The notes under the pieces: generated by a model
Database searches by the model: none
The model's input: the letters and a program-made list of their open reading frames with translations, nothing else
What the model was told of the DNA's origin: nothing
Translations under genes and position numbers: made by a program
Source: Limisphaerales bacterium
GTDB lineage: Bacteria; Patescibacteriota; Microgenomatia; UBA1400; PJMF01
NCBI GenBank assembly: GCA_044350895.1
Contig: JBILGT010000002.1
Location: 36,554 to 100,553 of the forward strand
Direction of reading: 5' to 3'
DNA: 64,000 bases
Shown here: in pieces, positions 1-64,000 of the stretch
Layout: each line of letters starts with the position of its first letter
Position numbering within the stretch: position 1 is the stretch's first letter

Positions 1-1
1 A

Positions 2-994
2 CTTGCCTCGTACGACCTCGCTGAGAATAATGCTCACTTTGTACTATACCGTCCACAGTCCGGAGGCGATGAATTTACACTTTCAATAACTGGACCGGAC
101 GAAATTCTCAAGAAAATCAAAGCAGAGTTTCCAGAAAGAATTCGGCATATGGAGTATGAAGGCATTTCCGAGGTAATTGGAGCTGAGTGTGGAAGTGCGC
201 TTTTTACCCATGCGGAGCAACAGACATTTGCCCAAGGGGCATTATCTGAGGACAATGGGATCAACCTTGCTCTTGAGCAAAAAGTAAAAGAGCTTGAAAA
301 TAATCTTGCTTTAGAAGATAAAGATGTCAAAAATTTATATGGACTTGGTCGCTTTGATAAATTGTCATATCTGTACCAACTTTTGCAACTTGTATGCCTA
401 AAACAACTGAGTGATCAAAAAGTTCAGGAGATTTTGAAAGAACTGGTGAAAGCTGATAGTGATGTAGCAAAATTATTGCAACCCGCCGCTGAAACAGTAA
501 CCACTAGTAACAGAGATGCAATTAGTGATAATGGTCTTATAGATTTTTCAGTAGTTGTCGAGGATTTGATAGCACAGTCTGTCGAAATGCTTTCACATCC
601 TATATCTAAAATTGATAATTTAGTTGCTGCACTAGAAGACCAGCCATTTGATAGAACCACTAAGGGACTTAGTAAAGAGTCGCATCACAAGATTAGCGCT
701 GCATTCAGAACTATTCATCAATCATTGGCGGAGAACTTTGGAAGCCGCAGAATGACAACAGCGGGACAAACATGTTTTGGTTATATAACTAGACGTTGCG
801 AGCGCGTTGAGACTAGAATTGATGATTCTAATCGGCTCAGTTTACGTGATTTAGTTTTCTTGGGACTTCTTTCACAAGGCACATTAGCAAAACTTCAAGA
901 ATATGTGTTGGAATTAACAAATGCCATTGGTAAAGATGCCCTCGGAAAACATTCAGGTGCAGATACATTGGTAAAGTACGCATTCGGCGCTTAA
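2..994 (+). CDS. hypothetical protein (5' end truncated by window start)
   Basis: Frame 2 is open from the window start through the annotated ORF 149..994, so the gene continues upstream. No recognisable motif. Confidence 0.45.
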   Translation, partial: LASYDLAENNAHFVLYRPQSGGDEFTLSITGPDEILKKIKAEFPERIRHMEYEGISEVIGAECGSALFTHAEQQTFAQGALSEDNGINLALEQKVKELENNLALEDKDVKNLYGLGRFDKLSYLYQLLQLVCLKQLSDQKVQEILKELVKADSDVAKLLQPAAETVTTSNRDAISDNGLIDFSVVVEDLIAQSVEMLSHPISKIDNLVAALEDQPFDRTTKGLSKESHHKISAAFRTIHQSLAENFGSRRMTTAGQTCFGYITRRCERVETRIDDSNRLSLRDLVFLGLLSQGTLAKLQEYVLELTNAIGKDALGKHSGADTLVKYAFGA

Positions 995-1002
995 TTTATT
1001 AC

Positions 1003-2784
1003 CTACTGTTTGTACTCCACATTAAAAAATGCAAAGCCACTTTGAGGAATTCTCAGATAGCCTGGTGCGCGAAGATTAAATGTTGATTTGAACTCTTCAC
1101 CAGAAATTGCGATTGAGCCACGGTTTGTCTGGAACGTAACAGTCGCTGTTTGCCCATTTCCGCCATGTGAAACACTCACCCCACTAATACTTGTCACCGC
1201 TCCACCCGAGCCATTAGCAAAATTACGGAGTTCTTCTTTAGAATATGGATTGCCACTGCCGCCACCAATATTACACTCATTAATTGTCGTTGGCACAATT
1301 CTTCCAGAGTCAGCTCCGTTTGGATTTTTGCGAACAATCCAGGCATTAATAATGTCAGCCATTTCTTCTTGTGAAAGCCAAGGATGGTTTCGACCACAGT
1401 TGGCACCACTACTAGAATACCCATTGCGGTACCATGATTTATAGAACCACGGACTTTTGGCAATACTTTCCCAGGCTCGGTTAGACCAATCGCCACTTCC
1501 TGATTTGTCTTGAGTATCCCAACCACTCTTTTTGGAATATCCCCCGTGTGTGGAAGCGTACTGGGTTGAAACAGGATTACCACCACCGTCTACGAGCACC
1601 CACCCTTTTGTTTCGTTAACGGCACTTTCCCATGCGCCACCCTTTTTACTATTCTTGAAAACTTGGCAACTTTCTGTTGTACAAATTGTTCGCTGCCCAT
1701 TGTTCGTATATTTAATGGCAAAAGTTCGAGCTGCGATTGCTTGAGCTTTGAGAGCGTTAATATTCCAGCTTCCTGGCATTTCATAAATTCCTTGTAGGTA
1801 TCGATCTTCAAATGAAATTTTTCCAACACCTTGCACATCAATGTCACCCATTTCGCTGTAGTCTTTTTTGATTGTGGCATCAGGATAATATGCTTTCAAA
1901 ATATCTTCCACAGACTGCCCAGCATCAGCACGGGCCTTTGCGCCGTATTGGCTCATACCATTTCGGTGCGTATATGCTCCAAAACTAAAAACTGCAAACG
2001 AATTACTTGGTGCTTGAGATTTGAAAGCAATCGATGCATTAAAATCATCAGCCAGTGGAACTTCTCCGACTGAAGTAATTGAAGTACCGGAACGTGCGGA
2101 AAGAATTGCTTCCTGTTTGGCATTAAGTTCAGCAATTTTGCCCGTTAACTCTTTTTGGTATGCCTTAGCCTTATTAATCTCAGCAGTAAAGAAGTCTGCT
2201 TGAGCATCAAGTTGCTTTTCCAACCCAGCCAAAGTGACTTGCCGTTGCTCCAAAGCCTTTTTATCAGATTCCAGTTTTGAGATATCTTGACCGACAGTAT
2301 TAATGAGGTTCTGGTTCTTCTCACGAAGACTTGAGTGATAGGTCAGACCTTTAGTGAGATCAGCTGCGTCATCGCTGCTAAACACAACGAGGAGCGGTGA
2401 AACAACCCGAAGCTGTTTATACTGGCTACGCACTCTTTCTGAAAGAAGCGTGTAGTACACACCTAGCTCAGTTTCTCGTTTTTCAATGTCTGTGGCGAGC
2501 AAGGCGGCATCTTTTTTGGCCTTTGCAATGCCTGATCTCGCACTAGTAATTCGCGATTCTAGGGTTGTAACTTCTTTCTCAAGCGGTTTTGTAGCATCTT
2601 CAGAAAGTTTTTTTAGGTTTTCTAGGTCCTGAATATCCTTCTCTAACTGCTCGATTTCATCGAGTGCTTGAACTGAAAAATGCATTGATTCAACAAAGTA
2701 TTTACCACATAAAGAAAAGGTGCTAAATATGAAAAAAAGCAACAACACAAAACGGGCAGTACGTGTTCGAAAGCGAGGCATCAA
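1003..2784 (-). CDS. SpoIID/LytB-domain protein with N-terminal membrane anchor and long coiled-coil region
   Basis: C-terminal half carries the SpoIID/LytB signature region '...EMPGSWNINALKAQAIAARTFAIKYT...'. The N-terminus is hydrophobic (MMPRFRTRTARFVLLLFFIFSTF), followed by heptad-like Q/E/K/L-rich sequence. Confidence 0.65.
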   Translation of the reverse strand: MMPRFRTRTARFVLLLFFIFSTFSLCGKYFVESMHFSVQALDEIEQLEKDIQDLENLKKLSEDATKPLEKEVTTLESRITSARSGIAKAKKDAALLATDIEKRETELGVYYTLLSERVRSQYKQLRVVSPLLVVFSSDDAADLTKGLTYHSSLREKNQNLINTVGQDISKLESDKKALEQRQVTLAGLEKQLDAQADFFTAEINKAKAYQKELTGKIAELNAKQEAILSARSGTSITSVGEVPLADDFNASIAFKSQAPSNSFAVFSFGAYTHRNGMSQYGAKARADAGQSVEDILKAYYPDATIKKDYSEMGDIDVQGVGKISFEDRYLQGIYEMPGSWNINALKAQAIAARTFAIKYTNNGQRTICTTESCQVFKNSKKGGAWESAVNETKGWVLVDGGGNPVSTQYASTHGGYSKKSGWDTQDKSGSGDWSNRAWESIAKSPWFYKSWYRNGYSSSGANCGRNHPWLSQEEMADIINAWIVRKNPNGADSGRIVPTTINECNIGGGSGNPYSKEELRNFANGSGGAVTSISGVSVSHGGNGQTATVTFQTNRGSIAISGEEFKSTFNLRAPGYLRIPQSGFAFFNVEYKQ

Positions 2785-2911
2785 TGCCTGTAGTGTAACA
2801 GAAAATGTCCCCTATTTCCTTTCTTTTCTTAAATGAGGTAAAATACACTGTAGAAGCATCCTGAAAACGAACTCCAAGACAATTGGTGTTTTTTGTTGCT
2901 AGTAAAAAGAT

Positions 2912-4207
2912 ATGAAAAGAATACACAAATTTATAGTGAGTGCTAGTCTTTTCTTTGTTTTGATCCTCCAAAGCTTTATACAACCCCACACTGTCCGCGC
3001 AGCTGAGGCATGTCCTGGTACAACTGAAGGTTTTGGTGTTGAGCTACCACCCTATACCACAGACCTAAAACATACCGTTAAATTTGATACAACAAATTGG
3101 AGTAAAGATTACAAATATTTTATTGTGATTCGTTCAAGAGAATATGTTCCAGATATTGGTACTCGCAATGTAGAAGCAGATTCACCAGCATTTAAATTAG
3201 GAGCCGACACGTCTGTTTCAGATAGTGATGGGAAAGTTACTCTCACAGGTTCCCAATTAACATACGAAATAACATCAAGTTGGGCACTGCAAAATCGCAA
3301 TAATTCTTATGATTATCAAGATAAACATTATGTAGAAATCCATCGATACGCAACTGTTGCGATTGGCAACACCTGGAACTACTTCTGTAGCGGAGGAACG
3401 TACACCACTTCACCAGGCATCAAAGGCTGCAAGATTACTGTTTACCAGAATCGCTCTGATCAAGGTGGACAAGCATGTTATCTAGGCGGCAGCAATAGTT
3501 GTATTCAAACAAGTAGCAGTGAACAGGTGAATGTTCGGGTTGATAATTTAAAATACTCTGACGGCAAGGTTGTGGATGGTCTTGAAGTAAGCTTTGTGTT
3601 TGGGCAACCTGGCATGGGGGTAGCACCCGACTCTTTCCAAACAATCAGGAATGGTTCTGCTGCCGGTGCGTTTTACCCAAATGGGAGAGGCACCTTTAGT
3701 ATTCAACTGAGAATGCGTCGCTGGGGCATCAACTATGATATTCCAGGATGTTACAGAGAAATCGAAGTTGAAGAAGTCTGTAATGATAAATGCAACAAAA
3801 CTGAGACAAGTACTGATAGTACTGAGAATCTTGATATAGTTTCTGTTTTTCAAATTTGTTCTCAAATTAGTAACACTGAACTTAAGGCAAAATGTGAGGA
3901 GTGTGCCGGTGGCCCAGATGGTCGTAAGGGTGTTTGGACGGCGGTGGGGTGTATTGAACGCGATCCACAAAATATAGTGCAGCGCTTTATTGAGATTGGG
4001 CTAGGTGTAGGAGGCGGTATCTGCTTACTAATGACACTGGCCGCAGGCTTTATGATTACCACTTCTCAAGGTGATCCGAAACAGTTCAACGAAGCTAAAG
4101 ACATGATTACTTCAGCAATTGTTGGATTATTGTTTATAATTTTCTCAGTGTTCATTTTACAATTTATAGGTGTGACAGTCCTGCAAATTCCAGGATTTGG
4201 AAGCTAA
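2912..4207 (+). CDS. secreted protein with large N-terminal extracellular domain fused to a C-terminal VirB2/TrbC-like pilin-type two-helix domain
   Basis: Signal peptide (MKRIHKFIVSASLFFVLILQSFIQPHTVRA). The C-terminus '...GLGVGGGICLLMTLAAGFMITTSQGDPKQFNEAKDMITSAIVGLLFIIFSVFILQF...' has the same TM1-(G/S)GDxxK...A(K/R)(N/D)-xxxSAIxGL-TM2 architecture as the pilin array at 9.6-14.4 kb. Confidence 0.5.
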   Translation: MKRIHKFIVSASLFFVLILQSFIQPHTVRAAEACPGTTEGFGVELPPYTTDLKHTVKFDTTNWSKDYKYFIVIRSREYVPDIGTRNVEADSPAFKLGADTSVSDSDGKVTLTGSQLTYEITSSWALQNRNNSYDYQDKHYVEIHRYATVAIGNTWNYFCSGGTYTTSPGIKGCKITVYQNRSDQGGQACYLGGSNSCIQTSSSEQVNVRVDNLKYSDGKVVDGLEVSFVFGQPGMGVAPDSFQTIRNGSAAGAFYPNGRGTFSIQLRMRRWGINYDIPGCYREIEVEEVCNDKCNKTETSTDSTENLDIVSVFQICSQISNTELKAKCEECAGGPDGRKGVWTAVGCIERDPQNIVQRFIEIGLGVGGGICLLMTLAAGFMITTSQGDPKQFNEAKDMITSAIVGLLFIIFSVFILQFIGVTVLQIPGFGS

Positions 4208-4217
4208 TCATATATCT

Positions 4218-5534
4218 ATGAACAAATTACGACTCTTTATCTTCACCACACTGATATTTTTGTTTACGTTCTTTATTCAAACTACTACCGTGCATGCTGC
4301 GATAGGTGCTGACTGTGGCAATCATGGAAGATGTGGGGGTACATCAGATGGTTGTGGTGCAAACGAAATTTGTATTGATGCTACCGTCTGGGATACACAA
4401 GGTGGTAAGTGTGAAGCGTCAAACGGACGCTGTGAGAATCGAGATGATTCAAGGAATGAAGTCTGCGGCTATACTGATGGTCTCCTGCATGGCACAGATC
4501 AATGGTGTGGAGCCCGCGGCGGCTGCGCCACAGGATACCTGTGTAATAGCACTTCTAAAAAATGTGAGCTTAATAATGGGGATACTGCTGGAGGCGCCGT
4601 TGGCTCAGCATGTGCAAATATCCAGGAAGTATATGATAGCCAGTGTGGCTACTGGACTTCCAATCAATGTGGCGCAGCTGGCGTTTGTCAGACCGGGTAT
4701 CGCTGCGTTGCTGTGACCTCAATCATTAGCCGAACTGGCTATGCCTGTAGACCAGATCCCACAGATGAACCCAATAAATGTCCAGGGTCTCCTACACAAC
4801 CTGCAGTTGCATTGAGCTGTGGTGAATCTTCTGACAACCCAAATGCAACGTGCAGTTGTTCAGGCACTGGTGCTGGACTTGTTGACTTGGCCTACGGCAA
4901 AAAGTGTTGTGGCTGGAAACTAAATGGTGGAGCTGACTGTGGTGCAACAAGCCCCACTACCCCCCTCCTGTGTGGCCAAACTTCTGCAAATAGTACGGCA
5001 ACCTGTGGTTGTACAGGAGCAACTCTCACTCGGAATACCAATGTCGACGCAACAACAGAACGCAATCAAATGTACTGTTGTGGGTGGATAAACGGCAAAA
5101 GTTGCGGAAGTACCAAACCAGCCACCCCAGTAGATCCAGCAAATCCTGTTGATCCTACAGATCCTGGAACAGGTGGTGCTGATGACACGACAACTTTAGA
5201 TATTTTTGCAGGTCCGAATTCTGAAGACTTTAAACTACTCAATCCTATTGCAAACTTCAGTACTGATGCCGCAGCGCGAGCTTCATTTACCTCTCCTGGT
5301 GGAATTATTTCGCGGGTGCTTCTCTTTGCATTTCCAATTGCAGGATTAATCCTGTTTGTAATGCTAGTCATTGCAGGATTCCAGATTGTAGCTGGGGCAG
5401 CATCAAGTGGCAGTAAATCAATTGATGCTGGTAAACAACGTGCCAGCAATGCACTCCTTGGCTTTGTGCTACTCTTCGTTGCCTACTGGGTAATGCAGAT
5501 TATTGAAACAATTTTTGGAATTACGATTCTCTAA
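4218..5534 (+). CDS. cysteine-rich secreted modular protein, Pro-rich linker, C-terminal VirB2/TrbC-like pilin-type domain
   Basis: Probable start at 4218 (MNKLRLFIFTTLIFLFTFFIQTTTVHA signal peptide) rather than the track start 4197. Repeated CG..G.C..GY.C and C.C.G.G....CCGW modules, a PxDPxNP linker, and C-terminal '...FPIAGLILFVMLVIAGFQIVAGAASSGSKSIDAGKQRASNALLGFVLLFVAYWVMQI...'. Confidence 0.5.
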   Translation: MNKLRLFIFTTLIFLFTFFIQTTTVHAAIGADCGNHGRCGGTSDGCGANEICIDATVWDTQGGKCEASNGRCENRDDSRNEVCGYTDGLLHGTDQWCGARGGCATGYLCNSTSKKCELNNGDTAGGAVGSACANIQEVYDSQCGYWTSNQCGAAGVCQTGYRCVAVTSIISRTGYACRPDPTDEPNKCPGSPTQPAVALSCGESSDNPNATCSCSGTGAGLVDLAYGKKCCGWKLNGGADCGATSPTTPLLCGQTSANSTATCGCTGATLTRNTNVDATTERNQMYCCGWINGKSCGSTKPATPVDPANPVDPTDPGTGGADDTTTLDIFAGPNSEDFKLLNPIANFSTDAAARASFTSPGGIISRVLLFAFPIAGLILFVMLVIAGFQIVAGAASSGSKSIDAGKQRASNALLGFVLLFVAYWVMQIIETIFGITIL

Positions 5535-5559
5535 AATTTATCAGAAAAAGTTTTATAGT

Positions 5560-6273
5560 TTACTTGCCGAATCTTCGTTTGCGTGATGCATATTCTTCTA
5601 AAAGTTCGTCAAACTTCTCAGGGGTAAATTCTGGAAAATAAAATTTTGGGAATGCTAACTCAGCATACTCACTTTGCCAAAGCAAAAATCCAGAGCTGCG
5701 GTGCTCACCACTCGTGCGAATAATGAAGTCTGGATCAGGGATACCTACTGTATCAAGTGCTTGTTCAACTTCTTCTTTTGTAATTGGTTTTGTTGTAGTC
5801 GTTACCCCTGACGCTTCGCGTGCTGCAACCAAACTATTTACGGTTCTTAAAAGCTCATCTCTTCCACCGTAGTTCATTGCAAAAATGACGGTGATACCAG
5901 TATTATCTTTGGTCAGATCAATTCCCCGCTGTATTCGTTCCTGGATCTCAGAATCAAATTTAGAGATATCACCAATTGTTTTTACACGGACATTTTTTTC
6001 GTGGAACTTTGGTACAAATACATCAAAAACTTCTTTGAAAAGATCAAGCAAGTATTCAACTTCACGTTTGTCACGCTGCCAATTTTCAGTACTAAAAATC
6101 CAAAATGTTATATAGCGAACACCTCTAGCATGAGCGTGATCAACGAGTGGCTCAAAAACAGCATCTACAGCTCGTCTGTGGCCCAACAAAACCTCCAGTT
6201 TATGCTCTCTCGCCCAACGTCGGTTGCCATCACAAATAATTGCTACATGTTCTGGAAGTGTGTTGTCAGACAT
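5560..6273 (-). CDS. uppS: isoprenyl transferase (undecaprenyl diphosphate synthase)
   Basis: 'HVAIICDGNRRWAREH...' and the rest of the cis-prenyltransferase family signature. 237 aa is the typical length. Confidence 0.9.
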   Translation of the reverse strand: MSDNTLPEHVAIICDGNRRWAREHKLEVLLGHRRAVDAVFEPLVDHAHARGVRYITFWIFSTENWQRDKREVEYLLDLFKEVFDVFVPKFHEKNVRVKTIGDISKFDSEIQERIQRGIDLTKDNTGITVIFAMNYGGRDELLRTVNSLVAAREASGVTTTTKPITKEEVEQALDTVGIPDPDFIIRTSGEHRSSGFLLWQSEYAELAFPKFYFPEFTPEKFDELLEEYASRKRRFGK

Positions 6274-6275
6274 AG

Positions 6276-7079
6276 TTACTTTGTAATTGCAGTTCCTACT
6301 ACAGTATCACCAATAAGAGAGTGAAATAATGCATCTTTTTTTAGGCCTGAGATAATGCCCACCTGCATTCCTGCAGCAGCAAGTTTCATTGATTCTTCAA
6401 TTTTATGTGCCATGCCACCAGTTACATCAAATCCTTTTGTGACTCCAATTAGCTTTTCCACTTCTCTGATATTTTCTTCAGTGATGTGCGGAATTACTGC
6501 GCCAGATGCATCAAGTACACCCGCCACTTCAGTGACATGAATAATTTTCTGAATACTGTATTTATCTGAATCAATAAAGTGCTCAGCAATGTATCCTAGT
6601 ATTTTTTCAGTAGACCAAATTGTACATCCTTTAGTACTATCCACTAATACATCTCCACCTGTAATTGGGACCATGCCTTTTGCCAGATATTCCTCAAGGA
6701 CATCGCCACACCAGTGTTTGGCTTTGTCTGAATCAGTTACCATGGAATTACTGAAGTAAAAACTTACTGCGGGGATTGAGTGTGCCAAGAACTCTTGCAC
6801 CACAATTCGATTGAGTTGTGCAGCACTATCTTGAGTTACCGCCATACCCATTCTACTGTCTTCATTGATGAATCCATCCATTGTCTTGTAACGCAGTGCA
6901 GGTGCATGTGCGAAACTACCTTGACCATGTCCCACAATATACAAACCACCAGTTTGATGTTGGGCACGAACAATTTCAGTCACGAGCTGTTTGAGGACAT
7001 CTGCTCGTACCATCATCGGAACTTCTTTATTTGTGATGATTGAGCCACCGAGTTTGATGAGTGTAAGTTTTTGTTTCAT
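6276..7079 (-). CDS. ipk: isopentenyl phosphate kinase (amino-acid kinase family)
   Basis: N-terminal 'LIKLGGS', internal 'VGHGQGSFAHAP', C-terminal 'DVTGGMAHKIEE', all as in archaeal IPK. 267 aa. 4-bp overlap with uppS. Confidence 0.7.
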   Translation of the reverse strand: MKQKLTLIKLGGSIITNKEVPMMVRADVLKQLVTEIVRAQHQTGGLYIVGHGQGSFAHAPALRYKTMDGFINEDSRMGMAVTQDSAAQLNRIVVQEFLAHSIPAVSFYFSNSMVTDSDKAKHWCGDVLEEYLAKGMVPITGGDVLVDSTKGCTIWSTEKILGYIAEHFIDSDKYSIQKIIHVTEVAGVLDASGAVIPHITEENIREVEKLIGVTKGFDVTGGMAHKIEESMKLAAAGMQVGIISGLKKDALFHSLIGDTVVGTAITK

Positions 7080-7621
7080 TCAGTTGCTCCTTGTTGTAAT
7101 AATCCTTCGGCAAGAATTCTTTGTGCAGCAATATACACATATGGACGTAAAATTTTTGGACCTTCTGTCTCAAGAAAATCTGGTAATGCGATGGTTGCAA
7201 TAGTGATACTTGGGTACTTATTTTTCAAATACACCAGCTCCGCTTCTGTCAAAGTTACTTTATGACCTACAGCATCAAAGACAACGGTTCCAGGTTTGTT
7301 GACTTTACGTTGCTCCACCCGAACTATAGGGAGACCATTGCTTATTCGATTCAGGGTGAGAGGTAAACCACGCTCCTCAAAACTTTCACGAACAATTGTA
7401 GTCCTCATATCAGCATGTTCACCATCCTCTACACCGCCACCAATCATGCAAAACATTCCTGCTAGCAAACTCACCCATTCTGAGAAAAGTTCAGAATTTG
7501 GAATTCTCTCCTGTTTTCCGGCATCTTCAGGATGAACCCCAAAAAAAATTGTGCCGTCATTAGTTGGATTCATCAGCCAAGCATATGCTCCCAAATGTAT
7601 TTTTTCTGTGGAATTAGACAT
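7076..7621 (-). CDS. Nudix hydrolase
   Basis: Nudix box-like 'GGGVEDGEHADMRTTIVRESFEERGL'. 4-bp overlap with ipk and 2 bp from idi, so operonic. Confidence 0.5.
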   Translation of the reverse strand: MSNSTEKIHLGAYAWLMNPTNDGTIFFGVHPEDAGKQERIPNSELFSEWVSLLAGMFCMIGGGVEDGEHADMRTTIVRESFEERGLPLTLNRISNGLPIVRVEQRKVNKPGTVVFDAVGHKVTLTEAELVYLKNKYPSITIATIALPDFLETEGPKILRPYVYIAAQRILAEGLLQQGATE

Positions 7622-7622
7622 A

Positions 7623-8216
7623 TTATTTTTCTCCTAAGTTTTTAGACAATTTCAGTAATAGGTCATTTCTCTCTAGCATAATCACAAACCAGGGCGCCCA
7701 GTCTTTACTCACTGCTCTATCACACACTTTTTCCCAGCTCACCCACTCAATTGCAGCAACTTCATCAGGATTCGGCGCAACAGTTCCCTCAAACCACCCC
7801 ATAAATACTTGATCAATTTCGTTTTCACTAAACTCATCGTTACATCGTACTTGGTACTGAAACTTCTCAACTGGGTGCAACTCAATTGGCTTTCCATTTT
7901 CATCATTTGTAATACCTAATTCAGCTTCCAATCTTCGCCGAGCGCAGGCTTCATAACTTTCATCTGGCCACACATTCCCACAAGCAGTATTTGCCCACTG
8001 TAATGTACCCACAATTTTTTTGGCACTTCTCTGCTGAATAAGCAGTTCATACTCGCCCGAAGCATTTTCTCTAAACATGAAAACAGAAATTGCCCGGTGC
8101 AGTTTTCCTTCGCCTCGATGCGCCTCAAGTTTATCCATTGATCCAATCACCACATCGTCAGAGGTCACCAAAGTTACAAGATCAGTTTGTGGAATTTGAT
8201 TAGACAAGTTGTTCAT
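7623..8216 (-). CDS. idi: isopentenyl-diphosphate delta-isomerase, type 1 (Nudix fold)
   Basis: 'LHRAISVFMFRE...ELLIQQRSAKK...WANTACGNVWPDESYEACARRRLEAELGI' matches the type-1 IDI pattern (HRAFSVF...QQR...NTCCSHP...E.E). Confidence 0.75.
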   Translation of the reverse strand: MNNLSNQIPQTDLVTLVTSDDVVIGSMDKLEAHRGEGKLHRAISVFMFRENASGEYELLIQQRSAKKIVGTLQWANTACGNVWPDESYEACARRRLEAELGITNDENGKPIELHPVEKFQYQVRCNDEFSENEIDQVFMGWFEGTVAPNPDEVAAIEWVSWEKVCDRAVSKDWAPWFVIMLERNDLLLKLSKNLGEK

Positions 8217-8463
8217 GTTCCTCTGCTTGATCTACTAAAATAAATAGCGCAGGAAGCAACAATCCTGCTTCAGGTAGTGACGCTTTCGCTTTTGGTATTT
8301 CTTTTCGTTTTACCAATTGATCAGTAGATAACTTATAATTACCAGGATATCCACCCCATAACAATTGTTCTTTATTTCTCCAACATGACCGTTCGATTGA
8401 CATACATAGTATTAGTCGCAAAAGCATAGCAAAATCATGCACTCAAAAATAAATTGAGAGAGG

Positions 8464-8802
8464 TTACTCGGAAAAAGCTATCCAGAAGCGGATCAATAAG
8501 TAAAACAATAAAATTTGCCAATATACACAAAAAAGCACCAACCAATTTGCAAAAAATGGGATCAGATCACAACCAAAAAAGCTGGTAGTTTGACAAGAAA
8601 AAATAAACCGGACTGCTGGCACAACCAGAAAAAACCAGACAATTTTTGCCAAAACATACACGGCCACTGGCAAGAAAGTCATCCAGGCAAATACTCTCTC
8701 TCGAGTCAGCGACTGCATTGTTTGATATGGGTGCAGTAACAGACCACCAGTGATCTGTGCAACAGAGTATATGAATGAAGCAAGGAACGCGCGGTTGTTC
8801 AT
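8464..8802 (-). CDS. small polytopic membrane protein (3-4 TM), function unknown
   Basis: Hydrophobic throughout. 4-bp overlap with the upstream 71-aa ORF, so it is the third gene of the sigma-factor operon. Confidence 0.35.
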   Translation of the reverse strand: MNNRAFLASFIYSVAQITGGLLLHPYQTMQSLTRERVFAWMTFLPVAVYVLAKIVWFFLVVPAVRFIFSCQTTSFFGCDLIPFFANWLVLFCVYWQILLFYLLIRFWIAFSE

Positions 8803-9014
8803 AATTTGATCCAGTTCAATGCTTCAAGACCAAATGCTGTTAAACCAGAGAGTACGGCGAGTACTTGCCAAGGATAGTTGCCTACAAATGCCGCAATGGA
8901 ATCAAGTTTATCGGGAAGGACTTTATTTGAGTGGAGTCGCGCCTGCATCTGGGCTTCAAACTGCAGCTTTGATAAAAAATCCATTTTTTGTGGTTCTTCA
9001 ACGGGTTGATCCAT
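8799..9014 (-). CDS. small single-pass membrane protein; candidate anti-sigma factor
   Basis: Immediately downstream of the ECF-like sigma gene (stop/start 4 bp apart). Has a cytoplasmic N-terminus and a C-terminal TM 'WQVLAVLSGLTAFGLEALNWI'. The assignment is by position only. Confidence 0.3.
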   Translation of the reverse strand: MDQPVEEPQKMDFLSKLQFEAQMQARLHSNKVLPDKLDSIAAFVGNYPWQVLAVLSGLTAFGLEALNWIKL

Positions 9015-9017
9015 AAA

Positions 9018-9602
9018 TTATGTGCTCTCTTGCTCCAAATATAGTAATCTAAATTGCTCACGTGCTCTGAATAACTCAGATTCCACTGATTTTACAGTTT
9101 TCCCCAGTTCAGTGGCAATTTGTGCCACTTTCTGGCTATCAACGTACTTTTTGAGCAAAAGTTCTCGAGAATATTCATTCATTTTTTTGAGTGCAACTAG
9201 GACACGAGCTGAAACTTCATGAGAATCTTCCACAGGACTTGAGAGCAACAGATGTGATAAAGCAGTGGTTTGAATTGCCTTTTTGGCATACATTTTTCGA
9301 TAAAAGTCAGCAACTTCATGTTTTGCGATAGCAGACATCCACGTCCAGAGACTCGCACTACCGTTATACAGGGACAAATTTTTTAGACAGTTTAAGAAAG
9401 TCTGCTGTGTCATTTCTTCAGCATCTTGGCTATTTTCCACTCTACTTTGAATGAATCTGAGGATTTTTTTATGAAAATGGTTAAACCAGTACTCGACGGC
9501 ATCTCGATCACCGAGTTTCAAAAGCTCTACTAGTTGCATTTCACTTTGTTGGTTCATACTACAGGAAGTATACTTTATTCTAGCTACACCGTATAATATC
9601 AT
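9018..9602 (-). CDS. RNA polymerase sigma factor, sigma-70/ECF family
   Basis: Region-2-like 'DAEEMTQQTFLNCLKNL' and a region-4 HTH 'SQKVAQIATELGKTVKSVESELFRAREQFR'. The likely true start is the internal Met at 9557 (MNQQSEMQLVELLK...). Confidence 0.65.
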   Translation of the reverse strand: MILYGVARIKYTSCSMNQQSEMQLVELLKLGDRDAVEYWFNHFHKKILRFIQSRVENSQDAEEMTQQTFLNCLKNLSLYNGSASLWTWMSAIAKHEVADFYRKMYAKKAIQTTALSHLLLSSPVEDSHEVSARVLVALKKMNEYSRELLLKKYVDSQKVAQIATELGKTVKSVESELFRAREQFRLLYLEQEST

Positions 9603-9606
9603 CCAT

Positions 9607-9966
9607 ATGTTTTTTCTAGTACAAAAAGTATATGCTGCAGGCTGCTCAGATCTAGACTATGGTTCTCCCGAACTTAATTTAGGCAGAGTGCTTTGCTTGA
9701 GCGACAGCACAGCTGTTGAAGATGTCTATAAAGATCCAGCATTTCTTGTCAACTTAATTGTTAGCAATTTATTTGTTTTTGCTGGAATAATAATTTTTCT
9801 TCTTATTTTTTACGCTGGATTTAAATTTATCTCTCAAGGAACTAAGGGCAAAGAGGAAGCAAAAGGGATCATTACTGCCGCTGTGACTGGCTTAGTATTG
9901 ATGTTTGCAGCATATTGGGTCCTCCAGATTGTAAAAACATTAACGGGGACTGACGTTGCACTCTAA
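9607..9966 (+). CDS. VirB2/TrbC-like pilin-type small membrane protein, paralog 1
   Basis: TM1 (LVNLIVSNLFVFAGIIIFLLIFYAGF), loop 'SQGTKGKEEAKG', TM2 (IITAAVTGLVLMFAAYWVLQIV). A TATAAT lies 12 bp upstream. Confidence 0.5.
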   Translation: MFFLVQKVYAAGCSDLDYGSPELNLGRVLCLSDSTAVEDVYKDPAFLVNLIVSNLFVFAGIIIFLLIFYAGFKFISQGTKGKEEAKGIITAAVTGLVLMFAAYWVLQIVKTLTGTDVAL

Positions 9967-9969
9967 ATT

Positions 9970-10419
9970 ATGAAAACAAATATAGTACTCAAAACTATTA
10001 GCTATATCTATCTTTTTGCTGTTATTATCAGTGCATTTTTCTGTATCCCAGGCCTCACCTTCGCACAAACTGCTGAAGACTTAGGGGTTGGAACAATTGC
10101 AGCCCCTCCTGGCGTGGATAAATATAATGCTGCCGCACAAGCGCAAGGTGCCGATATTGCGATCGTTTACTTTATGTCGAACATGATCAAGCTCTTTACG
10201 GTAGTTGCTGGAATCTGGGTAATTTTGAATGGCATTCTTGCAGGCTACTACTTTGTGCAATCAAGTGGAGACGCAGGCACCTATGAAAAAGCCCGTAATC
10301 AAATTACTCAAAGTGCCATTGGTCTTGCAATGATTGTACTTTCATATATGTTTACTGGGCTTGTTGGTTTACTTTTCTTTGGAGATGCGGGTATATTCTT
10401 AAATCCAAGGTTAAAATAG
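9970..10419 (+). CDS. VirB2/TrbC-like pilin-type small membrane protein, paralog 2
   Basis: Signal peptide plus 'VVAGIWVILNGILAGYYFVQSSGDAGTYEKARNQITQSAIGLAMIVLSYMFTGLVGLLFFGDAG'. Confidence 0.55.
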   Translation: MKTNIVLKTISYIYLFAVIISAFFCIPGLTFAQTAEDLGVGTIAAPPGVDKYNAAAQAQGADIAIVYFMSNMIKLFTVVAGIWVILNGILAGYYFVQSSGDAGTYEKARNQITQSAIGLAMIVLSYMFTGLVGLLFFGDAGIFLNPRLK

Positions 10420-10420
10420 T

Positions 10421-10969
10421 ATGAAACAGTTTATACTCAGCATCGTTGTTGCACTCTCAGTGCTATTCTTCGTCCCTACAGTGGCGCAAGCACAATCATG
10501 TCCTAGCAACCGGACTTGTAGTGGCGGTTGTACCGCTGTGGGCCAATGTGTTGGAAACAAACGATGTGTTAGTGTACAAGGCGTTATTTACCCTGGAACA
10601 GTTGATTGTGGTTCTGCCCAACTTGGCGGAGTTAAGCCACCTCCAGCTATTACTAGTTTTAATTTTCAAACTGGCTCTGCATCAGGCAATGGCATCATCC
10701 TCTTTTTATCTAGATTGATCAATCTTTTTGTCATAGTGTGTGGAATCTGGACAATGTTTAACTTTTTATATTCTGGATACATTCTAATTTCTTCTCAGTC
10801 AGATACTAAAAATCAAAGTGAAATAAAAGATAAATTAACAATGACAGCCATTGGCTTGGCTATTATTGCCGGAGCATACATAATCGCTGGACTAATCGGT
10901 CTTATTTTCTTTGGAGATGCGGGATATATTCTCAATCCGCAGCTCGTCAGCGCACTTGATAGAGGGTAA
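10421..10969 (+). CDS. VirB2/TrbC-like pilin-type small membrane protein, paralog 3 (with Cys-rich N-terminal extension)
   Basis: Signal peptide, a CPSNRTCSGGCTAVGQCVGNKRC module, then the shared two-helix domain ending 'IGLIFFGDAGYILNPQL' (same C-terminal tail as paralog 2). Confidence 0.55.
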   Translation: MKQFILSIVVALSVLFFVPTVAQAQSCPSNRTCSGGCTAVGQCVGNKRCVSVQGVIYPGTVDCGSAQLGGVKPPPAITSFNFQTGSASGNGIILFLSRLINLFVIVCGIWTMFNFLYSGYILISSQSDTKNQSEIKDKLTMTAIGLAIIAGAYIIAGLIGLIFFGDAGYILNPQLVSALDRG

Positions 10970-11025
10970 TATGGCTGGAAGATAGACTTTCTTCTGTCAT
11001 ATGGGTATAATTACAGGCGTACATT

Positions 11026-11406
11026 ATGATGATATACATAGCACAAAAACTTACCCAGTTCGGTTCTGGTTTTGCACCAGTTGTTGATACTGCATGGACA
11101 GATGGCTCAGATACAGAAGCAGGGGTACTTACCAATTTAGAAGCATTCATTTCACAAATCTTGGGACTGATTACAGTAATTGGTAGTTTGTTCTTTGTTA
11201 TCAACTTTCTCATGGCTGCCTTGAGCTGGATCACCGCAGCAGGTGACAGCGGCAAAATTCAAAAAGCTCGCGACCAGATGATTCAATCTACGTTGGGACT
11301 TGTTATTATGGTAGGCTCTTATGCAATAATTGGACTTATTGGATCAGTGGTTGGTATCGATATCTTACAACCAGGCCAAGCATTAAAGATGTTGATCCCA
11401 AGGTAA
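11026..11406 (+). CDS. VirB2/TrbC-like pilin-type small membrane protein, paralog 4
   Basis: 'WITAAGDSGKIQKARDQMIQSTLGLVIMVGSYAIIGLIG'. Confidence 0.55.
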   Translation: MMIYIAQKLTQFGSGFAPVVDTAWTDGSDTEAGVLTNLEAFISQILGLITVIGSLFFVINFLMAALSWITAAGDSGKIQKARDQMIQSTLGLVIMVGSYAIIGLIGSVVGIDILQPGQALKMLIPR

Positions 11407-11411
11407 ATTTA

Positions 11412-11840
11412 ATGTCATTAAACAAGTTACAAAAGACCATCTCATCAGTTACAACAACTACAGCACTTTTAGTGAGTAGTTCTACTTTGGCACTCGCTCA
11501 AACAGGCATAACCAATCCAGCAATTGGCATTTATGGTAAAGACCCAAATGCGGCCAAGGCCGGCACTTCATTTGCGGGGTATGTCGCTATCATGTGGAAA
11601 GCTATGATTTCAATTGGAGCATTACTAGTTCTCTTATACTTTGTATGGGGTGCAATCGATTGGATAACAGCCGCTGGAGATAAAGGTAAAATGGAAGGTG
11701 CCCGCAATAAAATGCTCAATGCCTTTATTGGTTTACTGCTATTGGTCAGCTCATACACCATAATTGCATTCGTTGGCTGGCTATTCTTTGGAACTGAATT
11801 CAACATCTTACAACCAATATTTATATTTAATAATCCATAA
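11412..11840 (+). CDS. VirB2/TrbC-like pilin-type small membrane protein, paralog 5
   Basis: Signal peptide plus 'WITAAGDKGKMEGARNKMLNAFIGLLLLVSSY'. Confidence 0.55.
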   Translation: MSLNKLQKTISSVTTTTALLVSSSTLALAQTGITNPAIGIYGKDPNAAKAGTSFAGYVAIMWKAMISIGALLVLLYFVWGAIDWITAAGDKGKMEGARNKMLNAFIGLLLLVSSYTIIAFVGWLFFGTEFNILQPIFIFNNP

Positions 11841-11845
11841 TATTT

Positions 11846-12187
11846 ATGCCAACACCAACAAAAATAGACTTACAAGGAGGCGCAATCCTCGCACAAATTC
11901 CAGGCACTGAGAACATGGAATCGCCAAATGCCGGCTTTGCCCGTCTTATTGGGAATATTCTTGCCGCAGTCATGGTTGTTTCATTACTCCTTGTTCTCTA
12001 CTTTTTAGTAGTTGGTGCAATTGAGTGGATTACGGCAGCTGGCGATAAAGGTAAAATTGATTCAGCACGTAACAAAATGACAAATGCTGTTATCGGCATC
12101 ATAGTTTTATCTTCCGTTACCGCACTATTTGCAGCTGTACAATATTTCTTAGGTGTCAATGTACTTACATTTTCATTTACCCCGTAA
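11846..12187 (+). CDS. VirB2/TrbC-like pilin-type small membrane protein, paralog 6
   Basis: 'WITAAGDKGKIDSARNKMTNAVIGIIVLSS'. Confidence 0.55.
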   Translation: MPTPTKIDLQGGAILAQIPGTENMESPNAGFARLIGNILAAVMVVSLLLVLYFLVVGAIEWITAAGDKGKIDSARNKMTNAVIGIIVLSSVTALFAAVQYFLGVNVLTFSFTP

Positions 12188-12325
12188 GGAGCGATTGATT
12201 CGCATACTTTAGAGTCTGGGTAAATCAAACTGGTACTTGCAAGCACTAAAAGTATATTGCTAAGCTATTACTTGACGGAGAGCATATAATATAATCTAGT
12301 GTAAGATACACTTACAAGGAGCAAG

Positions 12326-12739
12326 ATGATTGGTAAATTAAACACGGCATTAGTAGCCAGTACAGTAACTGGATTTTTAAGTGCACCAATTGCATTTGCA
12401 GTGGAACCTACTTCAGGAGTTACTTCAGCAGTTGGCACAGTCACAGCAGGAACTGGATGGGCAGATAACATCGGTGGTTTAATCACTAGTGTCTTAACTA
12501 TCGTCATGGTTGTTGCTATCCTACTCGTCTTACTCTACCTCATCATGGGTGGTATCGAATGGATCACATCTGGTGGTGATAAAGGTAAAACTGAAGGTGC
12601 TCGTAACAAAATTACCTCAGCTATCATTGGTATCATCATCTTGGCAGCAGCTTATGCGCTCGTCCAACTTGTCGCCTACGTATTAGGATTTGCAAGTCTG
12701 AACGCAGCTCTCGAATCATTACCTAGAATCGGTACGTAA
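12326..12739 (+). CDS. VirB2/TrbC-like pilin-type small membrane protein, paralog 7
   Basis: AAGGAG RBS 8 bp upstream of the ATG and a TATAAT around 12286. Signal peptide plus 'WITSGGDKGKTEGARNKITSAIIGIIILAAAYALVQLVAYVLGFASLNAAL'. Confidence 0.6.
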   Translation: MIGKLNTALVASTVTGFLSAPIAFAVEPTSGVTSAVGTVTAGTGWADNIGGLITSVLTIVMVVAILLVLLYLIMGGIEWITSGGDKGKTEGARNKITSAIIGIIILAAAYALVQLVAYVLGFASLNAALESLPRIGT

Positions 12740-13179
12740 TAACAATAATAATGAATTTAATTAAAAGGAGTTACATGTTAAATAAAATTCAAAAAGCAGC
12801 AGCAGCAACTGCGGGAGTCGCAGCCAGCTTACTAACCACTGCAGTAGCATACGCTAAAGATACCAGTGCTATAGGCACAGTCACACCAGGTACAGGTTGG
12901 GCAGATAACATCGGTGTTTTAATCACCAGTGTCCTCACCATCGTCATGGTTGTTGCTATCTTGCTCGTCTTACTTTACCTCATCATGGGTGGTATCGAAT
13001 GGATCACATCTGGTGGTGACAAAGGTAAAACTGAAGGTGCTCGTAACAAAATTACTTCAGCTATCATCGGTATTATCATCTTGGCCGCATCATATGCACT
13101 CGTCCAACTTGTCGCCTACGTCTTAGGATTTGCAAGTCTTAATGCCGCCCTGCTCTCATTGCCTCAAATCGGTAAGTAA
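12433..13179 (+). repeat. tandem duplication (~300 bp units, ~440 bp period) of pilin-type gene bodies
   Basis: 12461-12739 and 12901-13179 align base-for-base with only scattered substitutions (e.g. gcagataacatcggtg[g/t]tttaatcac...). Confidence 0.8.
12751..13179 (+). CDS. VirB2/TrbC-like pilin-type small membrane protein, paralog 8 (near-identical tandem copy of paralog 7)
   Basis: The probable true start is 12775 (AAAGGAG RBS just upstream; MLNKIQKAAAATAGVAASLLTTAVAYA signal peptide). The mature domain is about 90% identical at DNA level to paralog 7. Confidence 0.6.
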   Translation: MNLIKRSYMLNKIQKAAAATAGVAASLLTTAVAYAKDTSAIGTVTPGTGWADNIGVLITSVLTIVMVVAILLVLLYLIMGGIEWITSGGDKGKTEGARNKITSAIIGIIILAASYALVQLVAYVLGFASLNAALLSLPQIGK

Positions 13180-13202
13180 TATTTTTAAAATTAGAATTTC
13201 AG

Positions 13203-13230
13203 AAACCCCCATCTTGTATGGGGGTTTTTG
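13203..13230 (+). terminator. rho-independent terminator after pilin paralog 8
   Basis: AAACCCCCA-tcttgta-TGGGGGTTT followed by a T-run. Confidence 0.7.
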
Positions 13231-13266
13231 GTATATTAGGTGTGTTTGTTACACATTTGACCCACT

Positions 13267-13821
13267 TTGATGTATAATGTAAGTCTAATGAAAAAAGCCG
13301 TTATATCACTTGTATTAGTACTCATATTTAATTTTTTAGCTGTATTTAGCAATCCCATAGTATTCGCAGCAGACGAGGTAAAATTAGTCAAAGATGGTAG
13401 TACCTACTATCTGAGTACTGAAGGTTCTGCATCCACCACGCGCAGTGGACAAACCTATCGTCTTGTTCCTGTTGAGCAAACCGCCGCAACCAGTGCTGCA
13501 AAAACAGCATCTCGTTCAGCAGTTGTTCCGCCTCCTGGATATGTAGGTAATATTGGAGAGCTTATCAGCTTCTTACTTAAGTTGGTAATGATTGTGGCAA
13601 TTTTACTTATTCTTCTCGCCTTTATCACCGCTGGTTTTGAGTGGATTACATCTGGAGGTGACAAAGGTAAAACTGAAAGTGCCCGAAACCGCATTGTCGC
13701 AGCTTTTGTTGGTGTACTCATCTTATCTGCCGCATACGCATTAACACTACTCGTTGCCTATGTTCTTGGTTTTGATAGTATTGATGATGTTTTTGGCAGC
13801 ATTAAGCGAATTAATCCATAG
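13267..13821 (+). CDS. VirB2/TrbC-like pilin-type small membrane protein, paralog 9
   Basis: Probable start 13288 (MKKAVISLVLVLIFNFLAVFSNPIVFA). 'WITSGGDKGKTESARNRIVAAFVGVLILSAAYALTLLVAYVLGF'. Confidence 0.55.
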   Translation: MMYNVSLMKKAVISLVLVLIFNFLAVFSNPIVFAADEVKLVKDGSTYYLSTEGSASTTRSGQTYRLVPVEQTAATSAAKTASRSAVVPPPGYVGNIGELISFLLKLVMIVAILLILLAFITAGFEWITSGGDKGKTESARNRIVAAFVGVLILSAAYALTLLVAYVLGFDSIDDVFGSIKRINP

Positions 13822-13844
13822 GTCACAAACTCTACATTCACTTC

Positions 13845-14372
13845 TTGCTGTTCTATCAGGTATACTATAGAGATTCAAAATCTATGCGCCGTAACACATT
13901 TACCTATCAAGTAATTTCATTTTTTAGAGCTGCAATCTTCAGTGTCGCACTACTTGCAAACGTCGCTGGCCCAGTCTACGCCCAAACCCAGGCTTGGTCA
14001 GGTGTGTGTGTCGGCCCAGCTCAGATTAATGCAGCAACGAAAGCCAATGATGTTGCTACTATCCAAGGCGTTCAGTGTCTACTTGCCAATGTATTTACTG
14101 TGATCATAACAATCGTCGGTCTGGCAGGATTTGTCATGTTTATTGTAGGTGCCTTTAGATATTTGGTTTCTGGCTCAAATAGCAAGGGTATTGAAGCCGC
14201 CAAAAATACCATTCAATACATGGTGATCGGCATTATTGTAACGCTCAGTGGTTTCATCATTCTGAATATGATTTCTTCATTCACCGGAATCGACGTCATT
14301 ACTCGATTTGTTATTCCAAGTTCAGATCGTGGTACTTCTGCAGATGACTATCCAATTCCAGTTGGAATGTAA
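13845..14372 (+). CDS. VirB2/TrbC-like pilin-type small membrane protein, paralog 10 (divergent)
   Basis: Probable start 13884 (MRRNTF...signal peptide). 'IVGLAGFVMFIVGAFRYLVSGSNSKGIEAAKNTIQYMVIGIIVTLSGFIILNMI'. Confidence 0.45.
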   Translation: MLFYQVYYRDSKSMRRNTFTYQVISFFRAAIFSVALLANVAGPVYAQTQAWSGVCVGPAQINAATKANDVATIQGVQCLLANVFTVIITIVGLAGFVMFIVGAFRYLVSGSNSKGIEAAKNTIQYMVIGIIVTLSGFIILNMISSFTGIDVITRFVIPSSDRGTSADDYPIPVGM

Positions 14373-14459
14373 TGCTTGTCGATTCTCCCCGACAAAATTA
14401 TAAATTACAGCACAGCATTCTCTTTCAGCTAAACCTCATGAATTAGGTATAATACAACT

Positions 14460-17400
14460 ATGATCAAACTCACGGGTATGAGGTTGTTTTTTTTGTGTGT
14501 GAGTTTTGTCGTGGGATTAATTAGCAGCGCCACATTAGTCTACGCGCAATCCAGCAATTTTGCTTCCTTCAAAGAAGATCTCGACTTTGTCCGTTCTCAA
14601 AGTGCTGCGGTACTTCTCTTTACACCACTTGGCTCCAACCCTGATCCTAACTTCAAAAAGCATGCGCTCAGCATGCAGCAAGTTCAAACACTCTGTGGTC
14701 AAACCGGAGACTGCGGAAACCTCGGTATTAACTTTGCCACAATGTTTAAGAAAGGTCAGTACGACAAGCTCAAGCAACTTAATATGCACTGGGCACTCGA
14801 AATCGCAGAGAAAGGTCGTGAAGCCAATGCTGCATCCGCCATTAATGAAAATCCCGATGCTCGAATTATTGTCCGTATTGGTGTAGCTGGTAATTCTGGA
14901 GGATTTGCTGACTACAACGGGAATGCAGCAGATTATATCGAGTTTCTTAAAAATCTTTCTGGTCAGGTGGGTGGCAAAGAATTTTACGCCATTGCAGGTC
15001 CAAATGAGCCAGATATCGAAAAGTGGATTGATCCCAATTGTGGAAGTGCACCGGGAGTTGAGTCAGCAGATTCACAGAAATTTTTTGATTGTGTGGGGCC
15101 AAAATTAACGCAGTATATGAACGCTGTGTGCGCCGCCAATCTCCCCAGTAATATCAAACTCCTCACTCCTGCTTTCAACATGACTTCATATAGCTTCCCC
15201 GGAATTGTCGCAGCCATGGAAAAATCAGGGGCAAACTGGAAGTGTTTCGCAGATCGCCAAACTGGTTTTGCAGGCAACCTCTACCCTGCCGGAAAAGCCA
15301 TGAAAGCATACTGGAATGATGACTACACAGGAAAAACAATTCAATTTTTACAGAGCAAAGGTTTGAAGGTATATATAACTGAGACAGGACCACACACTGC
15401 AATCAGCGCCCAAGATGTAAATGCTACAGCCCATGATTTTAGCGAGTTCTACATCCACCCAATCAAAGGAATTACTGGAGGTGATAAAAATATCATTCGT
15501 GATGATTTGGTTCGGCAAGGCTATGAAGCACGCTGTGCGGCCCCTGGATTTAATATTGAACTAGGTCAAGATGGCATTGAATGGATGGAAAAATATCTTA
15601 AATGTCGCGATGATGGCAAATGTAATGATGGAGATGTTGGCGATGGAGCTTCTTTTGGAGGAGAGACCATTCAACAATTTACAGCCACAATGAATGAGCA
15701 TACCTCCATTGGTCAAAGAGTGCTTTCAATTCTATCAATCGACTATCGAGACTCACTGATCCCTGTTTTTAGAGATGTTGACCAAGTCCCACAACTGAAA
15801 CGGTCACTTGAGGATTATTTTGGCTACAGAGAACCCGCCAACGACCAATATAACCTTGCTGAACTTAGATCTTCAGCTATAAATTCACTCCTCACAACCA
15901 ACCAACGATGCACCCAATCTGCTATCTCACTCTTACAAAGAGACGAAATGTGTAAAAAGCTACAAGATCCGACTAAATGTGCGCTGTACGAATCAAAAGT
16001 GCCTGAGACCCAACTTACCGTAAAACAACTTCTAGATGCATACAATGCTTATGCAGGAATTTCCACTGACCATGACGCCACGTGCTCAAAAATAACTGGA
16101 GGAGCTGATACAGAACTGCGTCGTGGAATGCTTAATCTGCCACTGCAAATTGATAACGCGTATCGCCTCGCATTTCTCGTTACCACAATCAGAACTAGAG
16201 TTCCGCTGGCTGGAGATATGATGAACTTGTTCCAACATCCACACCGTGGAGAACTCAATGAAGCCCCCGATCCTGCCCACGTCGTAATTGTGACAGCATT
16301 TAAAATACCTGATATCACAACAAATAAAGGCACAATTGACACACAAGGTGAACCAAAAAGCGGTCATACAGACTTCAATGACCCAGCTATGTTGACTCGC
16401 GATGTACTTATCCCAAGTACCATCAAACAAGAACTCGACAGGAGAGGTGATCTTGAACGTAAGAGATTACTCAATATGGGTCAAGTGATTGCAGACCAGG
16501 ATCAAGATGATAAAACAATGGAAATTGCCTGTCGCATCAAAGGTGTTGGTGGACAACAATGTCTCGATCCTTTAACTAGTGCGCTGGTGGATATTATCAA
16601 CGCACAATCACTCATTGAGACTGAGAATGAACAACTTATTGAAAAAGCTGTCGGGACAGATGTCTATACTGCTGTAGAAAAAGAACAGATGTTCAAACTC
16701 AACTGTGACGATGCTCCAACTGAAGAACCCACCTATATATTTGATCCAGGTGAGCTACAGCCACTCAACAATGCCGGCCGCGTATTCAAAACTGACTTTG
16801 GCGTAGCGATTTTGGAAAATCTTTTCACCGATGAATCACACATGAGACCAGGAACTTTTGAGTATGATCCTACCTATGCTGATACTGAGAGTAATAAAAA
16901 ATCAGCCCCCGGTGGTTTCCACTGGGGACTTAAGTCAGTTTTCCATGTCACTAGTGACAACACGTTTGGACCAACAGATACCAGCCGTTCTGTGAAACAT
17001 TTCATCGTCTACCCTGAAGGGTACGACCTTAAAACTGTTGAAGCGGTTATGTCGGGCACATTCTTTACGACACAACAAATTGTGGCATTGAGGGATAAGG
17101 CTCTTGATTATCAACGATTCATGATTAAAGACGACAAAATTTTATTTGATGGCGGCGAAATTTCCCACTCATTTACCGACTATACAGTGGAATACGATGA
17201 GGGCTATTGCGATACAACCTACTATAATTCTGCTGGAGAACTCAAACGTACACCTCCTTGTCCCACAGGTTCATTCGGCTTCAGACTTTTTGCCAGTAAA
17301 GATCCCACTTCAGCAGGAATTCTGGGAGGTAGACTTGGATTTTGGATGCACACCATTCAGCTCACCCTGCAACGAGCAGAAGCACTCACCCACAAATATC

Positions 17401-18686
17401 TTGAGAATTGTACTAGTACTGAAGATTTCTTGCTAGATCAATGCGGAGGCTCTTCAAGTAGCCAAGTAGGTAGTGATGAAGACAAAGATGATGACTTTGA
17501 TAAGCTCCAGCCATTCCCAATCACCTACTGGAATGGCAGCGAAGTCACATTCAGACCACCAAATCGAGAAATGTGGGATGCAATTATCAGTGCTTCAAGT
17601 CAGCATGGTTGCGATCCGTGGCTCGTACTCGCCACTGCTCATGCTGAAAGTGCCAACTTTGTAAATGAATCTTCACCAGGTAGTAATGGCGAGCAAGGAC
17701 TCTTTGGGTTTACCCCTGCTGAATGGGAGAAATGGAAAACTGAGAACAATTCACCTGCCAATGCAGATCACCACATGTCTCGTTGTGACTACTGGCAGCC
17801 TACATCCTTTTCTGCCCGCACACTTGATTTCAGCTCCCCCACCAACATCCGCTCTGCTGTAGATTCTGCGTGTCGCAGAATCCTTTGGACTGGGGCGCAA
17901 AGGCAAAGCAGCACGCAACAAAAGTTTTTGTACGATTTCAGTAGCTCAAACAAAGCTTACAAGAGTAACCCTTGGAATGGAGTAACTCCTGATGCTGAGA
18001 TCTGGACTAACAGTACTAATCAAGCAGACTATGTCTTCCGTTTATGGCAAGAGCTTTTGACAAAAACCGGCAATACTCCAAAATCACAACCTACTGGATA
18101 TCCATATGCTACTTGTATGGGAGAAGCACCAAAACCGACTGTCATAGACACCAACGCAGACGCAGCCGACTACAAAGGTCGCACTACTCTTCCAGCCACC
18201 GGACAAGCAACATACTATAGTGCTGGGGTGATGAACCAAGTGCTCAACTATCGTGAAGGTGGAGAGATTAATCCAAATCTCGTGGATACTTGTGAAATTG
18301 CATCCACCGGGGCACTCAAAGCACAGTTTGATCAAATGCAGGCTGAAGCAGATCGCAATGGCACTGGTAAATTTGTGGGTTGTGCAGCAATGCTGCGTTT
18401 GGGTGATGTACGATTCAGAGATAATAAGGATAAGAATGACGTTCGGGTCGTATGGATTCAGCGGCCACCAGGAGCTCCTTCAGATATTCCAGAAGTGATT
18501 GGGCCAATTGCAATTATTGACGTGGCGGCATCTCAGGACTATGCACGGTTGCGCGCAAAGGGTTGGATTATTGACTTAGACTTCCACACCTTCCGCAGAT
18601 TATTTGAGTGGCAAGGCAGTTGGAGACGTCCACAAGAAGGCATTAGAGTGTGTGACACAAGAGATCAGTGTTTACTTGGAAGTTAA
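14460..18686 (+). CDS. giant secreted multidomain hydrolase: clan GH-A glycosidase-like domain + lytic transglycosylase (SLT, VirB1-like) + C-terminal 3D/DPBB-like domain
   Basis: Signal peptide (MIKLTGMRLFFLCVSFVVGLISSATLVYAQ). 'AIAGPNEPD' (GH-A acid/base NEP) and 'VYITETGPH' (nucleophile TExG) in the N-terminal third. SLT catalytic region 'LVLATAHAESANF...GEQGLFGFTPAEW'. 'GQATYYSAGVMNQV...GEINP' near the C-terminus resembles 3D/RlpA-like DPBB. Confidence 0.65.
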   Translation: MIKLTGMRLFFLCVSFVVGLISSATLVYAQSSNFASFKEDLDFVRSQSAAVLLFTPLGSNPDPNFKKHALSMQQVQTLCGQTGDCGNLGINFATMFKKGQYDKLKQLNMHWALEIAEKGREANAASAINENPDARIIVRIGVAGNSGGFADYNGNAADYIEFLKNLSGQVGGKEFYAIAGPNEPDIEKWIDPNCGSAPGVESADSQKFFDCVGPKLTQYMNAVCAANLPSNIKLLTPAFNMTSYSFPGIVAAMEKSGANWKCFADRQTGFAGNLYPAGKAMKAYWNDDYTGKTIQFLQSKGLKVYITETGPHTAISAQDVNATAHDFSEFYIHPIKGITGGDKNIIRDDLVRQGYEARCAAPGFNIELGQDGIEWMEKYLKCRDDGKCNDGDVGDGASFGGETIQQFTATMNEHTSIGQRVLSILSIDYRDSLIPVFRDVDQVPQLKRSLEDYFGYREPANDQYNLAELRSSAINSLLTTNQRCTQSAISLLQRDEMCKKLQDPTKCALYESKVPETQLTVKQLLDAYNAYAGISTDHDATCSKITGGADTELRRGMLNLPLQIDNAYRLAFLVTTIRTRVPLAGDMMNLFQHPHRGELNEAPDPAHVVIVTAFKIPDITTNKGTIDTQGEPKSGHTDFNDPAMLTRDVLIPSTIKQELDRRGDLERKRLLNMGQVIADQDQDDKTMEIACRIKGVGGQQCLDPLTSALVDIINAQSLIETENEQLIEKAVGTDVYTAVEKEQMFKLNCDDAPTEEPTYIFDPGELQPLNNAGRVFKTDFGVAILENLFTDESHMRPGTFEYDPTYADTESNKKSAPGGFHWGLKSVFHVTSDNTFGPTDTSRSVKHFIVYPEGYDLKTVEAVMSGTFFTTQQIVALRDKALDYQRFMIKDDKILFDGGEISHSFTDYTVEYDEGYCDTTYYNSAGELKRTPPCPTGSFGFRLFASKDPTSAGILGGRLGFWMHTIQLTLQRAEALTHKYLENCTSTEDFLLDQCGGSSSSQVGSDEDKDDDFDKLQPFPITYWNGSEVTFRPPNREMWDAIISASSQHGCDPWLVLATAHAESANFVNESSPGSNGEQGLFGFTPAEWEKWKTENNSPANADHHMSRCDYWQPTSFSARTLDFSSPTNIRSAVDSACRRILWTGAQRQSSTQQKFLYDFSSSNKAYKSNPWNGVTPDAEIWTNSTNQADYVFRLWQELLTKTGNTPKSQPTGYPYATCMGEAPKPTVIDTNADAADYKGRTTLPATGQATYYSAGVMNQVLNYREGGEINPNLVDTCEIASTGALKAQFDQMQAEADRNGTGKFVGCAAMLRLGDVRFRDNKDKNDVRVVWIQRPPGAPSDIPEVIGPIAIIDVAASQDYARLRAKGWIIDLDFHTFRRLFEWQGSWRRPQEGIRVCDTRDQCLLGS

Positions 18687-18702
18687 TTAAAATTTCAATT
18701 AA

Positions 18703-19614
18703 TTAGATTCGCTTACTTGGTGAGAACTCTGGTGGTGGTGAAATACTATTCTTTTTGTTAGCTGGCTTCACAATTTTTGACTTATTGTTTTTTTCAGGTT
18801 CACGAAGCCCCCCTTCAACGGTGAAACCAATATCTGTTTCCACTGGAGTCGCCTTTTCCTGACTGTTTTTCTTAAAGTTTCGACGCGCACCAAATCGTAT
18901 AAGTTGCGCCACTACTTCAAAAGTTTCAGCAGAAGTTGTTACTGAACTTAAGTTCTGAGTACTGTTTTCAATCCCAGCTAATAAATTTGTAGCCACTTCA
19001 CTTTCAATGGATATTCCCAAATTCTGCAGTAGTTGGGCAATTACTTCACTACTGGAACTCACTGAGCCTGAATCGATTTTCACTGTCCCAAACGATGTCG
19101 TAAAGTTGTTAATAGAAACAAGTGAAGCAGTTTTGAATAAGTCCTCATATCCAAAGTAGAGTTGTTCCAAACTTTCGAGATCAGTTACACCCACTAAAAA
19201 AACTGCATCTGCGACTGCGCCAGTATATGTGAATTCAACTTGTGATGCATCAAGCGGTGGGAACCCTGCTTTTGGCTTGATGGTCAAATAAAATTTGCCC
19301 GTATCCTCACCAATGTGATAACTCACCTTATCCACTTGTTCTGGAGAATATGCAAAACTTATTCCCAGATTTTGATTTCCCATATCGATTTGCGTTTGCT
19401 CAATACCAATCAATGAGGCATCTGTTCTCTCCTCTATTTGCGGCGAAACGAGCCGCACCGACTTTTGTGCAGCAGAAAATGCTAAATACAAACTAGCCGC
19501 AACTGCACGATGATCAAATGATGTTTGTGAAGGGTGAATAACCAGAATTGTACTGGCAGAATCAAGTATGTTTTTAAGTTGTGACAACTGTGTTTCATCG
19601 AGCATAGAATTCAA
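18703..19614 (-). CDS. DHH-family phosphoesterase-like protein (degenerate motifs)
   Basis: 'ILVIHPSQTSFDHRA' where NrnA-type proteins have 'IxxHxxPDGDA'. 'TVEGG' near the C-terminus resembles the DHHA1 GGH region. Weak. Confidence 0.3.
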   Translation of the reverse strand: MNSMLDETQLSQLKNILDSASTILVIHPSQTSFDHRAVAASLYLAFSAAQKSVRLVSPQIEERTDASLIGIEQTQIDMGNQNLGISFAYSPEQVDKVSYHIGEDTGKFYLTIKPKAGFPPLDASQVEFTYTGAVADAVFLVGVTDLESLEQLYFGYEDLFKTASLVSINNFTTSFGTVKIDSGSVSSSSEVIAQLLQNLGISIESEVATNLLAGIENSTQNLSSVTTSAETFEVVAQLIRFGARRNFKKNSQEKATPVETDIGFTVEGGLREPEKNNKSKIVKPANKKNSISPPPEFSPSKRI

Positions 19615-19728
19615 TCCCTATAACTATGTATATTTGTTATCACACTATACCAATCGTTGTCTACATACAAAAAAAATTCCCAAGTTACTTTACCCTTTGC
19701 ATCATACTTTTGGTATACTACACACATC

Positions 19729-21426
19729 ATGTTGAAACGGATACTTCTGACCGTGTTTTCTTTGTTTGTGCTCAACACAAGTATTGTGAGTGCTCAAGGT
19801 ACAGCACCTACCCCAACTCCTGGTGCTGATGCAGACAACAATGGGTACGTTGATAACCCATACAGTTATAATATAACCACCGATGAGTATGCCTCATATA
19901 AAAAAGCCACTCAAAATTGTGAGACCCCTTCCCTAGAATGTTTGGTCAAGTACACTACTCGCTTTGCAGCTATGGAGTGGGCACTCGATATCGCCTATGG
20001 TCAAAAAATTGCTGACAACGGGCGCAGTGGCGGCGTCTTTGCAGGAGTAATGGGACTTGTAAATGAGATGTACAAGAATCCTGCGGCACACACAGCTACC
20101 TATGTGGCTGACGTGATGCACACAGCTGGTTTTGCTCCAAAAGCATATGCGCAAGGTCTGGGTTTTGCGTCCCTTGATCCAATTTTGAACTTATGGAAAG
20201 TGTTCAGAAATGTAGCGTACTTCTTCTTCATTATCATTTTCATTTTCTTAGGCTTTATGATTATGCTGCGCAAAAAGATCAGTGGACAGGCAGCAGTCAC
20301 TGCTCAGCAAGCAATTCCATCAGTCATTATTAGTTTGATTCTCGTCACTTTTTCCTATGCCATTGCTGGTTTCATGATTGATTTAATGTATGTACTGATG
20401 TTCCTTATTGTGGGCGTATTTGAAGGAATAACATCGAGTATCGAAGTGGCTGGACAACAAATGACTGGCGCGACCCTAGTTAACCTCAACTTTATTGGAT
20501 TGTTCGCATTTCTTTTTAAAGCAAATACTGATGCCCAGGCAATTGGAACTAACATAAACATTTCATCAAGTATTATTGAAGCAGCGGCAGATAGCTCTAA
20601 TGTGGCAACATACTTAGGTGGTGTTATCGGTGGATTGACACTCACCTTGATCATCACGGTTGCTGTTTTAATTGGTTCTGTCAGATTATTCTTTGAATTA
20701 CTCAAATCATATGCATCCATTATTATGTATGTTGTCACTAGTCCATTAGTATTAATGTTTGGAGCACTTCCTGGTAACGATGTATTTGGGAAATGGATCA
20801 AAGGAATTATTGGAAACCTTCTTGCCTTCCCCACAGTTTTATTAGTGTTGATAATTTTCATTGAATTTACCCATCAAGGTGGTAGCGCTGGCGGCGCAAC
20901 TGCAGGATTCATGCCACCATTTTTAATTGGAAATGGCAGTGCTGCAAACATGATTGGGCCACTACTGGGTCTTGCTATTATCTTAGGACTTCCAGACATT
21001 GTGAAAGAAGTTAAAAAAGCGGCAGGTGCTGGAGAAGGTGGAATTGGCAGCATGCTTGCTGGCTTTGCTACAAGTAATTTGAAGTCAGGAATTAGATACT
21101 CGCCGATTACAGGGCGCGCGGCTGGATATATTGGCGGTGCTGGAGAAGGAATAGCTAGAGCGGCGTATAACGGTGACTTCTTGACTAGACCAGGTGTTGC
21201 TTGGGACAAAATCAAAGGTTATGCTGGAGTACGAGGTGGGCAAGGTGCTGACTTCGGAAAGAGATTCGCGTCTGGTGCAGAACAGGTTTTTGAAAACAAA
21301 TGGATGGATCCTAATGCCTGGGAAAATGTCATTTTGTCTCAAGGTAGAGAGAAAAAAGCTGCAGAAATCAAGGCGCGTCTTGAAAAACTTGACAAACTCG
21401 GTCGTACCCCAGGCAGAAGATCTTAA
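19729..21426 (+). CDS. VirB6/TrbL-like polytopic membrane protein with Gly-rich C-terminal tail
   Basis: Probable start 19729 (MLKRILLTVFSLFVLNTSIVSAQ). About 130 aa extracellular, then about 8 TM helices and a G/A-rich cytoplasmic tail. The topology matches VirB6; there is no sequence-specific motif. Confidence 0.45.
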   Translation: MLKRILLTVFSLFVLNTSIVSAQGTAPTPTPGADADNNGYVDNPYSYNITTDEYASYKKATQNCETPSLECLVKYTTRFAAMEWALDIAYGQKIADNGRSGGVFAGVMGLVNEMYKNPAAHTATYVADVMHTAGFAPKAYAQGLGFASLDPILNLWKVFRNVAYFFFIIIFIFLGFMIMLRKKISGQAAVTAQQAIPSVIISLILVTFSYAIAGFMIDLMYVLMFLIVGVFEGITSSIEVAGQQMTGATLVNLNFIGLFAFLFKANTDAQAIGTNINISSSIIEAAADSSNVATYLGGVIGGLTLTLIITVAVLIGSVRLFFELLKSYASIIMYVVTSPLVLMFGALPGNDVFGKWIKGIIGNLLAFPTVLLVLIIFIEFTHQGGSAGGATAGFMPPFLIGNGSAANMIGPLLGLAIILGLPDIVKEVKKAAGAGEGGIGSMLAGFATSNLKSGIRYSPITGRAAGYIGGAGEGIARAAYNGDFLTRPGVAWDKIKGYAGVRGGQGADFGKRFASGAEQVFENKWMDPNAWENVILSQGREKKAAEIKARLEKLDKLGRTPGRRS

Positions 21427-21514
21427 TCTAGTTCTCAATTAAAAAAATTCACGAATATTATTAAGAAGCTGACATTTTCATCTTTTACTCTAGTACTTAG
21501 AGGGTCAAATAGGT

Positions 21515-24500
21515 CTAGTGTTTAACCTCAGCCTTACCAGAAGCATCTTTCTCTACTGCATGCTCGTGTTCGTATGGTGGTTTAAATTCCCCTTCAGAAT
21601 ATAGAGGGATAGCTCGTTTAATGCTGTGAGAAAGATCATCATCTTCTTCTGTTTCAATTTCCCATAACTTACGCATATAGAACATCTTATATCTATCACG
21701 AGGTCCTGCGATACAATAAGGTGGTGCGTTTCGCAAATCACCACCCATCAATCTTACAATTTCCTCGACTACATATCCAGGCAAACCACCAACTAGAACA
21801 TATTTGCTCATAAGTTCTCTATATAATGAATTTACTTTATGCCGTAAATGCCCGGATTCATAATTATGCAAAAGATCTGTAATATACGCACAAGTCAGTG
21901 GCGCAAATAACAATTGATGCTTTCCAGGAACCAATTTTGCCTTGCCCATATAATCCTTAATCCAAACTCTTAATAGTCCTTCAACTGCACCCTTATCCAT
22001 ATCAGGATCCATTGGTTTTTCAAATGCATCAAACAGTCCTTCTAGTTGGGTGCTGGCAATTTCGAATTGAACGGCAGAGAAATTGGGTGATTCATGTCCA
22101 CCAAAAAGAATATTTTGACCAAACATTGCATCCAACTGGGCAAGTCTATACTCTTTTTCATCCTTAAATTTTTTGTCCTTATACTTTTTATTAGCTTCCT
22201 TTAATTTTCTGTAATTAAAGTAGCCTTGGTGCTTAAATTCCTCTACGAAATCATTGACAGCTGTATTAAAGGCTGACTCTGTTATTCTTCCAGAAGTTAT
22301 ATCAGCAATTAACTGCCGTTTGCGCGCTTCTAGTTCCATTACTTGAGACGTCATTTCAGGCAATAATGGGAAGATTGGTTGATCAAGGTCAATGATAGCT
22401 CCTTCAAACAAACGTTTTTCTCTAGCTGGTGTCAAAGCATGAAGTGCCTCAGCATCATCTTTACCATGAAGATGCAGGTGCAGATCCAAATGATGTCTCG
22501 GCATAAATAACTTGCGAGCTTCGGTTATCCAAAGTGGTAATTTATCGTGCTTCATAAGTTCCTGCGCTGAGAACCTGGGGGCTGGTGGCAAATTACTAAA
22601 CCGTGTAAATAAATACAATTCAAAAAGGTCATGTACTTCTTCAGCACTACGAGCTTTATTAAGCCAGTTGTCATCAAAACTTTGAGCCACAAGTGCAATA
22701 AACTGATCTCGATCCACGAATTGGAAAATTCTCATGAACCTGGCTCTTGAGAGCCGATCATATCTAGTTGCATTGTATAAGTCCAAGGAGAATCTATTGG
22801 AGTAAGCGGATTCATCTTTACGAAGTGTTTCACCTGGAGAGAATCCATGACCACGAGTAGTACCACGACCTAAATATGGTTGATATCCAACAGATTTTGC
22901 ACCAAATGCTTTATAATAATTTAGGAGTGCAAGTCTTCTAAATATTGGTATGTCAGCAAAAACAAGTTTAATAATTGATGTAAAATCATCAGCAACGTGT
23001 TCATTAAGTACTCCATATGCAAATGGTTGATCCAACTTAGCTATTTTACTCAGCCGAGTTTGGAACTCATGGTCAGGCTCCCCTTGAATTCTTACTACCT
23101 GACTTCCACCCACGACACGATATGCTTGTTCTACTGGATTTTCATCCATAATTTCATCAATGCGCGATTGATAATCTGCTGTGGTTTCACCTTGGCGTTG
23201 TGGGACTAGCTTTACGACTGCAGCTCTATCGCCAGCTTGTATTGCATCTCTCGTTTTTCTCAATCTCTCCTGATAGTCAGGGTGAGTTTCCCTTTGGATC
23301 ATCCTAATATTGCCTGAATGATCAGCTAATCTGGCTCTTGTGGCATTTGTTGGATTTCCTGCGGCATCAATTATTTGGTCATGTATAGCTTCTACTAAAT
23401 GGCCTTTACCGACACCACCGAACTTTTCATTATCCTTAATTCGTGAAGTAATAAATCGCCACATAGCAATGGCGCGGACATCAACAGCAACACCATTTTC
23501 AAAATCCTTAATACCAACTGGTCGATTTGGATCTTTAAAATATAGCATTGCAAGTGTTTGCGGAGTACCGCCATTACCAGCAAACGGTTTAATCATATGA
23601 TTTAAGTTATGTGCCCAATCTTTACTACGGGATGTTCCATCAATGGCAGCGGCAGTAGTAGCAACACCATCCTTCAAAAGACTTTGTTGGTAATAATCTT
23701 CGACTTCACCTAAGCCAGCTTCATACCGATTTTTTAGCGCTTTAAAACGATCACTATCATATATAGCTGTTTGATCCATTAGCTCACTTACGACTTCTTG
23801 AATTGACATTGTCTGAGGATCCAGAGGTGTCAAAAGTTCTCTGGTGTGTTGTTGAATTAGTTGCTGTGCTCTTCTTTCAAACGCATCAATAACTCGATCT
23901 TCTTCTCCAACACCAGTTCTATTAAGGACGCCCGCTGTTTGTAATCTGTTGTATTCGGTGATGAGATTATCTCTTAGTTGTTTAAGCTCAGGCATCGACA
24001 TGCCCTCTTTCATCATTGCTTGTCTACTTTCTGGAATCTCAGCAACTAATCCTTCCCAGACTACTAGCTCCTTAGAGAAGTCAATTTTAAATTTCTCAAC
24101 ATTTCTAGTTTGAGTAAAACGATCAACCAGAGCCTGAATTTCACCTATTCTTTCAACCAAAGCGCGTCTACGATCAGTAATGACATCTCTTTGCTGTTGA
24201 TTGTTTCTGTTATATCCAAGTGCCGTAGTAGGTAAATTTGTGACAGCTTGATCAAAATTGGTCAGAACCGTAGTAGCATCTTGCAAAGCTTGCTGTGCTG
24301 CTATATCAGTTGTAATACCTGAAAGGTCTTGATTTACAACTGTTTCAGCAGCAACGGCCCATGGTTCAGTAGCAATTTGTTTCTGCCAAGTATTAAATGC
24401 GGTTTCTTGGAGGTTCTCTATTTGCTGAAGTATTCTCTGCTGTAAGGTTTCAGCTCGTCTGATGAGCCCCTGTGCGATGAGATAATCTCCCGTAGCAGGA

Positions 24501-26197
24501 TCAAATGTTCGTAAATCCATACGTTGGAGAATATTGACGTAGTATTCAAGCAGCTGTTGAACCGTATAGTTCTCTTCCTTTCCAGCAACATCAACGGGAC
24601 GAATTGTATTTCGGGGATCATATGAGGCATTAGCTAAGGCTGTTTCAACTGCGGTAATTTCTTGTTCAAAGTCAGTCACTAGCTTATTGGTTTTAGCATA
24701 ATATGCCGCTTCTGGGGATGTGGCTGGGTTCACAGTGGCTTGAGCAGGTCGTGCTTCAGGTATCAGGCGACGCATGCGATTAATTCTATTTTCAATATTC
24801 GTCATCCCTTGACTTATTATAGTTCGGTCGTCTGAAGATAATTTCAAGCCTAAAACATCCTCTGCTTCAAGCATTATATTTGATTCATACTCAGTGATAA
24901 TTGCATTGATCTCATTTATTTGATCTTGATTTATAGTAGCTGGAGTAAGTTGGGCTGCAAGGATGGCTTTAGCAGCTTGATTCAAATCTTGAAGCCTTTG
25001 TGAAACCTCTAAAAATCTTTGTCGTTCAGCTGGTTGGGTAACGTCTACAAATTGTGCGGCATTGATTTTATTTTCAAGATGAGATAAACGTTGGAGCATT
25101 GAAAGTAGATTGCGCATCACATTTATATCTTGTTCGTCACTTATTAGTCCTTCTAATCCTTGTCCCAGTACTTCAAGTACATAGAAAGCATTTCTATACT
25201 CTATCCCACCATTTACAGAACCAGCAAATATTAAGATTTCAGCATATGGGTTAAAATCAGGGCTATTTAAAGCTTGTTCTAATTCATCCATTATTAATCC
25301 ATAACGAGTCACTTCTGACGATCTACTTAGTCGACGAACTATTTCATAGATCTGATCCCGTAGATCTTCAAGCAAGTGAAGCATTTCATTAAGTTCACGT
25401 AATATATTGGGATCACTGGCTACAATGTTTAACTGGTCTTGTATCCCTTGTTCCAACTCAATAAGCACATTAAAAGTATTTTGGTACCCCATTGGACGAG
25501 TGTTGGCAGCATCTGCTGGAACCTGGATGACATCATATGGATTGTAACCTGGATTGGTTAAGGCTGTATCTAAAGCATCTATCACCAACTTGTACCGTTG
25601 CCGCTGTAAAGCTCGTTCGCGCTCTCCATCATCTCCTGGGTCACCATCGGGAGCTGCAGCTAATTCAGCAGCCCAATCAGCTGCAAAATTTTCTTCCGAT
25701 TCTCCTTCTTGCTGTTCAGTCAAGCTTGCTCTGCGAATACCAGCCAAGAGATCTCTATACCGTTTTACAAGATCAGGACGTGCTACAAAATTGGCGATAT
25801 GTAGTCGACACATGTTATTGAGGTCCTGCAAAAATACTTCTGCATTATGTGCATTAGTAATGTCACCCGCATTTAGTGCTTCTTCTCCAAGTTCTAGCGC
25901 GCGGTCGCAAATCCAAAAAATTGCATCCAAAATTTGTTTCTGTAAGTCGGCTTTAGTTTCTTCAAATACATTAAATTCGCCTAAAGTTTGCGGTTGATAC
26001 TCAGATATTTCTTGATATCTTCTCGTTAAATCAGTAACAATACCCATGGAAGCGCTAATATTTGCTACATCCATAGCTCCAACCACAGTCGAAACTCTGT
26101 TTAAATCACGATCAAGAGCTTTCTGAAGCTCTTCAAGTGACTGGCTGTATTGCTCAACCTCTTTTACCATACAGCGAATTATACTATTTTTCTTCAC
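21515..26197 (-). CDS. giant (1560 aa) cytoplasmic coiled-coil-rich protein, no recognisable catalytic motif
   Basis: Uninterrupted ORF, no signal peptide or TM, Q/E/L-rich heptad-like stretches, and a globular C-terminal ~500 aa without known motifs. Confidence 0.6.
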   Translation of the reverse strand: MKKNSIIRCMVKEVEQYSQSLEELQKALDRDLNRVSTVVGAMDVANISASMGIVTDLTRRYQEISEYQPQTLGEFNVFEETKADLQKQILDAIFWICDRALELGEEALNAGDITNAHNAEVFLQDLNNMCRLHIANFVARPDLVKRYRDLLAGIRRASLTEQQEGESEENFAADWAAELAAAPDGDPGDDGERERALQRQRYKLVIDALDTALTNPGYNPYDVIQVPADAANTRPMGYQNTFNVLIELEQGIQDQLNIVASDPNILRELNEMLHLLEDLRDQIYEIVRRLSRSSEVTRYGLIMDELEQALNSPDFNPYAEILIFAGSVNGGIEYRNAFYVLEVLGQGLEGLISDEQDINVMRNLLSMLQRLSHLENKINAAQFVDVTQPAERQRFLEVSQRLQDLNQAAKAILAAQLTPATINQDQINEINAIITEYESNIMLEAEDVLGLKLSSDDRTIISQGMTNIENRINRMRRLIPEARPAQATVNPATSPEAAYYAKTNKLVTDFEQEITAVETALANASYDPRNTIRPVDVAGKEENYTVQQLLEYYVNILQRMDLRTFDPATGDYLIAQGLIRRAETLQQRILQQIENLQETAFNTWQKQIATEPWAVAAETVVNQDLSGITTDIAAQQALQDATTVLTNFDQAVTNLPTTALGYNRNNQQQRDVITDRRRALVERIGEIQALVDRFTQTRNVEKFKIDFSKELVVWEGLVAEIPESRQAMMKEGMSMPELKQLRDNLITEYNRLQTAGVLNRTGVGEEDRVIDAFERRAQQLIQQHTRELLTPLDPQTMSIQEVVSELMDQTAIYDSDRFKALKNRYEAGLGEVEDYYQQSLLKDGVATTAAAIDGTSRSKDWAHNLNHMIKPFAGNGGTPQTLAMLYFKDPNRPVGIKDFENGVAVDVRAIAMWRFITSRIKDNEKFGGVGKGHLVEAIHDQIIDAAGNPTNATRARLADHSGNIRMIQRETHPDYQERLRKTRDAIQAGDRAAVVKLVPQRQGETTADYQSRIDEIMDENPVEQAYRVVGGSQVVRIQGEPDHEFQTRLSKIAKLDQPFAYGVLNEHVADDFTSIIKLVFADIPIFRRLALLNYYKAFGAKSVGYQPYLGRGTTRGHGFSPGETLRKDESAYSNRFSLDLYNATRYDRLSRARFMRIFQFVDRDQFIALVAQSFDDNWLNKARSAEEVHDLFELYLFTRFSNLPPAPRFSAQELMKHDKLPLWITEARKLFMPRHHLDLHLHLHGKDDAEALHALTPAREKRLFEGAIIDLDQPIFPLLPEMTSQVMELEARKRQLIADITSGRITESAFNTAVNDFVEEFKHQGYFNYRKLKEANKKYKDKKFKDEKEYRLAQLDAMFGQNILFGGHESPNFSAVQFEIASTQLEGLFDAFEKPMDPDMDKGAVEGLLRVWIKDYMGKAKLVPGKHQLLFAPLTCAYITDLLHNYESGHLRHKVNSLYRELMSKYVLVGGLPGYVVEEIVRLMGGDLRNAPPYCIAGPRDRYKMFYMRKLWEIETEEDDDLSHSIKRAIPLYSEGEFKPPYEHEHAVEKDASGKAEVKH

Positions 26198-26231
26198 ATA
26201 AAACGAGCTTGTTTAGGTACAATACCGTTCT

Positions 26232-26627
26232 ATGACTTCGCAACTCCACTCGCTATGGTTCTCAAGCACTGTTTTGCATGGTGATAAATCTGGCCGCCAG
26301 ATAGGTTTTCCCACAATAAACCTTGATCCCAAGGCTATGCCGCTAGGTTCTGAAGAAGGTGTGTATGCATCTGAAGTCAGAGTAGCTGACAAAATATATG
26401 TTGGAGCACTTTATTTTGGTCCTCGCAGCGTCAAAAATGAGGTTTTTAATGTGCTTGAAATCCACATCCTCAATTTTTCACAAGAAATTTACGGACAGAC
26501 AGTTTCATTTAAGGTTGGTACATTTATTCGTCCAGTGATACACTTCACAAAACTTTCAGAACTTAAAACACAACTTGCTGAAGATATTGCAGCAATACAA
26601 AAGGATGAAACGCTACATGCAAAATAA
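26232..26627 (+). CDS. riboflavin kinase (monofunctional flavokinase domain)
   Basis: 'LHGDKSGRQIGFPTINL...EGVYASEVRV...GALYFGPRSV...LEIHILNFSQEIYGQTVSFK...IRPV.HFTKLSELKTQLAEDI' matches the bacterial/eukaryotic flavokinase pattern (GRxLGFPTAN...GVY...). Confidence 0.7.
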   Translation: MTSQLHSLWFSSTVLHGDKSGRQIGFPTINLDPKAMPLGSEEGVYASEVRVADKIYVGALYFGPRSVKNEVFNVLEIHILNFSQEIYGQTVSFKVGTFIRPVIHFTKLSELKTQLAEDIAAIQKDETLHAK

Positions 26628-27534
26628 ATTTTCAAAAACACAATTGGTCGGACCGGCACTTATTGCTGTTGCGGCAATCCTTTGGGCATTGGATGGTGTA
26701 CTACGCAGAAGTCTTTTTGCGCTGCCACCAATCGTAATTGTGTTTTATGAGCACCTAATTGGGAGCATCATTTTACTGCCACTTTTGTGGAAACAGCTCA
26801 CCACTGAAGCAATCACCCGCAAAAGTCTCATGCTCGCATCAGGAATTGCCTTGTTGAGTGGACTACTTGGCACGCTCTGGTTCACCACAGCTCTGGTTAA
26901 AGTCAATTTTATTTCGTTTAGTGTCGTCTTTTTACTACAAAAACTACAACCTATTTTTGCAACTTCAGCAGCTGTCGTGCTCCTCAAAGAGAAAGTTTCC
27001 CGAACGTACGTCATGTGGGCGGGACTCGCGATGCTTGCTGCGTTTTTTGTAACGTTTAAAAATGGCTATGTCAGCTTGGCCACTGGAGAAGGCACAATTG
27101 TTGCTGCGCTCTACGCTATAGGTGCTGCGGCCGCCTGGGGATCGTCAACTGCCCTCTCAAAACTGCTCCTTAAAGAACATTCAACTGGTATGGCAACAGG
27201 ACTTCGATTCTTTCTCACCACAATATTTGGATTTATCGCTGTACTACTCTTTACTCAGCCTAATCAAATTATGTTGGTAGATGGCTCTCAAATCCTCCGC
27301 TTTGCAGTAATCGCGCTTTCTACGGGTATGGTAGCACTGTACATCTACTACAAGGGTTTACAGCGCACCCAAGCTAAAATTGCCACCATTATTGAATTAA
27401 TTTTTCCTATGTTGGCTGTTTCGATTGACGCAGTGGTGTACAAATCATTTTTGGCTCCCACTCAAATTATTGCTGCGCTCGTGTTGCTCTTTGCAATCTA
27501 TAAAGCTTCACAACTCAACGCCCAAAAGCAGTAG
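26617..27534 (+). CDS. EamA/DMT-family transporter (10 TM)
   Basis: Two tandem 5-TM halves. Start chosen at 26617 (AAGGA 10 nt upstream) to minimise overlap with the riboflavin kinase gene; the track start is 26575. Confidence 0.65.
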   Translation: MQNKFSKTQLVGPALIAVAAILWALDGVLRRSLFALPPIVIVFYEHLIGSIILLPLLWKQLTTEAITRKSLMLASGIALLSGLLGTLWFTTALVKVNFISFSVVFLLQKLQPIFATSAAVVLLKEKVSRTYVMWAGLAMLAAFFVTFKNGYVSLATGEGTIVAALYAIGAAAAWGSSTALSKLLLKEHSTGMATGLRFFLTTIFGFIAVLLFTQPNQIMLVDGSQILRFAVIALSTGMVALYIYYKGLQRTQAKIATIIELIFPMLAVSIDAVVYKSFLAPTQIIAALVLLFAIYKASQLNAQKQ

Positions 27535-27605
27535 TTTGAGTCAACTAGTACTACCACTAATACTTCACTACACAGAATGCGGGTGTTCCAGGTATAATTA
27601 TCGGT

Positions 27606-30600
27606 ATGGCATCCGATACTCAACCTCGGCAGATTGTTTTTGTGGCTGGAACTACTACTTCAGTAGATGAGTATCCTGTTGATGTAGACCACATAAAACA
27701 AATTGGTTTTTACTCCTCTGATGATTTTATTCAGTTTAAAGATCTCTTTTTAGAGCTCATCAATTCTCTCCATCTTAATGATCAAGGTATTTACGAACTA
27801 TATCCCGGTCAAGAAATCAAACAGATTCGCATTACATATCAAAAGGATGGCGGAAATTTTCAAAAAGTTTCACTTCGCACTACCGATGGATTACCTGGTG
27901 ACCCAGGAATACCAGAAAAACGGGAACGACTTTTCTTCTGTGACTTTGTCTATATTTCACTCGGCATCGCCAAAATCCTTCGAAAGAACTATCCCAAATC
28001 TACTGAAACACTGAAAGACTATACCGACAGCTTCGATATTGAGAAACAAATTAAAGAATGGGGAGCTGCTGGAGAGAAGCAGTATCTTTCCCAACGAGCA
28101 CTGCAGTGGGAAACTCCAGCAATCAAAGAGTTGCTTACTGAAATTTTTACGGCGTTTCAAGATATCACTGTAGAACTTAAAAAAGAGCCTGTCCAAGAAC
28201 CACCAGCTGAGGAATCAGGTGAACGACGCGCTACAGAAGCTGATGCTCTACTTGTCTTACCAGAAGTTTTGACTGCAGGAGTCACTCCAACTGTAGATGG
28301 TGGTGGCGATACAGCTGATACTACTAGCACACCTACTAGCACAAGAACTGAATCAATTGAAGATGAATCAAGCTACGTAACAGCGCGACAATTTGTTTTG
28401 GGGTTTGCGAGAACAACATTGATTGACGATGTCTTGAGGCGCAGTGGTCTAGATCCTGATTCTTTACCGCCTGAACTTCGAGGGCGATATGATGAGCTCT
28501 TCAGAATTCTTGAAACAGAACTAACTATTGTGCTGAGAAATCTTTCTGATGAAGAACGAGAACGACTTGCTTCTGGCGATGTGAGTCAAAAAATTTCCGT
28601 CTACTATTTACTACTCCGCCAATTATCAGGTAGTCCATCAGCACGTTTTTATGAGTTGTTTGTAGAATTTTATGAAACAGAAGTCACACATCTAGTTGAG
28701 AACCAACAAACAGAAGCGGCCCAACAACTTGTGACCGCAGTAACTGCCCAGTTTAGCGAAGTAGCACAAGAAATTCCTGAGCTTCAAAGAATTCATGATA
28801 ATTTACTAGCCTGGGAGCGTGAAATTTTGAGTGCAGCTCCAGTTGCAGCAACAACTGCTGAGACTGATGATGAAATCGAAACACCAGCTACTATTGTAGA
28901 AGCAACTGATGAAGTTGAAATACAGATCTCTCGCCTCCCCGATCCGCCAGTTATCATTCCAACGTTCCAAGCGCAAGTCAGTGCGCTTCCTCAAGTCCAA
29001 CAACTTACACAAAACGAGCAGGCCAGCATCCCCAATCGTTCTGGCCACGTTATTTGGGGAGCAATGGCTGAACTATTTTCAGAGGAAGATCTTCGTCGAA
29101 ATAATATTCCACCAGAGCTTTTTAACGCTGTTTCTCAGACTGCTTATGAATACCTCAATGGACTTTCTGCGCAGGAACTTAAAAAACTTGCAAAATCACC
29201 AAGTAGTTTAATTCGTCATATAAAAAATGTTTCTGTCAGACTACAAACTGATGCTGTTTTTAGTGAAACATACGGACAATACAAGTTATCCTATGCTACA
29301 CCAGCAATTAATCGTACCGAGCGAATTGAAGTTGAGACACAGTGGGCTTCTGAGAATTTGAAATACGAACTTTTCAGTGCCCACGACATTACGACATCAT
29401 TACTCAACCAATCTGCAAAATTAACCAGTGAGTATCGTGATGTTGAACAGAATCTTGAAGCAAAAGTTTATGGTATTTTCCTTACATTTAGTACTGATTA
29501 TCTCCAACTTTTATACTTCAATCCCAACGAGCGACGTACCTTAATCATTCGAATACAAAACACACTCAATGCTGATCCTCAGTTTTTAAGAGAATTAAGT
29601 GAGTTTTACAACGAACTAATTGTCTATTTTGCTGAACAACAAAGACTTGAGGAACGTGAAGACCTTGTTGAGAGTTTAAAAAGTACTAATCACTCATTTT
29701 TACAAGAAGAAGGCACTTTTCGCTATATTGTCAGTGATGTTCAACTATCAGATTCACACAAATTATTTATTGAGCAGTTAAAAAAGAGCTTAAACACTGA
29801 CTCCCCGCCAATCTTGCAAAACACTGCAAATGTGCTCGACGCCCTGATCATTGCACATGGAATCGAAGAAACTAACCGTCTTATTCAAGGGGTAAGTCCA
29901 CAACTACTAGAAATGACGTTTGGATTACCCACAGGGATCATTACTGATGACAACCATCGGTCGATTAGAGAAATTTTGGGTAACTACATAACTGTTCGTG
30001 TTTTCAACCTTGCACCAGGTGAAATTGCCGATCACAGAGCCCTATTAGTACCAGGTCAGACTACTATTCCTACAAATGCCACTAGTTTGCAGAAACACTT
30101 GGGACCAGTACATAATCTTGCAAAAATAATTACTGAAGATGGTTCTGAAAAAACGACTCTTGCACTACAAGGCGGAGTTAAGAAAAGAATTGATGCATTA
30201 GAAAAGGTTTTGGGACAAAAGTGGAGAAACTTAGGACTTGAGGAACGTGCAGCAGTTTACTTGTACTTTGATAAACCGTTTGATGCTTCACTTAAGCAAC
30301 GTCTAAAAAGTAAGTCAGCAGATTTGGAAGCTGACAAGCATATTTTAGGCGTCTTCATAGAATTTGCAGGTTTTAACGATCGATTATTGCCAGAGCTTGT
30401 CACTGATGCTCGGCTTAATGGATTTCAAAGATTAACTGGTGGAATCCCTGTTGAGACTAAATCGGGTGATGATATTACTGAGTTTTACAAAATCACCCGT
30501 CAAGCTGAAATACTTGAGCTTGAAGTTTCACTACTCGTACTAGACGAACTTTCAGCATTAGAGCGGGAACAACTTGCAGCACAGTACCAGATGTCTGCTG

Positions 30601-32447
30601 CGCAGCTTGAAGCTGCTTACCTCACCGCAATCACTACCAATCAAGGAATGCACTCACTTCCCGGGCCAGATGAGATCACACAAGTTGGAGGTGATCAACA
30701 ACCCGCCCAGCCTGGACAAAACTTGCCTGAGAGTACTACCAGAAGCCCACTCAGAGAGCGACTGAAAAATGGACTCAGAAAAAAAGCCACAGGAGAAATA
30801 ACTAAGAGACTTGGTGCAGCAACTGCCGAAAAAGCCCTTTTTGGTCTTGGAGGCAAACTGGCTGGTTTGGCATCTGGGGTTGGTGCTGCAATTGCTGCAG
30901 CTGCATTGATTAAGGACGTTCTCACTGAACTTTGGAATAACGAGGGCTTACGAAATCTACTCGCTGGGGCATTAACTGTCGGTTCAGCAATTTTGCTTAA
31001 TATTCTTGGAAATGTGGCGGGACTTTTAACTTTTGCTGCAATAAGTTTTGTGGGAGGATTTTCTATCCCCGCTCTCTTAGCTGGATTAGCTGCTGGTCAA
31101 GCAGCAGCCATGGCAGCACCTTGGGCACGCTGGTTTTCACAACCACGCACACCACCAAACCCATTTGGTTTCTCAACTGGTAGTGAGCAGTCAGCATCAG
31201 GAACTCCATCATTAGCTCAAATGCGTGGAAAAGCTCCTGGGGCGACTCCCCAATCGTCCATTTCACCTACTCCAGAATCAACCACAGCGACTGCAAATAG
31301 TGGAGTAACACCAGATGGTTCAAATGCTTCTGTTTCTGCTACAACCCAATATAGTACAACTTCAACAACAGCCGCTACTGCTTCTGGATTGTCTCAACTT
31401 GCTGCTATACCTATTGCTATTCTGGCTCCAACAATGGGAATTTTCACCGTTTTCATATCAACAATATTGGTTGTCACTGTTATTGCAGGAGCATTTTTAG
31501 TACCAGTTCCTACAAAACCAAATTCTCGCAAGGTAATTGATGGACTTGGACAACAGTCCAGTTCCAAATACGTCACTATCACAAAAACTCCTTCAATTGG
31601 AGCTACAAAAGGAGAAATTCAAAATAGAACAGATGTTCCTGTTACGTACACAATTACTGTTGAACCAAAGCCAGGATATTCAATAAAAGTTACTGGCGTA
31701 AAAGATGAATTTTCTGGAATTGGTGGGCAAACAACAGACCTGCAATCAAAACTTGATTTTTCAAAATTCCCCAGTGAACCAATCAAGGACTCTTCATTTT
31801 CAACAAGCTATACGGTCAATACAGGCACCAATTTGATTGATGCACTTATAATGAATGCTGTTACAGCAACCTTTGATGTATACGATTACACTGGGTACGT
31901 AATTGAAACGGGTGAAACATATACCGCAACAGCAACTATTTATATTGGTAATCCAAAAGTAGGCTGTTGGCCAACTAGTGGTGGTGTATGGCAACTGCCT
32001 GGTGGTAGCTTCAGTCATAGCAGATTGGATGCATACGACATTGGAAATGAAATTGGAACTCCTGTGTATGCGCCATTCCCTGGAGAAGTATGTGATAAAG
32101 GATATGACACTGCAGCAAGCGGTGGATATGGGCTCCACGCCAGTTTGAAGTTCAACCTAGGTGGCGGAGATCTCGTCCTATTTTTTGGTCACTTTGTTAA
32201 AAGTCCAAAAGATTTAATTGAAGGACTTGATGCCCGCGGATGTAAGACTGTTAATGCTGGAACACTCATAGGACTGATGGATGACACAGGTTTTTCCACA
32301 GCATCTCACTTACATTACGAACTGAGACCAAATACAATTGGGGTGAAGCTCAAAGATTTGCATCCAGATGGTCAACAGGTTATTAATTCATTCAACAGTG
32401 GAAAAAGGCCAGTGATCGTCCGAGACTGTTTTGGAGGAACAAAATAA
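27606..32447 (+). CDS. giant (1613 aa) membrane protein: large cytoplasmic N-terminal region, Gly/Ala-zipper TM segments, extracellular C-terminal M23 (LytM) peptidase domain
   Basis: C-terminus 'HSRLDAYDIGNEIGTPVYAPFPGEV...GGYGLHASLKF...GTLIGLMDDTGFSTASHLHYELRP' is the M23 signature (HxxxD...HxH). TM cluster 'GLASGVGAAIAAAAL...ALTVGSAILLNILGNVAGLLTFAAISFVGGFSIPALLAGLAAGQAAAMAA' and 'IAILAPTMGIFTVFISTILVVTVIAGAFLV'. Confidence 0.65.
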   Translation: MASDTQPRQIVFVAGTTTSVDEYPVDVDHIKQIGFYSSDDFIQFKDLFLELINSLHLNDQGIYELYPGQEIKQIRITYQKDGGNFQKVSLRTTDGLPGDPGIPEKRERLFFCDFVYISLGIAKILRKNYPKSTETLKDYTDSFDIEKQIKEWGAAGEKQYLSQRALQWETPAIKELLTEIFTAFQDITVELKKEPVQEPPAEESGERRATEADALLVLPEVLTAGVTPTVDGGGDTADTTSTPTSTRTESIEDESSYVTARQFVLGFARTTLIDDVLRRSGLDPDSLPPELRGRYDELFRILETELTIVLRNLSDEERERLASGDVSQKISVYYLLLRQLSGSPSARFYELFVEFYETEVTHLVENQQTEAAQQLVTAVTAQFSEVAQEIPELQRIHDNLLAWEREILSAAPVAATTAETDDEIETPATIVEATDEVEIQISRLPDPPVIIPTFQAQVSALPQVQQLTQNEQASIPNRSGHVIWGAMAELFSEEDLRRNNIPPELFNAVSQTAYEYLNGLSAQELKKLAKSPSSLIRHIKNVSVRLQTDAVFSETYGQYKLSYATPAINRTERIEVETQWASENLKYELFSAHDITTSLLNQSAKLTSEYRDVEQNLEAKVYGIFLTFSTDYLQLLYFNPNERRTLIIRIQNTLNADPQFLRELSEFYNELIVYFAEQQRLEEREDLVESLKSTNHSFLQEEGTFRYIVSDVQLSDSHKLFIEQLKKSLNTDSPPILQNTANVLDALIIAHGIEETNRLIQGVSPQLLEMTFGLPTGIITDDNHRSIREILGNYITVRVFNLAPGEIADHRALLVPGQTTIPTNATSLQKHLGPVHNLAKIITEDGSEKTTLALQGGVKKRIDALEKVLGQKWRNLGLEERAAVYLYFDKPFDASLKQRLKSKSADLEADKHILGVFIEFAGFNDRLLPELVTDARLNGFQRLTGGIPVETKSGDDITEFYKITRQAEILELEVSLLVLDELSALEREQLAAQYQMSAAQLEAAYLTAITTNQGMHSLPGPDEITQVGGDQQPAQPGQNLPESTTRSPLRERLKNGLRKKATGEITKRLGAATAEKALFGLGGKLAGLASGVGAAIAAAALIKDVLTELWNNEGLRNLLAGALTVGSAILLNILGNVAGLLTFAAISFVGGFSIPALLAGLAAGQAAAMAAPWARWFSQPRTPPNPFGFSTGSEQSASGTPSLAQMRGKAPGATPQSSISPTPESTTATANSGVTPDGSNASVSATTQYSTTSTTAATASGLSQLAAIPIAILAPTMGIFTVFISTILVVTVIAGAFLVPVPTKPNSRKVIDGLGQQSSSKYVTITKTPSIGATKGEIQNRTDVPVTYTITVEPKPGYSIKVTGVKDEFSGIGGQTTDLQSKLDFSKFPSEPIKDSSFSTSYTVNTGTNLIDALIMNAVTATFDVYDYTGYVIETGETYTATATIYIGNPKVGCWPTSGGVWQLPGGSFSHSRLDAYDIGNEIGTPVYAPFPGEVCDKGYDTAASGGYGLHASLKFNLGGGDLVLFFGHFVKSPKDLIEGLDARGCKTVNAGTLIGLMDDTGFSTASHLHYELRPNTIGVKLKDLHPDGQQVINSFNSGKRPVIVRDCFGGTK

Positions 32448-33451
32448 TGGAATACGTTATTCAAGAGCAACCCACTCAACAGTCCCCCAAATGGCTTCCA
32501 CGACTGGTTGTTATTGGCGTCATTGTCCTGGCTGTAGGATACTTGTTTCGTTGGCTCACTCCAGACGCCGCCCCCGCTCAGCCACTTTCTCAGTCGAACT
32601 ACGATAATTCACAAAGCACTTTTGAAAATATGGTGTTCACGGGTACTGCACCAGCAATTCCCAGCAAACTACCTGTTGCAACAGCAACTGAAGTGAAGCG
32701 AGTTAATCAGGAAGTGGAACTCACTCTTATTTCCAAACACCGACTGCAAGGTTTTGAAAAGTATACTGGAATCTGGATTGGACCTGAATACAACCTCACC
32801 CGAACAAGTAGTCCTGAACTATACGTTTTAACAAAAAAAGCCGTGGAAGATGCCACAGCTCTCGAAAGTGGTATTTCCACTGAGCAAGCGGTACGAAGTG
32901 CCACCAATTATGTATCAGAAGTTTTTAAGAATGAAAAGTTCGTTTCATTTCCCGATAGAATCCGTTATTTTGAAATTGGTGATCATCCACATCCTGAAAT
33001 AACAGAATCAGAAGAAAATGCAAATACTATCGAAATTTCTTTTGGCTATAAATACGGTCCCTACCCTGTTTTTTTTGACAAGGACTATACTTTTCCCGTC
33101 ACAATCATTGTTAATTCTGAATATGAGATACAAAAGATGACATTCCAACCATATTTTATGCAGTTTCAAGAAGGTCAAAACTTTTCAACGGTTACTATTC
33201 AGCAAGCACTCGGGAACATTATGGATGGAAAAGGAGCGCTCATTAAAAGTACCTACGACGGACACGGAAACCCATTATTGAGTGACATAACTAAAGGCAG
33301 TTTAAGTACTGTCTATGTTGAATATCGAGTTGATTCCGATTCAAAAACACTACTGCCCTACTATCGCTTTACTGGTCAACTGGAAAATAACGAAGGAATC
33401 ACCTTTTATGGTGAAGTGGTAACGCCAGCCATTCAAACAGAACAACAGTAA
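32447..33451 (+). CDS. membrane-anchored (N-terminal TM) extracytoplasmic protein; candidate VirB8/TcpC-like component
   Basis: ATG overlaps the stop of the upstream gene. TM 'LPRLVVIGVIVLAVGYLF', then a ~290-aa soluble domain. The assignment is by size, topology and position only. Confidence 0.35.
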   Translation: MEYVIQEQPTQQSPKWLPRLVVIGVIVLAVGYLFRWLTPDAAPAQPLSQSNYDNSQSTFENMVFTGTAPAIPSKLPVATATEVKRVNQEVELTLISKHRLQGFEKYTGIWIGPEYNLTRTSSPELYVLTKKAVEDATALESGISTEQAVRSATNYVSEVFKNEKFVSFPDRIRYFEIGDHPHPEITESEENANTIEISFGYKYGPYPVFFDKDYTFPVTIIVNSEYEIQKMTFQPYFMQFQEGQNFSTVTIQQALGNIMDGKGALIKSTYDGHGNPLLSDITKGSLSTVYVEYRVDSDSKTLLPYYRFTGQLENNEGITFYGEVVTPAIQTEQQ

Positions 33452-33493
33452 ATCATGATAAGATACTAAAGAAAAGAATCGTGAACTTCATGT

Positions 33494-34684
33494 TTGCCCA
33501 TCATGAAAGAACATCCAATACCACAAGATATTACTAGCTATCGCTTTCACATTGTTGGAAGCATGACACTCAAACAATTTGGTGAAGTTGCAGGTGGTGT
33601 TGTTATCTGTTTTATACTCTATCAGACAAATCTTCCCGCAATCATCAAATGGCCACTCATTGCTATCCTTTTTGGAGGCGGACTTGCTGCAGCTTTTGTT
33701 CCTATTGAAGAGCGTCCCTTAAGTCACTGGATTGCAACATTTTTTAGTATTCTCTATAAACCAACACAATTTTTCTGGAAACGTGCCTACAACATTCCTG
33801 CTCCGTTTTTGTTTAAAGGTAATAGTGATAATATGCTGCAAATGCAGGAGCTCGACCTTACTCCTGCGCGACGGCAACGAATTAAAGAATTTATTTCTTC
33901 AACAGGAACAACCGAAACTGTCGGTGAGTTTACTAACGAAGAGCAATCTCGCATGTCCGATATTCTCAATATTTTCCAGACTCAAACAACGATTGGAGTT
34001 CGAGAAGAACATACTGAAGTCATTCATAAACCGAATCTCACTGTTCGAGTACGAAGCATGCGGCAATTTGAAATTCCTAGTGAAGAAGTTGAAAAAGAAC
34101 ATTTTACAGTAAATTCGCTTGATAGTGTAGAAAATTTGGACTCTACAATTGTTTTACAAACTGACGAACCTACAAGTAGCTCATACAAAAAGAACAGCTA
34201 CCTCGAGTCACAACAAGTTGCACAGGGGCTTGAAATTCCCGAAATTCAACCTGTTGATCTTGGCATAAAGAACACTCCAGAAGAAGTATCAGCACTGATT
34301 CAACAACAAAACATCAATCCTACAGAACGTGCATACCTAGAAGACACACAGCCACATTTCAAAATAGAAAGTGCTTCTGAATCTGTTCATTTTAACAATC
34401 AGCTTCCCTTTCCCAGTCAACCAACTGTTGCAAATAAACTGGTCGGTATGGTTCTCACTCCAAATAATGATTTGGTCCCAGGAGCAATTGTAGAGATAAA
34501 AACTGCAAATGGACACGTATCAAGAGCAGTAAAAACTAATGCATTGGGACAGTTTTTCATTACTACACCGCTTAATAATGGCGACTACGTTGTGTCAGTA
34601 GAAAAAGAAGGACAGACATTTAGACCAGTTTCAATTCAATTAGTTGGTAAAATCGTAGAACCTTTGGAAATCCGGAGTAGCTAA
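33494..34684 (+). CDS. two-TM N-terminal domain protein (VirB3/PrgI-like topology) with C-terminal carboxypeptidase-regulatory/transthyretin-like beta-sandwich
   Basis: N-terminal hairpin 'GGVVICFILYQTNLPAIIKWPLIAILFGGGLAAAFV'. C-terminal 'GMVLTPNNDLVPGAIVEIKTANGHVSRAVKTNALGQFFITTPLNNGDYVVSVEKEG' resembles a CarbopepD_reg-like fold. Confidence 0.4.
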   Translation: MPIMKEHPIPQDITSYRFHIVGSMTLKQFGEVAGGVVICFILYQTNLPAIIKWPLIAILFGGGLAAAFVPIEERPLSHWIATFFSILYKPTQFFWKRAYNIPAPFLFKGNSDNMLQMQELDLTPARRQRIKEFISSTGTTETVGEFTNEEQSRMSDILNIFQTQTTIGVREEHTEVIHKPNLTVRVRSMRQFEIPSEEVEKEHFTVNSLDSVENLDSTIVLQTDEPTSSSYKKNSYLESQQVAQGLEIPEIQPVDLGIKNTPEEVSALIQQQNINPTERAYLEDTQPHFKIESASESVHFNNQLPFPSQPTVANKLVGMVLTPNNDLVPGAIVEIKTANGHVSRAVKTNALGQFFITTPLNNGDYVVSVEKEGQTFRPVSIQLVGKIVEPLEIRSS

Positions 34685-35923
34685 TTGCGACAGCTTCCAA
34701 AAGAAGCTACCATTAAAAAGCAACATATGGCAGATATTATTCAATCAACAACACAACAATTCTTGGATATTTACGATATCACCAACAACTTTGTGGTAAT
34801 GAAAGACGGCACTGTATCGACAATATTAACTGTTGATGCAATGAATTTTGGTCTTTTAGCAGAAGAAGAACAAGATGCCATCATGTACGCCTACGCAGGA
34901 CTGCTCAACTCACTCAACTACTCTGTTCAAATCATTATTAACTCTAGAACAAAAGACGTTACGTCATACTTAAAAGTGCTGCAGGAACAGGAAACTACTG
35001 CAGAGACCGAGACACTCCGTCGGCGCATCAGAATGTACCGGGAGTTTGTCGGCAACTTAATTCATGAAAGAAATGTTTTGGATAAAAAGTTCTATGTTGT
35101 CATTCCTGCCGCAGCCGTTGAAATGGGATTTTTAGCTCCAGCAAGTGTGTTACCTGGAAAAACCAATGCGTTTGATATCAGTTCAATTGAGCGTTCTGTC
35201 ATAATTGAAAAAGCTAGAAATCTGCTTGACCCTAAGCGAGACCACCTCATTGCGCAGTTTGCACGTATTGGATTGTTTTCAAGACAGCTTTCAACGCAGG
35301 AAATTATTCAACTGTTCTATGTTCGATACAACCCAGAAGCGGTTGAAGGTCAGCAAATTGGTGAAAGTAGTAGTTATACCACTCCGCTTGTAAAAGCGAG
35401 TATACAGGGAAATTTTATGAATACCCCGACACAAACGGTACCACAACCTCAAGCTATACCTGAGGTGCAAGCTTCGCTTGACCCAGTTGTCACACAATCA
35501 ATGCCAGAGATGAGCATGCAACCAGCACATCTTGAACCAGTTCCAGAAATTCATATTGCTGCTGTTGCTCCTGAAACTGTTGCAGCTCCATTTACACCTA
35601 CAGAACCACCGGCTGCACCAGTCATGCCACCAATGGCAACTATGCCGCAAATGTCTCAACCACCAGCAATTGAGACACCCATTTCTCCAGTAGTTTCACA
35701 ACCACCAGTGGTAAATACACCACCTATGCAAACTATTGAGATTCCAGCTGCAACTCCACCTGTACCAGAGAACACACTAGCCAGCACTGGAAGTCTCCCG
35801 TCCGAAGCTGAAGTACAAGCTGATTTAAATACAACACTACAGTCTCTGGGGACCACACCAGATATAACCAGTGTTCCACCAACCCAACCAGCGGCTGATC
35901 TGCCACCGCTGCCAGAGATTTAA
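34685..35923 (+). CDS. protein with VirB4-N-terminal-like domain followed by Pro/Thr/Gln-rich low-complexity tail
   Basis: 'FLDIYDITNNFVVMKDGTVSTILTVDAMNFGLLAEEEQDAIMYAYAGLLNSLNYSVQIIINS' resembles the CagE/TrbE/VirB4 N-terminal domain. The C-terminal 190 aa are PxxP-rich. Start is adjacent to the stop of the upstream gene. Confidence 0.4.
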   Translation: MRQLPKEATIKKQHMADIIQSTTQQFLDIYDITNNFVVMKDGTVSTILTVDAMNFGLLAEEEQDAIMYAYAGLLNSLNYSVQIIINSRTKDVTSYLKVLQEQETTAETETLRRRIRMYREFVGNLIHERNVLDKKFYVVIPAAAVEMGFLAPASVLPGKTNAFDISSIERSVIIEKARNLLDPKRDHLIAQFARIGLFSRQLSTQEIIQLFYVRYNPEAVEGQQIGESSSYTTPLVKASIQGNFMNTPTQTVPQPQAIPEVQASLDPVVTQSMPEMSMQPAHLEPVPEIHIAAVAPETVAAPFTPTEPPAAPVMPPMATMPQMSQPPAIETPISPVVSQPPVVNTPPMQTIEIPAATPPVPENTLASTGSLPSEAEVQADLNTTLQSLGTTPDITSVPPTQPAADLPPLPEI

Positions 35924-35984
35924 AATGACTTTTTTAATAAAGCCACTTTTACTCTGAGGTAAAATACAAGTACAATAGAAACCA

Positions 35985-38048
35985 ATGCCCAGTTTATCGT
36001 CGTTACTTCCAACGCTTCCGTTTCCATTTGGCCAAAAGAAAAAGCCTGAGAATTCGCCATCACCAGAGGAGCTGCAGGAACAGAAAAACTTGGAAAAGTT
36101 ACAACAGTTTTCTCGAGGCCTAGTTACTATCCAAGATATCATTGCTCCTGAAGCTATTGAGGTTGATTTTACGTATCAGAAAATCAACTCTACCTATACT
36201 AGAACTCTGTTTGTAGCTGGCTATCCCCGAACTGTCCCAGCCAACTGGCTCGCGCCACTCATCAACTACCCACATCAGATTACAACTTCAATGTTTATCT
36301 TTCCGGTAGATTCAGCTGAGATTCTCGATAACCTCAAACGCAAAATCACTGAAATGGAAGCTGAAATTCAATCAGATTTACGTGCAGGTAAGATTTCAAA
36401 CATTAATACCGAAGTTAAACTAGAAGACGCACGATTCATTCGCGAAGAACTAGCAAAAGGTGCGGAGCGGTTTTATCAATTTGGTCTGTATGTCACTATT
36501 CAAGCCAAAGATAAAGAAGAACTCGATAAGATCACTAAAAGCATTCAATCAACACTCGGTTCTCTCTTAATCGTATCCAAGAAAGCTACGCTGCAAATGG
36601 ATGAGGGATTTAAGACAACGTTACCAATGGGAGTTGATAAGTTGCTCGTCACTCGAAATATGGATACCACGTCACTCGCAACAACATTCCCGTTTACTTC
36701 ATCTGAACTTACGATGGAAACAGGCATTATGTACGGCATTAATGAGCATAATGACTCGCTCGTTATCTTTGACCGTTTCAAGATGGAAAACGCCAACATG
36801 GTTATCTTTGCTAAGTCAGGTGCTGGAAAATCTTACACCGTCAAACTAGAGATTTTGCGCCAGCTTATGTTTGGTGCTGAAGTGATTGTTATGGACCCTG
36901 AACATGAGTATGAAGATATGTCTGTAGCCGTAGCTGGAACGTACATTAATTTTACTTTTAATTCTGAAACAAAGATCAACCCTTTTGACCTCGCCAATCT
37001 CTATGAGGAAGGTGAAAATGAACTTGGGCAAAAAATTATTTCATTACATGGTCTTCTCAAAGTTATGTTGGGTGATATGACACCACAACAAGATGCTTTA
37101 CTCGACCGCGCCTTGGTAGCAGCTTATAAAGCTAAAGGCATTACTCCAGATCCAGCAACACAAGTCAACGAACCACCACTCATGGAAGATGTCTATAAAG
37201 CTTTGATTGGTATGGAAAATCGAGATGCTGATGATATTTCAGCCAGACTAGAAAAATTTATCACAGGTTCATTCCGAGGAATTTTCGATCAAAAATCAAA
37301 CATTGATATTAAAAGCCAATTAACGGTCTTTTCAGTTAAAGAAATGGAAGAAGAGATGCGTCCAATTGCGATGTACATCATCTTGGACTTTATCTGGACT
37401 CGTATTCGCAAAGACCTCAAGAAGCGCCTTCTTATTATTGATGAGGCCTGGTACTTTATGAAGCATCCTGATTCAGCTTCATTTATCTACTCAATGGTAA
37501 AGCGTGCTCGTAAATATTACTTGGGTATTACCACCATCACGCAAGATGTTGAAGACTTTTTGCACACAGATTACGGTAAAGCAATTGTGACAAACGCTTC
37601 CATCCAGTTTTTGATGAAGCAGTCTACAGCGTCAATTCCGGTTCTTGCAGAAACGTTCTATCTTTCACAAGGTGAACGACAACTGCTCGTCACAGCAGAT
37701 GTTGGTGAAGGAATTTTCTTTGCAGGGCAAAATCACGTTGCGCTTCGTGTTGTGGCTAGTGAAGAAGAACACACCTTAATTACAACCAACCCTGAAGAAG
37801 TACTACAAAACCGCCGTGTTGCAGAACAAACCAGAATTCAAGCTGCAACTGATTTGGCTGAGAAAAAACCATCATATCCGATGCCACCACGACAGCCTGC
37901 TCAAAGAGAACCAGCTGCACAAGCTGCAATGCCTGCCGTCTTAGTCAAAACAGCTGATACAACTTCTGCTGCTGCGACTGGTCGACCACAGTACATGCCA
38001 GATTCAATTGATAATTACAAACCACCTTCTAAACCAATCAAACAATAG
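35985..38048 (+). CDS. virB4: type IV secretion ATPase VirB4 (Gram-positive TcpF/PrgJ/TraE-like)
   Basis: N-terminal 'IAPEAIEVDFTYQKINSTYTRTLFVAGYPRTVPANWLAPL...SMFIFP', Walker A 'FAKSGAGKSYT', Walker B 'LLIIDEAWYFM'. 687 aa. Confidence 0.8.
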   Translation: MPSLSSLLPTLPFPFGQKKKPENSPSPEELQEQKNLEKLQQFSRGLVTIQDIIAPEAIEVDFTYQKINSTYTRTLFVAGYPRTVPANWLAPLINYPHQITTSMFIFPVDSAEILDNLKRKITEMEAEIQSDLRAGKISNINTEVKLEDARFIREELAKGAERFYQFGLYVTIQAKDKEELDKITKSIQSTLGSLLIVSKKATLQMDEGFKTTLPMGVDKLLVTRNMDTTSLATTFPFTSSELTMETGIMYGINEHNDSLVIFDRFKMENANMVIFAKSGAGKSYTVKLEILRQLMFGAEVIVMDPEHEYEDMSVAVAGTYINFTFNSETKINPFDLANLYEEGENELGQKIISLHGLLKVMLGDMTPQQDALLDRALVAAYKAKGITPDPATQVNEPPLMEDVYKALIGMENRDADDISARLEKFITGSFRGIFDQKSNIDIKSQLTVFSVKEMEEEMRPIAMYIILDFIWTRIRKDLKKRLLIIDEAWYFMKHPDSASFIYSMVKRARKYYLGITTITQDVEDFLHTDYGKAIVTNASIQFLMKQSTASIPVLAETFYLSQGERQLLVTADVGEGIFFAGQNHVALRVVASEEEHTLITTNPEEVLQNRRVAEQTRIQAATDLAEKKPSYPMPPRQPAQREPAAQAAMPAVLVKTADTTSAAATGRPQYMPDSIDNYKPPSKPIKQ

Positions 38049-38151
38049 CTTTTCCTACTTGCGTGCTGTGTAAAACACTGTGTATAACTATGTGACTCGT
38101 CTAACGATTTAAGTAATCTGGGTCTAATTTTTCTCTGGAGATGTTCTTTTT

Positions 38152-39675
38152 ATGCAGCAATCAACACTTTCTAATGAAGAAGTTTCTACAATTTGGCAAC
38201 AGTACTGCAACTTACTCCAAAAAGAGATGTCTTCTGCAGTTTACAACACGTGGATTCTCTCAAATCCCATTACAGAAATTGAGGTTATAGATGACACAAA
38301 AGCCGTTGTCACCATTACTAGTCCAACAGCTTTCCACTCCACAAACCTCAAAAAGAACTTACATATGCAAGTCAAACAAGCATTAGATGTTCTTCTACAA
38401 AGAAATTGTGAAGTTTCATATTTAGTGGGTGATCCACAAAAGAAACGAGAAACTCCAAAAGAACCTGCTACAGGATTCACACAAGTGGTTTCAGCTTCGT
38501 TTACACAGCAACAGTTTGCAGCTACTTCTACTCCACCGGCATTTGCCAATCACACACAAAACCAATCCCCGCGGGTTGAAGATTTATTTTCTGAGAATAC
38601 GATGATGAATGCAGCAGAAGAACGTATTCAAATGCAAGCGCGCGGCATTGGTTTGAGAATTGATTACACCTTTGCCACGTTTGCAGTCTCCACCACCAAC
38701 GAAATGGCACATGCAGCAGCTACAGCAGTATCAAACAGACCAGGTCAGTCATACAATCCACTCTTTCTATATGGTGGTGTGGGTGTCGGCAAAACGCATC
38801 TCATGCACGCGATTGGCCATAATATTTTGAGAGCAAATCCGAATGCCAAGATTATCTACTGTACTGGTGAAGAGTTTACCAATGACATTGTGCATGCCAT
38901 TCAAACAAAAAAGGCTAGCCACTTCAAAGATCGCTATAGATCAGCAAATGTTTTATTAATTGACGATATTCAGTTTATTGCTGGTAAAAACGCTGTCCAA
39001 GAAGAGTTTTTTCACACATTTAACGCACTTACCAAGCAATTTAGCCAAATAGTGCTTACTTCAGATCGGCCACCTCACGAAATAACATTACTTGAGGATC
39101 GGCTGAGATCACGCTTTGAAGCTGGACTGATGATTGATATTCAACAACCATCATTTGAATTAAGAACAGCAATAGTCCTAGTAAAAGCCAAAGCACAACA
39201 AATCGCAATCACCATAGATCTTGCAAAAGTGATTGCTTCAAAAGTCGAGAGTGCCCGAAAGATAGAAGGCATTATCACGAGTATTCGATCCGAAATTGAA
39301 CTTAAACACCGAGAGCTCAACCTAGAATTGATTGAAGATATTCTGCAAGTAGAAGTCGAAGTTAAACGACCTCGGATAAAAGTTGCTCCTGCTGATGTCA
39401 TTAAAACTGTGGCTAATCACTATCACGTTAAGCAGTCATCATTAAAAGGTTCAAGTAGGCTTAAAAGTCTTGTTACAGCGCGTCATATCGCGATGTATTT
39501 ACTCAAAAAAGAGCTTTCTTTACCACTCACCGAAATCGGTCGTTGGTTTGCAAGTCGTGACCACACTAGTGTGTTACATGCAGTGAAAAAAGTCGAAAAA
39601 GATATGGCGCTCAGTGATGAATTGCGTCAGGATGTGTCAGCACTCCAGATGACATTGGCTGCGATTTCAAAATAA
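38152..39675 (+). CDS. dnaA: chromosomal replication initiator DnaA
   Basis: Walker A 'LFLYGGVGVGKTHLMHAIG', 'LLIDDIQFIAGKNAVQEEFFHTFNAL', C-terminal domain IV 'TARHIAMYLLKKELSLPLTEIGRWFASRDHTSVLHAVKKVE'. Confidence 0.92.
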   Translation: MQQSTLSNEEVSTIWQQYCNLLQKEMSSAVYNTWILSNPITEIEVIDDTKAVVTITSPTAFHSTNLKKNLHMQVKQALDVLLQRNCEVSYLVGDPQKKRETPKEPATGFTQVVSASFTQQQFAATSTPPAFANHTQNQSPRVEDLFSENTMMNAAEERIQMQARGIGLRIDYTFATFAVSTTNEMAHAAATAVSNRPGQSYNPLFLYGGVGVGKTHLMHAIGHNILRANPNAKIIYCTGEEFTNDIVHAIQTKKASHFKDRYRSANVLLIDDIQFIAGKNAVQEEFFHTFNALTKQFSQIVLTSDRPPHEITLLEDRLRSRFEAGLMIDIQQPSFELRTAIVLVKAKAQQIAITIDLAKVIASKVESARKIEGIITSIRSEIELKHRELNLELIEDILQVEVEVKRPRIKVAPADVIKTVANHYHVKQSSLKGSSRLKSLVTARHIAMYLLKKELSLPLTEIGRWFASRDHTSVLHAVKKVEKDMALSDELRQDVSALQMTLAAISK

Positions 39676-39943
39676 CCCAGGAGTTTTTCACACCTGTTGA
39701 AAACTTTGTGAATAACTTATGCATAACCTAGTGGACAGAATGTGCATGATTTTTACTGAATGTGTGCAACAGAAAGTTACTCACACAGCTGGACACAGCA
39801 ATTCACATTAGTTATTAACATTCACAAGCGGCGTGAGTTCACATATAATCCACAGTATTGCAACCAGATCAGAAAGCCGTCCTTTTCAACAAAGCGCAAC
39901 TAGCCTACTATTACTACAACTAAATTTATATATATAAAGTTTT
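39676..39943. promoter_or_regulatory. candidate oriC (dnaA-dnaN intergenic): degenerate DnaA boxes plus AT-rich unwinding element
   Basis: TGTGAATAA (39707-39715) and TAATCCACA (39846-39854) are each one mismatch from TTATCCACA/TGTGGATAA. AT-run 'taaatttatatatataaagttttat' at ~39920-39945. An additional TGTGTATAA lies upstream of dnaA at 38079-38087. Confidence 0.5.
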
Positions 39944-41053
39944 ATGCAAATTGTCGTATTACAAGAAAATTTACAGCACGCACTTAACTATATTCAAAAG
40001 GCAATTCCCGCTAAAGCACAGCTTCCCGTACTCTCTTCCATTCTCATAACAACAACAGAATCAACCTGTACTATTGGAGCAACTGATTTGTACTTTGGGG
40101 TGAGAGCTACAATGCCAGCTCAAATTGAAACTTCCGGAACAGTCGCTGTACCTGGTAAAGAGTTTAGAGAGATAATTGGTTCGCTTCCAGCTGGTGAAAT
40201 TAAACTAAGTTTTACTGCAAGTACCTTGACAATAGTTGCAGGGAGAACGACCTGTACACTCCAGTGTCAAGAAAGTGATGAGTATCCCCCATTCCCTCAA
40301 GTCACCGGTGAAGTTGCAACACTATCCACCAAAATCCTCGAAACGATTTCCCAAGTGGTCCTCTATAGTGCGTCAAACGATCAAGCTCGTCCATTACTCA
40401 CAGGAGTTCTCTTCAATTTAACCGCAGAATCCACCCGAGTTGTCACAACTGACGGATTTAGATTATCAATTGCTGATTTTTCACCAATGCCTGGACAACA
40501 ACCGATTCAATTCATACTGCCCGTTCGTGCCGTCAGTGAAGTTTGTCGTATAGCTGCCCAACTAAAGAGTGAAACTGTTGTTTTCACTGTTTCAAGTGAG
40601 TTGAAGCAGGTTTTTATTACCTTTGATGGCATTGAAGTATATGCCCGAGTTCTAGAAGGTGACTATCCCCCATATGAAAAGATAGTCCCTGCTCTCTTTA
40701 CAACAGAAGTGGTTCTATCTAGTGATGAACTACTTGAACAGGTAAAACGAGCTACAATCTTTTCAAGAGACACATCAAGTATTGTGCAACTCGAAATTAC
40801 TCCTGAAAAAGTAGTCGTAAAGGCAGCCTCTTCAACACTCGGTAACTATTCAGGTGAAGTGGGTAATGCGCAAATCACCGGAAGCGGTGGTACTATCGCA
40901 TTTAAATCAAAGTATATTCTCGACTTTTTACAAGCTGCTAAGCAAACTGAAGTCTGGTTTGGCATGAGTGATAGTTTAAAACCAGCGATGTTTCAGTCAA
41001 AAGAACTAAATGGATATAGATATGTAGTTATGCCATTCCGTGTAACGACATAG
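39944..41053 (+). CDS. dnaN: DNA polymerase III beta sliding clamp
   Basis: '[35 protein letters not shown]', position immediately after dnaA, 369 aa, three-domain length. Confidence 0.9.
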
Positions 41054-41076
41054 TCTGCTATAATACCTTTTCTGTT

Positions 41077-41214
41077 ATGACAAAACGTACCTGGAACCCA
41101 AAAAAGAAAAAACGAGCTCGTAAACACGGCTTCTTAAAACGCATGCTATCAGTTGGTGGCAGAAACGTTTTAAAGCGTCGTCGTGCAAAAGGTCGTCAAC
41201 GACTTGCTGTCTAA
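41077..41214 (+). CDS. rpmH: 50S ribosomal protein L34
   Basis: Translated by hand: [45 protein letters not shown]. Below the ORF-track size cutoff. Confidence 0.85.
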
Positions 41215-41220
41215 ATAGTA

Positions 41221-41553
41221 ATGCTTGCAAAACAATTTAACTTTAAGCTTCGTTCAGATAGAGAGTTTTTCTCCAACGCTTCCAAAACTCGATTACATCC
41301 GTTTACTGTATTCTTGCAAGAAGTACCTAGTTCTTTTGCTATTACTATTCTCGTACCAAAGCGCGTAGTTGCGCTTGCTACAAAAAGAAATAGAATAAAA
41401 AGGCTTTTGTATCAGGAATTACAGAAGCATCTGGATGCTTTACAAGAACTGCATCTGCACTGTGTAATTGTTCTACAATCTCAAATTCCAGATCAAAAAG
41501 TGAGCATAGCTGTTGATAAATTAAAAATGTATCTAACAGCGGTACGGGCATGA
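41221..41553 (+). CDS. rnpA: RNase P protein component
   Basis: Position after rpmH. 'KRNRIKRLLYQ' RNR-type motif. Confidence 0.75.
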   Translation: MLAKQFNFKLRSDREFFSNASKTRLHPFTVFLQEVPSSFAITILVPKRVVALATKRNRIKRLLYQELQKHLDALQELHLHCVIVLQSQIPDQKVSIAVDKLKMYLTAVRA

Positions 41554-41741
41554 AATTACTAGAAAAACTATATATAATTAGTAAAACAGTACGATATATA
41601 TTTCTTTTTTCTGTATTTGGTGTTGTTAGTAAATGTAAACATACACCTACTTGTGGACACTACTTTGTCCAAACAATAAGAAAAGAAGGAATTTTACAAG
41701 GAATATATAAGGGAGTACCACGTATAATAGCCTGTTACTGA
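41550..41741 (+). CDS. yidD: membrane protein insertion efficiency factor YidD
   Basis: 'CKHTPTCGHYFVQTIRKEGILQGIYKGVPRIIAC' matches the C.F.PSCS.Y....G...G......RI.RC pattern. 4-bp overlap with rnpA. Confidence 0.75.
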   Translation: MKLLEKLYIISKTVRYIFLFSVFGVVSKCKHTPTCGHYFVQTIRKEGILQGIYKGVPRIIACY

Positions 41742-41754
41742 GGAGCAATACCGT

Positions 41755-42519
41755 ATGCAACCAATTATTGATGTCATATCAAACTTTATACTTTTTCTCT
41801 ATCAGCTTACTGGCAATTTAGGTGCTGCGTTAATCCTCTTCACACTAGCCATTAGGTCAGTTCTCTTCCCACTCACTCTTTCTTCACTGAAAGCTGGCAA
41901 TAACATCAAAAAATTACAACCAGAATTAAAAGAATTACAGAAAAAACATAAGGGCGATAAAACTGCTATGCAGCAAGCCCAAATGGATTTGTATAAAAAA
42001 TATAATGTAAATCCCCTAGCCGGCTGTTTACCACAGTTACTACAAATTGGTGTGCTCATTGTTTTATACCAAGTATTAGTAGAGTTTTTAGCTCAATCAG
42101 AAATTCACGGAATTCAAATTAATCCATCATTTTTGTGGCTACAACTCAATCACCCAGATCCAACCTACATTTTGCCGGTTCTAGCTGGTGTCACTCAATT
42201 AATACTTTCTCTCATGATTGCTCCTGGTGCCGAAAAGACTGATGAAGTTCCAAACCAGAGTAAAAAGAAAAAGGTTCAAGAAGAAAACAAAAAAGAAGAA
42301 GATTTTGCTGAAATGGCGCAATCTATGCAGCAGCAGATGATTTTTATTATGCCTGTAATGACTGGTATACTAGCACTTCAGTTTCCAGCTGGTTTGTCAC
42401 TGTACTGGGTAATCACTACCCTCTTTAGCATTGGACAACAGTGGTATGTTTCTGGCTGGGGTGGCTTAGTCATGTACTTACAAAGAATACAAAATGTAAT
42501 GACACAAAAACGTGTTTGA
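41755..42519 (+). CDS. yidC: membrane protein insertase YidC (short Gram-positive type)
   Basis: 'RSVLFPLTLSSLKAGNNIKKLQPELKELQKKHKGDKTAMQQAQMDLYKKYNVNPLAGCLPQLLQIGVLIVLY'. Conserved rnpA-yidD-yidC-jag order. Confidence 0.85.
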   Translation: MQPIIDVISNFILFLYQLTGNLGAALILFTLAIRSVLFPLTLSSLKAGNNIKKLQPELKELQKKHKGDKTAMQQAQMDLYKKYNVNPLAGCLPQLLQIGVLIVLYQVLVEFLAQSEIHGIQINPSFLWLQLNHPDPTYILPVLAGVTQLILSLMIAPGAEKTDEVPNQSKKKKVQEENKKEEDFAEMAQSMQQQMIFIMPVMTGILALQFPAGLSLYWVITTLFSIGQQWYVSGWGGLVMYLQRIQNVMTQKRV

Positions 42520-42997
42520 AGAAAGGAATAGTATGACAATTGATACATTTGTTCGCAATTTATGTGAACACTGTGGAGTTGATTCAGAAGTTTTAGAAGT
42601 TTCTGTTGAAGATTCTTCAGAAATGATGATGATAACCATTTCACTTCCAGAAGAAGATTCTGGTCGTTTTATTGGTTTTCATGGAGAAACACTTGAGTCA
42701 ATTCAACGAGTGCTTCGGGTGATCTTCTCTGAAGAATATCCTGAAAAGAAAATTGTGCTCAATATTAATGAGTACCGCCAAGAGCGTGAACGTAAATTAC
42801 AAGAATTGACAAAAAATGTGGCGGAGCGTGTTCTCGAAACAGGCCAAACCTACACATTCCAGTCTTATTTACCTGCACATGAGCGTTTTGTTATTCACTC
42901 AACTCTAGGTGAGCTTCCAGAAAATGAAAAGCTTGAAAGCGTCTCAACTGGTGAAGGCAAAGAACGAAGATTGAGTATTCGCATGAAAGCGGAATAA
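42512..42997 (+). CDS. khpB: Jag/KhpB (KH + R3H RNA-binding protein)
   Basis: Overlaps the yidC stop. The R3H-like C-terminus is 'ERFVIHSTLGELPENEKLESVSTGEGKERRLSI'. Confidence 0.7.
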   Translation: MFEERNSMTIDTFVRNLCEHCGVDSEVLEVSVEDSSEMMMITISLPEEDSGRFIGFHGETLESIQRVLRVIFSEEYPEKKIVLNINEYRQERERKLQELTKNVAERVLETGQTYTFQSYLPAHERFVIHSTLGELPENEKLESVSTGEGKERRLSIRMKAE

Positions 42998-43000
42998 TCT

Positions 43001-43417
43001 ATGGATATTCAGATATTCACTGATGGTGGTTCACGAGGAAATCCCGGTCCTGCAGCAATTGGTGTTGTCGTCAGATCAGCTGATGAAGCAACGCTTTTTG
43101 AAGTTGGGAAAACCATTGGTGTCGGAACCAACAACGAAGCTGAGTACCAAGCATTTCTACTTTCACTAGAATGGCTAAAATCCCAAACAACTGTGTCTCA
43201 AATTACTTCAGTTACCTGGAAACTTGATTCCAAGCTTGTTGTAGAACAACTCAACAAAAAATGGAAAATCAAAGAGCCACGAATGCTACAGTACGCGCAA
43301 AATTGCTGGAAAGACTTGAGTGCTCTGACTCATAAATATGTGATCACACATATTCCTAGAGAACTCAATTCCCAGGCAGATGCGCTTGCTAATCAAGCCT
43401 TAGATACACAAGTATAG
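43001..43417 (+). CDS. rnhA: ribonuclease HI
   Basis: 'IFTDGGSRGNPGPAAIGVVV...NNEAEYQAFLLSLEWL...ITHIPRELNSQADALANQAL'. Confidence 0.85.
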   Translation: MDIQIFTDGGSRGNPGPAAIGVVVRSADEATLFEVGKTIGVGTNNEAEYQAFLLSLEWLKSQTTVSQITSVTWKLDSKLVVEQLNKKWKIKEPRMLQYAQNCWKDLSALTHKYVITHIPRELNSQADALANQALDTQV

Positions 43418-43472
43418 ATTGTTTGACCTATACGTATCCAAAATTCTTTCTTAGAATAGAACGGGTATACGT

Positions 43473-46400
43473 ATGGCACTGAATCAATTTACTACTGAAT
43501 TTTTCGAAACAGACATAACCATTGTTGTTTTAGACACAACAAATATTTTTGCCGAGCATTTTCAGACAATTCTTGAAAGTAAAAATTTGCAGGTTTCCAT
43601 TTTTGGAGCTGAACCAGATCTCATTGCTACCAAAACTGATCTACTTTCCACCGCGTATAAAATAATTCTCTGTCTCTCACCCGCTGCTTATCCTGATTCT
43701 TTTGAAGAACTACTGCAATCATTACAACCATTTCAAGAAAAATTGGTTGTAGTAATGCCAATTATTAGTGGAACTCAACTGCAAGTTCCTGGAGAAATTC
43801 CTTTTTTCACTGAGTTTTTAAGTTCTCAAAGGAAGGTGTTGTCAATTTGTAATGATATTTTGCCTCAGTCAGCTTTTATTTTTGGTCAAGACCTGATAGT
43901 TCAGCCTGGAGAAGGACTACTTCTAGACTTGTTTTCACAGCAAATCCAAAAGGGATTTGTGTTTGCTCCTACTGTTTCTTTTTCACCACACACACTTCCT
44001 GCTTTTATTGAAGCTGCCACAGAACAACTATTTCAAGCATACAGAACGAGTACTGTAATTCGAGGTCGAACCAAGGCTGCTTTAAAAATAGCTCAAAAAA
44101 TCAGTCACCAATATGAAGGTTACTATTTTTGCGATGTTGCGCTCCAACCAGTGGATGCCGTTGAAGTTGAAACAATCCCTTTCACTGTCAAAGAAGTGGT
44201 TGTATCAGAAGAAGATGACGCTGTAACAGCTTGGTATACCAAACAACTTCCTTCACCAGAACAGCCCCCGTTTTTTAATGCCGCACAACTATCATTTTTA
44301 GGAACCCACCAAGAAACAGATATCCCAAACACACAATTACCGCCTGCAAACTATCCTTATCAAGACGTGACTTTGGAAGAAATGCCATCTCTAGAACCAG
44401 AAGTTCCAGACGAACTTCTCCCAGCTATGCCAGAAGAAATCGGACTAAGAACACAAGATATTCCTCAAGTAGCACTTACCCCACCGGAAAACGAAACGGC
44501 GATGCCATTCTCTAATACGCCAATTAAAATTCAAAAAATTGATTTTAATGTCAGTTCAGAAATTCAGCGTATTTTTGCCGAAACACGCCAAGAAAAAAAG
44601 ACTGAACGAGTTACTTCTCTCGTCAAAGCTCAAACACGTATTAAAAAAAAGTCAAAAAAAAGAACAACACTTTTTTATGGTGGACTAGCATTTACTGGTA
44701 TGGGATTGGGTGTGTTACTACTCATGACTGTTTTTATGATGAGTTTTTACCTACTCAAGAACTCGCTGCTTTCAGTTATGGCAGCTACAACGAGAAATGA
44801 ACCAATCGCCGCGTCACAGTGGAGTCGGCTGAAAGGTTTTACTAGACTGGTTGCTGCTCAAACCACTAGTTATAAAGCCATTGTAAGTTTGCCACAAATT
44901 GAAGAAGCAGAACACGCAGTCACTGTCAGTAGAAAATTAAGTGAACTTTCCCAGAATCTTTCGGTGAGAGATGAAGACCTTAAAAGCTTAGTTTTAACTG
45001 TATTAGGTAGTCATACTGGTAACATAGACGAACTAGCCGAAAATGTGGGTCGTGAATCACTCACAGCGCACGAAAACCTTGAAACAATAGAAAACGAATT
45101 GAGTCAGATAGAATTTTCAGATTCAGGTTCTGTAGATGAGTTGGTAGCAACATATCAAAAGCAAGTTGAAGACCTTAAAAAACAATCCTTTGTTCAACAA
45201 CAACTCCAGCCCATCCTGCACCCGGTTTTTGGACAGTCACAAAAAAGAACATATGCAGTTCTCTTCCAGAACAACCAAGAATTACGACCAACGGGTGGCT
45301 TCATTGAGGCAGTGGCATTGCTCACTTTCGACAAGGGATCACTCATAGATCACAGTATCTATACATCCTACGAAGTTCATAAGAAATTGCCTGGTGAAGT
45401 CACCGCTCCGGCTGAACTTACAAAGGCAACTGGCGAAAAGGTATATTTCTTCCATGATTCAAACTGGAATCCAGATTTTCCTAAAGCAGCAGATCAAGTT
45501 AAGTGGTTTGTTGAAAAAGGGTTTAACACCAAAATTGATGGCGTTATTGCTGTAGATTTATATGGCATTCAGAATATTCTCGAATCAACTGGACCACTAG
45601 ATCTGCCTGAATACAATGAAGTTATTACCAGTAAAAATCTACTTGAACGAATGGAGTTTCATTCTGAAGTGGTGCTGGTTGAATCAGCTAAAAACCAGGA
45701 CTATCGTAAGTTACTCTTCTCTCGTCTCCTTGAAAAGGTACTTGCTCTCCCCGCTGAAAAAGTTGCTTCGTTCTTAACTGCACTTCAAACCTCTTTCTCA
45801 CAAAAAGATGCGCTTATTGCACTTTCTAATCAAGATGAACAGCAGCCGTTTCAGAGCCTTGGCTGGAGTGGAGCTCAAATTGTGCCACGCTGCCCAAGTG
45901 AGTTCTCTGGCAGTTCTTGTCTGGTTGACCCATTTATGCAGGTGGAAGCAAATGTTGGTGTAAATAAAGCAAACTACTACTTAAAAAGGAGTATAGATCA
46001 TACTATTTCACTGTCCTCTACCCTTGCTGCTCACCGAAGAACTATCAACTTTGAAAATACCGCGCAACTTGATGCTTGGCCAAAAGGTCCATATAAAAAC
46101 TACATGAGATTTTACTTACCTGCCACCGCTTCCAAACCCACAATTATGGTGGGTGGTGCTCCCCTAGCTGATGCACAAATTACAAAAACTCAGGAAAATG
46201 GACAGACAGTACTTGGTTTTATGGTTGAAGTCCCTATTCAATCCAAAAAACAAGTTGTGCTCGAATACTCAATTCCGCTCACCACCACAAGTGAGGCTGA
46301 CTTTTCATATCTGTTCTTCAATAACAAGCAACCAGGCACAGGTGAAACACCATTCCTCTTGAGAATACTCCCTGCCCCATCTCTACGCCCACAACTAATT

Positions 46401-46496
46401 GCTCCTCAAGCATCTGTAGCTGCTGATGGCATTGTTTTCACCAAACCAAGTGATGAAACAAGCATCTATGGTATCCAATTTAGTCAAGCAAACTAA
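43473..46496 (+). CDS. large membrane protein with C-terminal DUF4012-like extracytoplasmic domain
   Basis: Cytoplasmic ~400 aa, TM 'LFYGGLAFTGMGLGVLLLMTVFMMSFYLL', then 'FQNNQELRPTGGFIEAVALLTFDKG...VIAVDLYGIQNILESTGPLDLPEY' (DUF4012 hallmark N.ELRPTGGF.G). Confidence 0.55.
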   Translation: MALNQFTTEFFETDITIVVLDTTNIFAEHFQTILESKNLQVSIFGAEPDLIATKTDLLSTAYKIILCLSPAAYPDSFEELLQSLQPFQEKLVVVMPIISGTQLQVPGEIPFFTEFLSSQRKVLSICNDILPQSAFIFGQDLIVQPGEGLLLDLFSQQIQKGFVFAPTVSFSPHTLPAFIEAATEQLFQAYRTSTVIRGRTKAALKIAQKISHQYEGYYFCDVALQPVDAVEVETIPFTVKEVVVSEEDDAVTAWYTKQLPSPEQPPFFNAAQLSFLGTHQETDIPNTQLPPANYPYQDVTLEEMPSLEPEVPDELLPAMPEEIGLRTQDIPQVALTPPENETAMPFSNTPIKIQKIDFNVSSEIQRIFAETRQEKKTERVTSLVKAQTRIKKKSKKRTTLFYGGLAFTGMGLGVLLLMTVFMMSFYLLKNSLLSVMAATTRNEPIAASQWSRLKGFTRLVAAQTTSYKAIVSLPQIEEAEHAVTVSRKLSELSQNLSVRDEDLKSLVLTVLGSHTGNIDELAENVGRESLTAHENLETIENELSQIEFSDSGSVDELVATYQKQVEDLKKQSFVQQQLQPILHPVFGQSQKRTYAVLFQNNQELRPTGGFIEAVALLTFDKGSLIDHSIYTSYEVHKKLPGEVTAPAELTKATGEKVYFFHDSNWNPDFPKAADQVKWFVEKGFNTKIDGVIAVDLYGIQNILESTGPLDLPEYNEVITSKNLLERMEFHSEVVLVESAKNQDYRKLLFSRLLEKVLALPAEKVASFLTALQTSFSQKDALIALSNQDEQQPFQSLGWSGAQIVPRCPSEFSGSSCLVDPFMQVEANVGVNKANYYLKRSIDHTISLSSTLAAHRRTINFENTAQLDAWPKGPYKNYMRFYLPATASKPTIMVGGAPLADAQITKTQENGQTVLGFMVEVPIQSKKQVVLEYSIPLTTTSEADFSYLFFNNKQPGTGETPFLLRILPAPSLRPQLIAPQASVAADGIVFTKPSDETSIYGIQFSQAN

Positions 46497-46581
46497 AATA
46501 AAACTGATATAATTGATCATCTGGCTTGTGCAAAACAAGAAAGTATATTAGTAAATACATATTTATTACACATCAAAACAT

Positions 46582-47262
46582 ATGACAAACTCACAAAAGG
46601 CAATTCTCCACGTGCGCGAAAGATCTATTACTGGAAAGAAAAGTAAACAACTGCATCAACAGGGCTTTATTCCTGCTAACGTATTTGGCTTAAATCAAGA
46701 ATCTGAATCAATCGAATTACAAACAGCAGTCTTTAAAAAACTCCTGGAAGTGCAGGGCGACACTACGCTTTTGTACTTACAAGTTGGAGCAGATAAACAA
46801 ATTCCTACCTTGATTGGTGAAATCCAATACAACCCAGTTACTGATGAGCCAATTCACGTTTCCTTCAAGAGAGTTAACCTTAAAGTCAAAGTTACTTCCG
46901 AAATTTCTGTTGAAACAGTTGGTACTTTTGAAGTTCCAGATGCAACAGTCGTTCTTACTCGTAATATGCTTGAAATTGAAGCATTACCTGCTGACTTACC
47001 AGAAATGTTTGAAGTTGATATCTCTGGTCTAACTGAAGTAGGGCAGACATTGCATCTTTCAGATGTGGCATTTGATCGAGATAAAATCACTGTTCTTTTA
47101 TCTGAAGAAGAATTAGAAGCTCCAATCGTTATCGTCCAAAAGGTTGAAAAAGAAGTTGAAGAAACTCCTGCAGAGACCACTGAAGGTGCTGAAACACCAG
47201 CCGGAGAAGCTGCACCAGCTGCTGAAGGTGAAACACCAGCAACTGAAGAGAAAAAAGAATAG
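46582..47262 (+). CDS. rplY: 50S ribosomal protein L25 / general stress protein Ctc
   Basis: 'ILHVRERSITGKKSKQLHQQGFIPANVFG...IELQ...LLYLQV...IPTLIGEIQYNPVTDEPIHVSFKRV' plus an acidic C-terminal tail. Confidence 0.85.
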   Translation: MTNSQKAILHVRERSITGKKSKQLHQQGFIPANVFGLNQESESIELQTAVFKKLLEVQGDTTLLYLQVGADKQIPTLIGEIQYNPVTDEPIHVSFKRVNLKVKVTSEISVETVGTFEVPDATVVLTRNMLEIEALPADLPEMFEVDISGLTEVGQTLHLSDVAFDRDKITVLLSEEELEAPIVIVQKVEKEVEETPAETTEGAETPAGEAAPAAEGETPATEEKKE

Positions 47263-47288
47263 TTTTACTCAAGTAAAATTAAAAATTA

Positions 47289-47315
47289 AAGACCTCCCAC
47301 AAGGAGGTCTTTTTA
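47289..47315. terminator. rho-independent (possibly bidirectional) terminator
   Basis: AGACCTCC-cacaa-GGAGGTCT followed by TTTTT, between convergent rplY (+) and the 47411..47860 ORF (-). Confidence 0.65.
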
Positions 47316-47410
47316 GTTGTCATTCCTACAAATAGGGGAGTCTAAATTAATATGAAATGCGCAAATTGCATGAGATTAGAATTTACTGCTGAAGAAAAGT
47401 AGGTCTAAGA

Positions 47411-47860
47411 TTATTTTGTAGAATTTGTCGAAAAAATCTCGTTGTTAGGATCGAGTTTTTGAGCTTCTTCCCAATAAATGTATGAGTCTTTCTGGTTGTG
47501 AATAGCTCGCTCCAAAAGTGAAACGTTAATCAATATATCTCGATGTTCAGGTTGTATTTGTAGTATTCTTTGGTATTCATCAAGTTTTTTTTCAAGATCG
47601 TTCCGAGTGAAAACAATGTTCTCGTGGGGTGTTTTAGTTTGCAGTTCTACTTGAGTAATCTGTTGTTCATAAATACGAGCCTGAACAGTTTTAATGTTTA
47701 ATCCCACACCGCATAAAATAAGTAAAAAGAGAATAAAACTCCAGAGAACTGGCAGGATATGAATGACGTAGTAGGAACTGAGATCAAGAAAAAAGAAAAA
47801 TAAATACAAAATAAGACGGGCACGCAGAATCACAGAAGACATTCTGTAAATTATACCCAC
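47411..47860 (-). CDS. small membrane protein, unknown function
   Basis: Two hydrophobic helices at the N-terminus and a soluble C-terminal ~90 aa. Confidence 0.35.
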   Translation of the reverse strand: MGIIYRMSSVILRARLILYLFFFFLDLSSYYVIHILPVLWSFILFLLILCGVGLNIKTVQARIYEQQITQVELQTKTPHENIVFTRNDLEKKLDEYQRILQIQPEHRDILINVSLLERAIHNQKDSYIYWEEAQKLDPNNEIFSTNSTK

Positions 47861-47879
47861 AAATCAGGGGACTGTGTAG

Positions 47880-50138
47880 TTAAGAGTTTTTAGGCCACTG
47901 TGAAGTGATTAATAGAGTAGGGGAATCAACAATTTCTTGTCGTATTTCCTGCCAGATTTTTTCGGTCACAAACGGCATAAAAGGATGTAACATCTTGAGG
48001 AAAGTTAGCAACCCTTCTTTGAGCATCTCAAGCGAAATCTTACCTTGTTTTTGTTTTTCAATACACTCGTCACAGAACCAGTGCCAGAACTCGTTGTACA
48101 GTACGTCAGCGGCCAGACCAAGTTTGCGCTGTTGGAGGTGATTTGTTACTTCTTCCACAATTCTTGTCAATTTTTCCATGAAAATAGCATCATCTGAAGC
48201 AGTTGAAAGCTCTGGCTGCTTTTCTTGAGACTGCATAGAAATAAACCGAGCAGCATTCCAAACCTTATTAGAAAAATTACGCATTGCTTTAAAGTCTTGC
48301 TCAGCCACAGATTTATCTTGTCCAGGTGTAGATCTGATGACGAGTGCCATACGGAGCGCATCAGCACCAAATTTTTCTACTATCTCAAGTGGGTTGATGA
48401 CATTTCCTTTGCTCTTACTCATCTTTTGACCTTTTGAATCTCGAACAAGTCCATGCAAATATACCTCTGCAAATGGAGATTTTCCTGTTAAGTAAATGCC
48501 CATGATCATCATGCGCATCACCCAAAACGGCAAAATATCGTAGCCAGTTTCCATGACAGTAGTGGGGTAGAAGTTTTTAAAGTCATCGGGCTTGTTGGTT
48601 TTTAACGTTACCACAGGCCATTGTGCTGAAGAAAACCACGTGTCAAAGGTGTCTGTTTCAGGTAGATATAACTTCTTGTCGGAAGGACGCTCTGGCGAGA
48701 TAGAGTAGGGGACTGAAATGTCAGCAAAAAGTTGTTGCAATCCTGCCTCAATTTCCTCAAGGGAATACTCGTTTAAAAGATCCCTTAAAACCCCTTGCTT
48801 GAGTTCTTTATTTGGTGTCACAAAAGAAATTGTTATAGACGATTCATAACCGCTGACTTCATACCAAACAGGAATGCGAATTCCCCACACAATTTGACGA
48901 CTGATATTCCAATCTTGGAGATTCTCGAGCCAGTGGCGAAGAATCTTTTCTCGACCAACTCCATGCACAATAGTTTCTCCAGAATCAAGCGCTTTGAGCG
49001 CAGCTTTTGTTAAACTCTTCTTATCTTCGTTCACTTTAATAAAGAATTGGGGGAGTGGTAATGGTTCTAAAACGCGACCACAGCGATAGCAAGTTCCAAT
49101 TCTGTTCTGATATTTGTCATCAATTCTGTCGATTAAGCCTTTTTCTTGCAGATCTGCTACAACCATTTCTCGGGCAGCTTTTGCACTCATTCCTGCATAC
49201 TTGCCAGCCTCTGCAGTCATTTTTCCGCGACGGTCAACAGCAATTATCAGGGGAAGTTTGTGCTTCTTTCCAACTGCAAAGTCATTGAAGTCATGAGCGG
49301 GAGTTAGTTTTACAATTCCCGTTCCAAATTCAGGATCAACAAACTCATCAGCAATAATTTCCATTTCGGCATCAGTGAGCGGATTTAAGACTTTTTTACC
49401 AATTAAATGCTGCGTCTTTTTATTGTTGGGATGAACTGCCAAATGTGTGTCAGCCCAAATAGGTTCTGGCCGCGTTGTGGCAAGTGTAATAAATTCGGTC
49501 GAATTTTCAGCCATACGGTATTTGACATAGAAAAGTGAAGATGTCTGGTCAACGTGATTTACCTCAAGTTCTGAAAACGACGTTCCGCAGTGCACACAAA
49601 AATTAACAAGGCGCATATCACGATAAACAAGTTTATCTGCAGCAAGTTTTTTAAATGTTTCAGTCACATACGTCACTACGTCGTCATCGAGTGTAAAGGT
49701 AAATCGGCTCCAGTCAGCGCTGGCACCCAATTTCTTAATTTGATCCACAGCAATACCAGAATTTTCTTGTACATAGTCCCAAATTTGCTTGTAAAGTGTT
49801 TGTCTGTCAAAATTAAAACGCGATTTATCAATCTTTTTTAACTTTTTTTCAAACACAAATTGTGTTTCAATGCCTGCGTGATCTGTGCCTGGAACCCAGA
49901 GTGTTGTATCACCCATCATTCTATGAAAGCGTGTCATGACGTCTTCCAATGAAACGAACATTGCATGACCGATATGCAATGGATCATTAGCGTTTGGTGG
50001 CGGCATAATGATTGTAAATGATTTGTTTGATCCGTCTTTTTTTGAACTTAACTGTGTATCGGGATTAAAAGCATCAGCTGTTTCCCAGAGTGAATACATT
50101 TCATTTTCAGATTGTGTGTGATCGTAGCGTGCTTCCAT
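47880..50138 (-). CDS. valS: valine--tRNA ligase (short form lacking C-terminal coiled-coil)
   Basis: 'MPPPNANDPLHIGHAM', 'WVPGTDHAGIETQ', 'LATTRPEP', 'KLTPAHDFNDFAVGKKHKLP', 'KMSKSKGN' all parallel E. coli ValRS. 752 aa. Confidence 0.85.
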   Translation of the reverse strand: MEARYDHTQSENEMYSLWETADAFNPDTQLSSKKDGSNKSFTIIMPPPNANDPLHIGHAMFVSLEDVMTRFHRMMGDTTLWVPGTDHAGIETQFVFEKKLKKIDKSRFNFDRQTLYKQIWDYVQENSGIAVDQIKKLGASADWSRFTFTLDDDVVTYVTETFKKLAADKLVYRDMRLVNFCVHCGTSFSELEVNHVDQTSSLFYVKYRMAENSTEFITLATTRPEPIWADTHLAVHPNNKKTQHLIGKKVLNPLTDAEMEIIADEFVDPEFGTGIVKLTPAHDFNDFAVGKKHKLPLIIAVDRRGKMTAEAGKYAGMSAKAAREMVVADLQEKGLIDRIDDKYQNRIGTCYRCGRVLEPLPLPQFFIKVNEDKKSLTKAALKALDSGETIVHGVGREKILRHWLENLQDWNISRQIVWGIRIPVWYEVSGYESSITISFVTPNKELKQGVLRDLLNEYSLEEIEAGLQQLFADISVPYSISPERPSDKKLYLPETDTFDTWFSSAQWPVVTLKTNKPDDFKNFYPTTVMETGYDILPFWVMRMMIMGIYLTGKSPFAEVYLHGLVRDSKGQKMSKSKGNVINPLEIVEKFGADALRMALVIRSTPGQDKSVAEQDFKAMRNFSNKVWNAARFISMQSQEKQPELSTASDDAIFMEKLTRIVEEVTNHLQQRKLGLAADVLYNEFWHWFCDECIEKQKQGKISLEMLKEGLLTFLKMLHPFMPFVTEKIWQEIRQEIVDSPTLLITSQWPKNS

Positions 50139-50235
50139 AGTGAGACTAATTATAACACTCGAGATAGGCGGTCTTAAAAGCTTTTATTGAAAATTATCTT
50201 AAAAGATGTAGTCTACATGTATAAGGAATACCGCT

Positions 50236-50988
50236 ATGTTATGGTTCTTTGGGATTATCTTTTTTATTTTGCTCATTTCTCTTCGTCAAGTAAATCAGTA
50301 TGAACGTGGTGTTCGCTATACCATGGGTAGATTCACTGGCCTTGTCGGTCCGGGCTGGCGAGTAGTTGTTCCTATTTTTCAAACCATGACAAAGGTCGAC
50401 ATTCGTACTCGTGCCATGGACGTCCCAAAGCAAGAAACAATTACCAAAGATAACGTATCCTGCAAAATGAACGCTGTGATTTACTTTAAAATTGTTGATG
50501 CTTCTCGCGCAATTAATGAAGTGGAAAACGTAATTTGGGCAGTTTCCCAGCTGGCTCAAACCACCATGCGTCGTATTGCTGGTGAAGTGACATTGGATGA
50601 ACTGCTCTCAAATCGCGAAAAAATCGCCGCTCAAATTCTACAAATTGTGGATGTCACCACCGAACAGTGGGGTGTCACAGTAGAAACTGTGGAGCTCAAA
50701 GACATTGAATTGCCAGAAAATATGGTGCGAACCATGGCCAAAACAGCTGAAGCAGAGCGTGAAAAGCGCGCAACTATCATCAACTCAGAAGGAGAAGTGG
50801 TAGCTGCTCAAAACCTGTCTCAAGCTGCAGCCATGATGGCTCAAACACCAGGTGCTTTGCACTTACGTACACTTAATTCGATCAATGATATTAGTTCTGA
50901 TCAATCCAACACTGTGGTCTTTGCAGTACCTGTCGAAATACTGCGAGCAATAGATGGAATTACTCAATATATGGGTCAGAAGAAGTAG
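50236..50988 (+). CDS. SPFH/band-7 (stomatin/prohibitin-like) membrane protein
   Basis: N-terminal TM then 'QYERGVRYTMGRFTGLVGPGWRVVVPIFQTMTKVDIRTRAMDVPKQETITKDNVSCKMNAVIYFKIVD'. Confidence 0.8.
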   Translation: MLWFFGIIFFILLISLRQVNQYERGVRYTMGRFTGLVGPGWRVVVPIFQTMTKVDIRTRAMDVPKQETITKDNVSCKMNAVIYFKIVDASRAINEVENVIWAVSQLAQTTMRRIAGEVTLDELLSNREKIAAQILQIVDVTTEQWGVTVETVELKDIELPENMVRTMAKTAEAEREKRATIINSEGEVVAAQNLSQAAAMMAQTPGALHLRTLNSINDISSDQSNTVVFAVPVEILRAIDGITQYMGQKK

Positions 50989-51492
50989 TTAGCGTTTGTT
51001 TTTACGCAGTGCCTGAATAAGCGACCTCAGCTCATCATAGAGTATGAGCACTGTGGGTGTGATGATGCAGAGAATAAATCCCCAGGGTGATTTTATAAAC
51101 CGAATGATATATCCAAACTTGGGTATCACTCCAATCACTTTGCCAATTACTTTTTCTTCAGTTATGACTTCTACGTCTGCAGTTTGATTGGCATCACCTT
51201 TTGTTACAAATTTTCCTGGATTTTTGGACTGCACTTCTTGAATACGGTGGGTGACTGTTCTGTCGTTTTCATCTTTGAAAGTAACCACATCTGCTTTTAT
51301 ATACTCAGGCTGTTTCTTAATGATGATGGCATCTCCAGTCATGATGCTTGGTTCCATTGAGCCAGATTGAACAACGTAGGTGCGCCAGGGGACAGTGTTG
51401 CGAAACCAGCTTACCAACTTGTAGCTAATAAATCCAAAAAACAAGGCAATCACAATGTAGACCACAATGTGTTTGAACGTAGTTTTTTTCAT
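50989..51492 (-). CDS. sipW: SipW-type (archaeal/ER-type S26B) signal peptidase I
   Basis: 'VVQSGSMEPSIMTGDAIIIKK' and 'TVTHRI', with both N- and C-terminal TM anchors. 167 aa. Confidence 0.75.
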   Translation of the reverse strand: MKKTTFKHIVVYIVIALFFGFISYKLVSWFRNTVPWRTYVVQSGSMEPSIMTGDAIIIKKQPEYIKADVVTFKDENDRTVTHRIQEVQSKNPGKFVTKGDANQTADVEVITEEKVIGKVIGVIPKFGYIIRFIKSPWGFILCIITPTVLILYDELRSLIQALRKNKR

Positions 51493-51497
51493 GAAGT

Positions 51498-52163
51498 TTA
51501 TCTACCAGGAAGAATCTGTCGTAGGTTAAATGTAATATCAAATGACGTACTATCACTTTGCACTTCATTGCCAAAATCTTTTCCTTCAGTGGTCCAATCA
51601 ATACTGACAGTAACGCTCTGCCCTGGTGGAATTGTCACTTTTCCAGCATTTGCTTTCCAGAGTGCTTCATACTGAGCTCCGTTTTCTGCTGAAAGGTCAC
51701 TCGTGAAAATTGTCCGTTCTTGATTGTTTTCCTTGAGCTTGATGACTGTTTGAATATTTTTGCCCAGCTCACCCAAATTTTCACCTGGATTGGCGCATGT
51801 AGTATCTTCAAGAGCTTCTGGCTCATTGCAGTCATTCTCAAAATTTTTAACATTGGAAAGCGCAAAACTAAATTCGCCCGGTAAACTTCCTACATTATTA
51901 ATCACCCAAGATTTACCACCAGAAACTACGTTTTGTGCACCAACGCCACTTACTTGTAGACTCTCGGCTTGTTGATTGTTAATTCCTTCAACAGTCATGT
52001 CTAGCGTACCAACTACAAAACTACTCTGGGCTGATTGTTCGCGGTCCACAAAAAGCGCTTGCGTCGTCATCAGTCCAATGACGCCTACAAGTGAAATCAG
52101 AAATAAGCTTTTGAGCAGTCCAAGTTTTCGCAGCATGGTTGTGGGTTGTTGTAATCTTCTCAT
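51498..52163 (-). CDS. TasA/camelysin-family protein with SipW-cognate signal peptide
   Basis: 'TTQALFVDREQSAQSSFVVGTLDMTVEG' (pattern AxF.D.E.S..N.F..GTLD). C-terminus '...DSTSFDITFNLRQ'. Confidence 0.6.
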   Translation of the reverse strand: MRRLQQPTTMLRKLGLLKSLFLISLVGVIGLMTTQALFVDREQSAQSSFVVGTLDMTVEGINNQQAESLQVSGVGAQNVVSGGKSWVINNVGSLPGEFSFALSNVKNFENDCNEPEALEDTTCANPGENLGELGKNIQTVIKLKENNQERTIFTSDLSAENGAQYEALWKANAGKVTIPPGQSVTVSIDWTTEGKDFGNEVQSDSTSFDITFNLRQILPGR

Positions 52164-52170
52164 ACTTTAC

Positions 52171-52746
52171 CTATTCCGCCCAAGCACCAGAAGTTACTGT
52201 GTTCTGTAGTGTCTCGGTATCTGTAAAATGACTTTCTGGACTTTGACTGACAAATGAAATATTAAATGCACAGGTTTGGTTTTTTAGTGCTACATCTTTA
52301 TTATTGAACTTCACAACAAAGACAAGATCTTCCCATTTTTCTTGATCAGATAACTCACCAGAAAATGAGAGATTCATGAGATTTCCTGAATAGACAGGAC
52401 TCCAATCTTGCATAATAACCCCTTCGAGACTTTGACAGAATGTATCTGAACCAGCTGTTTTTTGAACGCTGACAGAGTAGGGGAATTCAAGTTTTCCACT
52501 ATTCTTAATTCTCACTGTTTCTACCTGGAATCCACTGGGAATCATTCCAGTGACTGAGAAGAGGAGAGATTTGGAGAGCTCGTTGGCAGTGTCGTTGGTG
52601 GAGAAATCTAATGTTGTTGCTTCAAATCTATTGTTATGAACATCTTCCTGATCAAACAAATCAGCATCAGTGAATTGGGTGTACGCGGAAAACACTGCTA
52701 TTAAAAACAAGCTGAGTTTAAATAGAAGTCCGAATGTTGGTCTCAT
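52171..52746 (-). CDS. TasA/camelysin-like protein (divergent) with SipW-cognate-like signal peptide
   Basis: 'AYTQFTDADLFDQEDVHNNRFEATTLDFS'. C-terminus '...CAFNISFVSQ'. Confidence 0.5.
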   Translation of the reverse strand: MRPTFGLLFKLSLFLIAVFSAYTQFTDADLFDQEDVHNNRFEATTLDFSTNDTANELSKSLLFSVTGMIPSGFQVETVRIKNSGKLEFPYSVSVQKTAGSDTFCQSLEGVIMQDWSPVYSGNLMNLSFSGELSDQEKWEDLVFVVKFNNKDVALKNQTCAFNISFVSQSPESHFTDTETLQNTVTSGAWAE

Positions 52747-52748
52747 GT

Positions 52749-53252
52749 TTAGGACTGAGTATTGTCATGCTTTTTTGGTTTTTCTTTAAAAATTTCACTA
52801 CCCACGATCAAGATGAGTGGAATGGCGATAAGTAAAAACATACCAAATGGCTGCTGACTGTGAACGAGCAGATATCCAGCTTTTGGAATTCTAAACTGGT
52901 ATTTTCCTACGATATTTTGTTGCGTGATTGGATCTGGGTCGGTGGCTTGGTTGTTATCACCTTTGGTGGTGAGCTTGCCCTCATCATCACTCAAAATACG
53001 GTGAGTGACGGTTCTATTAGCAGCATCGTGGAACGTCACAATGTCATCTTTTTGATACGCATTTTGTGGTTTGATAAAAATAACATCCCCAGTCATGATT
53101 GTGGGCTCCATTGAACCTGACTGGACGATAAAACTTCTGAGTGGGAGTGGACTTGATTTGCTATTTGAAGCAGTTGTTGCAAAGCTAACGAGCACAAATG
53201 CAACGTAAAAAATCCAGAAAATACTACTGATAAATTGAAATGCTTTTTCCAT
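52749..53252 (-). CDS. sipW: SipW-type signal peptidase I (second copy)
   Basis: 'IVQSGSMEPTIMTGDVIFIKP' and 'TVTHRI'. 167 aa, same architecture as the copy at 50989..51492. Confidence 0.75.
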   Translation of the reverse strand: MEKAFQFISSIFWIFYVAFVLVSFATTASNSKSSPLPLRSFIVQSGSMEPTIMTGDVIFIKPQNAYQKDDIVTFHDAANRTVTHRILSDDEGKLTTKGDNNQATDPDPITQQNIVGKYQFRIPKAGYLLVHSQQPFGMFLLIAIPLILIVGSEIFKEKPKKHDNTQS

Positions 53253-53331
53253 ATTATTTCTTTAAAACGCTAATACGGAGGGCTTTCACCCTCCGTATGC
53301 TTAGTACTCGTCGATCCACTCCTCAACTAAG

Positions 53332-53970
53332 TTAAGAAGGGTTTACTTGTGTCAAATCAAATTGTGCTTGGAAACTTAATCCATCACTTTGGATTTCGTT
53401 GCCATAGGTAGCTGGGTCGTTTGCCCAGTTCATTTTGACTTTAACTGTTGCTCCAGCAGGAACTGCTACTGTGCCAGCGTTAGTATTCCACTGTGTAGCA
53501 TATTGGCCTTGATTTGAAGTTGCCAATGTTGAGGTTACAACAGCATCTTCTTCATCATAGTTACCATCGTTGTCGGTATCAATTTTGACAACAGCTGTGG
53601 TAGCTGCACCTAGTTCACCGAGTGCATCTGCTGCACAAGCTGGCTCTGTCACTAATTCTGGCTCATTACAACCATTCTCAGTGTTGGTAATACTGTTAAG
53701 ACGGAATGTGAGATTGCCTGGAACAGTACCAGCGTTTCGAATTGTCCATTCCTTTTCACCGGTCACAGTGCCATCTACACCGATGTTATCAACATTGATA
53801 CTTTCAAATGCAGTGCCGTTTTGGCCATCTACAGTCATATCCAATGTTCCAGCAGCAAATGTGTTTGAAGCTGAAGTCTCTGTATCACTGAAGAGAGCTT
53901 GGGTAAGTGCGTAACCGCCTCCGATGAGTGCTGAGACGATGATGAGAAAGAGCAGGGCTTTCTTTTTCAT
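53332..53970 (-). CDS. TasA/camelysin-family protein with canonical SipW-cognate signal peptide
   Basis: 'ALTQALFSDTETSASNTFAAGTLDMTVDG'. C-terminus '...DGLSFQAQFDLTQ'. First gene after a ~245 bp AT-rich promoter region. Confidence 0.7.
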   Translation of the reverse strand: MKKKALLFLIIVSALIGGGYALTQALFSDTETSASNTFAAGTLDMTVDGQNGTAFESINVDNIGVDGTVTGEKEWTIRNAGTVPGNLTFRLNSITNTENGCNEPELVTEPACAADALGELGAATTAVVKIDTDNDGNYDEEDAVVTSTLATSNQGQYATQWNTNAGTVAVPAGATVKVKMNWANDPATYGNEIQSDGLSFQAQFDLTQVNPS

Positions 53971-54215
53971 TGATGAACCTTTCTTTTTATAATATGTACA
54001 TATTTATTTTTTTATGGACGAAATACTACACATTTTAAGTGTAGATAAAGTCCAATAAATATGCATTTTTGATTGACCGATCAGCTCAACTAATCTGGAT
54101 TTTCAAAAAATGGCATATTTATATTCATTTATAAAAATAAATAAAATAAATCACTTACTACAATACTTATAATTGAAATAGGTAGTCAACTAGATACAAA
54201 TAGCTATTAACTAGA

Positions 54216-55346
54216 TCATTTGCCTTCTGATGGGTGTTTTTTGCGTCTACGTTTGATGATGAAAAATATAAAAAGCACTAGTAATAGTATAATACAAAAA
54301 TGTATGTAAAATGTGCGTAGCATGAATCTATTATTCGCCTTTTGTGTGGGGTTATCCACAGAACTATCTACTTCAGTTTGAGCGCCGAGTACTTTCCCTT
54401 CATTTTTTTGACCAATTACTTCTTCTGTATTACTAAGATTCCCATGATTTTGATTTTCCTTGGGTGTGGGAGGTACTTTTTTTCGTTCCAAGATAACTTG
54501 CTTCGATGTTGGCCCAATGGCGCATCCTGAGCGAGCAGTAATACTGAAAAAGTAGTTTTTCTGTGGTGATAATCCTTGGGGTGAATACTCGGTTGTGTTC
54601 CCGACATCAATGGTGGGGTAGAGCAACTCGCCATCGGTAGTTCCAAAAGTGAGCTGATAGTTTGTTGCATTTGGCAGCGAGTTCCATCTCAGTTTTGTAG
54701 TAGTGAGATTATTGGGGTTTGGAATACTTGTAAGGTTGAGAGTTCCTTTTGGTGGTGTGTTGCTGCAAGGTTGAGGTGTTGGTGCTCCTGGATTCTGTGA
54801 TGGCTTTTGAGAGGGAAGAGGTGCGGGTTCTTTGATAGATTCATCACAACTAAAGCTGAGGTCAAAATCAACAGTTGCAGTGCTCCCTTGGTACTCATTC
54901 CCTGCTGATTTATTAAATAGTACATTCCAACTGTATTCACGCATTGTCGCTGCATTGAGTGTATCAATGTACAGTGGAGTTTCTGTTGTGAGTAACTTTC
55001 TTAGTGGAAAAGCGGTCAGTGGGGTATCTTTGGAAGTAACAGACAGTGTTAACTCATCCGACAAATCACTCTCTGAGTATGAACCGCTATGACGGGCTCG
55101 TACTCCCAGTTCGCAACCTTCGTCTTTTCGCTGATTATGAATACTCACTATTCTGTTGACGCTTTCGCCAGGAACCATATTGTCCGCAGTAAAGAATGGA
55201 GCATCAGAAGTAGAACTTTCACAAGCACCCTTCTGAGTACAGCGAATCACAATGTGCTGTTGGTCTGAAATAGCAAAAACACGATTGGGAACGGCTAGGA
55301 AAATAACACAACAACACAGAACAGTGGAAAAAAAACGCCAAAACAT
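54216..55346 (-). CDS. cell-surface protein: TasA-like N-terminal domain + fibronectin type III domain + C-terminal TM anchor with basic tail
   Basis: Signal peptide. The N-terminal domain ends 'TATVDFDLSFSCDES', like the TasA-like C-termini. FN3-like 'LTTTKLRWNSLPNATNYQLTFGT...YFFSITARS'. C-terminus 'FYIHFCIILLLVLFIFFIIKRRRKKHPSEGK'. Confidence 0.5.
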   Translation of the reverse strand: MFWRFFSTVLCCCVIFLAVPNRVFAISDQQHIVIRCTQKGACESSTSDAPFFTADNMVPGESVNRIVSIHNQRKDEGCELGVRARHSGSYSESDLSDELTLSVTSKDTPLTAFPLRKLLTTETPLYIDTLNAATMREYSWNVLFNKSAGNEYQGSTATVDFDLSFSCDESIKEPAPLPSQKPSQNPGAPTPQPCSNTPPKGTLNLTSIPNPNNLTTTKLRWNSLPNATNYQLTFGTTDGELLYPTIDVGNTTEYSPQGLSPQKNYFFSITARSGCAIGPTSKQVILERKKVPPTPKENQNHGNLSNTEEVIGQKNEGKVLGAQTEVDSSVDNPTQKANNRFMLRTFYIHFCIILLLVLFIFFIIKRRRKKHPSEGK

Positions 55347-55373
55347 GGTGCCAGTATACTCGATTCTAAAAGG

Positions 55374-57212
55374 TTATATACCTTTGAGGTATTTCGCAGA
55401 CCAAGGTCTGTAGTTGGATTTATATTCTTCTTCACGAATTACTTTTCCATTTTTATCTTTAACTATATTTTTGAAGCTTGCTTGTATTCCTGCTGCTGCC
55501 CAGTCTACTTGTACTGTTTTACCAGGAGGGAGACTTGGATCGGGAATATATACTGGGGGTGGGGCAGCCTGGAAATTCCATGTTTTATGATCTACGATTT
55601 CTGCGGTTCTGCCATCAGAAGTTCCGTATAGTTCAAAGAACATATAGAGGTTTTTACTGTCAGCCTCTCCATATACTAAAATATGATGTCCTGTATCATT
55701 TTTAAATCTGAAGTCGGTCTCCCCTGAATATACGGTGGCATCAATTCCTGGCTTGCGATCTAGCTCGTAGTAACTTACGCGGTAACTATGTGGCAGTCTT
55801 CTCGTCACTGGTAGTCCAGCATTTAATACTGATCTAAATAGTGTTGTACTAACCTGACACACGCCGCCGCCATCTCCTAGAACTGTTCTGTTTCCTTGAA
55901 TAACGTAGGCAGATTTAAAGCCAGTTGCTCCAGAGACCTCTCCGAGATGTTTGTTAAAGGAGTACTCTTCGCCAGGTTTGATAATGTCGAGAGAAATTCG
56001 TGATGCTGCCAATCCAACATTGTGAACGCGATTGGGAATGCTATGCGCGTAATAACTTTCTCCAAACCCAATCCGCTCGGCTACTCCAATATCATTGGTT
56101 TGTGAGAGTGACTTCTTGGGCGGTAGCTCAGCTAAAATTAATTTCTTTTCAAATTCAAGTTTCTTGTCATCAGTATTAGTAGTAATTTCGTTCAAAATAG
56201 CAGTGAGTTCTTTAAGGTTCTCAGCTCTGTTGAGTGTCAGTCCATTTTTTGGCGGAATAAATTTTTTGACAGTACTGGTTGCAGCATCATACTCAAATAC
56301 TGGTTCCTGTGGGGGGCGGTTCACTTGTTTCTCCCAAGTTTCAAAGAGTATCGTTGTTTGTTTTTGATTGATTCCTGTAGGCAGTGCTAAAAGACTGACC
56401 AGTTGCTTATCTGAAAGGGTAAGTGGAACGCCTTCTTTGGTAAATTTGACTGTTTTGCCTACAAATTTTTTACCACGCTCAAGACTAGGGTCAACCTGGT
56501 CTGCCGTAAGCACTGCACCGACACTAGCCACGGGTGCTGAAAGCTCAAATACACCGCTTTGGATGTTTTCCAATAGTTTTTCTTTTGTCTTATCAACGTC
56601 AACGGCTCGTCCAATTTCTCCGGTGTCAACAGTCAAAGATGCGGTTGCACCGCTTGTTTTTAAAATGAGCGCAGGTTCAATAGGAGGAACAGCAACTTTA
56701 TCTTGAAGATTCGATATAAATGTCTCCAATTTTTCAGGACGGTATGAAATACGTAGTGAGATGTGTTGTGGTGTAAAGTATCGACGTAACACCGTGTAGA
56801 CGCGCCAGTGAAGCTGAGTTGTTTCTGGTATTTTAACCAATGTATTGACTGCTTCAGCAGTTTCATAATTGGCACCCAAGTTTGTTGAGCTAGTTGCTAC
56901 CAAAATATCGTCTACTCGAAGTGTTACTGTGTGAGCTGGAGGAGTGGTGAACTGCTCAGTCAGGATCTTTTTCGCCTCTGAAACTTCAACATTCCCAAGT
57001 GGTACGCCTTCTATAGTAGTAACTAGTGGAAGATGCGATTTGGCATTAAAGTAAACTAGTAGTAAAATACCGCTGATGATGCAGCTAAAACCAGCAAAAG
57101 CTAAGCCAATTGTTGTTGCTTTTGCAGTTTTGGTAGAAAGAATAGTAAAATAAGGTTTGTATTCCGACATACATGCTCTGCTTGTGTTATCATGTAGTAA
57201 GACTACTAACAC
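55374..57212 (-). CDS. VanW-family protein with N-terminal membrane anchor
   Basis: 'GEEYSFNKHLGEVSGATGFKSAYVIQGNRTVLGDGGGVCQVSTTLFRSVLNAGLPVTRRLPHSYRVSYY' is VanW-domain-like. Confidence 0.65.
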   Translation of the reverse strand: MLVVLLHDNTSRACMSEYKPYFTILSTKTAKATTIGLAFAGFSCIISGILLLVYFNAKSHLPLVTTIEGVPLGNVEVSEAKKILTEQFTTPPAHTVTLRVDDILVATSSTNLGANYETAEAVNTLVKIPETTQLHWRVYTVLRRYFTPQHISLRISYRPEKLETFISNLQDKVAVPPIEPALILKTSGATASLTVDTGEIGRAVDVDKTKEKLLENIQSGVFELSAPVASVGAVLTADQVDPSLERGKKFVGKTVKFTKEGVPLTLSDKQLVSLLALPTGINQKQTTILFETWEKQVNRPPQEPVFEYDAATSTVKKFIPPKNGLTLNRAENLKELTAILNEITTNTDDKKLEFEKKLILAELPPKKSLSQTNDIGVAERIGFGESYYAHSIPNRVHNVGLAASRISLDIIKPGEEYSFNKHLGEVSGATGFKSAYVIQGNRTVLGDGGGVCQVSTTLFRSVLNAGLPVTRRLPHSYRVSYYELDRKPGIDATVYSGETDFRFKNDTGHHILVYGEADSKNLYMFFELYGTSDGRTAEIVDHKTWNFQAAPPPVYIPDPSLPPGKTVQVDWAAAGIQASFKNIVKDKNGKVIREEEYKSNYRPWSAKYLKGI

Positions 57213-57230
57213 AAATAGCGTTGTTTACTA

Positions 57231-59336
57231 TTGTGTCAGAATACCCCGTATCATACCAGCAGTAGTCACCGTATGCCCGCTCCATTACCGAAACCTGCCA
57301 CACCACCAGCTCCTAAACCAGTTGCTCCTGCAAACATGGCACCTCCTGCAATACCTCCACAGCAACCACCACAAGTTTCTGGTGTAAAAAATGTGAGTCC
57401 TACTAGTCCTGTTGCAGGCCGTACTTCAATTCCTCCTGCTCGACCAGTTGTTCAACAGCCACCAGCTGTGGTAAAACCACCTCAGCCAGCTGCTCCTGTT
57501 GTCACTCAACCCACTACTGTTCCAACTCCAGTTGCACCTTCAATGCAATCTCAAGCTCAGAAGCAAGTTTTTCCCACAAACATGGCCCCTCCAGCTATAC
57601 CACAACAACAATCACCACAGATTTTGGCACAACGTCCACCAGCTGCACCTGGAACTATTCCTACTCCAGCTGGATCACGACTGCCAGTACGACCAGTTGC
57701 TCCTGGAGCGCCCCAGCAACCAGTGAGAATTCAACAGCCACCGCAAACATTAACAGCACTTTCTTCAATGGCAAGTAATCGCCTCCCAACTGGTGCAGGT
57801 ACTCAAGGACCAACTACTCCTCAGACACCACCACCAAGTAAAGGAGGAACAAAAGCTACTCCCGAAATGCCACAGAAACCTACTGTGACCGCAACGCCAC
57901 AAGCTCCCAAATCTCCTCAATTTGTTGAAACTAAAAAATCACCACTCAGATTTTTGCCAATAATTGGTGGTGTGATTCTCTTACTCTTTATCTTGGGCTT
58001 TGTTGCATTTAGATATCTCGGATTAGGTGGTAGTTCAACCTCAAGTGTTAGTAATTCTGGTACAACCCCAACTGGAGGTCAAACAGGCGGTGTTTCTGGT
58101 GGAACAACTTCAGGAACATCTGGACAAGCCGCACAACCTACAACTAAGAAAGTGACATTAGAATATTGGGGTTTGTGGGAACCATCTGAAACTATGGACT
58201 CTATTATTAAGGATTACGAGACAGCAAATCCTGGTACTACTATTAAATACAATAAACAGTCACATAAAGACTACAGAACTAGATTGCAAAATGCTTTGAC
58301 TTCAGAAAATGGTCCCGATATCTTCAGATTCCATGCTTCATGGGTGCCTATGCTGAAGCAGAATTTGGCTCCACTGCCATCCTCAGTTATGTCGGCCAAT
58401 GAATATCAATCCACCTTCTATCCTGTGGCGGTCAGTCAGCTTCAAGTGAATGGTCAACTTGTAGGTATTCCACTTATGTATGATGGAATTGTTCTGTTTT
58501 ATAACACCGATGTATTCCAAACAGCAGTGCTTGAACCACCAAAAACTTGGTCGGATTTACGTAACGCAGCAACAAAGCTTACGGTAAAAGAGGGAAGTAC
58601 TATCAAGAGAGCGGGTGTTGCTCTGGGTAATACTTCAAATGTTGAGCACTTTTCAGATGTACTTGCGGTATTGATGCTCCAAAACGGGGCAGACTTAACC
58701 AAGCCGAACTCTGCTGAAGTTCGCGATGCACTATTGTTCTATACCAACTTTATTAAAACAGATGATGTCTGGGATCCCGCACTGCCTACATCAACAGTTG
58801 CTTTTGCACGAGGTGATGTCGCGATGATGTTCGCTCCTTCCTGGAGAGCTCACGAAATTAAGTTAATGAATCCAAATCTTAAGTTTTCTACAGCGCCACT
58901 TCCACAGCTTTCTGATAAACGTGTAGCTTGGGGAACGTATTGGGCAGAAGGTGTGAACCCTAAGAGTAGTAACAAAGATGAGTCCTGGAAGTTTACAAAA
59001 TATTTAAGTTCCAAAGACGTACAGCAGAAACTATTTGCTTCACAATCTCAGACTCGTACGTTTGGAGAGCTGTATTCACGTCGTGATTTGGCAGATGTTA
59101 TGGCAAAAGATCCCCTGCTGAGTGCATTTGCTCAAGATGCACCATATGCACAGAGTTGGTATCTAAATTCATATACCCATGATGCTGGTGTAAATGATCA
59201 GTTAATTCAATACTACAGAGATGCAATTAACAGTCTCCTTGAAGGCAAACAGATGGAAGATGTTCAAAAAACACTTGATCAAGGTGTGTCTCAAGTTATT
59301 CGCCAATACGGCATTACTGCACAGCCCGCCAAGTAG
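57231..59336 (+). CDS. membrane-anchored ABC-transporter substrate-binding protein (family 1, sugar-type) with long Pro-rich repetitive N-terminal region
   Basis: ~230-aa P/A/Q-rich region containing a repeat (NMAPPAIPPQQPPQ / NMAPPAIPQQQSPQ), TM 'LPIIGGVILLLFILGFVAF', then 'KKVTLEYWGLWEP...'. The SBP fold runs to the C-terminus. Confidence 0.6.
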   Translation: MCQNTPYHTSSSHRMPAPLPKPATPPAPKPVAPANMAPPAIPPQQPPQVSGVKNVSPTSPVAGRTSIPPARPVVQQPPAVVKPPQPAAPVVTQPTTVPTPVAPSMQSQAQKQVFPTNMAPPAIPQQQSPQILAQRPPAAPGTIPTPAGSRLPVRPVAPGAPQQPVRIQQPPQTLTALSSMASNRLPTGAGTQGPTTPQTPPPSKGGTKATPEMPQKPTVTATPQAPKSPQFVETKKSPLRFLPIIGGVILLLFILGFVAFRYLGLGGSSTSSVSNSGTTPTGGQTGGVSGGTTSGTSGQAAQPTTKKVTLEYWGLWEPSETMDSIIKDYETANPGTTIKYNKQSHKDYRTRLQNALTSENGPDIFRFHASWVPMLKQNLAPLPSSVMSANEYQSTFYPVAVSQLQVNGQLVGIPLMYDGIVLFYNTDVFQTAVLEPPKTWSDLRNAATKLTVKEGSTIKRAGVALGNTSNVEHFSDVLAVLMLQNGADLTKPNSAEVRDALLFYTNFIKTDDVWDPALPTSTVAFARGDVAMMFAPSWRAHEIKLMNPNLKFSTAPLPQLSDKRVAWGTYWAEGVNPKSSNKDESWKFTKYLSSKDVQQKLFASQSQTRTFGELYSRRDLADVMAKDPLLSAFAQDAPYAQSWYLNSYTHDAGVNDQLIQYYRDAINSLLEGKQMEDVQKTLDQGVSQVIRQYGITAQPAK

Positions 59337-59389
59337 CATGCCACTTTTCCCAAAGCGAGATGCTCGTGTTCTGAGTATAATCCAGCTAC

Positions 59390-60265
59390 ATGAAATCACT
59401 TGAATATAGACTATTCCTGACGCTCGCCTATACAGCGCAATTCTCATACCCACTTTCCGCAGTGCAACTATTTAAACGTTGTGTTGGTAAGAAGCAAATA
59501 ACAGTGTCTGAATTTATAGCAACACTTGAGCACATGATTGATGCCCAACGAATTAGATACTCAAATGGTTACTTTTTCCTACCTGGAAATGAACATCACA
59601 TTCAGATTCGCGAGCGACGAATGTTGGCATCCCAAAAAAAATATGGGGAATTAAAAATTCTGCTAAAGTTTTTACAAAAAATCCCCTGGGTGATTGGAGT
59701 GGCAATCACTGGTTCAGCCGCTATGCAAAATGCTGAGTCTGAAGATGATATCGATATTTTGCTCGTGACGATGAATAATCGGTTGTGGTTGGTACGACCG
59801 CTTGTGATCTTTTTTGCTTTTTTGCAAGGAAAGCGAAGAACCTGGTCAAGTGAAGAAGAGAATAGCTGGTGTTTTAATTTGTGGTTAGAACCTCGCACCC
59901 TTGCGCAACCAAAGCCAAGTCACTCGTTGTATGTGGCATATGAAGTTTGCCAGACTGACTGGGTACTTAATAGATCCCACACAAAAGAGATTTTCTTTGC
60001 AATAAACAGCTGGGTACAACACTACTTGCCGCAATATTATCCAAAACCTTCAATCATTTCAATTCCGCAACAGCACCCAACGGTTACCTTGTTCTCAGTA
60101 TTACTCACAATACTTAACTACATTGCCTATGGGGTACAGCGAGTGTATATGCATGCTCATATGACTCGTGAGCGAGTCTCACTTGGGGCTGCGTTTTTTC
60201 ACCCTCGAGACACTCAGTCGATGATTTCTCGAGGTATGCGTGATATAGTTGGTAAACTCACATAA
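59390..60265 (+). CDS. nucleotidyltransferase-fold (Pol-beta superfamily) protein
   Basis: 'VIGVAITGSAAMQNAESEDDIDILLV' matches the GS-x(9-13)-DxD motif. Confidence 0.4.
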   Translation: MKSLEYRLFLTLAYTAQFSYPLSAVQLFKRCVGKKQITVSEFIATLEHMIDAQRIRYSNGYFFLPGNEHHIQIRERRMLASQKKYGELKILLKFLQKIPWVIGVAITGSAAMQNAESEDDIDILLVTMNNRLWLVRPLVIFFAFLQGKRRTWSSEEENSWCFNLWLEPRTLAQPKPSHSLYVAYEVCQTDWVLNRSHTKEIFFAINSWVQHYLPQYYPKPSIISIPQQHPTVTLFSVLLTILNYIAYGVQRVYMHAHMTRERVSLGAAFFHPRDTQSMISRGMRDIVGKLT

Positions 60266-60283
60266 TTACTCTCAGGAAATTGC

Positions 60284-60724
60284 ATGCCCAAAGATATAGT
60301 TTTAGCGACAGGTGTTTTTGATATCTTGCATGACGAACATCGTAGCTTTTTGCGAAAAGCAAAAGCCTTGGGAGGAAAACTGATAGTTGGTATTGAATCT
60401 GATGTTCGCGTTCGACAACTGAAAGGGCCAACTCGTCCCATTCATCCACAATCACTTAGAAAAGAAAATCTAGAAAAACTTGGCTTCATTGATGAAGTTT
60501 TTGTGCTACCCGATGCATTTAGTGAAAAAGAGCAGCATCGAGCATTACTAGCAACAATTCATCCTACGATTTTAGCTGTTTCTGAAAACACACCATTTAT
60601 TGAGTCCAAGCAACAGTTGATGCAAGAAATTGGTGGTAGAGTAGTGATAGTACATAAACACAACCCTGCTATTTCAACATCAAAAATACTAGCAGAACAT
60701 GCTGCTCAAAATACAGCTCCATAA
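60284..60724 (+). CDS. cytidylyltransferase-fold nucleotidyltransferase, RibL-like (archaeal-type FAD synthase candidate)
   Basis: 'IVLATGVFDILHDEHRSFLRKAKALGGKLIVGIESDVRVRQLKGPTRPIHPQSLRKENLEKLGFIDEV' resembles RibL/GCT-family proteins (TGTFDILHPGH...). The H.GH motif is here HDEH. Confidence 0.5.
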   Translation: MPKDIVLATGVFDILHDEHRSFLRKAKALGGKLIVGIESDVRVRQLKGPTRPIHPQSLRKENLEKLGFIDEVFVLPDAFSEKEQHRALLATIHPTILAVSENTPFIESKQQLMQEIGGRVVIVHKHNPAISTSKILAEHAAQNTAP

Positions 60725-60727
60725 TCT

Positions 60728-62110
60728 ATGGCAAAAACAAAAACACAATACGTCTGTCAAAACTGTGGTCAGTCATATCCTCGCTGGACTGGTCAGTGTC
60801 CCAGCTGTAGCCAATGGAACACGTTGGTTGAGGAAGTAGTCGAATCCAAAAAAGCTGGCCTTCGTCCTGTCGCAACACCCGCTGTGGGTATGACTTTTAC
60901 TCAAGTCGACCGCGTAAAAGACGTAAAATCACGGTTTCCCACCGGCATTGGAGAGTTAGACCGTGTTTTGGGCGGAGAAAAAGAGAAGTTGGGAATGGTG
61001 GCTGGTGCTGTGATGCTGATTGGTGGAGAACCAGGAATTGGAAAATCAACACTCCTCACACAAGTTGTGTTGGAGCGATTGCTCACAACTGCAAAAGATG
61101 CTCACATTCAGCCAATTATCTATGTTTGTGGCGAGGAAAGCCCAAGTCAAATAACGCTACGTATCAATAGAATACTTGAACAAGAAACAAAAAAATTTGG
61201 CAACAGAAATATCCTTGATAATCTTATTTTTATCCCTAATACCGACGTTGACCAGGTGGTTGCTGCTTTAGAAACAGCCAAGCCGCAACTGGCTATCATC
61301 GACAGTATTCAGACAATGACAACACAAGACTTGACTGGAGTTTCAGGAAGTGTCGGACAAGTTCGTGAATCAACGGAGCGCTTAACACATGCTGCGAAGC
61401 GCGGTAACTTTCCATTGTTCTTAGTGGGGCATGTTACCAAAGAGGGGGAGCTTGCAGGGCCAAAGGTGCTTGAACACATTGTTGATGCAGTTTTAGAATT
61501 AAGTGGCGAAAGAACAAACGATTTGAGAATAGTAAGAGCTATTAAAAACCGCTTTGGTGCAACCGATGAAGTGGGTGTGCTGCAACTTGGGGAGTCCGGT
61601 TTTATTTCTGTTGCCAACCCAAGTAGTTTATTCCTTGAACATCAAACACAACCCGTTGCAGGTTCAGCCACAGTCTGTGTTTTAGAAGGAACAAGGCCAC
61701 TATTACTTGAGGTACAAGCGCTTGCTGTTCGTTCACAACTGGCAATGCCACGTCGTGTAGGTAGAGGAGTAGAACTTACCCGCATCCAAGTTATTTCCGC
61801 AATATTACAGAAATATTGCCGCATGCCTTTGGATGGCTATGATTTGTTCATTAACCTAGCTGGGGGATTCAGCACAAAAGAGCCGGGTCTAGACCTTGGT
61901 ATGGCGCTGGCAATAGCAAGCTCACTTAAAAATAAGTCGTTACCACCTCAGACAGTCTGCATTGGTGAAGTGGGTCTACTCGGGGAAATACGGCAGGTTA
62001 ATCTCTTAGATAGGCGGATAAAAGAGAGTAATAGGCTTGGATTTAATACTGTTATATCAAAGAATACGCACAAAACGATACAACAAATTATTCAACAGTT
62101 CGGGTTGTAG
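60728..62110 (+). CDS. radA: DNA repair protein RadA/Sms
   Basis: N-terminal C4 zinc ribbon (CQNCGQSYPRWTGQCPSCSQWN), 'GIGELDRVLGGE', Walker A 'GGEPGIGKST', Lon-like C-terminal domain. Confidence 0.9.
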   Translation: MAKTKTQYVCQNCGQSYPRWTGQCPSCSQWNTLVEEVVESKKAGLRPVATPAVGMTFTQVDRVKDVKSRFPTGIGELDRVLGGEKEKLGMVAGAVMLIGGEPGIGKSTLLTQVVLERLLTTAKDAHIQPIIYVCGEESPSQITLRINRILEQETKKFGNRNILDNLIFIPNTDVDQVVAALETAKPQLAIIDSIQTMTTQDLTGVSGSVGQVRESTERLTHAAKRGNFPLFLVGHVTKEGELAGPKVLEHIVDAVLELSGERTNDLRIVRAIKNRFGATDEVGVLQLGESGFISVANPSSLFLEHQTQPVAGSATVCVLEGTRPLLLEVQALAVRSQLAMPRRVGRGVELTRIQVISAILQKYCRMPLDGYDLFINLAGGFSTKEPGLDLGMALAIASSLKNKSLPPQTVCIGEVGLLGEIRQVNLLDRRIKESNRLGFNTVISKNTHKTIQQIIQQFGL

Positions 62111-62203
62111 TCACCTTAAAATTATTGGATTGAATGCGGCAATAATCGCCAAAAATCTCAATACGAATGAAACACGAACGTTTAATTATCTCTTTGGAGG
62201 AGT

Positions 62204-63898
62204 TTATTTTTTGGAACGAGCGTAGCGCTCACTACTGGCTTTGACGACTTTATCTTTATTCATATTGCTACTCTTAGCGAGTGGCAATGTCTCAGCCGGG
62301 AAGGGATCACAAATTTGATTATCGATAGAAAGTTTGCTGATAATTTGATGACGGTTGAGTGAAACCAAGTCGTCAGGAGTGAACTGGCTGCCAAATTCTT
62401 TACTAAATACATTAGAATCTTCTGCGCCAAGAACAAAACTCAAAATACTTCCGCAGTTGCCAAAGATTGCTTTCTGCACATCTTCAGGAATCTGGGCAAT
62501 ATATTGGTTGGCAAGAATAAGATTGAGTCGATATTTTCGAGCTTCAGAAAGAATTTTGCTAAATGATTCTGTAGCAAAGTTTTGGAACTCATCGACATAT
62601 AAATAGAAGTCTCGGCGTTGCTCTTCAGGGGTATTAACCCGAGCCATTGCCGCCAACTGAATTTTTGTAATTAACATTGCACCAAGCAGTGTGGCATTAT
62701 CTTCACCGAGTTTTCCTTGCGAAAGGTTAACAAGAATAATCTTTCCTTGATCCATAGCTTCTTCAATACTGAATGAACTTTTTCGAGCATTAACAACATC
62801 TCGAACGAGTGGAGAGGAAACAAACTGACCAACTTTATTTAAAATTGGAGCGATTGCTTCATTTCGTTGCTTTTCCTGCATTGGATCAAACTCATTGACC
62901 CAGAAATTTTTGAGAATTGGGTCATCTAGTTTTTCAACTATTTTTGAACGGAAGTTTGCATCAGTAAGCATGTCGACAATATCCGACATACGTGCAGTTT
63001 CACTTTTAAGTAATGTCAACAGCGCATTTCTTAAAATATATTCCAAGCGTGGTCCCCATGAATATGCATAGAGTTTCTTGAATACTGAAACGATTCCTGA
63101 AGCTATTAACTCTCGGTGGACGACGTTATTTCCCTCAAAAAGGTTGAGTTTGACGGTGCGCTCAGTGTCGCTGGGGTCAAAGTAAATTGTGTCGTTAATA
63201 CGATGAGAGGGAATGTAGTTTAAAAGAATATCAATCAAATCACCATGGGGATCAATAACACATAACCCCTCGTTGTTCTTTAAATCATTGATTGCCATGT
63301 TGGCAAGTAGCGTAGACTTACCGGTTCCTGTTTTTCCAATCACATACATGTGTCGGCGACGATCTTTTCGACTTAATCCATATACAGTGGGTTTGTTTTT
63401 GTAGAGTGCTCGAGCAAAAACATTAATCTCACGCTTTGCTTCAGGTGTCATATCGGCAGTGACAATAGGTAAGTCTTCAGGTGGTTCTCCCATCAATTTT
63501 TTACCCCACGCAATATTCATAATGCCAGCCAATGTCTGGTTGGGAAGGTGAAAGAGAGTGGCAAGTTCAAGTAAACTAAAATGTTGAGAACTCTTCAAAA
63601 AAGTCTCACGTTTCTTCATTGCTCGCAAAAAATGTTTGGGTAATATTCGTATTTTAGTGAGTTGAAGCGTATTGCTTTCACTATTGGTAAATGTTTGAAA
63701 TGAATGTCCAATTGTCTCAAGAAGCAGCTTGCTTCTTTCTGGAGAATCAGAACTGACTGCTAGTCTAATTATTCCAGCAAGTGATTGATGGGCTGTTTTT
63801 TTATCGATAAGTGATTGTTGTGGGTGGGGAGTTGTGCTCGTGCTAATTCCTGATTTCCATCGCTGATCTTCTTGCGAGACAGTATATTGCAATACCAC
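62204..63898 (-). CDS. soluble TraD/TrwB/VirD4-like P-loop ATPase (coupling-protein family)
   Basis: Walker A 'VIGKTGTGKST', 'GLCVIDPHGDLID' (compare TrwB '...IVDPNGDM'), Walker B/'YLYVDEFQNF'. No TM segments within the window; the N-terminus may extend beyond the window end. Confidence 0.5.
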   Translation of the reverse strand: MVLQYTVSQEDQRWKSGISTSTTPHPQQSLIDKKTAHQSLAGIIRLAVSSDSPERSKLLLETIGHSFQTFTNSESNTLQLTKIRILPKHFLRAMKKRETFLKSSQHFSLLELATLFHLPNQTLAGIMNIAWGKKLMGEPPEDLPIVTADMTPEAKREINVFARALYKNKPTVYGLSRKDRRRHMYVIGKTGTGKSTLLANMAINDLKNNEGLCVIDPHGDLIDILLNYIPSHRINDTIYFDPSDTERTVKLNLFEGNNVVHRELIASGIVSVFKKLYAYSWGPRLEYILRNALLTLLKSETARMSDIVDMLTDANFRSKIVEKLDDPILKNFWVNEFDPMQEKQRNEAIAPILNKVGQFVSSPLVRDVVNARKSSFSIEEAMDQGKIILVNLSQGKLGEDNATLLGAMLITKIQLAAMARVNTPEEQRRDFYLYVDEFQNFATESFSKILSEARKYRLNLILANQYIAQIPEDVQKAIFGNCGSILSFVLGAEDSNVFSKEFGSQFTPDDLVSLNRHQIISKLSIDNQICDPFPAETLPLAKSSNMNKDKVVKASSERYARSKK

Positions 63899-64000
63899 TT
63901 TGTCAAATTCACCAAGTTGAGAAAGCGTGGAGAGAAGTGGTAGTAATGCGTCAGTAGAACTAAAGTCAGCGTAGGTTTTAAGAGGAAAATAGTCTCGATT

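Follow-up and report, generated by a model that had tools for sequence, protein, structure and literature searches.

A candidate TasA-type surface-fibre operon in a Microgenomates-type Patescibacterium, with two SipW-type signal peptidases, a putatively self-complemented subunit and a possible acceptor-only membrane anchor

Patescibacteria account for a large part of bacterial diversity, and a life in attachment to host cells is presumed for them. To our knowledge, only type IV pili and T4SS have to date been tied to their surface biology. A 64,000-nucleotide stretch of DNA (the window) from an ultra-small bacterium of this group, of which a 99%-identical contig comes from lake samples, carries genes for TasA-like proteins next to genes for SipW-type signal peptidases, which raises the question of whether they build a surface fibre and, if so, how such a fibre would be started, ended and retained on the cell. 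The cluster is a chromosomal operon of a Patescibacterium of the Pacebacteria/Microgenomates type, with the following features:

54216..55346, minus strand: candidate anchor protein (376 aa), from the ORF call
53971..54215, minus strand: intergenic region 5' of A (245 bp, 23% GC)
53332..53970, minus strand: A, putative major TasA-like subunit (212 aa), matching PF12389
53269..53300, minus strand: GC-rich hairpin directly 3' of gene A, from folding prediction
52749..53252, minus strand: SipW-a, archaeal/ER-type signal peptidase I (167 aa), matching TIGR02228
52171..52746, minus strand: B, minor TasA-fold subunit (191 aa), from hhalign and AF2
51498..52163, minus strand: C, paralogue of A and putative minor/adaptor subunit (221 aa), from identity to A
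50989..51492, minus strand: SipW-b, second archaeal/ER-type signal peptidase I (167 aa), matching TIGR02228

All six minus-strand open reading frames of the preliminary description were recovered at the same coordinates, and the AT-rich region of ~245 bp that it placed 5' of A is indeed 245 bp long. The genes had been described as separated by 2-5 bp, but the gaps between A, SipW-a, B, C and SipW-b measure 79, 2, 7 and 5 bp. The T4SS pilins mentioned elsewhere in the 64-kb window are real; no tRNA or Rfam element was found within it. The intergenic region before A contains a sigma-70-like site (54189-54160, a consensus match only) and a small predicted hairpin (54044-54026), and the stable hairpin listed above lies in the 79-bp spacer between A and SipW-a. 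The corresponding spacer folds stably in ~50 of 80 related loci (MFE <= -10 kcal/mol in 51), and those inspected hold a GC-rich hairpin whose stem sequence varies from locus to locus. This element probably acts as an attenuator or, as a 3' structure, stabilises the mRNA.

The gene order recurs in 79 independent genome loci and thus the arrangement is not due to chance. The core A-SipW-B is kept in ~77 of these 79 loci, all from Microgenomates-type Patescibacteria, and two SipW paralogues are present in 61, with one clade having a single SipW beside A and B. C is confined to ~19 loci of a Pacebacteria-like clade, and the anchor gene lies near the cluster in only ~18 of 79-80 loci. In one case tuf and rpsJ flank the cluster, which there lies in the ribosomal-protein gene region. 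The proposal that the system is rare outside Bacillus/Clostridia and archaea did not hold, as a scan of the genome collection gave 131 confirmed relatives of A and the B family comprises 334 clusters at 50% identity; earlier work had recorded PF12389 for Patescibacteria (PMC9245690).

Both peptidases exceed the TIGR02228 cutoff of 51.85 (114.7 bits for SipW-a, 100.8 bits for SipW-b) and share the SGSMEP, THRI and KGD.N motifs. The catalytic residues are S47 (SGSMEP), H84 (THRI) and D99 (KGDNN) in SipW-a, and S45, H82 and D100 in SipW-b; this Ser/His/Asp triad is kept in 80/80 orthologues of the former and 58/61 of the latter, in agreement with the initial reading of two SipW peptidases. Against NF046067, the Bacillus SipW equivalog (cutoff 190), the two peptidases score below threshold, with 107.4 and 100.9 bits. 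Judged by these sequence comparisons, they are of the same enzyme type as Bacillus SipW and not its orthologues, and SipW-a and SipW-b are ancient paralogues, SipW-a forming a distinct paralogue group.

The assignment of A, B and C to the TasA fold was upheld by different routes. A matches PF12389 (Peptidase_M73, cutoff 22.5) with 36.7 bits, C (18.8) and B (15.0) fall below the cutoff, C is 43% identical to A, and hhalign relates B to the A/C family with a probability of 95-96%. A TasA-like jelly-roll/β-sandwich fold was recovered, with modest fold-search scores. All three have predicted SipW-type signal peptides; in A this and the donor-strand motif ALFSDTETSASNTFAAGTLD lie at aa 25-44 (nt 53839-53898), and C has the donor motif ALFVDREQSAQSSFVVGTLD at aa 36-55; the strongest conservation with TasA covers the donor strand and the C-terminal strand of the protomer interface. 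A SipW-cognate signature had been ascribed to all three proteins. Against TIGR04088 (cutoff 19) A reaches 18.5 bits, and B and C give no match, with the motif visible by eye; in B it has a divergent register, TDA/DLFDQE...N.F..TTLD. The C-terminal F.L.Q motif is clear in A and C only. No twin-arginine motif is present in A (MKKKALLF...) or B (MRPTFGLL...), and C (MRRLQQ...) lacks the Tat consensus context. A metalloprotease role, as the name Peptidase_M73 would imply, was rejected because the translations of A, B and C show no zinc-binding motif. The JGI label was also rejected, the proteins so labelled being ~200 aa long and predicted to fold.

Subunit B combines a donor-like strand at its N-terminus (aa 28-47, nt 52606-52665) with a C-terminal donor-strand mimic, HFTDTETLQNTVTSGAWAE (aa 173-191, nt 52174-52230), which is conserved at the extreme C-terminus across the 79 loci and has no counterpart in A. 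In the AF2 model of B (pLDDT 91.2) the tail is a β-strand (175-186) at pLDDT 90-97 and the N-terminal strand is a coil at pLDDT 71-77; in neither of the AF2 monomers, A or B, is the N-terminal strand docked. Residues at A29/31, B32/34 and B176/178 occur in paired states (DE/DE/DE in 22 loci, AR/AR/AR in 18, DK/xK/Y[RQ] in 8), and none of 5000 permutations reached the observed mutual information, a figure that rests on ~3 clades and ignores kinship. Profiles of the donor segment score below 5 bits against the B tail in most loci, and the case for mimicry is accordingly built on the position of the tail, its covariation and the strand in the AF2 model. Longer relatives of B keep the tail internally, followed by a linker and a Lamin Tail Domain (LTD), and one relative is a fusion of Peptidase_S24, B-domain and LTD. 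Altogether, the B tail resembles the N-terminal donor strand, co-varies with it and is predicted to dock in cis as a β-strand; the model has it as a paired strand, which may occupy B's own donor-strand groove. A precedent is sc-AbpX, a member of the TasA superfamily with the donor strand moved to the C-terminus, in which this strand docks in its own groove (bioRxiv 10.64898/2026.01.04.697558).

The protein encoded upstream of A has the parts first ascribed to it: a TasA-like domain at the N-terminus, then FN3, a transmembrane segment and a basic end. It begins with an ordinary signal peptide (aa 1-25) and continues with a B-like TasA-fold domain without a donor strand (aa ~26-170), a Pro-rich linker, FN3 (aa ~203-288), the conserved motif KVLGAQTE (aa 318-325), the transmembrane segment (aa 346-364) and KRRRKK (aa 365-370). 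The fn3 profile (PF00041, cutoff 25) matches aa 212-284 with 27 bits and the family profile matches FN3 structures with E 1.5e-12; this domain is missing or replaced in some relatives and is an accessory insert. A word-indexed homologue search gave only 5 true relatives of the protein, also with an alignment as query. With 7 sequences, hhalign related the N-domain to the A family at 31% probability, which became convincing after more anchors were added from the genome loci: 92.4% (E 5e-7) for the A/C family and 96.7% (E 3.4e-10) for the B family. In the alignment with B, the gap in the anchor coincides exactly with the donor segment and the rest of the fold is kept. A sortase-type signal was considered for this protein and not adopted: its conserved [VI]LG motif lies 20-45 residues before the transmembrane segment, and the cluster encodes no sortase.

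This architecture had been likened to TapA, a comparison that fails, since TapA, a nucleator whose Ig fold is complete, can only donate (PMC10151520) and the 376-aa protein lacks the donor segment and keeps the remainder. Lacking a strand to donate, it would be an acceptor-only membrane anchor, at the fibre end opposite to that of TapA. By its predicted features B, and not the 376-aa protein, would be the functionally TapA-like element.

Based on the genes and the monomer predictions, from which the whole scheme and every subunit contact in it are inferred, it is somewhat probable that the operon builds a chaperone-free surface fibre of the TasA superfamily by donor-strand exchange, with B at the start, A as the polymer and the anchor at the base. 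SipW-a and SipW-b would cut A, B and C directly in front of the motif (between TQA and LFSDTE in A, between TDA and DLFDQE in B), freeing at the N-terminus a donor strand that corresponds to TasA residues 28-38. With its groove filled in cis by the C-terminal tail, B would have a complete fold and a free N-terminal donor strand, so it may act like TapA or TafC: it would complement the first A subunit, which starts the chain, and hence come to lie at the distal tip. A, the presumed abundant subunit, would form a head-to-tail polymer in which the groove of every subunit takes up the N-strand of the preceding one, and C would be a minor or adaptor form. In the resulting order, from B (tip/nucleator) through A (with minor C) to the anchor, the 376-aa protein would take up the last free N-strand in its acceptor-only N-domain, ending growth and tethering the fibre to the membrane via its FN3 stalk, transmembrane segment and KRRRKK tail. 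Such a fibre would likely serve adhesion or matrix formation by an episymbiotic cell. A more detailed version, in which a naturally cis-complemented B, its TasA fold closed by a C-terminal copy of its own donor strand, nucleates and caps the tip, a B-derived acceptor-only anchor terminates the fibre at its base and the two ancient SipWs release different subunits in order, the whole being a main host-attachment organelle of Microgenomates-type episymbionts, is offered as a tentative possibility.

The same fibre could also be built with a different use of the B tail, as a transient intramolecular chaperone displaced by an incoming donor strand. B would then be a minor subunit within the fibre, or a cross-linker that inserts its released tail into another groove, instead of a permanent tip or nucleator. 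Monomeric TasA does self-complement (residues 48-61) until donor-strand exchange opens it (PMC9674648), B has a groove as well as an N-terminal strand, and covariation between tail and donor strands is expected if they compete for the same kind of groove. This arrangement is nevertheless unlikely: the persistence of the tail inside multidomain relatives, before the linker and Lamin Tail Domain, suits a permanent structural strand, the AF2 confidence for the tail is very high and A has no equivalent.

More improbable still is that A, B and C, once processed by SipW, act as unpolymerised secreted or surface proteins (a monomeric coat, an adhesin set or a camelysin-like protease) and that the 376-aa protein is an unrelated surface protein. 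The case for a fibre consists of homology and prediction, fold-search scores are modest and most loci lack the anchor; yet a metalloprotease motif is absent from the A, B and C translations, conservation with TasA is highest in the donor strand and the protomer-interface strand, the N-strand is undocked in the monomer models, and an acceptor-only anchored paralogue beside a self-complemented one would be hard to explain without strand exchange. It is very improbable that the SipW-type pair are the general signal peptidases of the cell, encoded here by accident, with TasA-like genes that do not specifically depend on them. The reduced genomes of Patescibacteria and the clade with a single SipW beside A and B would fit such a role, but in ~77 of 79 loci A and B have SipW between them irrespective of the flanking genes (tuf/rpsJ in one), A carries a probable SipW-cognate motif and the Peptidase_S24, B-domain and LTD fusion exists.

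Under the donor-strand fibre reading, a conserved TasA-type fibre operon that is retained in tiny genomes, at one locus among ribosomal-protein genes, is a candidate for a second organelle of attachment or matrix formation in Microgenomates. TasA-type fibres and PF12389 in Patescibacteria were already known, and the overall layout had been proposed for haloarchaeal tafi; the tail with which B would plug its own groove and an anchor without a strand to donate go beyond the preliminary description. The B family would be the naturally occurring equivalent of the engineered "self-complemented" subunit and the anchor a natural acceptor-only subunit, and together they offer testable rules for fibre start, stop and cell retention without chaperone or usher.

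In Bacillus subtilis tapA-sipW-tasA, as here, a dedicated ER/archaeal-type signal peptidase is encoded between fibre genes. TasA (donor strand in PMC9674648) has the SipW-cognate signal peptide that is probable in A, and shares with A the donor motif (TasA 28-38, A 26-38) and the C-terminal N.YQG/F.F strand, and TapA resembles B as a minor partner that would offer a donor strand from a complete fold. However, TapA has an Ig fold and B is a TasA-fold paralogue, predicted to be closed by its own C-terminal strand; two SipW paralogues, the extra A-like subunit C and the Patescibacterium host also set this system apart, and Bacillus has no counterpart of the proposed transmembrane acceptor-only anchor.

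The proposed layout of donor-only tip, adapter, major subunit and transmembrane acceptor anchor is also that of the haloarchaeal tafi (order TafC/TafE/TafA/TafF), which includes a dedicated signal peptidase I, TafD, in the cluster (PMC11821415). The closest described analogue of the anchor, by layout, is TafF (PMC11821415). In contrast, tafi has a single peptidase and its subunits carry Tat signals, which A, B and C lack, and TafC bears a laminin-G adhesin domain where B is a bare domain, with Lamin Tail Domains in relatives. Compared with the archaeal bundling pili AbpA/AbpB and with AbpX/cannulae of the TasA superfamily (PMC9245690; bioRxiv 10.64898/2026.01.04.697558), the C-terminal self-complementation predicted for B would be natural and would stand alongside an N-terminal strand. 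Bacterial loci of the AbpA/AbpB/AbpX type anchor via SLH or LPXTG, whereas the 376-aa protein would do so via a plain transmembrane segment with basic residues behind it.

Chaperone-usher pili (FimH at the tip, FimI/PapH as terminator) likewise use donor-strand exchange and specialised end subunits, one without a donor strand and the other closed to a new strand. Their polarity is reversed with respect to the scheme proposed here, in which the acceptor-only protein would be cell-proximal, and the present system has no chaperone, usher or outer membrane, the two being evolutionarily unrelated.

The six open reading frames read in a preliminary, sequence-only description as a SipW/TasA-like fibre system with a TapA-like anchor were recovered exactly, on the minus strand from 55346 to 50989, together with one hairpin:

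55346-54216, minus strand: 376-aa protein, the putative anchor (B-like N-domain, FN3, transmembrane segment, KRRRKK)
53970-53332, minus strand: A, TasA-fold subunit, 212 aa
53252-52749, minus strand: SipW-a, ER/archaeal-type signal peptidase, 167 aa
52746-52171, minus strand: B, TasA-fold subunit, 191 aa
52163-51498, minus strand: C, TasA-fold subunit, 221 aa
51492-50989, minus strand: SipW-b, ER/archaeal-type signal peptidase, 167 aa
53269-53300: stable hairpin within the A-to-SipW-a spacer

The spacers from A to SipW-b, initially given as a uniform 2-5 bp, are 79, 2, 7 and 5 bp. A stable fold is predicted in the A-to-SipW spacer of about 50 of 80 loci (51 with MFE <= -10 kcal/mol; best 80 of 131 relatives), and the spacers inspected contain a GC-rich hairpin 3' of A whose sequence varies by locus, a pattern that fits a highly expressed major-subunit gene followed by attenuated read-through. 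Between the anchor and A lies a gap of 245 bp with 23% GC. In this AT-rich leader of A a sigma-70-like site (54160-54189, minus strand) is followed by a small hairpin and T-run (54026-54044, minus strand) ~55 bp ahead of the start codon, which could constitute a regulatory 5' element. No tRNA or Rfam elements were detected in the 64-kb window.

Subunit A passed the PF12389 cutoff (36.7 bits; cutoff 22.5) but narrowly missed that of TIGR04088, the SipW-cognate profile (18.5; cutoff 19). Searched against the PDB, a profile of 54 A-family sequences matched TasA alone (5of1, 8aur; E about 0.001), over the donor strand/first strand and weakly also over the C-terminal N.YQG...F.F strand; AF2 predicted a β-rich domain (pLDDT 85.5) with residues 27-44 unstructured. 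C is a paralogue of A (43% identity). Two segments of A (aa 98-112, window 53635-53679; aa 189-208, window 53347-53406) carry ENGCNEPE...C and YGNEIQSD, nearly invariant in the A/C family; these motifs include two conserved Cys and several Asn, Glu and Asp residues, which may, by analogy with AbpX and cannulae, provide a disulfide, a metal (Ca2+) site or both. Separate conserved Cys pairs occur in B and in the anchor.

B gave no significant family match in the HMM search. Its hhalign alignment with the A/C family, which spans the signal peptide, donor strand and first strands, has a probability of 95-96% (E 1e-8 to 4e-8), and several multidomain B-relatives pass the PF12389 cutoff. Every B ends in the motif F/G-x-[DA]-x-[ERK]-x(3)-N-x-[VI]-x-S-G-x-W (HFTDTETLQNTVTSGAWAE in the window), a tail similar to the N-terminal donor motif found in A (LFSDTETSASNTF) as well as in B. 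Positions A29/31, B32/34 and B176/178 change together by lineage, the combinations being DE/DE/DE (22 loci), AR/AR/AR (18 loci, besides close variants) and DK/xK/Y[RQ] (8 loci); the observed mutual information was reached by 0 of 5000 permutations, a statistic that ignores phylogeny and effectively represents ~3 clades. Donor-segment HMMs match the tail weakly (<5 bits in most loci), but place their best match at the C-terminus in 56-61% of proteins vs 10-13% of shuffled controls. In the AF2 model of B (77 homologues; pLDDT 91.2) the tail forms a β-strand (175-186; pLDDT 90-97) and the N-terminal strand region (23-47) is coil (pLDDT 71-77). A C-terminally relocated donor strand occupies the groove in sc-AbpX, an engineered member of the TasA superfamily (bioRxiv 10.64898/2026.01.04.697558).

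The main alternative to a self-completed B is that the tail acts as a transient self-chaperone, pushed out during assembly. In longer B-relatives the tail is kept internally, ahead of a linker and a Lamin Tail Domain, which suits a structural strand of the B-domain itself. In some relatives (P0206, P0172, P0184, P0187, P0216, P0227) the B-domain is fused, together with its tail, to Lamin Tail Domains, to FN3-like domains and to others; in P0206 (646 aa) a Peptidase_S24 (SipW-like) region precedes the B-domain, which reflects either a true fusion of SipW with B or the merging of two gene calls.

For the anchor, 18 orthologues were gathered from genome loci. Its N-domain aligned with the B family (96.7% probability, E 3.4e-10, 149 columns) and with the A/C family (92.4%, E 5e-7, 121 columns), colinearly up to the C-terminal N.YQG..FD..F strand in both cases, and the gap of the anchor in the alignment with B coincides exactly with the donor segment of B. 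The motif A.F.D...N.F is absent from the 376-aa protein, and its signal peptide is ordinary. FN3 scored 27 bits (cutoff 25), the family profile matching FN3 structures with E 1.5e-12. All orthologues share I.C....C, F..N.VPG and N.YQG..FD..F.C; the middle part differs between them (FN3, Lamin-Tail-like or absent), and a conserved [VI]LG motif, transmembrane segment and basic tail are again common to all. The N-domain alignments and these orthologue-wide features therefore sustain the description "TasA-like + FN3 + TM". To judge from its sequence, the protein has an acceptor-type domain that lacks the donor strand, and the proposed analogy to TapA fails: TapA combines a complete fold with a donor-like N-terminus and can therefore only start a fibre (PMC10151520). 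In all anchors the [VI]LG motif (window 54372-54395, anchor aa 318-325) is separated by 15-45 aa from the transmembrane segment and basic tail. This C-terminal module may be a Patescibacterial surface-sorting or anchoring signal. In Shapirobacteria-like loci it also occurs on surface proteins that lack a TasA-like domain and are encoded directly upstream of A; all except that of L070, whose N-terminal domain has no assignment, carry Lamin-Tail-like motifs (3/4):

L066:5846-6580, [VI]LG-module protein
L070:5836-6579, [VI]LG-module protein
L083:5481-6578, [VI]LG-module protein
L077:2705-3862, [VI]LG-module protein

SipW-a and SipW-b matched TIGR02228, the archaeal/ER-type signal peptidase I (114.7 and 100.8 bits; cutoff 51.85), and scored 107 and 101 bits with the Bacillus SipW equivalog, under its cutoff of 190. 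They are 42% identical and share SGSMEP, THRI and KGD.N. The catalytic dyad on which the peptidase reading hinged is not lost, because the Ser/His/Asp triad is intact in 80/80 SipW-a and 58/61 SipW-b (related loci, best 80 of 131 relatives). Beyond near-identical sequences, the top match was of the same type for 79/80 SipW-a and 60/61 SipW-b; by sequence, these are ancient paralogue groups and not a recent duplication.

Named A homologues belong to Candidatus Pacebacteria, Woesebacteria, Shapirobacteria and "Patescibacteria group". When one genome per species was scanned, 131 relatives of A were confirmed; the best 80 of these, in 79 distinct loci, were retained (Pacebacteria, Microgenomates, Roizman-, Shapiro-, Woese-, Levyi-, Falkow- and Moranbacteria included). 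HMM annotation of the 79 loci places A-SipW-B in ~77 of them; 61 have a second SipW 3' of B or C, ~19 have C, and ~18 have the anchor N-domain, mostly directly upstream of A. Flanking genes vary. The B family comprises 334 clusters at 50% identity (E <= 1e-3). With such numbers the claimed rarity is wrong, and the preliminary description, right on the type of system, errs here as on TapA. At L003:8001-10947 (811-kb contig) the five-gene A-SipW-B-C-SipW core lies between tuf (EF-Tu) and rpsJ, within a ribosomal-protein gene region. The outliers are one Aenigmatarchaeota (DPANN) and one Dehalococcoidales locus (L084, L085), with three to five tandem TasA-like genes and then a longer SipW-type peptidase, an organisation different from the Patescibacterial core; both peptidase ORFs reach the locus end. 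Dozens of TPA MAG contigs (L009-L083 range) bear the implausible titles 'uncultured Gammaproteobacteria' or 'Pseudomonadales', and the title of L007, the 99%-identical contig, reads 'Methylococcaceae bacterium'. The contigs annotated by gene content, L002-L006, look Patescibacteria-like, L002 sharing the window's flanks, so that records with such titles are probably mislabelled or mis-binned.

Elsewhere in the window is a tandem array of ten small genes (9607-14372, plus strand), all of them matching PF18895 T4SS_pilin. A PrgI-like protein and a VirB4/TraG-type ATPase are encoded farther downstream (33494-34684, 35985-38048), and in between are giant proteins of 1408-1613 aa, one with an M23 peptidase domain at its C-terminal end. 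This region looks like the Patescibacterial T4SS of bioRxiv 10.1101/2025.01.22.634366. As dnaA is present (38152-39675, plus strand; Bac_DnaA 221 bits), the window probably covers the chromosomal replication-origin region.

In the TasA fibre, each subunit has its sheet completed by residues 28-38 of the one before it, and a subunit extends its own strand only once itself complemented (PMC9674648). Read in the light of this mechanism, of TapA and of the tafi order given below, B would complete its own fold and serve as nucleator or tip, A would be the major subunit with C in a minor or adaptor role, and the 376-aa protein, able only to accept a strand, would terminate the fibre and anchor it in the membrane, with SipW-a and SipW-b as putative processing enzymes; A, B and C may instead be a set of secreted proteins without polymerisation. 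PF12389 was reported earlier in Patescibacteria from a database survey (PMC9245690), and some of these proteins already carry TasA-family or SipW-dependent labels at NCBI; in the literature no study was found of a Patescibacterial TasA/SipW system, of paired SipW paralogues or of a naturally cis-complemented TasA-fold subunit. Haloarchaeal tafi are proposed to run from TafC, the tip and first donor, through the adapter TafE and the major subunit TafA to TafF, whose N-domain takes the last strand and which has a C-terminal transmembrane anchor; TafD is the peptidase (PMC11821415). The layout of tip, adapter, major subunit, anchor and peptidase is thus on record for tafi, and it has been noted for AbpX-type loci.

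Follow-up and report, generated by a model that had tools for sequence, protein, structure and literature searches.

The question raised by this locus is whether a coupling-protein-like ATPase, encoded far from the VirB4 gene of a Patescibacterial type IV secretion system (T4SS), could serve that system, and by what means. The initial annotation of the 64,000-nucleotide stretch of DNA analysed here (the window) had described a soluble VirD4/TrwB-like ATPase about 24 kb from VirB4 and separated from it by a housekeeping block. The layout is as described: 24.2 kb lie between the two genes, occupied by dnaA, dnaN, yidC, leuS and other housekeeping genes.

The open reading frame is beyond doubt a genuine gene. 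There are at least 8000 database matches to its product, the best 120 of which have E-values from 0 to about 1e-259, and a library clustered at 50% identity contains 6136 clusters with a match at E<=1e-30. The gene has no second copy within the window. It had been placed at 62204-63898, of which the reading frame is real but the upper limit is not, as 63898 marks where the frame's first GTG falls within the window, not where the gene starts: the minus-strand frame is open from position 64000 down to its stop codon (62204-62206), giving 598 sense codons with no stop upstream. The suspicion that the gene runs past the window end was well founded. Indeed, the metagenomic protein P0001 is 100% identical to the window protein and has 73 extra residues upstream, P0002, with 718 aa, matches it at 88% identity along residues 121-718, and intact orthologues have 711-735 residues. 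Since intact orthologues are about 718 residues long, some 120 N-terminal residues must be encoded beyond position 64000. In precomputed domain strings, P0001 and nearly all of the best 120 matches share one architecture, DUF8128 followed by PF10412, PF01935 and PF12696. The coordinates of the gene, its domains and motifs, and the genes discussed with it are collected in Table 1.

Table 1. The target gene, its domains and motifs, and other relevant genes of the window (positions are those of the window).
Feature	Position	Strand	Evidence or remark
Target gene, visible 3' five-sixths (residues ~121-718 of ~718 aa, plus stop)	62204-64000	-	Open frame, P0001, P0002
True start of target gene	~360 nt past window end	-	Length of orthologues
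N-terminal domain DUF8128 (PF26449), its C-terminal 180 residues	63461-64000	-	Predicted VirB4/TrwK NTD-like fold
ELATLFHLP, conserved N-domain motif	63542-63568	-	
NIAWGK, conserved N-domain motif	63500-63517	-	
T4CP-type motor: nucleotide-binding domain, inserted all-alpha domain and TraG-D_C region	62261-63460	-	Pfam, phmmer
Walker A / P-loop GKTGTGKST	63311-63337	-	Columns G342-T350 invariant in 32 orthologues
VIDPHGDL, aligned with TrwB VDPNGDM	63236-63259	-	I369-D374 invariant, V368 and L375 conserved in at least 90% (32 orthologues)
Insertion of helices between the Walker motifs (residues 413-522 of P0002), corresponding to the all-alpha domain	62795-63124	-	AF2 secondary structure, TrwB alignment
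Walker B YLYVDEFQNF	62576-62605	-	Invariant in 32 orthologues; first Y outside the conserved columns
radA/sms, convergent downstream neighbour	60728-62110	+	ORF; Pfam AAA_25/ChlI/Zn ribbon in orthologous locus L001
VirB4 ATPase of the resident Patescibacterial T4SS, candidate partner	35985-38048	+	Pfam P-loop_TraG 1.7e-21, AAA_10, CagE_TrbE_VirB
412-aa protein just upstream of VirB4	34685-35923	+	
PrgI/VirB3-like protein	33494-34684	+	PrgI Pfam match
Eight VirB2-like T4SS pilin genes, same T4SS	9970-14372	+	Pfam T4SS_pilin, all E<=3e-4; 5/8 above the 26.6-bit cut-off

On the evidence of its profile matches, the motor can be firmly assigned to the coupling-protein (T4CP, VirD4/TrwB) branch of ATPases, as had been proposed. 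TrwB_AAD_bind and TraG-D_C score 45.3 and 31.6 bits, above their Pfam cut-offs of 20.5 and 22, and the best sequence match in the PDB is TrwB (phmmer, 5e-8, over TrwB residues 46-321), in an alignment that spans Walker A, the all-alpha domain and Walker B. The Walker A, VIDPHGDL and Walker B motifs that had been picked out are all present, at positions that vary little or not at all among 32 orthologues, a set in which the motor has a mean pairwise identity of 78%. Between the Walker motifs, residues 413-522 of P0002 form seven predicted helices (AF2, at a moderate confidence of pLDDT 70-87) and align to the segment of TrwB that holds its all-alpha domain, the limits of which are G184-G297 (PMC7434980). 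The target thus has in common with TrwB of R388 and the VirD4 coupling proteins a RecA-like nucleotide-binding domain with Walker A and B, an inserted all-alpha domain, the TraG-D_C region and a VDPxGD motif. The top NCBIfam models are also of this type, the VirD4-like CD1115 and TraD, although both fall far under their equivalog cut-offs (CD1115 47 bits versus 250, SXT TraD 38 versus 366), as does CedD (28 versus 600). The VirB4 profiles CagE_TrbE_VirB, AAA_10 and P-loop_TraG, all three of which match the window VirB4, are absent from the target's 18 Pfam hits. The target therefore differs from VirB4/TrwK in a motor that fails VirB4 profiles and bears coupling-protein hallmarks, and also in that its gene adjoins no VirB3 gene in the window.

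It differs from TrwB and VirD4 as well, lacking an N-terminal transmembrane (TM) domain and adding about 300 residues with a predicted VirB4-NTD fold. The initial annotation had missed this N-terminal domain. Its AF2 model has a pLDDT of 88.7, and all 13 Foldseek matches at E<=1e-3 are TrwK chains; the full-length model, too, can be aligned with TrwK along its whole length (about 840 columns), and fits it better than TrwB. The domain is therefore predicted to fold like the NTD of VirB4, and this predicted likeness of an uncharacterised domain to the VirB4 docking domain is the only new point in our analysis. In solved T4SS structures, the VirB4 NTD dimerises VirB4 and contacts VirB3, VirB8 and the membrane (PMC12857230). 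Homology at the sequence level was considered and rejected: against a 26-sequence alignment of Patescibacterial VirB4, hhalign gave probabilities of 0.4% (A2, the N-domain) and 6% (A1), in an alignment that is collinear but not significant. Since sequence profiles give no link, the likeness is one of predicted structure.

As had been stated for its visible part, the complete protein is also soluble and without TM helix as judged by hydropathy. Only two of 119 full-length close homologues exceed a Kyte-Doolittle value of 1.6 over any 19-residue window, leaving 117 without a helix, and the best hydropathy window of P0001 and P0002 (1.35) falls inside the ATPase. In place of the usual anchor, the protein would have its VirB4-NTD-like domain of about 300 residues. 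Among the more distant relatives in Patescibacteria, some have a single N-terminal TM helix before the same domain and others have the N-domain as a gene of its own; the single helix fits a membrane-proximal workplace. Coupling proteins devoid of a TM domain are a recognised Gram-positive subfamily; TraJ of pIP501, for instance, is soluble, belongs to the T4SS of a monoderm and has to reach the membrane via a partner, the small membrane protein TraI (PMC7434980). However, no gene for a small membrane protein lies upstream of the orthologue in locus L001, where a region of 580 bp has no convincing ORF, no Rfam match and no tRNA.

The genomic setting is that of a chromosomal gene. The target is set amid housekeeping genes and without a relaxase partner, and its conservation across the phylum is vertical, all unlike TrwB and VirD4. 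Pfam scans of the larger window ORFs returned no relaxase, and the whole window yielded no gene for an integrase, relaxase or tRNA. The stop codons of the target gene and radA are 93 bp apart, and a terminator scan detected no intrinsic terminator between them. In nearly all of 80 related loci, the gene is surrounded by housekeeping genes. One of these is radA, here and in six close relatives; in six loci of Dojkabacteria and Saccharibacteria, yebC-ruvC-ruvA lies nearby on the strand of the target gene. When ORF calling, all-against-all BLAST and clustering were applied to 81 loci, no neighbour was common to more than 15, that is, no conserved operon partner emerged. The orthologue divergently adjoins the core of PrgI-like, 412-aa and VirB4 genes in 4/80 loci (L014, L016, L019 and L035, by tblastn), and in at least seven relatives the orthologue and VirB4 are reported on same-sized contigs of 33-85 kb. 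The window VirB4 shares 75-93% identity with Patescibacterial VirB4 proteins.

This pattern is in part already known: the family has been catalogued in Patescibacteria, and a 2025 paper describes T4CP homologues whose genes are remote from virB4. Within the phylum the family is near-universal and sits amid housekeeping genes. T4CP homologues occur in 2,918 of 3,035 Patescibacterial genomes as against 2,417 for VirB4, only 148/5,713 of them lie near virB4, relaxases are nearly absent, and the authors raise the possibility of exaptation (PMC12102498). In Southlakia epibionticum ML1 (Saccharibacteria) the closest counterpart is SEML1_0293, assigned to a core family enriched in Patescibacteria. 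It shares its Pfam set (PF10412, PF12696, PF01935) with the target and has, as in loci L067, L070 and L075, a sigma-region-4/HARE-HTH gene upstream. It is longer (921 aa, with the ATPase from about residue 400) and belongs to a clade with one N-terminal TM helix, while the window protein sits in a soluble Microgenomates clade; a neighbour-joining tree and synteny suggest that the two clades are orthologous. In published Tn-seq data SEML1_0293 is non-essential at all three time points, whereas the T4SS genes SEML1_0006-0019, with the pilin and VirB4 genes, are essential; normalised reads of SEML1_0293 drop about 4-fold (5817 to 1372). The same species has an essential paralogue of TM-anchored type, SEML1_0142, and its T4SS has been described as lacking a recognisable coupling protein (Wang et al.).

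Homologues annotated as 'DUF87 domain-containing protein' are found on Bacillus plasmids: WP_345805471.1 (NZ_CP154917.1), WP_213380696.1 (NZ_OX419568.1) and a copy on pBM69 of B. methanolicus. They are full-length homologues, with a BLASTP match of 3e-44 over residues 33-687, 22-25% identity, and hhalign probabilities of 98.8% and 98.7% for the N-domain. The two-domain architecture, a Walker A near residue 350 and the want of a TM helix are common to both groups. The Bacillus proteins differ in ending in long acidic C-terminal tails and in being plasmid-borne, encoded directly before a replication-relaxation (putative relaxase) gene and T4SS genes. Indeed, the homologue comes first in its operon, followed by the replication-relaxation family protein, conjugal transfer and TcpE-like proteins, and then a VirB4-like ATPase. 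When the Bacillus N-domain was used in BLAST, matches were confined to 18 plasmids of Bacillaceae, with neither Enterococcus nor Staphylococcus among the sources. The plasmids carrying the homologue are typed 'non-mobilizable', and our literature search found no experimental study of them. We discarded pLS20 as a model, because its T4CP (gene 48) has two TM helices and its operon is ordered differently.

What does the ATPase do? The position of the Bacillus homologues in their operon, the VirB4-NTD-like domain and the TM-anchored relatives point to a T4SS setting, and we give roughly even chances to the target being an accessory T4SS-docking ATPase, a cytoplasmic coupling protein without TM helix and made of two modules. 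The four loci in which the orthologue adjoins the T4SS core, the same-sized contigs reported for both proteins in at least seven relatives and the precedent of Gram-positive T4CPs devoid of a TM domain also speak for a link to the T4SS. By analogy with other T4CPs, it would oligomerise as an NTP-driven ring. Having no TM anchor, it would use its VirB4-like N-domain to dock at the cytoplasmic side of the resident T4SS, where VirB4 itself or the PrgI/VirB3-like or VirB8-like subunits would receive it. In that position it may act as an accessory substrate receptor or energiser, whose cargo, presumably protein or DNA, would be dispensable under laboratory co-culture. Several observations weigh against such a role: the non-essentiality of SEML1_0293 when the T4SS is essential, the small fraction of homologues near virB4, the lack of a conserved neighbour, the greater number of genomes with T4CP homologues than with VirB4, the near absence of relaxases, the description of the S. 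epibionticum T4SS as lacking a recognisable coupling protein, the missing profile-level link between the N-domain and VirB4, and the 'non-mobilizable' typing of the plasmids. On account of the first two, the earlier suggestion of a substrate-recruiting ATPase belonging to the same system is not established.

Many of these observations would suit a nucleic-acid translocase independent of the T4SS, a cytoplasmic ring exapted for recombination, repair, competence-DNA processing or some other housekeeping task. We hold this reading unlikely, if worth serious attention. The housekeeping surroundings, the vicinity of radA or yebC-ruvC-ruvA, the excess over VirB4 and the possibility of exaptation already raised (PMC12102498) agree with it, as does the non-essentiality of the S. 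epibionticum counterpart, which is shared with comEC. However, radA is convergent with the target gene and hence not co-transcribed with it, and two recombination-gene neighbourhoods among many independent contexts are, by our informal estimate, about what chance would give. The canonical FtsK of S. epibionticum is present and essential, which leaves no obvious vacant translocase role, and the three indications of a T4SS setting all speak against independence from it. A second VirB4-like assembly ATPase would keep the protein within the T4SS: pairing with VirB4 through NTD-NTD contacts, for example as the 'outer' protomer of a hexamer of dimers, it would aid assembly or retraction of the unusual VirB2-like Patescibacterial pilus. 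The end-to-end fit to TrwK, an N-domain fold which in VirB4 mediates dimerisation, and the eight-pilin array, besides which the genome has two extended pilins, are all compatible with this idea; the separate N-domain gene of some genomes moreover recalls TrsD, a stand-alone VirB4-NTD-like protein. We nevertheless judge it rather improbable, given a motor that fails the VirB4-specific profiles passed by the window VirB4, an all-alpha domain and TraG-D_C region typical of T4CPs, and pilin and VirB4 genes that are essential in S. epibionticum where SEML1_0293 is not.

Two further identities merit very little credence. The best model in a PADLOC search was mad8 (9e-17 over the ATPase), and plasmid homologues exist, so that one could imagine a component of anti-phage defence (a MADS mad8-like ATPase) or the relic of an integrated conjugative element. 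This is very improbable: no other defence or mobile-element genes adjoin the target, its neighbours are housekeeping genes syntenic with those of relatives, and near-universal vertical conservation across classes, with 78% identity in the motor, is the opposite of how defence islands or relics behave. We rejected the defence-system identity, as the mad8 match covers a generic ATPase only and the context is wrong. A DNA helicase or translocase of HerA/NurA or FtsK type, which the initial annotation had offered as an alternative, is less probable still, and to our eyes close to negligible. HerA-NurA and FtsK/SpoIIIE share with the target membership of the ASCE P-loop superfamily of ring translocases and a match to DUF87, the central domain of HerA (2e-8 in Pfam, above the cut-off); HerA also appears among the Foldseek matches of the full model and, weakly, in PDB, NCBIfam and PADLOC searches. 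However, the PDB matches have E-values of 0.017-0.9, and the NCBIfam HerA models reach 15-18 bits against cut-offs of 800-970, over P-loop or Walker B segments only. The fold search with the N-domain returned VirB4 and no HAS-barrel of HerA, and no NurA gene adjoins the target or figures among the annotated ORFs of the window or in the 80 related neighbourhoods. HerA as best structural homologue with NurA next door, the combination named beforehand as speaking against a coupling protein, is thus not what we find. FtsK_SpoIIIE scores 14.1 bits against a cut-off of 24, over the P-loop only, and there is no alpha or gamma domain. Profile scores, N-domain fold and neighbours together effectively refute both the HerA/NurA and the FtsK identities.

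Returning to the accessory docking ATPase, the distance from virB4 and the non-essentiality of one homologue are already published, so that what we add is a structural and architectural hypothesis rather than a new system. A further step, which we hold doubtful, would be to see in the family a natural hybrid or evolutionary intermediate between the two T4SS ATPases, in which a motor of VirD4 type sits on a docking domain of VirB4 type. If that is true, the family, together with its TM-anchored and split-gene relatives, could record the origin of T4CPs from a VirB4-like ancestor, and the near-universal, relaxase-less T4SS of Patescibacteria would gain a dedicated substrate receptor that is conditionally dispensable. 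Should the N-domain mediate NTD-NTD or NTD-VirB3/VirB8 contacts, it would show how an anchor-free coupling protein plugs into the VirB4 platform.

Patescibacteria account for much of the diversity of uncultivated bacteria, and theirs is the first T4SS shown to be essential for the growth of a bacterium. A near-universal, strongly conserved ATPase of T4CP type with a predicted VirB4-like docking domain is the obvious candidate for the substrate receptor of this system, and S. epibionticum, with SEML1_0293 and SEML1_0142, is the one tractable species in which the idea can be tested.

The gene that runs off the 3' end of the window very probably encodes a soluble ATPase of the type IV coupling protein (T4CP, VirD4/TrwB) family, in which a DUF8128 domain precedes a TrwB-like motor, and belongs to a family already catalogued as near-universal in Patescibacteria. 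On the minus strand its frame has 598 sense codons between the stop codon at 62204-62206 and the window's final base, with no stop upstream. The initial annotation, 62204-63898, had the stop end right, but 63898 marks only the earliest GTG within the window, not the start; its suspicion that the gene extends past the window end agrees with the open frame and with longer homologues. P0001, a close homologue from a 2-kb metagenomic contig, is 100% identical and reaches 73 residues further upstream, and intact orthologues measure 711-735 aa, so the promoter and about 120 residues of the N-terminus lie outside the window. P0002, one of these orthologues (718 aa, from a 1.37-Mb contig), is 88% identical. 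In the orthologous locus L001, the region corresponding to that past the window end is a 580-bp intergenic stretch (9421-10001) between the orthologue's start and a divergent sortase gene; it holds seven promoter-like sites versus 2.2 expected, and lacks a convincing ORF, an Rfam match and a tRNA.

The Walker A, VIDPHGDL and Walker B motifs initially reported are all present, and are invariant or nearly so in 32 orthologues. The attribution to VirD4/TrwB-like ATPases also holds: the C-terminal 400 residues match Pfam TrwB_AAD_bind (45 bits), DUF87 and TraG-D_C, all exceeding cut-offs, and TrwB is the best PDB sequence match (5e-8), over TrwB residues 46-321, which span Walker A, the all-alpha domain and Walker B. 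The best NCBIfam models are VirD4-like and TraD families, with scores far under the equivalog cut-offs. Mean pairwise identity is 78% in the motor versus 46% in the N-domain; judged from sequence, the motor is under strong constraint. A hydropathy scan of 119 full-length close homologues detected no TM helix in 117, so that "soluble", proposed for the visible part, covers the entire protein.

Precomputed Pfam annotation assigns the first 300 residues to DUF8128 (PF26449), of which no mention was found in the literature searched. Its likeness to the VirB4 N-terminal domain (NTD) is based on a predicted structure, the match to the TrwK N-terminal domain being deduced, without aligned ranges, from collinearity and from the other hits being non-P-loop. 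Profile-profile comparison with Patescibacterial VirB4 was not significant (probabilities 0.4% and 6%). In VirB4, the NTDs hold the two protomers of a dimer together, are embedded in the membrane and touch VirB3 and VirB8 (2025 review, PMC12857230).

The window comes from a Patescibacterial (CPR) chromosome; Woesebacteria and other Microgenomates are its best named relatives, and a typical Patescibacterial T4SS adjoins the origin. In the core, the PrgI/VirB3-like gene, a 412-aa gene and VirB4 are followed by dnaA, dnaN and yidC; VirB4 ends about 100 bp short of dnaA (38048-38152), which makes the T4SS origin-proximal, as reported in some Patescibacteria (PMC12102498). The T4CP-like gene lies 24 kb beyond, the distance from VirB4 originally noted. 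The pilin array is VirB2-like, of the kind described for Patescibacterial T4SSs, and one of its eight genes also matches TrbC/VirB2. Two larger proteins resemble "extended pilins", their N-terminal ~360 aa each matching no Pfam family. Two of the giant ORFs have no Pfam match, and the third carries nothing but a C-terminal M23 peptidase domain. For a VirB3 homologue, the C-terminal extension of the PrgI/VirB3-like protein is unusual.

Features of the window and of related loci (L numbers)
Feature	Location	Strand	Remark
Two adjacent proteins, 431 and 445 aa	2912-5534	+	T4SS_pilin domain solely at extreme C-termini
VirB2-like pilin array, 8 consecutive genes (126-184 aa)	9970-14372	+	Each matches Pfam T4SS_pilin (PF18895)
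Giant ORF, 1408 aa	14460-18686	+	Flanks T4SS core
Giant ORF, 1560 aa	21515-26197	-	Flanks T4SS core
Giant ORF, 1613 aa	27606-32447	+	Flanks T4SS core
PrgI/VirB3-like gene, 396 aa	33494-34684	+	C-terminal CarboxypepD_reg-like domain
VirB4	35985-38048		
radA	60728-62110		Convergent with T4CP-like gene
Walker B, YLYVDEFQNF	62576-62605	-	Conserved in 32 orthologues
VIDPHGDL motif	63236-63259	-	Conserved in 32 orthologues
Walker A, GKTGTGKST	63311-63337	-	Conserved in 32 orthologues
Split genes, adjacent	L080 8582-12979; L081 2434-5508		DUF8128-like N-domain (429/437 aa) and T4CP-type ATPase (660/584 aa)
Tandem paralogues, two per locus	L066 6793-12778; L068 1128-6163; L069 1232-6528		

With 6136 clusters at 50% identity (E<=1e-30), the family is very large; it occurs in no fewer than 600 GTDB species-representative genomes, and the 80 loci kept come from Microgenomates, Saccharibacteria, Dojkabacteria, Berkelbacteria, Gracilibacteria and Moranbacteria. 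A neighbour-joining tree of motor domains separates three groups: a soluble clade holding all Microgenomates loci, our gene included; clades of Saccharibacteria, Dojkabacteria, Berkelbacteria and Gracilibacteria loci, in which one N-terminal TM helix precedes the same domain and the ATPase; and a clade whose proteins start at the ATPase. In the two members of the latter with DNA (one Moranbacteria, one Saccharibacteria), the N-domain is encoded separately, immediately upstream. About 40 representative clusters also begin directly at the ATPase, and the tandem pair of L068 consists of one copy with and one without an N-terminal TM helix. Many GTDB-representative MAG records (L002-L072) are titled "uncultured Pseudomonadales" or "Gammaproteobacteria bacterium" despite a clearly Patescibacterial neighbourhood, and their taxonomy appears mislabelled.

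ORF clustering over 81 loci revealed no conserved neighbour, the commonest cluster being present in 15. Neighbours are housekeeping genes (radA, rho, sortase, groES/EL, topA, mreB, PBP2, tsf/rpsB; in Dojkabacteria and Saccharibacteria rluD, an LCP-family gene, yebC, ruvC and ruvA). In four Gottesmanbacteria-lineage loci the orthologue divergently adjoins a PrgI-like/412-aa/VirB4 block beside dnaA. Also, when the "longest contig" entries of the two homologue tables were compared, this protein and VirB4 were reported on equally long contigs in at least 11 relatives (seven of these contigs only 33-85 kb). The clade has therefore kept the loose origin-proximal linkage seen here, though perhaps as a matter of synteny and not of function.

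Outside the phylum, motor homologues were found on 762 of 72,556 plasmids (tblastn), with full-length homologues on Bacillaceae plasmids (BLASTP 3e-44, residues 33-687); the N-domain is limited to 18 Bacillaceae plasmids at BLAST sensitivity. Its profile matched two diverged plasmid proteins (probability 98.8% and 98.7%), both lacking a TM helix and with Walker A at about residue 355. The Bacillus plasmid homologue heads a conjugation-like operon. Directly behind it comes a replication-relaxation family gene (putative relaxase); genes for conjugal transfer, TcpE-like proteins and a VirB4-like ATPase follow. Membership of these plasmids in the pLS20 family was ruled out, the pLS20 T4CP having two TM helices. 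T4CPs without a TM domain, as here, are a recognised subfamily in Gram-positive systems, such as TraJ of pIP501, with TraI (PMC7434980).

In a survey of 3,035 Patescibacterial genomes, 2,918 had VirD4-type T4CP homologues and 2,417 had VirB4, and relaxases were nearly absent; of the 5,713 T4CP homologues, only 148 lay near virB4 (Quiñonero-Coronel et al. 2025, PMC12102498). Its authors suggest exaptation as a possible fate of the T4CP, given that the Southlakia epibionticum homologue is not essential; only one, non-essential, t4cp homologue is treated there. In Tn-seq data, SEML1_0293, the closest counterpart in this saccharibacterium (921 aa, PF10412/PF12696/PF01935, flagged core and Patescibacteria-enriched), is called non-essential at all three time points, with normalised reads of 5817, 2940 and 1372 (Wang et al. 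2023, PMC10633639, Tables S1/S2). A sigma-region-4/HARE-HTH gene precedes it, as in loci L067, L070 and L075. The T4SS genes and a canonical FtsK are essential, and so is another T4CP-like protein, SEML1_0142; the organism thus has two T4CP-like ATPases with opposite calls, the non-essential one with falling reads (PMC10633639, Table S1). Wang et al. described its T4SS as lacking recognisable coupling and relaxase proteins (PMC10633639).

We give about an even chance to a role of the protein at the T4SS, that of an accessory energiser or substrate receptor; it would dock there through its VirB4-like N-domain in place of TM helices. The N-domain fold, the TM-anchored relatives, the position in the Bacillus plasmid operon and the occasional adjacency to the T4SS core argue for this reading. 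Against it, SEML1_0293 is non-essential whereas the T4SS is essential, gene linkage is weak, and the distribution is wider than that of VirB4. It is unlikely that the protein is instead a DNA translocase independent of the T4SS, and quite improbable that it serves as a VirB4-like assembly partner; a defence component or mobile-element relic is very improbable. The HerA/FtsK-type enzyme that the initial annotation had offered as alternative is extremely improbable: likeness to those proteins is insignificant and confined to P-loop or Walker B segments.

That such genes exist, far from virB4, and that one examined homologue is non-essential is already published, so that the observation itself is ordinary for the phylum. 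Three points appear not to have been described: DUF8128 is predicted to fold like a VirB4 NTD, conjugation-like operons on Bacillus plasmids encode the same architecture at the T4CP position, and the family has TM-anchored and split-gene variants. That the family is a VirB4/VirD4 hybrid is doubtful; if true, it would shed light on the evolution of coupling proteins and on the way in which they dock to the secretion machine.
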